From Schmidtea nova (Eukaryota), in NCBI GenBank assembly GCA_044892505.1, contig CM097883.1:498084-560000 (forward strand): a stretch of 61,917 nt of DNA. Direction: 5' to 3'. The notes below the pieces were generated by a model. The model was not told the DNA's origin. It saw nothing but the letters and a program-made list of their open reading frames with translations, and did no database searches. A program made the position numbers and the translations under genes. The stretch's first letter is position 1. Each line of letters starts with the position of its first letter. This document shows positions 1 through 61,917 of this stretch, piece after piece.

Positions 1-11590: not shown

Positions 11591-11906
11591 ATGGAATTAA
11601 GAAATGATGCAGTTTATCAAATTGTTGGTCCTAGTGGTAGTGGGAAAACTTTATTTGTTTGTAAATTATTACAATCTAAAATGTTCAAGTCGAAATTCAA
11701 CAAAATTTATTGGCATCGAGGAGCTGATGATGAACATGGAATGACTCAAGATCAATTTTGTAAGATAAAAATGACGATAATAAAGGGTTTCGATAAAAAC
11801 TGGTCATCTAGATTACGACAAGGTGATGTAATTATTATTGATGATCTTTATCAAGAAGCAAATAAGAAAAAAGGTTTTAATAATTTATTCACGAAAATAG
11901 CAAGAC
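11591..11906 (+). pseudogene. Packaging ATPase N-terminal half, truncated by the duplication junction
   Basis: Walker A GPSGSGKT and Walker B IIIDD; identical to the 13871 copy up to the junction. Confidence 0.85.
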
Positions 11907-13301
11907 AATTGATTGGAATGCGTCATGAAAACGAGTGTTTCGATTGTTAATAAATATCGTTTCTTTGCAGAATAAATTTTTATTGATTTTCGATATAACT
12001 TTATTTACTGCAATAACATCTTCTTTATTCAGATGACCGATTAGGTTTGTATACAATGATTTTGATAGCTTGACCGGATAAGTGAATCTGAATGGTATTT
12101 CGTCTACCAAGAAATATATTTTAAAGTCATGATACATTTGAACTGGCTTAACGTCATTCTTGAATTTATTGGCTTCGACATCCGAATCTTTTTTCATTTG
12201 AGATGGCTTTATTGATTTAATTGTTTCTTCATTCTTAATAGGGCTGGTTTCTTTAAATACATTCGAAAATGTTCCGAAAACTGATTTAGTTGATTGCATT
12301 TTTAAAGAAATTATGAAATTGTATTGTTTCGTCTTTGTATTTATAAGGTTAAAAATGTTGATGTAACCAATCAAATTCGTCTATTTGTATGGTATGTTGG
12401 TGTGCATCATGATTCATTACCTATATATGATTGCATTTTTAAAGAAATTATGAAATTGTATTGTTTCGTCTTTGTATTTATAAGGTTAAAAATGTTGATG
12501 TAACCAATCAAATTCGTATATTTGTATGGTATGTTGGTGTGCATCATAATTCATTACCTATATATATATATATATATATGTGTTGCAAATAACCTCTGTG
12601 ACCTTTATGTGTGCATGTATGACTCATTTATGTATTTGTCATGCATTCACATTGCATTAGTATTGCATTTGTAATGCATTTGTACAAATTATTTTTGTAA
12701 TAAAAACTGGTGTCAAACAAAATTATTTATGATAAAAACCGTTTAAACTATTTACTTTAATATTCACTTATAAACACACACACAAAAGAAAAAGATAATA
12801 AAAACAAAGACTAATACAAATTAAATATTTATTAAATATCAACAATAGACGAATAATGGAATTTTTTCAATTCTTTTCTTAAAAGCCATGTATGATATTC
12901 CTTCACACGCTCGAAGCAACATTCGCATCGATATGCACAAAAGCTGGCTTTATTCACAATCGGGAGATCCTCGTCTACCATCCTGAGATGATCGATCAAT
13001 ATAGTACGGAGATCGATACCGGTAATTGCTAGGATCTTGAATGGTAACATTTCTGGAGCGCAGTAAATGAGATCCGTCATCAATCTAGGGTACAACTCTT
13101 CCATCTTTCCGATGAGAATGGACATTAGTTTATCTAGAAACAAATAAAAATAGAATATAAAATAAACTGTGCTTACTATTATTTGAAAACGAAGACATTT
13201 TGATAAATAACTGAAAAATCTGTTGGTATTTATACTAATTTATTTAAACACGCTCATACAAACAATCAACCAATCAGAATCGTGCATTTGTATTGCATAT
13301 G

Positions 13302-13775
13302 TTATGCATTCATGGATAATAAAAAATCCAAAAATTCTTTATCTTCAATTATCGATTTTATTTCGCCAATAATTTGATCAACGGTATCTTGATAATCTAT
13401 ATTTTTTAATCCAAGTAAAACGATTTTACCACTAGAAAATATGTTGATGCACATGGGGTTATACTTAATAAATCTCAAAGCCGGAAATATTTCAGGTTCA
13501 TAAACACATTCTATTATCTTCGATAATTCATCTAAATTGATATGAGTTCCGATATCTGCAGTGACTGTGATCGATTGAATTTGCAAATCATGTATGTTGT
13601 ATTGTAAATCTTCTACTTTTATAGGTTTCTTACATCCCATAATTCGACACTTACCGGTCTTGAAAAATATTATCGGATATTTTCCGCTTCTATCAACAAC
13701 TTGTTGAGGCTTTCCTCGTGGAAATTGTAAATGAGATACTGAACATTTTCCTTTGTAATTTATGTTGCTTAACAT
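13302..13775 (-). CDS. TATA-binding-protein-like protein (copy 2)
   Basis: Identical translation to 11022-11495. Confidence 0.85.
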   Translation of the reverse strand: MLSNINYKGKCSVSHLQFPRGKPQQVVDRSGKYPIIFFKTGKCRIMGCKKPIKVEDLQYNIHDLQIQSITVTADIGTHINLDELSKIIECVYEPEIFPALRFIKYNPMCINIFSSGKIVLLGLKNIDYQDTVDQIIGEIKSIIEDKEFLDFLLSMNA

Positions 13776-13870
13776 TATTTTAAAGAATAATTTTCAAATA
13801 ATTTCTGAAACATGATAACAATTAATTAAAACAAATATAAACAATAATACAATTTTAATAATATTGTAAA

Positions 13871-14494
13871 ATGGAATTAAGAAATGATGCAGTTTATCAA
13901 ATTGTTGGTCCTAGTGGTAGTGGGAAAACTTTATTTGTTTGTAAATTATTACAATCTAAAATGTTCAAGTCGAAATTCAACAAAATTTATTGGCATCGAG
14001 GAGCTGATGATGAACATGGAATGACTCAAGATCAATTTTGTAAGATAAAAATGACGATAATAAAGGGTTTCGATAAAAACTGGTCATCTAGATTACGACA
14101 AGGTGATGTAATTATTATTGATGATCTTTATCAAGAAGCAAATAAGAAAAAAGGTTTTAATAATTTATTCACGAAAATAGCAAGACATAAAGGTGTCACA
14201 GTTATTTTTATAACCCAAAATCTGTTTCATCAAGGTGGAGCTCATCGAACACGTAATCTAAATGTTCAATATTTAGTTGTTTTCAAAAATCCTAGAGATG
14301 CCACAGTTATTGATTTCCTTGCAAGACAAGCATACCCTAACAATCGTAATTTCTCAATTAATGCATTTCAAGATGCGACTTAAACCCCACATGGGTATAT
14401 TTTTCTTGATTTTACTCAGCAATGTCCAGATGATTTAAGAGTAAGAACTGATATTTTCAATAATGAAGGTGCAATGGTTTATAAACAAAGTTAA
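13871..14494 (+). pseudogene. Polinton A32/FtsK-like packaging ATPase with one internal stop (14381-14383)
   Basis: Walker A/B, RHKGVTVIFITQNLF, FKNPRD; the frame continues past the stop as PHGYIFLDF..LRVRTDIF. Confidence 0.9.
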
Positions 14495-14514
14495 TATTAT
14501 GTTTAGAAACAATC

Positions 14515-15054
14515 ATGCTTCTTAAATCACGTGCCAAACAACCAAAATTATCAAAACTTAGAAAGGTTTTTAAAAAGAATCGTGAAACAATAATCCCATC
14601 TAAAACTAGTTTCACACCTTCGAAAAAATTAATAACTGAAAATATCCCATCAATGAATCTTATTTCAAACAATTTAAAACCAACACCCAAGAAGAAAGTT
14701 GGAAAAGTAATAAAATCTTCAAATCATCGTAGTTTTCCATTTTTTAATGCATTGTTAAAAGCTCCAAGTGCAAAAAGAATGAATATTTTACAATCATTTC
14801 CCAATTATGTTATTGACGATTTACTTGATGTCATACTTAAAGTAGTCAAAGGTAAAATTAATATAACAAAATCAAATAAAATTGTTTTGAACAAACACAA
14901 GAAACCTCTGTTATCACTAGTAAATAGTAAAAATCGAAATCAAATGCGTAAAGTAGTATATAAACAACAAGGAGGGTTCATTGACGCCCTATTACCGTTA
15001 GCATTATCGTTATTAGGGGGAGTCGGTTTATTAGGAAAACAATCAACAACATAA
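14515..15054 (+). CDS. Basic Polinton core protein with adenovirus pX-like C-terminus
   Basis: K-rich; ends QQGG|FIDALLPLALSLLGG, an adenain-type site followed by a hydrophobic helix. Confidence 0.75.
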   Translation: MLLKSRAKQPKLSKLRKVFKKNRETIIPSKTSFTPSKKLITENIPSMNLISNNLKPTPKKKVGKVIKSSNHRSFPFFNALLKAPSAKRMNILQSFPNYVIDDLLDVILKVVKGKINITKSNKIVLNKHKKPLLSLVNSKNRNQMRKVVYKQQGGFIDALLPLALSLLGGVGLLGKQSTT

Positions 15055-15121
15055 ACAATGGGACAAACTCCTTTAAGTCAATTATCTAATCTTACATTAA
15101 ATTTTAAATCTTCTTGTTGTA

Positions 15122-16179
15122 ATGGAGAAGATTTGGACGAACCCGAAAGACCCAGCAGGTTTTGGTGGGGTCGAAAAGCTAAACAAAAACGTTCCAAACT
15201 CGAAAAAAGAGACTCAAAAATGGTTATCAGGTCAACTAGCATACAGTCTAAACAAACCAATGTTGAAAAGATTTCCAACAAAAGCATATAAAACATATGG
15301 TATTAATGATTTGTGGCAAATGGATTTGATGGAAATGATTCCATATTCAAAAATAAACAAGGGATATAAATATATTTTGACATGTATCGATGTCTTCAGT
15401 AGATTTGCACGTGCTGTTCCAATCAAAACAAAGTCAGCTAATGAAATGGCAATAGCAATCAAAACATTATTTGCAGATGGTCATCCCAAGAATTTACAAA
15501 CTGATTTGGGTAAGAATATAAAATATTATATACATTTTTATTTATAAATTTAGGTAAAGAATTTTACAATAGTAAAGTTAAAGAAATTTTGGCCGGGATT
15601 AATCATTACTCCGTATTCTCTCAGTTCAAAGCAGCTCATGTTGAACGATTTAATCGAACATTACGAGATCGGCTCAAAAAGTATTTTGTATACCAGGGTA
15701 ATAAAACATTGGTCAATGTATTGCCGAAAATAATTCATAGTTATAATCATTCTCCGCATCTAGGTATAAATGGATTGAGACCTGTTGATGTTTCATCAGA
15801 AAATACTGGAAAGATTTCACGTCAAGTAAAAACATTAAAGAAACCGAAATATAAAATTAATGATAATGTTCGAATTAGTAAAATAAGTGCTTCACCATTC
15901 ATAAAGAATTTCGATAGTAATTGGAGTGATGAAGTATTTCAAATATCGAAAATTAATACTAGTCAATATCCTGTAATGTATGTTATTTCTGACTCTGACA
16001 ATAATGAAGTCAGTGGGAAATTTTATGAGCAAGAACTACAAGTTATTCCGCCACCAACTATATTTAGAATTCAGAAAATACTAAAAACTAAAATGGTGGG
16101 TAAGGATAAACAATACTATGTAAAGTGGCATGGATATCAAAACCCATCATGGATATCATCAAAAGATTTAGTAAAGTGA
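15122..16179 (+). CDS. Polinton retroviral-like integrase with C-terminal chromodomain; 2 exons (intron 15510-15553)
   Basis: WQMD, QTDLG|KEFYN (restored by splicing) and VERFNRTL form the DDE triad; chromo motif YYVKWHGY..SWI. Confidence 0.92.
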
Positions 16180-17195
16180 ATTTTTATACTATATTACCAA
16201 GTAATAGCTGTCCACTAATACATCCTGATAATCAAGCCAGTAAATTCATGGTCAATCTTCAAAGTCCGATTTATTTAGATGGTAATTGGGAAGTTGCATT
16301 ACAAGATTTCACATTTGTATACAACACATTTCCATTTTATAGTCAATGCAAGATTGATTACAAAAGAATTGAAAATAGAGCATGTAGTGGTCTGTTCATC
16401 ATCAACAATTTTGAAAGAATCTATACTATTCCTAACCAAACTTTGAATGCTCATTGTAGTATGTATTTCAACAATGATTGTTTAAATATTAATTGTGATT
16501 TTACTCCATACACAATTACATTTGAAAATATTGAAGAAGCACGACGAATGGGAAGTAATCAACTTAAAATTGTAAGTACACTGAAAGATTATCAATTAAA
16601 GTTCATATTATTTGAACCGAATAGTTATTTGAAAGAAGATATTAAGATTACAATATCTTATGATGCAGAAATTGAAGAAACATTTACATTTGCAAATGAT
16701 TTGTATATAGTGCAACTGGAAGATTTATCTAAATATTTGTCATTCAATTGCTCACATATCTTTAAAACTCTGGAGATTAATAAATGGTTCAAATTCAGTC
16801 TCAACGATAATATTAGTGAAGTTACATTCGATAAAAACTTGGTCAATACTTTAGGATTGAATAAACAAACGTATAGAGATCGAAACCTTATAGATGGGAC
16901 TATGAAACCTAAAATACTTGTTCATCATCAACAAATGTTCATTTACAGTAACATTATTGAACCAATAATTGTCGGTGATTCTCTGGTTCTTCTACTGAAA
17001 TCTGTATGGATCGAAAAATATGAACAGGATGAAGTTGTACAAATAGTAATGGATAATCCAATGTATTTACCTATTTCTACCTCATGTATAAACAATATAG
17101 AAATAAATATCCGTGACGATAGTGGTAAATTAATAAATTTTCCAAAAGATTCAAAAACACATTTAACGTTACATTTCCGTAAAATAAATGATTAA
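16176..17195 (+). CDS. Polinton minor capsid (penton) protein
   Basis: FY.ILPSNS..N..S.F.V.L..PI.LDGNWEVAL at the N-terminus; FIYSNII...VGD and INIRDDSG..I.F..LHFR at the C-terminus; likely start overlaps the integrase stop (GTGA). Confidence 0.85.
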   Translation: MNFYTILPSNSCPLIHPDNQASKFMVNLQSPIYLDGNWEVALQDFTFVYNTFPFYSQCKIDYKRIENRACSGLFIINNFERIYTIPNQTLNAHCSMYFNNDCLNINCDFTPYTITFENIEEARRMGSNQLKIVSTLKDYQLKFILFEPNSYLKEDIKITISYDAEIEETFTFANDLYIVQLEDLSKYLSFNCSHIFKTLEINKWFKFSLNDNISEVTFDKNLVNTLGLNKQTYRDRNLIDGTMKPKILVHHQQMFIYSNIIEPIIVGDSLVLLLKSVWIEKYEQDEVVQIVMDNPMYLPISTSCINNIEINIRDDSGKLINFPKDSKTHLTLHFRKIND

Positions 17196-18846
17196 TCCAG
17201 ATATAATTTCATTGTATAGTAATAGTCAATATAACTTGACAATATAACTTCGTAATGATAATTTGTGTAAATCCTTGATTAATTTCTACCAATGAATAAA
17301 ATAATTACTACTAAATCTTACAAAAGTTTATATTTTTTAAAGAATTAAATTAATTAACTTTCTCTTTCTAATATCAATCAATTTAAATGGATGAAGATAA
17401 AATTTTTCAATGTTTCAATTTTATCTGAATAATAATATGTGGACGCACTGGCTCACAAAAGAATGACTTATTGGGGAAAAAATGAATCATCACGATGACT
17501 CATTGGTCAAACAAAGGTATCGAGTCAGGCTATCAAATGATTTTATTATGTCATTTAATGGTGTTTAAAACATTTTTCATTTTTCAATTATCATTTAAAT
17601 TATTATTAAATTATAAAAAATGGCAGAAAAAATGACAGAAGATGAATTTAGAAAAATGCAAGCAGCACCAAGTATATAAAAGGAAATCACAAGAGAAGAT
17701 GAAGCTCAAAAATGTTAATAAAATGCAGCATCTAGCAACAACCTTATATATTTTTAATAAAAATCTTTGGCTGTTTATGTTTATTTATTCAGCCACGATA
17801 CATATATTATGTCAGTAAAGCTGTATCCTTACAAAGTATCTCATTACTTTATTTCAAACAATTTAAAAAAATCTTTATAGAATCGACTTTTCTATTTAAA
17901 ACTACAAAATCTGAAAATTATATTAAAAATAAATTTAAAAATATTAATCTTTTAATTTATTTAGACAAATGTAATAATTTGTGTAAATCCTTGATTAATT
18001 TCTTCCAATGAATAAAATAATTACTACTAAATCTTACAAAAGTTTGTATTTTTTAAAGAATTAAATTAATTAACTTTCTCTTTCTAATATCAATAATTAA
18101 AATGGATGAAGATAAAATTTTTCAGAATAGACTTTTCTATTTAAAACTACGAAATCTGAAAATTCTTTTAAAAATAAATTTAAAAATATTAATCTTTTAA
18201 TTTATTTAGACAAATGTTTATATGTAATTTTTTAAAAATATAAAACATCGAATTGTAATAATTAAATAATTTTTTTTAAATTTAAAAACTGAATCGATAA
18301 TAAATAAATATTTTTTTATTATTTTTTTAATAACATTTTTTTTAAAATAATATAAATTTCGAAAATAAAAACCTGCAGTATTTTAAACTAAGGCAATGTA
18401 AAAGAATTTGACGATCGTAGATATGAATATTCAGTCTTTGTCAGTTTACATGAGAACGAAAGGTAAAGTCTTTATAAATTTATAAATTCTTTATAAATTT
18501 ATAAAGTCTTTATAAAGTCTTTATGAACATGATATGTTGATGGGAAAATTCTCATGTTCTTTTATTGAAGATTTTACAATTTTAATAAAATTATTGTATA
18601 ATACTTTCATGGAGAACATCTAATAATAATACTTATCATGGATCATCAATTGATTCCAAATATCAATAACAGAAATATTAAAATATTCTGATAAATCAAA
18701 TAATTTGGATTGATATTCATGCTTTAGCTTCAAAACTTGTTAAATATTGTACTAATAAGTGCTTTGTTCAATAATAATATAATTATTAATTATTATTACA
18801 ATTATTATTATTAAATGGTGATTCCTTGGTAGCAGCATTTGGTAAT

Positions 18847-18963
18847 AAATTAATTAGTAAATAAGTAACAAAAAAAGTCTTTGCTGCAAACATTATTTTC
18901 TCACTTAATAAAATTATTTTTGCAGCAAAGGCTTATTTTGTTACTTATTTACTTATTAATTAT
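18847..18963. repeat. Imperfect inverted repeat (~40-bp arms)
   Basis: agtaaataagtaacaaaa..ctttgctgcaaa pairs with tttgcagcaaag..ttttgttacttatttact. Confidence 0.75.
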
Positions 18964-19984
18964 TATTATTATTATAAATAATATTTTAAAATTTTAAAAA
19001 TGACACAATATTTAAAATTAAATGGTGTTCACTGACACAATTTATATAAAGAAATATGCGCATTATTTAGGAAATATAGACAATATTAACAATTTTGAAA
19101 AATTCAAAATTAGAGTAAAAATTAAAGTAAAATTTAACAATAAAATTACAAAATTGTATTCAGTAAACGTTTTTTTCTTTATATATTCTTTTAGTGACAC
19201 AAAAGATGATTCTAAATGTTCTCCTATTAGCAGAGACGCAAAGCGTCATTTCAACTTAATTTTTAATAAATAAAATTTACAGTTTATCATTTTATTAAAT
19301 TTTAAAACGTAAACATCTTTAAAATAGAAACATTTTAGAAATAGAAACATTTATATGAATCTTAGAGCAAAAATATTTTATACACATTGTATTGGCCTGG
19401 TGGCATTTATAATACGTAATAAAATAATAATTTTTAAATTTTCTTACAAAACCTAATAGAAAGAATATTGAATTAAAAAAAAAAACAAGTTTATAGTAAA
19501 ATTAATATTTTTTTAAAATTTTATTAGCAAGCTTTTAAAAATTTAAATAATATATAATTTAATATAATAATATATAATTTGTTTAAATTTTCATATTATT
19601 ATTAATATATTGTATTCAGTGCGTGTCAGACAAAGGATCGGCTAATGAAGTTATCTATGAAATGGGACTAGAGCAATGGATTGGAAGTTTATTCTTGTCT
19701 CTGGATTTTCTTTGTGGTGTAAACTCTGCGAAGTATTTTTGTTCAAACTATCTGAAGATTGGTTTGATTGCTAAGCGAGAATTATATAATTGTGTTCATC
19801 GCCGCCGGTGGACTTGTTGACAGCTTTCTGCCATAATGATATGAGGCTATTTGTATGTATCCATTTGATAGTTCTTACGTTGAGGATCTTTATAATTATT
19901 CGTTAGCTCCTTGGCATGATATCTATGGGTCTCCAATTTGAAGAAAAACTTTTCCTTTTTCGTATTCTAGTGGTATTCAAGTAT

Positions 19985-21515
19985 ACAAACACAGACACAC
20001 AGACAAACACAAAATATCACCCAAACAATATAGATGTGGTGCAATTACACAACAATGAGGGTTTCACACATTGGACACATAAATAAGTCACATACAGAAA
20101 AATGGTAAACAATCATAAAAAAGGTTTTTATTGATATAAATCAACAATACCACTAATAATAATACAGTTATCAATAATAATAAAAAAAATAAAAAATTAT
20201 ATCTATTCAAAGCATTACTCATTAAAAAATTAGGCATTGTAGTACTAATTACATAATGTAAAGGTAATATAATATAATTAGAGGAGATATAATGATAAAT
20301 ATTTTTAAAGATTAAGGTTTGTTTTAGGAGATAAATGGTTGTTTGAAGGGAGGTTAACATTAGTTGGAGCATTATTAGTAATGTGATCCATATATATTTT
20401 AAAACTAGCCGTAACTGCTGCTTTCATGCATATTTTGGCAAGTGACTTTATAGCTATTTCACCTAATCCTATTTTCCTGAGGTATTTGTCATTTTCACTG
20501 TCCCAAGATCCTATTGTTCCTACAACTATTGCTGAAAGGGTTGTAATGCATTTATTATTTTTGGCGGTGTCTAGGGAGAGTTTTAGGTATTTATCATAGT
20601 TATCTTTTCGCGCGTTATCAAAATTTATTTGTGTGTCATAGGGGAATTTAATGTCTACAATATGAATATTTTTATCATTTAAATTTTTAATAATTAAGTC
20701 AGGTTTTAGGGTGGTTTCTACTCCCGGAGGCGCACATTCTATGTCTACGTGGTATCCCCTATTTATAAAAAAACTTTTAACTTTTTCAAGCACATGTGTA
20801 TGCTTGTTCCTTCTAGCGTTTTGGGTAATTGGACAGTGATTAAAAATATGGGCTTGGGTTTCCCAGTCCTTGTTACAAAGTCTACAGTTAATATTAAGGG
20901 AGTTCTTTTTTCTATTTTGTGAGTAGTTTAGATTTAGACTATTATTACGCGCTTTTATAAGGAAAAAAAATTGTTGGTCAGTTAGTTCGTCATATTTAAG
21001 GAGGTGTGAGGAACAGCCACTATCACTTATAGTTTTATATGTGTCCCTGGCAGGTCATTTTATTCCAGCAGTCAGGGTACCATTTACTTGTCAAAATATG
21101 AATGGCCTCAGAGCCTTGGTCTAGATTATCAAATTTTATATAATGATTATATTCGTCTTTTTGTATGTTAAGTTGGAAGGTGTTGTCAATTTCCACAATT
21201 TTAATTTTTAAAAATAATTTTTCAAAGATTCTCTTAACCGAATCTCGAAATTTAGAAAATATAGAAAAAGTACCACTGTTATCCCCCTTCAAATCACCAT
21301 TTATCCACTTTATTGCAGCTACCATGTCGATTTGTTTATTTCTAAATCGATTTTGGGTAGCTTCAATAAAATAAAGTTTTTCATTAAAATGTCATTTGAA
21401 TTAAGGAACCTAATAAAATGAATAATGCTCTGAATAAGGTATTCGTCTATACTAGGTGTGACTCCCATACCCCCAAGGTTTATGTTAGCGTAGAAAAAGT
21501 GATTATTTATGTTTT
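19985..21515 (-). mobile_element. 5'-truncated RLE non-LTR retrotransposon, NeSL/Utopia-like family B
   Basis: GGMGVTPSIDEY thumb, CRLC..HIFNHC, LKPDLII..VDIK.PYD..KY; paralogous to family A. Left boundary approximate. Confidence 0.85.
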
Positions 21516-21545
21516 GAAATTTCTTTTTTTTTTCTTTCTTTTTTT

Positions 21546-21629
21546 GATTTCTGCCCAGTGCTATGAATGTCAATGTGAAGCAATTCAACTAAGCTCTGGT
21601 TAACGGCGGGAGTAACTATGACTCTCTTA
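21546..21629 (+). rRNA. 28S rRNA fragment ending at the R2 target (…AACTATGACTCTCTTA)
   Basis: Matches the conserved LSU sequence up to the R2 site. Confidence 0.92.
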
Positions 21630-21737
21630 TACCAAGCATGATGCACAAGGCAGTGTTGGGAGAGTCAAAGATGGGAGAGTTACGAGAATTAGACAAGTGT
21701 ACGCGTAGGTACGTACGAGAGTGGCTGAAACTTCCTG
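21630..21737 (+). mobile_element. Short 5'-truncated R2 insertion remnant at the canonical site
   Basis: Translates IPSMMHKAVLGESKMGELRELDKCTRRYVREWLKLP, homologous to IPGVLHEAILGE..LDKITRMLVRKWLHLP of the R2 at 26.7 kb. Confidence 0.8.
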
Positions 21738-22051
21738 ATTGTTTTTCTACTTACTCAATGATTCAGTATAATTAACTATGTTAATTTGTTTTAGTGAAAA
21801 AATAGCGATCTGCGGATGCTATTTAACTGTTTTGAGGACAGTGTCAGGCAGGGAGTTTGACTGGGCGGTACATCTGTCAAAAGGAAACGCAGATGTCCCA
21901 AGGGGAGCTCAACCAGGACAGAAACCTGGTGTTGACCAAAAGGGGAAAAGCTCCCTTGATATTGATTTTCAGTACGAATACATACCGTGAAAGCGCGGCC
22001 TATCGATCCTTTTGAATTGTACAGAGTATGTAGCAAGAGGTGTTAGAAAGT
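21738..22051 (+). rRNA. 28S rRNA fragment (domain V region); resumes at 22966-22981
   Basis: GGGAGTTTGACTGGG, GATTTTCAGTACGAATAC, GAGGTGTTAGAAAGT, then TACCACAGGGATAACT after the insert. Left boundary approximate. Confidence 0.9.
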
Positions 22052-22965
22052 CAATACATTTATTAAATACAACAAACAAAAATACACTTAAAGTATTTGA
22101 TCTCAGAATCAGGCTTACTAACCACCTGAAGCATGGCGATTTGCGGGTTTCAGCCCAATGGCTCATTCCTTATCGGTTTATGTGGTCTTTTATTGTATTT
22201 GGATTGTTTATGTTCTTGGTTTCGTACTCTCGGGTAACAATCACTACTCCTCTTCGTATCCAGATTGATCTGAATAATGTTGGTAGGAATTTGATTGTTC
22301 ATTTTGCTGAATTTAGTAGTCTTTTCCTGGTTCGGCAGAGTATGAGTATTCTGAATCTAATCTTATTTGATCCAAGTCGATACTCTTTATGCTTTCTTCT
22401 TGATTTTTTGGATGTTTTGCTACAGCAATCTTTGTATGGTTCTTTATATGTTTTTCACAGCTGTAAGGATCAACATAATCCCGACAGTGAAAACATTGAA
22501 CCGTAGCTATTTTCCTTGAGGGATAGTTATGTTTTTGGCGGCAATGGTTCATAGCATTGCGATAAGATGATGAGGCCTTATCGCACCCCATGTTGCATAC
22601 CACTCCTCTTGTTTTATGTAGGATTAGGTCCGATTTCGGCGGTTTATTTAAAGTCAATACATTTATTAATTACAACAAACAAAAATACACTTAAAGTATT
22701 TGATCTCAGAATTAGGCTTACTAACCACCTGAAGCATGGCGATTTGCGTTATTCAGCCCAATGGCTCATTCCTTATCGGTTTATGTGGTCTTTTATTGTA
22801 TTTGGATTGTTTATGTTCTTGGTTTCGTAGTCTCGGGTAACAATCAATACTCCTCTTCGTATCTAGATTGATCTGAATAATATTGGTAGGAATTTGATTG
22901 TTCATTTTGCTGAATTTAGTAGTCTTTTCCTGGTTCGGCAGAGTATGAGTATTCTGAATCTAATC
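22052..22965 (-). mobile_element. Two head-to-tail 5'-truncated copies of an element inserted antisense in 28S; zinc-finger-like ORF 22313-22650
   Basis: Units 22052-22649 and 22655-22965 share the left end (AATAAA on minus); ORF has C..C/H..H motifs; 28S is continuous across the insert. Confidence 0.75.
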
Positions 22966-23059
22966 TACCACAGGGATAACTTTTTCCGATTGGAATTTTT
23001 CTTCATTTATTTTAGTGATTTCCTTTCTGATTGAATTATCTTTCTTTATCAGAATGTTT

Positions 23060-23641
23060 AGCGATATCATTGGAGATCATGTTTTCGACATTTTTCGGTT
23101 CAATATAATGTATGAGCTGATTTTTGTTGCCTGTGGAGAATCTGATATATGATTCTTTGGCTGACTGTGATAGTGAACTGGAATTTGTTGGAAAATATTC
23201 CTCTGATGGGATATTTGATGATGTTTTAACTTCTCGAATTGATTGTTTATTGCTTTTATGGTTTGCGATATGTTCCATTACATCTTTTTCGGAGATTGGA
23301 ACTAGGCAGGTTTTAAAGGTACCCATTTCGAGTACTTCTTTATTACAATTCTTGTGGTAGCATCTCATTTCGAGAACATTATTGATAATTATATCATAAT
23401 GTTCATTGGAATTTTGGGTATTCCCTCCTCCAATTCGCTTTGGTGGATTGTTTTCAATTTTTTGAATTTTCGCATTTTGATTTGAGGTTGTAGATCTCGA
23501 ACTAGATCGATTAGTTCTTTTTTTATTCAGCTTTATAGGTGTTGTTGATTCTTCTGAAATGTCTATTTCATCCTCAGCATCAAAATCAACATTGAGATTA
23601 TGAACTGTATTTTCCTCATCATTTGTATTTTTCTTGATCAA
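23060..23641 (-). pseudogene. N-terminal region of the NeSL-like Ulp1-bearing ORF
   Basis: Near-identical to 49270-49770; has a C..C...H...H motif. Confidence 0.6.
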
Positions 23642-23744
23642 TGGTAGGTGTAATTATTTCCATTTGATTCGTATGATTAGTCTGATTTTGGAATTTTGGA
23701 ATCTCTCGATTGTAATCGAGAGATAGCAATCGATTCTTCAATTC

Positions 23745-36541: not shown

Positions 36542-39489
36542 TACCTCGTCAACTATATTACTTAATTTTCTAACTTTTGTAGGTAGTGGATTATCGATAA
36601 AGATTTTTCTTTAATTATTAATAATACTGTTATCACTATTAATATCACTATTATTTATTGTTAAATTAAAAATCGATTTTTTCGAAGATCTAAATTTCCT
36701 TAAATGATCCTTATGGTCATCATAAAAGTTCAAAAAAGTAGAATTTTGGGTGGTCTTACATACGGGACATATAAAAAACGTGACTCCTTTATACGAATAT
36801 CGGTAATATTTTACCATTAATTCAATACATTTATTGTCATGAATTGATGATCGGCAAAAATTCGGAAAAAGTTTACCTTAAATATAAAAAAAAATAATTA
36901 AAAATATGAACAATAAATGACAAGTATTTTAATATTAAAATTAATATCATTATACAATAATTAATATAAATTAATTAATAATTACAATAATAAAAATTTA
37001 ATTAAATAATTTAAAAATTATGAAAAATAATATTAATTAATTTCAATTTTTATTATGTAAAAAAAAAATTATTATTATGTAAAATTTAAATTATTTACAA
37101 GTAATTTAAAAATATTAATTTAATATAATAATTTTCATATAGAATATATTATTTACTATGATAGAAAATAAATTATTTATTAATAATTAATTTACAAAAA
37201 CTTTAATTACTAGAATATTATTAAAAAATAAAGCAATAAGTAATATTATTCAATATAAAAATTAATTTTATATTCAAGTTAATTAATTATTATAAAAAAT
37301 TAGAATAATTATAATTAAAACTAGAATTGTTTTAATAATTAGTTATAAAATTCAAATTCAAAAATTGTAAATAATTTTCAAAAATTAGTAAACACTACAA
37401 AATTAATTAAATAATTAATAATTTAAATAATTTTTTTTAAATTTGTTTAAATGTTCATATTATTATTAATATATTGTATTAAGCGCGTGCAAGACAAAGG
37501 ATCGGCTAATGAAGTTATCTATGAAAAAGAACTAGAGCAATTAATTGGAATTTTATTCTTGTCTCTGGAGTTTTATTTGCTTTTTAATCTCTTGAAGTAT
37601 TTTTGTTCAAACCATCTGAAGATTGGTTTGATTGCTAAGCCAGAATTATATAGCTGTGTTCATCGCAGCCGTTGGACTTGTTGACAGCTTTCTGCCGTAA
37701 TCATATGTGGCTATGATTGGATGGTTTCATATTGAGTTCTAGGAAGTTTGCTCTGGTTTTATTAAAAATTTATATTCTGTATCCTGGAGGTCTTTTGGCA
37801 TCTTAAATTCAGTATATTTGTTCGTAGGTAGTCTAATTATATATCTTTGCACACAGCTCCTTTTCTGATCATCAGTGGAGGTTTTTTAAGATATCTTTAT
37901 TGTCAGATGGGAAGAGAATAACTGGATTGGATTGAGTTTCACACTTGATTGAGCATCCGACTTTGCTTCCGTTTGTCTATGAAATCATTTATATATTGAA
38001 TGACATATACACCGCAGTAATAAACGGCTTTCACGCGACGTAAAAAAAAAAAATTAAGTTTTATTTAATAACACAAATCGGAGAGAATTAAGGCTAAAAG
38101 AGGAGCATGCTCACTCTTGGAATGTTTTTGGTTTTTAACACTTTTGATATTATTAGCTACCGGACATATGCTCGCGGTAGATGTGATAGCTTGCGACAAC
38201 TGCACTGATGGCGCATTTTCTTGCAAGGGCCTTTATTTCGGTTTTTGTAAGGCCCAACAAAAATTATTTTTTTCATTTTTTCAAATTCGTTTTTTAAATT
38301 AAAATTATCTGATTGATTTCCATTGATATTATCGGATGTCTCATTAAAATTTTTTAAATTATTATTGATATTTTCGGTAATTATATTTTTATTAAAAATA
38401 TTTTTATTTAAAATATTTTCTCCATTTTTATTATTTTCTCCATTTTTATGCTTAGCCACTATTTCAACTGTTCTTTCTTTATCAATAGTGGTATTATTCT
38501 GTTCATGATTTTTGCTAGAGTCTTCATGCTTTATTGTATCTTCAATATTCTCTGTTTTTTCAGTAATATTTTTGGTAATTTTTAAATTGCCAAATTTTTT
38601 AATAAAATTAAAATTTTTGAATTTAAAATTATCTTCAAAAATTATATTTCTTTTTATCTCATTATTTTCTTCATTTAGTATGAGATTAAATTCTTCAGAA
38701 ATTTTAAACTGATGAATTGAGTCCATTGTTGCTTCATTGTCAGCATTTTCTTCAATATTCCTTGATATTATTAGGTTCCCATTTTTTAAAATAAAAATTT
38801 ATTTTTAAAATTTTTATTATTTTTTGGTTTTTTTATAATAAAATTGATATTATTATGAATTTTTTGAAATTTTTTCATAATTTCAAATAAATTTTTATTT
38901 AAAAATTTAAAATAAAATTTATTTTCATGGTTTTTATATTTTTTAAATTTTTCCGCATTCTGATTTCTAAAATTTTTCCGTTTTCGTTGAATATAATTTA
39001 TATTATGATTTTGATTTTTCTTTGATTTATAATTATTCCTATAATTAGGATTATAATTATTTCCTTTGTAATTTGAATTTCCTGGTTGACCACCATTCCT
39101 CGATATTTCTTTTTTATTTGGGCTTGTTTGTTTTTCTGAATAAGTATTTTCCGATTGGAATTTTTCTTCATTTATTTTAGTGATTTCCTTTCTGATTGAA
39201 TTATCTTTCTTTATCAGAATGTTTTTGGTGATGAATTTGTATGATTTATTAATAATCTTGAGAATTAAGTCACTTCCTTTTTTATTTAATTCTTCATCGC
39301 TGATTGCCGCATCTTTTAGTACTTTCGATATGTAGTTTGAGGTGTTTAGATCATATCTCTTGATGTGCTTGGCAATCTCCTTCCAAAACATAGTCATTTC
39401 GTAGATGTTGATTCTGACTACTCCGTATTTCAGGTAATCATTGATGGCAATGATTTCTAGATTGTGCTCCTCTATCCACTGATCAATTA

Positions 39490-39715
39490 TTCATTCATAC
39501 GTTATCTTGGTCATACGTTATCTTGGTCATTAAGTCATCTTCATCATTAATGTTATCTTGGTCATTATCTTGGTCATTACATCATTGTCATTATCTTGGT
39601 CATTAATACGTTATCTTGGTCATCTTATCTTAGTCATTATCTTCATCAGTAATATCCAAGTCATTATCTTGGTCATTATCTTGGTCATCATTAATACGTT
39701 ATCTTGATCATCATT
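39490..39715. repeat. Degenerate 12-bp tandem repeat (CATTATCTTGGT)
   Basis: Visible repeated units. Confidence 0.75.
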
Positions 39716-40999
39716 TATCATCTGCAGTTGAGAGCTAGAAAAAGAATTAATTAATTTTAATAATAAAATCAAATACTTACGAATATAATCATTATAATAA
39801 TTATTAGTCAAAAGAAATAATGAAACAAAAGTTATTTCCAATAAATTATATTTTTATTTAAATTTTTTCAATTATTCTAATCTGTTTTCTTCAGTTTGAT
39901 TAAATTTATTGATTTCTTCAATTCTTCTAATTTGATTTCATAATACTTTATCATGGTCATTAAAGGTTTACATTTTTCTTCTAATTCAAAAATGTTTTGC
40001 TTAACTTCGTCATCAATTACTCGACCTTTGTTATAGTATTCCAGATGAGAGCTGGAACAAGAAATAATTAATTTTAATAATAAAATCAAATACTTACGAA
40101 TATAATCATTATAATAATTTTATAATAAATTTAAATATTGCATCATTAAACTCTGACTTTGATTTAATTTTACCCTTTTTTATAAAATTTTAAATAATAT
40201 GTTATTCTTTTGTCTTTGTAAATTTCTCTGTTTTATTGCCTATTAAATTTAACCATTTAAATCTATTTATCATTTTTTCTAAATTAACACGTGTTTTTTA
40301 TTTATCATAAAAATTTCAGTATAAAAAAGTTTATTGAATTTAGTATAAGATTTTATAAAAATTGTATAAAAAATTTTATTCTAAAAAATTTTAACTTTGA
40401 AAAATTTACTTTAAAAATTCTACTTTAAAAATTTTAATTTTAATTTACCAACCCTGCGATAACCCAAAAAATTTACCCTTTTTTCATTAAATTTTAAATA
40501 TTGCATCATTCAACTCTGACTTTGTCTTAATTTTACCCTTTTTATTTAATTTTAAATATTATGTCATTTCAAATCTGATTTTGCTTAAATTTTACCCTTT
40601 TGCATTAAGTTTTAAAATTTATGTCATTCTTTTGTTTTTGTAAAGTTCTTCATGTTTTATTGCCTATTTAATTTAATCACGTGTTTAATACTCTTTTCTT
40701 AAATCTTTATTTAAAATTTCTGTTCAAAATTACCAGAGTCCCTTTTTTCCCTAGAAATTGTGGGAATTGAAAATCATATTGAAAATAATTTCAATGCATT
40801 TTACTAGTTTAAAAAATTTACACGTGTTTTTTACTTACCATTTAAATTTTAATTCAAATTATCAGTATCCCTTTTTGGCCGAAAAAAATCTGGGAGTAGA
40901 AAATCCTATTCAAAAGACCGACGAAAATTTCCTATACAAAAGATCGACCCAAAATTCTCTATTCAAAATAAACAAATTTTTTTTTGAAATTTTTTTTTT

Positions 41000-41285
41000 T
41001 TAACACAAATTTTTTTAACAAATTTTTTTAACACAAATTTTTTTAACACAAATTTTTTTAACACAAATTTTTTTAACACAAATTTTTTTAACACAAAATT
41101 ATTTTTAACACAAATTTTTTTTTTCAAAATTTTTTTTTAACACAAATACAAATTTTGCGTGGGCGTAATTTTTTTTTCGAAATTCTTTTGCGCGCTAAAA
41201 ATTTTTTTATTAAAATTTTTTTCAAATTTTTTTTTTAACACAAAATTTTTTTTTAACACAAATTTTGTTTTTTTAAACACAAATA
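41000..41285. repeat. ~15-bp tandem repeat (TTTTTAACACAAAT)
   Basis: More than 10 visible units. Confidence 0.85.
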
Positions 41286-41300
41286 TGAGTCATCGAAAAA

Positions 41301-41450
41301 TTTGCAATACACGTGCAACATAAACAAAGACTTTGCAACACGCGTGCAACATGAACAAAGACATTCTAAATACAAAGACAAAGACTTTGCAACACGCGTG
41401 CAACTTAAACAAAGACAATGCAATACACGTGCAACATGAACAAAGACAAT
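41301..41450. repeat. Array of four imperfect palindromes TGCAAYACRCGTGCAA separated by ACAAAGAC
   Basis: Visible repeated units. Confidence 0.75.
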
Positions 41451-41667
41451 GAAAATACAAATACCAAATAAAATTTATTTATAAATATATTGTTGTGTAC
41501 GTGTAAAAAATTTCGTTTCAAAATTATTTACATCTGAATTATTACTCGGAATATTATTCATAGGAATATTATTCATTGTAATATTATTCATCGGAATATT
41601 AGTATTTTTCGGAATATTATTCTTTGGAATATTTGATATCTTCTCCAACCGTATAGATGCAGATAAA

Positions 41668-41968
41668 ATAATATTGTTAATGCGTTCTGTATATATTTTA
41701 GTTAGATTATTTTTCATTTTACCCAGCGGACCAAAATAAATGTCTAAATATTTATAAAAATCATTTGATAACATAAATGGAAATTTCTCTTCACCATCGG
41801 CCACTCGTTTTGGCGTTATTATCCAACTGTCACTCCTCCGGTCTCTTTTGGCTACAATGGACGCACACTTTGCAGCATTCACTGAAAGTCCATTTTCTTT
41901 AGAGTGAATGTATGAAAAGCACGTATCTTTGGGTAGATGTAGCCATTTACGAACTAGCATCCGGGTGA
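41668..41968 (-). mobile_element. Rearranged fragments of a diverged copy of the R2-type RT
   Basis: TRMLVRKWLHLPKDTCFSYIHSK is joined out of order to ENGLSVNAAKC...YKYL. Confidence 0.85.
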
Positions 41969-42002
41969 ATATTTTTATTATTACAATTATTCGTGATATT
42001 AT

Positions 42003-43410
42003 CACCACTATTATTATTATATGATCATTGGCAGGATTTGAGATCGAATATATTTATATATGAATTCGAAAACGAGTCTTAACAAAAGAGTTTAGATATG
42101 TTAGGCTCGTTATAATTTACAGAAAATTATTATTAAATAGCACAAATGAATAAAAATACAAAAATTGGAAATATAATAATTAATGTAAAAACATTAAAAT
42201 AAAATTTATAAAAAAATCAAAATAAAGTTTGAGCGGGGGAAACTGGTATGTGAGGGTGCCAAATGATGATGGCACAAAAAACTCAATAGAAAGAATATTG
42301 AATTAATAAAAACAAGTTTATTGTAAAATGAATATTTTTTTAAAATTTTATTAACAAGCTTTTAAAAATTTCAAATAATATAAAATTAAAAATATTTTTA
42401 AATGGTAATTAAAACATTTTAGTTTTTTTAATTTTTTTAAATGTTCATATTATTATTAATATATTGTATTCAGCTAGTGCCAGACAAAGGATCGGCTAAT
42501 GAAGTTATCTATGTAAAAGGACTAGCGCAATGGATTGGAAGTTTAATCTTGTCTCTGGAGTTTCTTTGTCATTTTAACTCTGCAAAGTATTTTTGTTCAA
42601 GCCATCTAAAGATTAGTTTGATTGCTAAGCCAGAATTGTAAATAATTGTGTTAAATTAACAGTCCAATTGAAGAATTACAGGACATAATAAATTATTACT
42701 TGGACTCAAAAGAAAGATTGATTTGAAAGCTTCGAAAAAAGAACATTCAGATAATAAAATTGAAAAAAGAAAATGAAAGATTGCTCAATCAAGTCAGAGA
42801 ATTGAAAGATGTTTCATGAAAAAAAATATTTTAATAGTTTTTAGTTTTTTTTATATATAAAATTTGAGTTAAAATTTTATAAGTGTAGTTGTTATATCAA
42901 ATAATAAATATGTAAAGTAAATAACCTTTTTGAATGTATAATAAAGCTATTGAGTTTTTTATTTTTTTTGGTTTTGTTATATATATCATCAGAGTTACAA
43001 TTTTATTAGTATAGTTGATATATTAAATAATAAACATGTAAAGTAAATAACTTTTTTCAATGTATAGATACATTATATACTAAAGCTATTGATGATTTAT
43101 ATGAATATTTTAAAAGATGAATAGGTGAAATAATTTAAGTCATTGATAATTTCAGACCATGTTTTTGATCTTACGATGAAATTATTAAATATTCAAAAGC
43201 TTGAATATATGTTATGATGGATATGTTTCTTAGTAATTGTAATAGATATATACCAACTTTAATTACGTTGTGGTATTTTAAATTGTAAAGTTTTATTTAG
43301 AACATGAATTTTGATAACCCGCTTTGTTTTTTACAAGAAATTAAAAATATGATATACAGTTTGATATTATTTTAAATTATCTATTCGCGCGCGTATTTCC
43401 AATAATTAAA
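42003..43410 (+). repeat. Paralog of window 1-2490 lacking the Helitron
   Basis: Collinear, near-identical sequence. Confidence 0.9.
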
Positions 43411-44779
43411 TAAATATTGGGGATATAATCCGTCTATAAAAAATAAAAAATATTAAAAATATGCATATATAAAATTAATGAAGAAAATTCATGAAGAAAA
43501 TTCAATGTTTCAAATAAAGATAATGATACAAGGTTTTAAAGAAACAAACAATACAGTCAGACCAATTTGGAAGATAATAGAATCTATTTTATATGAATAA
43601 ACTTTAATTTTCAAATCTTGTCTTTTATTCAAATATTTAGCTTACAACTATTATAAAATAGATTAGTTTTTTATTTAAATGTTTAATAACATAATTCATT
43701 TTGTTAAAATATTTAATTTTGCATATAAAATTAATATTTAAATTAAATAAATATTTAAATAATTAAACTAATGTATTTTTAAAATAATTAAAATTAATTA
43801 ACATATCTTTTATATTATCCAAAATTCATTATGTTTAAATAATTAATTTTGCATATAAAATTAATATTCAAATTAAATAAATATTTAAATAATTAAACTA
43901 ATGTATTATTTAAATAATTAAAATTTATTAACATATCTTGTATATTATCCAAAATTCATTTTGCTTGATTTTGCATATAAATTCTAATTAAATGTATTAT
44001 TTAAATAATCAAATAATTAAAATTAATTAAAATATCTTTAAAATTCCAAAATTCATTATTAATTCAAATTAAATAGATATTTAAATAATTCAAATAGTTT
44101 ATTATTTAAATATTCAAATAATTTAAATTAACATTAAAATAATAAAAGATAACAACTATCATTAAATAATAAAAGTTAATAAACATTAGTAAATATTATT
44201 ATCAATAAATATTAAAATCAGTAAATATTAAAATCAGAAAATATTATCAGTAAATATTAGATTATCATTAAAAATTAATAATTATATAACTTTCTAAATT
44301 TAAATTCAAATTAACTAAATAAATATTCAATTAATTTGAATTTAATTTTAGAATGATAATATATTAAATACAATTGTAACAATACTTACATTTGACATTT
44401 TTCTTTAGGATATTTTCTCTTATAAAATAATTGCTTTCTTCATTTAAATTCATATTTTCTTCATTAAAATTCATACTTTCTTAATTAAAATTCATATTTT
44501 CTTAAATTCTATATCACAAAATTCTAAAAATAATAAAATTTAATTCAAAAGATTTTTAACAAAAATTAACTTACCAAAGTTGGGATCAAGTAAAAAGTGA
44601 TTTTAAAATGATTTTTTCTCGTTTATATACTTAATTATTACATGATACACAACACTCTAAAATTTCCATGGATACACACACGAGCACACGAATTAGATTA
44701 CCGCAACGTAAAATATTAAACAAAACTAATTTAATTAAAATTATGAATTAAAAATAATACAAATTTTAAATACAAATAT

Positions 44780-45163
44780 TTATTTATTAAACATTTTTAT
44801 TAACCACACTATATAGTGCTGACCACATGTTTTTGTCATTGGATTCTGGTATCGGATTCTGTTATATTCAATTGGCATCAACATTGACGATAGTTTTTTA
44901 ATCAATAGCGGCGGATAATAAAATTCCATTGGATCAAACACGTGTATTTTATCGGGTTTTACATAAACTGCAATCCAATGTTCACCATTAAGGTTTGATG
45001 ATTGAGTATTGACAATCAAAGCTTTGTTAACATCAATATATGGAATTTCATCCAACGGAAAAACACCAAGAAATTCCGATCGGAATAATTTTATAGCAAT
45101 ATATTCAATCTGAATAGAACTAATAAAAATAAAAATTTAAATTAAATTAAAATCTTACTTCAT
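44780..45163 (-). CDS. Polinton adenain-like cysteine protease; 2 exons (intron 45120-45158)
   Basis: Spliced product MNSIQIE..FLGVFPLDEIP..IVNT..GEHW..FDP..YQ..TCGQ. Confidence 0.88.
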
Positions 45164-45204
45164 TTGATGATAAATTTTTGTTAAATTAGTTTATAACCAT
45201 TTAA

Positions 45205-45735
45205 TCAAACCAGTATTGTTCGATTAGCTGTAATTTGTAATTCCTTTTCAAAAACTCCATATACAATTACAGAAACTAATTCAGTCAATGGTGTACCAAA
45301 TTTAATATCAAGTCTTAAATTATCCTGTTGAGGTAATTGACTTTGATTTAGATCAAAATATGGAGCCAAAACGAAGGTGAAAAAAGGATATTTGGTTTTC
45401 CAATCTGTTAATAAAATACCACAATTCATACTCTTATTTAGGTAACCAAGGTTACGGATAATAGATTGCATATAACTAGTACTACAATTATCATTTTCAA
45501 AATCTTGAGAATATTTTGCAAGATAATCACTTCCTTTCGATAAAGTTAATGATTTGACATTAAAATGATCGTAAATAGAATAAGTTTCAGTAAAGGAACC
45601 ACCGTGTCTTTTATTACCTTGAAATGGTACAAGAATAAAGTTTGGTAATCGTCTATCACAAAAGATTTGTTCTTTATAAAATGACGAAGATCTTATTGGC
45701 AATGAAAATTCTACGACTTCCTTATTTTTTATTGG
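45205..45735 (-). pseudogene. Polinton major capsid (double jelly-roll) C-terminal fragment
   Basis: LP..I.V...G.F....F.V..L, NLRLDIKF..PL...V.VIVYG.F...L.I...R; lies directly upstream of the protease as in Polintons. Confidence 0.8.
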
Positions 45736-48429
45736 ATAAATTGCATAAATTACATAACTTTTAATAATAATGAAAAAAAAGTTATTTCCAATAAATTATA
45801 TTTTTATTTAAATTTCTTCAATTCTTCTTATCTGCTTTCTTCAATTTGATTAAATTTTTTGATTTCTTTAATTCTTCTAATTTGAATTTATAATACGTTA
45901 TCATGGTCATTAATGTTTTACATTTTTCTTCTAATTCAAAAATGTATTGCTCAACTTCGTCATCAATTACTCGACCTTTGTTATAGTATCCTTAGTTGAG
46001 AGCTAGAAAAAGAAATAATTAATTTTAATAATTAAATCAAATACTTACGAATATAATCAGTATTATATTTATTAGTCAAAAATAATAATGAAACAAAAGT
46101 TATTTCCAATAAATTATATTTTTATTTAAATTTCTTCAATTCTTCTAATCCATTTTTTTAAAATTAAATAATGAAAAAAAAAGTTATTTCCAATTAATTT
46201 AATTTTATTAAAGTTTCTTCATTTCTAATCTGTTTTCTTGAAATCAATTAAATTAATTGATTTCTTTAATTCTTTTAATTTCTCATGATAATTGTTTCTC
46301 TGGGTTGTTAATAATTTACATTTCTTTTCCAACTCTAGAATCTATATTTCGACTTCAGCATCAATAACCCTACCCTCATTATAATATCCCCATTTAAGCG
46401 CTTGAAAAAAAAATTAATTAATTAATAAATAAGGGCGTGGCGGTGTTAAGTTAAGGGGGAGATCTTGATTCTAGTTGATACTTATAAACTAGTCAATTCT
46501 CGTACCAACATGTTTCCGGTTGAGTAGTGGACTACTACAATAAATTATATTACTGGCAATCGTATTACCGGCCGCGTTGACGCATGTAAAGCAACTCAGC
46601 AAGCCGAGTGGTGTAGTTTATCTTTTTATAACTGGTGGTCCTACTCCTACACTGTCCTTACAACTTAACACCAATCAGCTCCAAATATCTTGCTTTTGCT
46701 TTAATTTAAACGATGAGACTGACACTAAGTTGCGCTTCCACTGGTCATGATAAGTAGTCATGACTCATGTAGTCCTCTTTAGCTATCTGAATAGCGTAGT
46801 TTGTCTTTTTATAGCCGGTGGTTCTACTCCCACGCTGCCAGACAAGCATCGTACTCATCCTCATACAAACACTAATACTCTATTAAACTCGAGGCTTTGT
46901 CTTGCCTGGTTCTTCAAGAGATTTATATACATGTTTGTGTCCAGTTTACCAGTTTCATTATATATATAAAAATAAAATAATAAGAAAAAGTAAAAGGATA
47001 CGCTTTTTCTTGCAGAGAAGTTCGAATAGGCATAAAGAATAATCAAAAGTAGTTTAACTTACCACATGATCTTCCTTTGTTATAGTATCCTTAGTTGAGA
47101 GCTAGAAAAAGAATTAATTAATTTTAATAATAAAATCAAATACTTACAAATATTATCATTATAATAATTATTAGTCAAATAAAATAATGAAACAAAAGTT
47201 ATTTCCAATAAATTATAATTTTATTTAAATTTCTTCAATTCTTCTAATCTGCTTTCTTGAATTTGATTAAATTTATTGATTTCTTCAATTCTTCTAATTT
47301 GATTTCATAATACGTTATTTTGGTCATTAATTATTATCTAGGTCATCTTAGTCATTCATACGTTATCTTGGGCATGAACAAAGAGGCTAAATTAATAAAA
47401 ATTGAATAGACAATAAAGAATGGAAAATTTCATAAAGACAAAATAATGACATAATATTGAAAAATTAATTAAAAAGGGTAAAATAAAGCAAGCTGAGAAT
47501 TTAAATGAAAATGTCTAATAATAGTAATATATTTTTTAAAAATTTTGAGAGTGGTTAAAACTTTAAAAAGTAATTTTTAGTAAATTATTTAAAATAAATT
47601 ATTTAAATTAAAATTATTATAAATGTTTGTACTGAGATATAAAACTGCTAAATTTATGAAACATATGGTTAAACTAAAATAAAACAAGGAGAACTTTTCA
47701 AGGTACAAAATATTAACAAAATATTTTAACAAATGGTAAAATAAATAAACTGAGTGCTGTGACTTTAAATGACTTAAAATTTAAAATTAATATTTTCAAT
47801 GACACAATGTATATAAAAATATGCGTATTATTTAGAAAATATAGAAACATTTAATAATTTTCAAAAATTTTAAATTAAACATTTTTTAAGTAAAATTTAA
47901 CAATAAAATTTCAAATCTTTTAACAATAATAAAAAGGTTTTAAAAAGATAAAGAAAAAGTCAAAATCAAATACAAAATTTATTCAATAAATGTTTATTTC
48001 ACTATATATGTTTTAGTGACATAAAAGAAACTCCTAAATATTATCCTATTAGCAGAGACACAAAAAGTATTTTAAATTAATTTTTAAACAATAAAATTTA
48101 CAGTTTATCGTTTTATTTAATTTTAAAATTTAAACGACTCTGGATTCATTAATCTTAATAGTAACATTTACATGAATTTTAGGGCAAAAATATTTTATAC
48201 ACATTGTATGAAGCCTGGCGGCATTTAGTGTACGTAATAAAAATAATAATTTTTAAATTGTCTTGCAAAACTCAAAAAGAAAGAATATTGAATTTAAAAA
48301 AAACAAGTTTATTGTAAAATTAATATTTTTATAAAGTTTATTAACAAGCTTTTAAAATTTTAAATAATATATAATGAAAAATATTTTTAAATGGTAAATA
48401 TAACATTTTATTTTTTTTAATTTGTTTAA

Positions 48430-49770
48430 ATGTTCATATTATTATTAATATATTGTATTAAGCGCGTGCAAGACAAAGGATCGGCTAATGAAGTTATCTA
48501 TGAAAAAGTACTAGAGCAATTAATTGGAATTTTATTCTTGTCTCTGGAGTTTTATTTGCTTTTTAATCTCTTGAAGTATTTTTGTTCAAACCATCTGAAG
48601 ATTGGTTTGATTGTTAAGCCAGAATTATATAGCTGTGTTCATCGCAGCCGTAGGACTTGTTGACAGCTTTCTGCCGTAATCATATGTGGCTATGATTGGA
48701 TTGTTTCATATTGAGTTCTAAAAAATTTGCTCTGGTTTTATTAAAAATTTATATTCTGGATCCTGGAGGTCTTTTGGCATCTTAAATTCAGTATATTTGT
48801 TCGTAGGTAGTCTAATTATATATCTTTGGCACATAGCTGCTTCTCTGATCATCAGTGGAGGTTTTTAAAGATATCTTTATTGTCTGGTGGGAAGAGAATA
48901 ACTGGACTGGATTGAGTTTCACACTTGATTGAGCATCCGACTTTGCTTCCGTTTGTCTATGAAATCATTTATATATTGAATGACATATTCACCGCAGTGG
49001 AAGTCATTTTCTTGTTTCGGATTGAATTCTAGATAGAATGTATCGAATTTTATTTGAGATTCGATAGTAAAGCTCAGCATGTTATCCATTTTAGATTTTA
49101 GAGAAGTGCTTTTGTTCTTGGCTCATTTGATCATTCGGATCCATGATTATTGACTTTTTTGCTTTTCTGGAGGCTAGATATACAGTCCAATTTCCTATAT
49201 TCCAATGGATTAGCCATATTATGAGTTCCGATCCTACTAAGGTTTCTAGTTTAAGATTTTCTAGAGTTTTAGTGATATCATTAGAAATCATGTTTTCGGC
49301 ATTTTTCGGTTCAATATAATGTATGAGCTGATTTTTGTTGCCTGTGGAGAATCTGATATATGATTCTATGGCTGACTGTGATAGTGAACTGGAATTTGTT
49401 GGAAAATATTCCTCTGATGGGATATTTGATGATGTTTTAACTTCTCGAATCGATTGTTTATTGCTTTTATGGTTTGCGATATGTTCCATTACATCTTTTT
49501 CGGAGATTGGAACTGAGCAGGTTTTAAAGGTACCCATTTCGAGTACTTCTTTATTACAATTCTTGTGGTAGCATCTCATTTCGAGATCATTATTGATAAT
49601 TATATCATAATGTTCATTGGAATTTTGCGTATTCCCTCCTCCAATTCGCTTTGGTGGATTTTTTTAAATTTTTTGAATTTTCGCATTTAGATTTGAGGTT
49701 GTAGATCTCAAACTAGATTTATTTGTTCTTTTTTTATTCAGCTTTATAGGTGTTGTTGATTCTTCTGAAA
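48430..49770 (-). pseudogene. NeSL-like ORF with Ulp1/C48 cysteine protease domain
   Basis: LIHWNIGNWTVY..KKSIIMDP and, after a frameshift, PKQENDFHCGEYVIQYI. NeSL-1 is known to encode a Ulp1-like protease. Confidence 0.7.
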
Positions 49771-51220
49771 TCTCTGTAAATATTTCTAAAATTGATAATA
49801 AAATACATAAAAATATACAAGTATGCTGCCCATTTTTTAAAAATAAATAATGAAAAACAAAAGAAGTTATTTCCAAATTTATTAAAGTTTATTCTTTCTT
49901 CTTAAAATCAATTAAATAAATTGATTTCTTGATTTCTTTTAATTTATGTTTGTAATAATTTCGTTGGGTTTTTATTGATTTGCATTTCTTTTCAAGTTCT
50001 AAAATAAGTTTATAGTTCGGCATTTTTAACCCGGCCTTCATTAAAATATCCCCATTTGAGCGCTAGAAAAAAATTAAGAAATAAAGAAATAAATAAATTA
50101 ATAATAAAATCAAACGCTTACGTATATAAGTTATTTCCAATTTTATTTTATTAAAGTTTCGTTATTCTTTTTTCTTGAAATCAATTAAATTAATTGATTT
50201 CTTCAATTCTTTTAATTTCTCTTTATAATATTTTTTCTGGGTTGGTAATGCTTTACATTTCTTTTCCAATTCTAAAATATATATTTCGACTTCAGCATCA
50301 ATAATCCTACCCTCATTATAATATAATAGAAAAAAATAGAAAAAAAATTAATTAATAAATAAGGGCGTGGCGGTGTTGGGTTAAGGGGGAGATCTTGATT
50401 CTAGTTGATACTTATAAACTAGTCTATTCTCGTACCAACATGTTTCCGGTTGAGTAGTGGACTACTACAATAAATTATATTACTGGCAATCGTATTACCG
50501 GCCGCGTTGACGCATGTAAAGCAACTCAGCAAGCCGAGTGGTGTAGTTTATCTTTTTATAACTGGTGGTCCTACTCACACTGTCCTTACAACTTAACATC
50601 TACCAGCTCCGAATATCTTGCTTTCGCTTTTATTTAAACGGTGAGACTGACACTAAGCTGCGCTGCCATTGGTTATGATAAGTAGTCATAACTCATGTAG
50701 TCCTATTCAGCAATCTGAATAGCGTAGTTTGTCTTTTTATAGCTGGTGGTTCTACTCCCACGCTGCCGTACAAGCATCGTACTCATCCTCATACAAACAC
50801 TAATACTCTATTAAACTCGAGGCTTTGATAATGTCTTGCCTGGTTCTTCAAGAGATTTATATACATGTTTTCGTTCAGTTTTCCAGTTTCATTATGTATA
50901 TATATATATCAAATAAAAATAAATAAAGTTAAAGGATACGCTTGTTCTTGCAGAGAAGTTCGAATAGGCCTAAAGAATACTCAAAGTAGATGAACTTACC
51001 ACAGGATCTTCTCGAATGCACAACTTGAACCTAATAGCGCGATTGATACTAAGGGAGTTCCACCCGTTCTTGCACCCTCAGCCGATCGTGCACCCACCCT
51101 TTGAGCGAAAGAACGACCCTCTACGGACTGTCGGGATAATTCTTCGCAGTTTCTTACTGTTGTCCCTGCAATGGGTCTCGGAAGCGGCCCCAAATCCACG
51201 AGTGAAACCTACAAAGCAAT

Positions 51221-54200
51221 CTTTCCTTCTAAATATTTAGTAAGTAATTAATTTAATTAGATCTGCCCCCTATTTTATAATCAAGAAACATACAGACAAA
51301 CAATCAGACAACCAGAGACTAAATAAAAACAAATAAACAATAAAATAAGAAACAAAATGTGAAGTTAGTATATAAAGTATATGGTTATTTTAATAATAAA
51401 GATAATATTATAAAACAATACTGTTATTATATAAACATACAAACTATTAGTGCCAATTCCTCCAAGCGCAATACATTCTCGCCGTCCAATTTAGTACTTT
51501 TAGAGGTATGAGCATGGCATCTGACTGCGTGACACCGAATTTCTGTACGGTGTCCCATGAATCCACGGCTCAGATACCACGCCAGTTCAACGTTAAGGCA
51601 CCGAACTCTACCGTATCTGCCTCCTGCTCTAGGACCTACGTGTCTCAACCTCATCATATACCATGGACTTTGTAGTATTCCGTTCTCTCAGATCTGACTT
51701 GTCACTAACAATTTGTACATCCACGACCATAGCACGGCGGTCTTTGATAATTACTAAATCCGGTTTGAGTATAGTCTCTTTATACGGTTTAACCGGTTCC
51801 ACAAGGGTCTTCCAACCCTTCTTCCTCGCGATGTCAGCTGTAAAAAGCATCACTTTATTGTTCCACTCGCATCCCATGCGTAGCAGTGCACTTTTGTGAT
51901 ATGTGGCTAAGACTGCAGGGAAACCCACAGCCCGCCTTACATTAAGATGATGATGTGGTGGAATCGCCATTCATACGACTGAGTCGCGTCGGGGTACTAA
52001 AGATGTTTCCACGAATTTTGACGCTGTTAACGAAGGATCTACCTGTACAAAACTTTGTCCTGGCTTTCATCCAGTTATGAACCTCTTCGCTTCCACACAG
52101 ACCCTTCCCATCCAGCTTTGTATACAGCAAGTCTCGCATAGACTCGTAATAGGTTTGTTTATCGCACGCCAGGGAGTCACAGGCTTACTCCATTTGGCTA
52201 ACAAGTTTCTGACGACATCCTGCTCCACTAATCCCCGAATCCTTCCATCACTGCTATCGGCAAGCCTCTTCAATCTAGTTATCTTCGCAAATTTCCCCTC
52301 AGCCAAGAGAGTAGGTACCCCCATTCCTCCATCTTTAACTTTGGAGTGAATGTATGAAAAGCACGTATCTTTTGGTAGATGTAGCCATTTACGAACTAGC
52401 ATCTGAGTTATCTTGTCCAGTTCACAAAGCTCCAAGTCATCAGTTTCGCCTAAAATTGCTTCGTGCAAAACGCCCGGTATAAGGAAGTTAGTTAAGACTT
52501 CCAGTTTTTGTTGTGGTTTAATCGGGGAGATAGTAATATTGTTAATGCGTTCTGTATATATTTTAGTTAAGTTATTTTTCATTTTACCCAGCGGACCAAA
52601 ATAAATGCCTAAATATTTATAAAAATCATTTGATAATAAAATGGGAAATTCCTCTTCACCATCGGCCACTCGCTCCGAAGTTATTATCCAACTGTCACTC
52701 TTCCCGTCTCTTTTGGCTACAATGGACGCACACTTTGCAGCATTCACTGAAAGACCATTTTCACCAAGTTCTCGAAGAACAGAATAAAGAATGTCTTGGA
52801 GTCCTTCTTTGGTCTCAGCTAGAAGGATAATATCATCAGCGTAGGCCATAATGGGATAGTTATATCCATTCATCTTATATCCGAGTTGGGTTTTGTAGGC
52901 TTTCTCAATCGCCAACTCAATAATATAATTAAAAAGTTCGGGTGAGAGCGGATCCCCTTGCTTCACACCTCTTTTGAACGTAGCTGGCGTTCCATCTACA
53001 ATAGTCTCGGCGTCAGTATAGCTATTTTCTATATAATCTAATAGTAGTTTGGGGTAATGGGCTATTTTTGCCGCTCTTAAAATACTTTCATGATTGACAG
53101 AATCAAAAGCTTTCTTCATATCAATGAAAGCCAGGGCAATATTCTTTTTATTTTTACGTGCATCAGAGAGAATAGAGTCTAGTAAAATAGTATTCTCTAG
53201 ACATCCATCGATGGGCTTAAACCCTTTTTGGGCCTAAAAACTTTTATCATAGTTTAGGGTTCGCTGTGCGAGAATTTTATTTAAAACTCTAGTTATAACT
53301 GAATTTATTGAAATAGGCCGATAATCACTTGGACTTTTTGGATTATCGGTCTTTGGTATTAGCGTTGTTCTGGAGCTTTTTAGAACCGGAGGAAGATAAC
53401 CTAGATAAATTACCAAATTAAATAACTTTACCAATACAGACGCCGGGATCGTCCTTAGTGTTGCAGTAGTAATGCCATCAGGACCACAGGCAGTCTTCAG
53501 GTCTATTTCCTTAACTGAATTCAGAACCTCTGAATCGGTTATAGGTAAGACCATATTACTCTCCTCAGTTACTGTCTCTACACCTCTTGTATCAGCCTCC
53601 GATTCCCTTTCGAAGACACCCCGCCAATACTCACCCAGACCCGTAACTGATTCGATACCACTCACCAAAGAATCGACCTTCCCCCCGAGTATCACTTTGG
53701 CTGCCTCACTTCTGTCTTTTTTGAATAGTATTTGGAGAGCTCCATATGTTTTTCTTCGGAACTCTTTCTTCAGATGCTTCTTCGCATCCTTGGACGGCTT
53801 GACTAGTGGGCTAACCTTACTACGGGGCGGCCTTCCTTTGGGACGATGGCTAAAGGTTATATCATTACAATATATCTCTAGACATCTTCTTTTTTCATCA
53901 GACGCAGAAGGACCGTGGATAATATAGTCCAGGTCGCGCTCTTGCCAATCATCAATACCTTTATTTTATTTATCTTAGCGGCATCGTGTTTATCACAATG
54001 TTTGTTACTGGTGTGTACCCCCTTCCCAATTTTAGTCGGAAAAATCGCTTCACAAAAATCACAGTCGGCGGCTTCCTCTCTCTTCGTTATTGATTTTTTA
54101 TTAAGTTTCATTTTTCATGGATTTGTTTTTAAGGGAGTGTTTTACAGTAGGACACCATTCCTTGGTAATGTCTCACCGTCCTAAAATTAACCTACATAGA

Positions 54201-55224
54201 TACCTTACCTAGTTCTTTAGTGGTGGTGGTCGTATACGATCTTATTCTTAAACATTATTATTATTTTCCTAGCATGAAAGCCCACAAACAACCAGTAGTT
54301 TGTTACTAGTGTGTACCCCCTTCCCAATTTTAGTCGGAAAAATCGCTTCACAAAAATCACAAGCGAAAGTGTCGGCGGCTTCCTCTCTCTTCGTTATTGA
54401 TTTTTTATTAAGTTTCATTTTTCATGGATTTGTTTTTAAGGGAGTGTTTTACAGTAGGACACCATTCCTTGGTAATGTCTCACCGTCCTAAAATTAACCT
54501 ACATAGATACCTTACCTAGTTCTTTAGTGGTGGTGGTCGTATACGATCTTATTCTTAAACATTATTATTATTTTCCTAGCATGAAAGCCCACAAACAACC
54601 AGTAGTTTGTTACTGGTGTGTACCCCCTTCCCAATTTTAGTCGGAAAAATCGCTTCACAAAAATCACAAGCGAAAGTGTCGGCGGCTTCCTCTCCCTTTG
54701 TTATTGATTTTTTATTAGGTTTCATTTTTCATAGATTTGTTTTTAAGGGAGTGTTTTACAGTAGGACACCATTCCTTGGTAATGTCTCAGCGTCCTAAAA
54801 TTAACCTACATAGATACCTTACCTAGTTCTTTAGTGGTGGTGGTCGTAAGTAGGGGAAAGTGAGCGCACGGAGCCACTTTTTTCAACTAGCAACGGTAGG
54901 TGAAACATACTGCTGATTACTGAACAGGGCCCGGATGTATGCAGATCTTGTCGTCGACACTTGCTTGTCGGAACTGTATACGGTGATGTCAATTCTCACT
55001 ACCAAAGGAATTGTTTTAAGTGGCCTAGCTGCTTAATAAACTCGTCTTGCAAAGGTCTGGTAATTTTTCTAAGTGTTTGTCAGTTGGTGGGCGAAACATA
55101 CCACTGATTGCCAATTGATCTTAGGTCTGCGGTAGAAGACTTGGAGTGCTTCGGTGCTTTGACAATTCGGTGCCGCATTATTCTCATTAAGGGCTATCGA
55201 GTACCATGTGTTCGTCACGGGTCA
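51221..55224 (-). mobile_element. R2-type element, duplicate copy
   Basis: Near-identical ORFs; three 307-bp 5' units. Confidence 0.9.
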
Positions 55225-55934
55225 ATATATATTCATATAGTCAGATGTTGCTAAAGTTAACACATACACATCAATATATAGTCCTGGGGAAGATATAGTT
55301 AAGGTAAACACACAGATCAATATATAGTCCCGGGGTAAATACACACATTAAAGTATAGTCTCCCTGTAACTATTGCTAAGGTAACCACACATGTTAATAT
55401 TTAAGTCCTGAAGTAACTATTGCTAAGATAAACACACCATTGTGTAAACCCCATGACTACTGTTGGTAACGTCAAAATACACAACATATTAATTATTATC
55501 CGTACCACAAACGAAAACATGTTCTTTACTTAATTAAATGAAATTTTTGTTTGAATGTACTGGCTAACATTTTGAGTAATTGTTTTTTAACTGATAACTT
55601 TAGAAAATCGAATGTGGCAACTATGAAAACAGATGAAATTAATTCGAGAATTGTGACAATAGTCAAAATTTTAAAGACGATTCAACAGAGTGCAACTGCA
55701 AGAACAGATGAAATTTATTAATATTTGTAAACAAAAACAATTATTTTTACAATAAATAAAAACGAATTACACAAATCCTTAAAATATTACACTAATCAGG
55801 TGAAAACCCTGAACGATAAAACCGATTCAAATCTGGACAACACATAAAATTTTTAAAAACAATTAAACATAACAGTCTAAAGAAATATAAAACTAAATAT
55901 AATGAAACCAATTATTTTTTAACAAGGTTTTATT

Positions 55935-58900
55935 CAATACAAATCTGAATTGGATATATAATTTGAATTCAGAGAGCTGGATCTGAAACTGGAACACCAA
56001 CCTCATCTTTTGATTGGTCTATAAATGAGCCACATCCCTTATAATGTCCATATGCAAGACTTTCATTTTTATCAACCTAAAGTCTTTTATCATCAAGATT
56101 AGTCAAGGCAATTTTCGAATATTTATTAGTAAAGAGTTGATGATTCTTACTAACTATTCTCGACTGATCAACCGAAACTATTGAATTATTATTATTCTTC
56201 ATCACCTAAAAGACTGTAAAACTTTAGCCTAAGGAATACCCACTCATCATACTTGAATCCTTTATTCTCGTCTTTGAATTTACCAATGACGTAATCTAGG
56301 TTCCTACTGTATAATGGGTGATTCGGATCATAATTAGAAGTGTCAAGTAAGTTATCTCTTATCATGGCCGGTAAAAGACTATAAAGACTATAATTCCCAT
56401 AAAGACTATTATTCAAGAGTTTGTAATAGTTTTTATCTAAAGCCGTAGAAGAAGCTGCCCTAAGTTCAGTGTTCGTATCAATATATTTTTTAAAAATGGC
56501 TTTCTGTTTGTATTGAACAGCCCGATGAACTCGTGTTATTTTAACACCCAAAGAAACAAAAAGCTTGAGAAGTCTCCAATGAACAACATAGTTGAACTTT
56601 GGATAATGCGTAAGCAATAACTTCAACTTTTGAACCGGGAGCACACATTTTCTCTGCTGCAACCGGAAAATCATTTAATTTATCGTGAATTTCTGAAGGG
56701 ATTTCAAGATCCACTTCAAAAGTCACGCCATAAGTCAAAATAGCCAAGTCAGCATTCCTTAATTAAATTAATTAATTAAATTTATTTTGATCTGTGATCC
56801 AACTAAATTCACCATAAGGTAATTTTTGACTTAAAGCCCATCCGTATAAATTATTTATGTCAATATATAAAAGTTCAGTCGTTTCGGAGGATACTACATG
56901 ATGCTTGTTGACAAATGTCAAACCACCACGGATCCCCCCTTCGAAAAAATTATACATCTCCATATCCTGGAGCAACTCAATAGGTTCTTCCAAGGTAAGA
57001 AGTGCAGAAGCCCACGACATACCTGGAATACCCAAGAAATTCAATGGTTCTAACCTATTGTGAGCTATAGATTTAGTCCTAAACTGTTGAAAGAAATCAG
57101 CAAGAAGAAAAACATCCAGTTTAAGGTATACCATCATATAGTCACAAAGAGTTTGACACTGGGATTCCCTCCAAATCACCAATGCCTTGTCATATTCATC
57201 TTGTTTAACACCTTTCCAGATTGGTGGCAACTCATAAGTGTTGTTAAGAATTTCTAAAGATGTTGCAAAATCATAAGGAAAAATACCCTTACAATCAACA
57301 ATAGTCCCGGCGAATTCAGATCTGGTCAAAGGCGAACAAGTAAGAGTCTTAACAGCATCATTTAAGCTAGAATTTACAAACTGACAAGAATCGATGAATT
57401 TAATTGTTAAATCACCGACTCTGGCAGACAAAGTAAGGAATTTGTCACTAGTTGTTGGAATGCAAGAGATTTTTCAAGTTGAAAAATTAGCCAAACCATA
57501 TTTAAGAATATGGTGCAAGTCATAGCCCTTTAAATTATGAAAAATAACGGGTAAAAACTTGTATAAACGACGGGATTGATTTCAAGAATTACAAGCAGCT
57601 CCCAAATATTCACCAGTGTAGTGATCATGGTCTCTGACTGGTTGTACTAAAGTTTTCTTACAAAGATAACAAATTGTAGCAGAATCAAAAGATTGTTGAC
57701 TAGCCGCTGTCATAAAAAGAGGTTTCTTGTAATTAGTTATATAAAAGGGATAAACAATAGTTTCAGAAATATCTCTAATTTCAGTAAGAAAATTAGTCAC
57801 GCAATCAAGACCTAAGAAACTCTTGTAAATCTTTTCTCCAGTAAAGTTATTTACAAGTAAAAGACCAGCAGATATTGGGACATGTCTTTGAAAGTATTTA
57901 TCATCAGTAGGTTGTGTAAACAACAAAGGTGGAGTAATTGTTTTGCCCCAATTACTAAATGTCAAATAAGAATTTTTAGGTAAAGTATATAGAGTTGTGC
58001 CTAAGTGATTTTTAGAACACAACTCTTGATGACAATCAAATGCTTCCTGTTTTCGAAATCCATTTAAGCACCGATGATACCATATACTTTGTACGCGAGC
58101 AACAGAAAGAGATTTATTGTCGTAATTTAAAAGCCTATCAAGATCGGTGACTGCAATATAATGATATGCGTCACCACTTTCCAACAAAATCAAATTGATT
58201 GAAATTCCTCCAACAACTTTTGACCTATGAATTATATCGACACAAGGATGTTTAAAGACTTCAGGATTTGTCAAAGTATCAAGCAAAGCATCCTCATCAT
58301 AAGAAAGAACATTAATAGCAAGTCCGGGGTTTCTAGCCTCAAATTTTGGAATATTACAAAGTCTCATCGGTAAATCAGAACGGTCAAAGTCAAGATCAGA
58401 AAGATTATAATTACTTGTCCTATATCTGTGTCCATCTTCATCATCATATTTCAAAATAGCTAAAATGCTATAAATAAAACATAAATCATCGGAATTTCTT
58501 ACATTTACCGTACAATATTTTAATTGTAAGGATCGAGCGGTTCCACGTCCACTTAATCGACTAATTTGAGCAAATTTAGTTACAACGAAATGGATTTCAT
58601 TAACTTTGTTAATAACCCAATTACTCCCTTTATCGTTAATTAATGCTATTTTTTCATTTAAAAGAGCAATACCCTCATCAAAAAAGGTATCACTCATAGG
58701 TCTCGCATAATTTGAAATGATGAAGGATTGAAATTTTCCATCTTTTTCAAACTCTACGTCAATACAAAATTGAATTTTCACTGAACCCATCTCATTAATA
58801 ACATTATTTAGTTTATTAATTAAAATATCAGGTAAAATTAAAGTTTTCAAAACCAAGTGAGAAACATCCATTTTTACAACAGCGTGTGATTTTCTCAAAT

Positions 58901-59006
58901 CAAATTTAACGTTAGGAAGAAGGGACCCACCATATTGAACATCTATGGTGTTAATGTCATTATTAAAACTTGTGTCAGAGTCGGAAACAATTTTCATATC
59001 GGACAT
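55935..59006 (-). pseudogene. Polinton pPolB (copy 2)
   Basis: Same lesions as copy 1. Confidence 0.93.
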
Positions 59007-61917
59007 TACCTCGTCAACTATATTACTTAATTTTCTAACTTTTGTAGGTAGTGGATTATCGATAAAGATTTTTCTTTAATTATTAATAATACTGTTATCA
59101 CTATTAATATCACTATTATTTATTGTTAAATTAAAAATCGATTTTTTCGAAGATCTAAATTTCCTTAAATGATCCTTATGGTCATCATAAAAGTTCAAAA
59201 AAGTAGAATTTTGGGTGGTCTTACATACGGGACATATAAAAAACGTGACTCCTTTATACGAATATCGGTAATATTTTACCATTAATTCAATACATTTATT
59301 GTCATGAATTGATGATCGGCAAAAATTCGGAAAAAGTTTACCTTAAATATAAAAAAAAATAATTAAAAATATGAACAATAAATGACAAGTATTTTAATAT
59401 TAAAATTAATATCATTATACAATAATTAATATAAATTAATTAATAATTACAATAATAAAAATTTAATTAAATAATTTAAAAATTATGAAAAATAATATTA
59501 ATTAATTTCAATTTTTATTATGTAAAAAAAAAATTATTATTATGTAAAATTTAAATTATTTACAAGTAATTTAAAAATATTAATTTAATATAATAATTTT
59601 CATATAGAATATATTATTTACTATGATAGAAAATAAATTATTTATTAATAATTAATTTACAAAAACTTTAATTACTAGAATATTATTAAAAAATAAAGCA
59701 ATAAGTAATATTATTCAATATAAAAATTAATTTTATATTCAAGTTAATTAATTATTATAAAAAATTAGAATAATTATAATTAAAACTAGAATTGTTTTAA
59801 TAATTAGTTATAAAATTCAAATTCAAAAATTGTAAATAATTTTCAAAAATTAGTAAACACTACAAAATTAATTAAATAATTAATAATTTAAATAATTTTT
59901 TTTAAATTTGTTTAAATGTTCATATTATTATTAATATATTGTATTAAGCGCGTGCAAGACAAAGGATCGGCTAATGAAGTTATCTATGAAAAAGAACTAG
60001 AGCAATTAATTGGAATTTTATTCTTGTCTCTGGAGTTTTATTTGCTTTTTAATCTCTTGAAGTATTTTTGTTCAAACCATCTGAAGATTGGTTTGATTGC
60101 TAAGCCAGAATTATATAGCTGTGTTCATCGCAGCCGTTGGACTTGTTGACAGCTTTCTGCCGTAATCATATGTGGCTATGATTGGATGGTTTCATATTGA
60201 GTTCTAGGAAGTTTGCTCTGGTTTTATTAAAAATTTATATTCTGTATCCTGGAGGTCTTTTGGCATCTTAAATTCAGTATATTTGTTCGTAGGTAGTCTA
60301 ATTATATATCTTTGCACACAGCTCCTTTTCTGATCATCAGTGGAGGTTTTTTAAGATATCTTTATTGTCAGATGGGAAGAGAATAACTGGATTGGATTGA
60401 GTTTCACACTTGATTGAGCATCCGACTTTGCTTCCGTTTGTCTATGAAATCATTTATATATTGAATGACATATACACCGCAGTAATAAACGGCTTTCACG
60501 CGACGTAAAAAAAAAAAATTAAGTTTTATTTAATAACACAAATCGGAGAGAATTAAGGCTAAAAGAGGAGCATGCTCACTCTTGGAATGTTTTTGGTTTT
60601 TAACACTTTTGATATTATTAGCTACCGGACATATGCTCGCGGTAGATGTGATAGCTTGCGACAACTGCACTGATGGCGCATTTTCTTGCAAGGGCCTTTA
60701 TTTCGGTTTTTGTAAGGCCCAACAAAAATTATTTTTTTCATTTTTTCAAATTCGTTTTTTAAATTAAAATTATCTGATTGATTTCCATTGATATTATCGG
60801 ATGTCTCATTAAAATTTTTTAAATTATTATTGATATTTTCGGTAATTATATTTTTATTAAAAATATTTTTATTTAAAATATTTTCTCCATTTTTATTATT
60901 TTCTCCATTTTTATGCTTAGCCACTATTTCAACTGTTCTTTCTTTATCAATAGTGGTATTATTCTGTTCATGATTTTTGCTAGAGTCTTCATGCTTTATT
61001 GTATCTTCAATATTCTCTGTTTTTTCAGTAATATTTTTGGTAATTTTTAAATTGCCAAATTTTTTAATAAAATTAAAATTTTTGAATTTAAAATTATCTT
61101 CAAAAATTATATTTCTTTTTATCTCATTATTTTCTTCATTTAGTATGAGATTAAATTCTTCAGAAATTTTAAACTGATGAATTGAGTCCATTGTTGCTTC
61201 ATTGTCAGCATTTTCTTCAATATTCCTTGATATTATTAGGTTCCCATTTTTTAAAATAAAAATTTATTTTTAAAATTTTTATTATTTTTTGGTTTTTTTA
61301 TAATAAAATTGATATTATTATGAATTTTTTGAAATTTTTTCATAATTTCAAATAAATTTTTATTTAAAAATTTAAAATAAAATTTATTTTCATGGTTTTT
61401 ATATTTTTTAAATTTTTCCGCATTCTGATTTCTAAAATTTTTCCGTTTTCGTTGAATATAATTTATATTATGATTTTGATTTTTCTTTGATTTATAATTA
61501 TTCCTATAATTAGGATTATAATTATTTCCTTTGTAATTTGAATTTCCTGGTTGACCACCATTCCTCGATATTTCTTTTTTATTTGGGCTTGTTTGTTTTT
61601 CTGAATAAGTATTTTCCGATTGGAATTTTTCTTCATTTATTTTAGTGATTTCCTTTCTGATTGAATTATCTTTCTTTATCAGAATGTTTTTGGTGATGAA
61701 TTTGTATGATTTATTAATAATCTTGAGAATTAAGTCACTTCCTTTTTTATTTAATTCTTCATCGCTGATTGCCGCATCTTTTAGTACTTTCGATATGTAG
61801 TTTGAGGTGTTTAGATCATATCTCTTGATGCGCTTGGCAATCTCCTTCCAAAACATAGTCATTTCGTAGATGTTGATTCTGACTACTCCGTATTTCAGGT
61901 AATCATTGATGGCAATG

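Follow-up and report, generated by a model that had tools for sequence, protein, structure and literature searches.

A multicopy element with a zinc-finger reading frame inserted antisense at the LIN9_SM site of a planarian 28S rRNA gene fragment

Introduction

R5, attributed to work by Burke in 2003, reportedly has a two-ORF layout, and LIN9_SM probably carries a pair of fingers ahead of its Ulp1-like domain. Mosquito RT elements insert further downstream in the 28S rRNA gene than the site considered here, in the sense orientation and with a target duplication. The closest counterparts by target belong to R5/LIN, a clade with 96% support that lies within the NeSL clade, and its planarian elements LIN9_SM, LIN24_SM and LIN26_SM all target 28S (Kojima and Jurka, 2015; PMC4640811, section 10). 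The zinc fingers of NeSL-clade elements are described there as N-terminal (PMC4640811, section 9). In Schmidtea mediterranea, LIN9_SM is inserted antisense in 28S at the sense-strand position GTCAGAAAA^GTTACCAC, as illustrated by nine 3′ rows and twelve 5′ rows, some with repeated accessions (Kojima and Jurka, 2015; PMC4640811, S6 Fig). The printed 3′ ends carry a T-rich tail in seven of the nine rows and show no target duplication, and one of them has just three T, as does the insert described below (PMC4640811, S6 Fig). R9 is placed at "another site" in 28S (PMC5035012).

Non-autonomous LINEs that retain an ORF1 are exemplified by HeT-A (Jockey), HAL1 (L1), and Ag-Sponge (CR1), and bipartite elements without any ORF have been derived from RTE, Ingi, Vingi, and R2 (examples given in PMC5786205). 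Here we describe an insert in a 28S fragment of Schmidtea nova that uses the LIN9_SM site and carries a zinc-finger reading frame next to its 3′ end.

Results

The 28S fragment carrying the insert

The window, that is, the whole stretch of DNA analysed, is 61,917 nt long with about 30% GC. Rfam recognizes 28S at 21546-21656 and 21730-22048, the part ending at 22048 corresponding to positions 2425-2811 of model RF02543 (E = 1.4e-64). The region is made up of the following features:

21546..21628, plus strand: 28S fragment that starts at the LIN24/LIN26 site and ends with the left half of the R2 site (Rfam)
21629..21733, plus strand: R2-like fragment, 5′-truncated, at the canonical R2 site and cut off by a deletion (ORF likeness, contigs, variants)
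21735..22049, plus strand: 28S fragment up to the target A run (Rfam model positions 2425-2811)
22047..22649, minus strand: copy 1 of the insert, 603 bp, a 5′-truncated 3′ portion of the element (contigs extend further)
22047..22051, minus strand: last bases of copy 1 at its 3′ end, terminal AC followed by a TTT tail (copy 2 ends in the same 5 nt)
22052..22312, minus strand: 3′ region, about 260 nt long, in which AATAAA stands 9 nt ahead of the tail and no remnant of ORF2 was detected (profile, frames)
22313..22649, minus strand: C-terminal end of an ORF, probably ORF1, with two C2H2-like zinc fingers; stop codon at 22315-22313
22650..22965, minus strand: copy 2, 316 bp, head to tail with copy 1 and 5′-truncated at the far target junction
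22966..22981, plus strand: downstream 28S, 16 nt, starting 2 nt short of the LIN9_SM 5′ boundary; its first T is common to the element
22982..23059, minus strand: piece of another repeat family, identical to 4870-4947, a later join that ends the 28S

The host 28S survives as a decayed piece about 0.45 kb long. Compared by eye with the S. mediterranea 28S row printed in S6 Fig of PMC4640811, 83 of 86 columns are identical for 21546-21629, as are 59 of the last 63 nt of the fragment 21735-22049; this similarity points to a dugesiid planarian as the most likely host. Beyond the insert, 16 nt of 28S are followed by an unrelated repeat. This short piece is the sole match on either window strand with up to three mismatches allowed, and the number of exact matches expected by chance is about 1e-5; chance was rejected as an explanation.

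The R2-like fragment upstream shares 58% identity over 36 aa with the R2-like ORF at 26359-27522. Contigs assembled from sequencing runs continue beyond both of its ends, and six of its seven listed variants fall at third codon positions. It belongs to a different family from the R2-like element at about 25700-28600, which has a duplicate near 51000-54800. In runs X1-X4, introduced below, 28S occurs as several types, with loose ends at 22029 and, over 21735-22013, low-depth variants with 13-23 differences. Such heterogeneity fits the presence of more than one rDNA type, or of numerous pseudogenes.

Layout and junctions of the insert

A preliminary description, made from the DNA sequence, had reported two tandem copies sharing one end, and both its coordinates and this layout hold: the copies start at 22047 and 22650, 603 bp apart, and are truncated differently at their far ends, to 603 and 316 bp. 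They differ at nine positions in 316 nt. The other features reported for the common end were also found, with AATAAA on the minus strand at 22064-22059 and, in place of poly(A), a T tail that reads TTT on both copies. The antisense orientation relative to the rRNA, likewise proposed, is confirmed by the minus-strand coding frame and by the polarity of truncation.

The motif AAAGT that precedes each copy is best read as the element's own end, namely terminal AC plus a TTT tail seen on the complementary strand, and the 3′ end of copy 2 (22650-22654) has the same 5 nt as that of copy 1. Bases 22047-22049 are readable as element tail or as target. Reading AAAGT as the element end would account both for its presence before copy 2 and for the A missing from the rejoined 28S. 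The earlier statement that removing the insert cleanly restores 28S holds in part: 28S does resume at 22966, but three A are left where the S. mediterranea row has four (by eye). Since the rejoined 28S is one A short, it is better to put the cut within or after the run of A and to assign GT to the element. At the far junction, 22965|22966, there is a 1-nt microhomology (T at 22966), two nucleotides of target are lost relative to the LIN9_SM boundary, and no target is duplicated.

The target site

The site, which lies in the peptidyl-transferase region of 28S, had been put forward as a target far downstream of the R2/R4/R5 hotspot, with the caveat that it might coincide with a described one such as that of mosquito RT elements. 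It was published in 2015 for the planarian R5/LIN element LIN9_SM (PMC4640811), so the claim of a new rDNA target falls, though the record is confined to a supplementary figure. By eye, both window junctions match the boundary GTCAGAAAA^GTTACCAC printed in S6 Fig, apart from the 2 nt missing on the 5′ side. The insert also shares the T tail, the antisense orientation, and the lack of target duplication with LIN9_SM. A literature text search for the 15-nt site motif returned unrelated papers only. Site-specific, target-primed insertion with 5′ truncation, as first suggested, is supported by the match to the LIN9_SM site and orientation and by contigs that leave 28S at 22049/22050. If the family is indeed site-specific, most of its 3′ ends should lie on 28S sequence reading ...GTCAGAAA(A).

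Copies of the family in sequencing runs

Runs X1-X4 represent three samples from one study, of unrecorded type, with X3 and X4 derived from one sample. They carry 60-64% of the sequence words of 21700-23000, and X5-X20 carry just 5-7%; no RNA runs carrying the region's words are listed. The contig results below draw on listed rows: 40 of 112 for variants, 24 of 295 for loose ends, and 32 of 769 for contig pieces.

The insert is a member of a multicopy family with several subfamilies. Copy 1 is covered at a depth of 120-300 in most bins of X1, X3, and X4 and mostly of 1200-3200 in X2, compared with 10,000-190,000 for most 28S bins. The listed pieces are 0, about 8, and about 13% different from the window. 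Three contigs of a diverged subfamily (records 23, 28, and 16) match up to 22644 and then run on for 265, 301, and 553 letters, which indicates that copy 1 is 5′-truncated on the minus strand.

Among the 24 of 295 loose ends listed, five X2 contigs leave 28S at 22050, with a consensus (agreement 0.62) that by eye is AT-rich like the insert end, and four X3 contigs leave it at 22049. One X2 contig joins 22047 to 22730. None of these listed loose ends shows a non-28S flank at the element 3′ end, which is weak evidence given their number.

Of the pieces listed, those that bridge the tandem junction 22649|22650 come from X3 and X4 alone, hence from one sample. Record 20 of X3 (522 nt, depth 120) covers 22556-22751, steps back by 603, and continues through 22474, passing the point where copy 2 of the window stops. 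Record 30 of X4 (depth 65) bridges the same junction. Position 22713 is C in all contig depth from X2, X3, and X4 and T in the window. The junction is thus present in copies unlike the window's, and so is shared and amplified. The preliminary description had envisaged two separate insertions, a view weakened by the contigs that share this junction, do not have the T of the window at 22713, and extend beyond the end of copy 2. The simplest account is one template jump that was later amplified, and it fits better than two fresh insertions. No piece among the 32 of 769 listed bridges the far junction, 22965|22966. Little or no contig depth is found at 22850-22957, since contigs were probably placed on copy 1.

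The zinc-finger reading frame and the 3′ region

The finger frame is kept under selection. All nine of its variants (within the 40 of 112 variant rows listed) fall at third codon positions and eight of the nine are synonymous (P ~5e-5), compared with none of nine in either of the other two minus frames and six of nine in the mirror plus frame. The ESM Atlas relates the finger ORF to C2H2-type clusters at 0.94-0.95. Pfam had no match to the finger ORF below E = 0.09, nor any to the second minus frame, and a homologue search restricted to longer proteins gave 43 candidates, none at E ≤ 0.01. A second large search yielded a single match, which was rejected as a galectin-like repeat artefact (best stretch 7 bits). 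A single-sequence AlphaFold model of the ORF shows a strand-helix arrangement twice with a pLDDT of 54, and Foldseek found no match to it at E ≤ 0.001, so the model is not taken as evidence.

Traces of Ulp1, RT, and endonuclease were sought in the 603-bp insert with an ORF2 profile built from 10 Ulp1-RT-RLE sequences. None was detected (best score 2.6 bits), and neither was a CCHC knuckle with a restriction-like endonuclease before the 3′ UTR (2.6 bits). The same profile scored 218 bits on a control stretch of the window and 41 bits on a second control but missed a third, a short degenerate Ulp1-like piece (2.4 bits), so a short decayed ORF2 remnant in the insert could be missed likewise. In X1, three finger variants with depths of 56.6, 55.2, and 37.5 (149 in sum) pass into two of 105.7 and 69.8 (175) and then into one 3′ contig of 166. 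This continuity, seen among the 32 of 769 pieces listed, makes a finger ORF followed by the 3′ end look like the standard layout of the family.

The 3′ end of the insert has no match among the other elements of the window or in 80 metagenome loci. Folding of the 3′ 269 nt as RNA was not clearly better than that of shuffled sequences (z = -1.54; 13 of 200 as good), and Rfam at E ≤ 1 found no hammerhead and no other match over the insert. Pfam likewise gave no sign of a GIY-YIG domain or a PLE RT in this 3′ part.

Finger-bearing relatives

The only close relative among the 80 metagenome loci is the contig locus L001 (1-4339), in which a pair of fingers ends ORF1 30 aa before its stop and is followed by an ORF2 with Ulp1, RT, and RLE domains. 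L001 is a two-ORF R5/LIN-like element, its ORF2 of 1152 codons following an in-frame stop. The second finger of its ORF1 has the same spacing as that of the insert: the pattern C-x2-C-x11-HI-x2-H, picked after both sequences were seen, occurs only in these two among about 930,000 translated residues and in none of 57 proteins. Alignment of the finger ORF with L001 ORF1 was not significant (404 of 1000 shuffles as good), nor was alignment with the window ORFs at 49094 and 23039 (417 and 385 of 1000). Some single-ORF Utopia-like proteins outscore those in the finger-ORF comparison, at 62 versus 32.

BLAST of the 80 metagenome loci showed no match to 28S, the insert, or the finger ORF, and Rfam found none in the four loci searched. 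An 11-nt core match in locus L037 was set aside as likely chance. The finger-plus-Ulp1 ORF of the window retrieved nothing as a query (601 candidates). In that type of ORF, at 49094-49663 and 23039-23653 (minus strand), a finger remnant continues in frame into an Ulp1-like domain, and in L001 a stop intervenes. The lineage may include elements of both layouts, with one ORF and with two. A C2H2-pattern pair located after the endonuclease was found in none of the nearest ORFs, P0001-P0011.

Other elements in the window

R5/LIN-like elements adjoin the LIN24/LIN26 site at 5207|5208 and at 21545|21546. The one at 20308-21545 (minus strand), a 5′-truncated RT-RLE element, reaches the site through an A-rich run, and another, at 6252-8507 (minus strand), terminates with an extended A run at 5400-5428. 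For the RT at 7167-8507, the nearest sequences are 11 RT ORFs (41-46% identical), eight of which have a precomputed Ulp1-like domain. Positions 5208-5277 are a 70-bp scrap of 28S between two antisense pieces of one repeat family. Its left junction is the LIN24/LIN26 site as printed in S6 Fig of PMC4640811; its right junction, which follows GGGAGTA, is seen again both as loose ends (at 21614; X1, X3, and X4) and as a joint (X2). It may therefore mark a further place of frequent insertion, about 15 nt upstream of the R2 site.

Sequence resembling the right half of the insert's 28S target closely, though not exactly, occurs at 25285-25297, 50996-51008, and 47060-47072. It lies at the far end of a LIN-like 5′ region (23060-25283) and could represent either a further 5′ junction at the LIN9 site, now decayed, or part of a ribozyme-like 5′ end. 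Broken ORFs at 13862-17192, 33730-36610, and 56195-59075 appear by eye to be of Polinton/adintovirus type, resembling genes for an ATPase, an integrase, a capsid-like protein, and a DNA polymerase. The window also contains long duplications, 9628-14187 at 99.9% and 32757-39452 / 55222-61917 at 99.96%, which are recent or assembly-made.

Discussion

Origin of the insert

Taking the observed site, orientation, tandem layout, multicopy status, selected frame, and lack of a detectable ORF2 in 603 bp as the starting point, we lean towards reading the insert as the 3′ part of an ORF1-only, non-autonomous partner of a LIN9-type element. The finger ORF is probably the ORF1 of this element, and the family appears to be non-autonomous. 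Because the finger ORF directly precedes the 3′ end, the enzyme would be borrowed in trans, and because the endonuclease expected before the 3′ UTR was looked for and not found, the insert is not filed as an autonomous R5/LIN member. The statement that RT is lacking applies to the 3′ 603 bp of the element, and an RT ORF 5′ of the fingers would lie outside this span.

In such a partnership, the LIN9-type element would supply RT and endonuclease in trans. Its RT/restriction-like endonuclease would nick the rRNA-sense strand within the A run, and the freed 3′ end (...GAAA), paired with the element RNA at its U tail, would serve as primer for cDNA. After 603 nt, synthesis would stop and jump to another RNA molecule, at its U-tailed 3′ end, the head-to-tail junction thus being made once, in an ancestor. 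The junction would have been multiplied later, and the last unit of the window would have been cut short at 22965 and joined through the 1-nt microhomology with the loss of 2 nt. The jump and the join are modelled on R2 by analogy: R2 RT jumps between templates in vitro (reported in PMC4117753), and truncated R2 5′ junctions commonly have microhomologies of 1-5 nt and target deletions (reported in PMC2718515). For R1, identical tandem-like junctions have been proposed to represent one event that was amplified (PMC2718515).

A bolder version of the non-autonomous reading, which we regard as rather unlikely in its entirety, is that an element with a zinc-finger ORF1 as its sole ORF, selected in several subfamilies, borrows an R5/LIN enzyme, that its fingers help to aim it at the peptidyl-transferase region of 28S, and that it spreads as 603-bp head-to-tail units.

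The finger ORF could instead belong to an autonomous element that uses the LIN9 site and has an unusual order, with an RT ORF upstream, a separate finger ORF 3′ of it, and ordinary truncated ends. Selection on the finger frame across subfamilies 8-13% apart, relatives that reach at least 553 nt further 5′, and the absence from the window of a partner with the same 3′ end are all consistent with this. However, the fingers precede Ulp1-RT in L001 and in the window ORF at 49094, they are N-terminal in the NeSL-clade elements described in PMC4640811, and P0001-P0011 do not have a C2H2-pattern pair after the endonuclease; we therefore judge an autonomous element of this order unlikely. The partial tandem copies of the insert also recall Penelope-like elements, in which partial tandems (pseudo-LTRs) and 5′ truncation are typical and of which two plant families target 28S (described in PMC8557442). 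A Penelope-like element aimed at 28S in the manner of Selaginella PLE-X is nevertheless very improbable, since the Selaginella target, at 1121-1126, has a different sequence (PMC8557442), no hammerhead or other Rfam match at E ≤ 1 occurs in the insert, and the site, strand, and T tail match LIN9_SM. Identity with the PLE-X site was rejected because that 28S target lies elsewhere (PMC8557442). A group I or spliceosomal intron was rejected as well: the coding frame is antisense, the copies are truncated and tandem, and there is no Rfam match.

For the tandem layout itself, the preliminary description had proposed repeated target-primed insertion. On such a model, the later copy would have entered where the 3′ end of the earlier one meets the target, the terminal bases of the earlier copy having rebuilt AGAAAGT, with AAA duplicated. 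The element end does restore two more target-like bases, tandem R1 arrays arise at a regenerated target (as reported in PMC2718515), and the nine differences between the copies would fit successive insertions. Yet the LIN9_SM rows show no target duplication, the bases downstream of the cut would no longer be 28S, and the identical junction is found at depths of 65-120 in copies unlike the window's, so that amplification would be needed even under re-insertion, which we hold to be distinctly unlikely. Quite improbable is a purely DNA-level origin, in which the 603-bp unit arose from one old insertion by unequal crossover, or by collapse of an array in assembly, with no template jump. Records 20 and 22 of X3 close a 603-bp circle, and the window does contain other long, near-identical duplications, but the unit starts exactly at the T tail, a position that a random duplication would have no reason to prefer. 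Each of the two copies has changes of its own relative to the contig majority, and hence they are not one collapsed sequence.

Comparison with known elements

Among described elements, LIN9_SM, likewise from a planarian host, resembles the insert in its site within 28S, in lying antisense, in a 3′ junction that ends in T on the A run of the target, and in the lack of duplication. The LIN9_SM site is in use by several subfamilies in another planarian population or species. The two differ in that the 3′ end of the insert is, by eye, unlike the approximately 55-65 nt printed per end for LIN9_SM in S6 Fig of PMC4640811, and AATAAA is present in the insert and not in the rows shown there. A finger ORF adjoins the 3′ end of the insert, whereas an endonuclease does so in LIN9_SM, and the insert is further set apart by its head-to-tail 603-bp units and by the 2-nt target loss at its truncated 5′ junction. 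LIN24_SM and LIN26_SM are antisense like the insert and, as printed, have AATAAA shortly before a T tail; their site, used twice elsewhere in the window, is about 620 model positions upstream. R5 is, like the insert, an antisense planarian 28S element, located near the R2 site. R2 shares the fixed 28S site and 5′ truncation, but its site lies about 540 model positions upstream and it is inserted in the sense orientation. A fixed 28S site with 5′ truncation is also described for R9 and Selaginella PLE-X.

In layout, the insert compares with HeT-A, HAL1, and Ag-Sponge, which keep one ORF1-like protein and the 3′ end and are missing the RT. None of the examples given in PMC5786205 is from an RLE clade or aimed at rDNA, and a thin literature search found no report of an ORF1-only element in such a clade. 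If the ORF1-only layout is correct, the insert would add an rDNA-targeted case from an RLE clade to the few protein-coding non-autonomous LINEs, and would make it possible to ask if target choice in two-ORF R5/LIN elements is set by their fingers, a question that bears on retargeting R2-like proteins for gene insertion. Should the bolder version with target-aiming fingers also prove true, the family would be a natural case of a targeting module separate from the enzyme.
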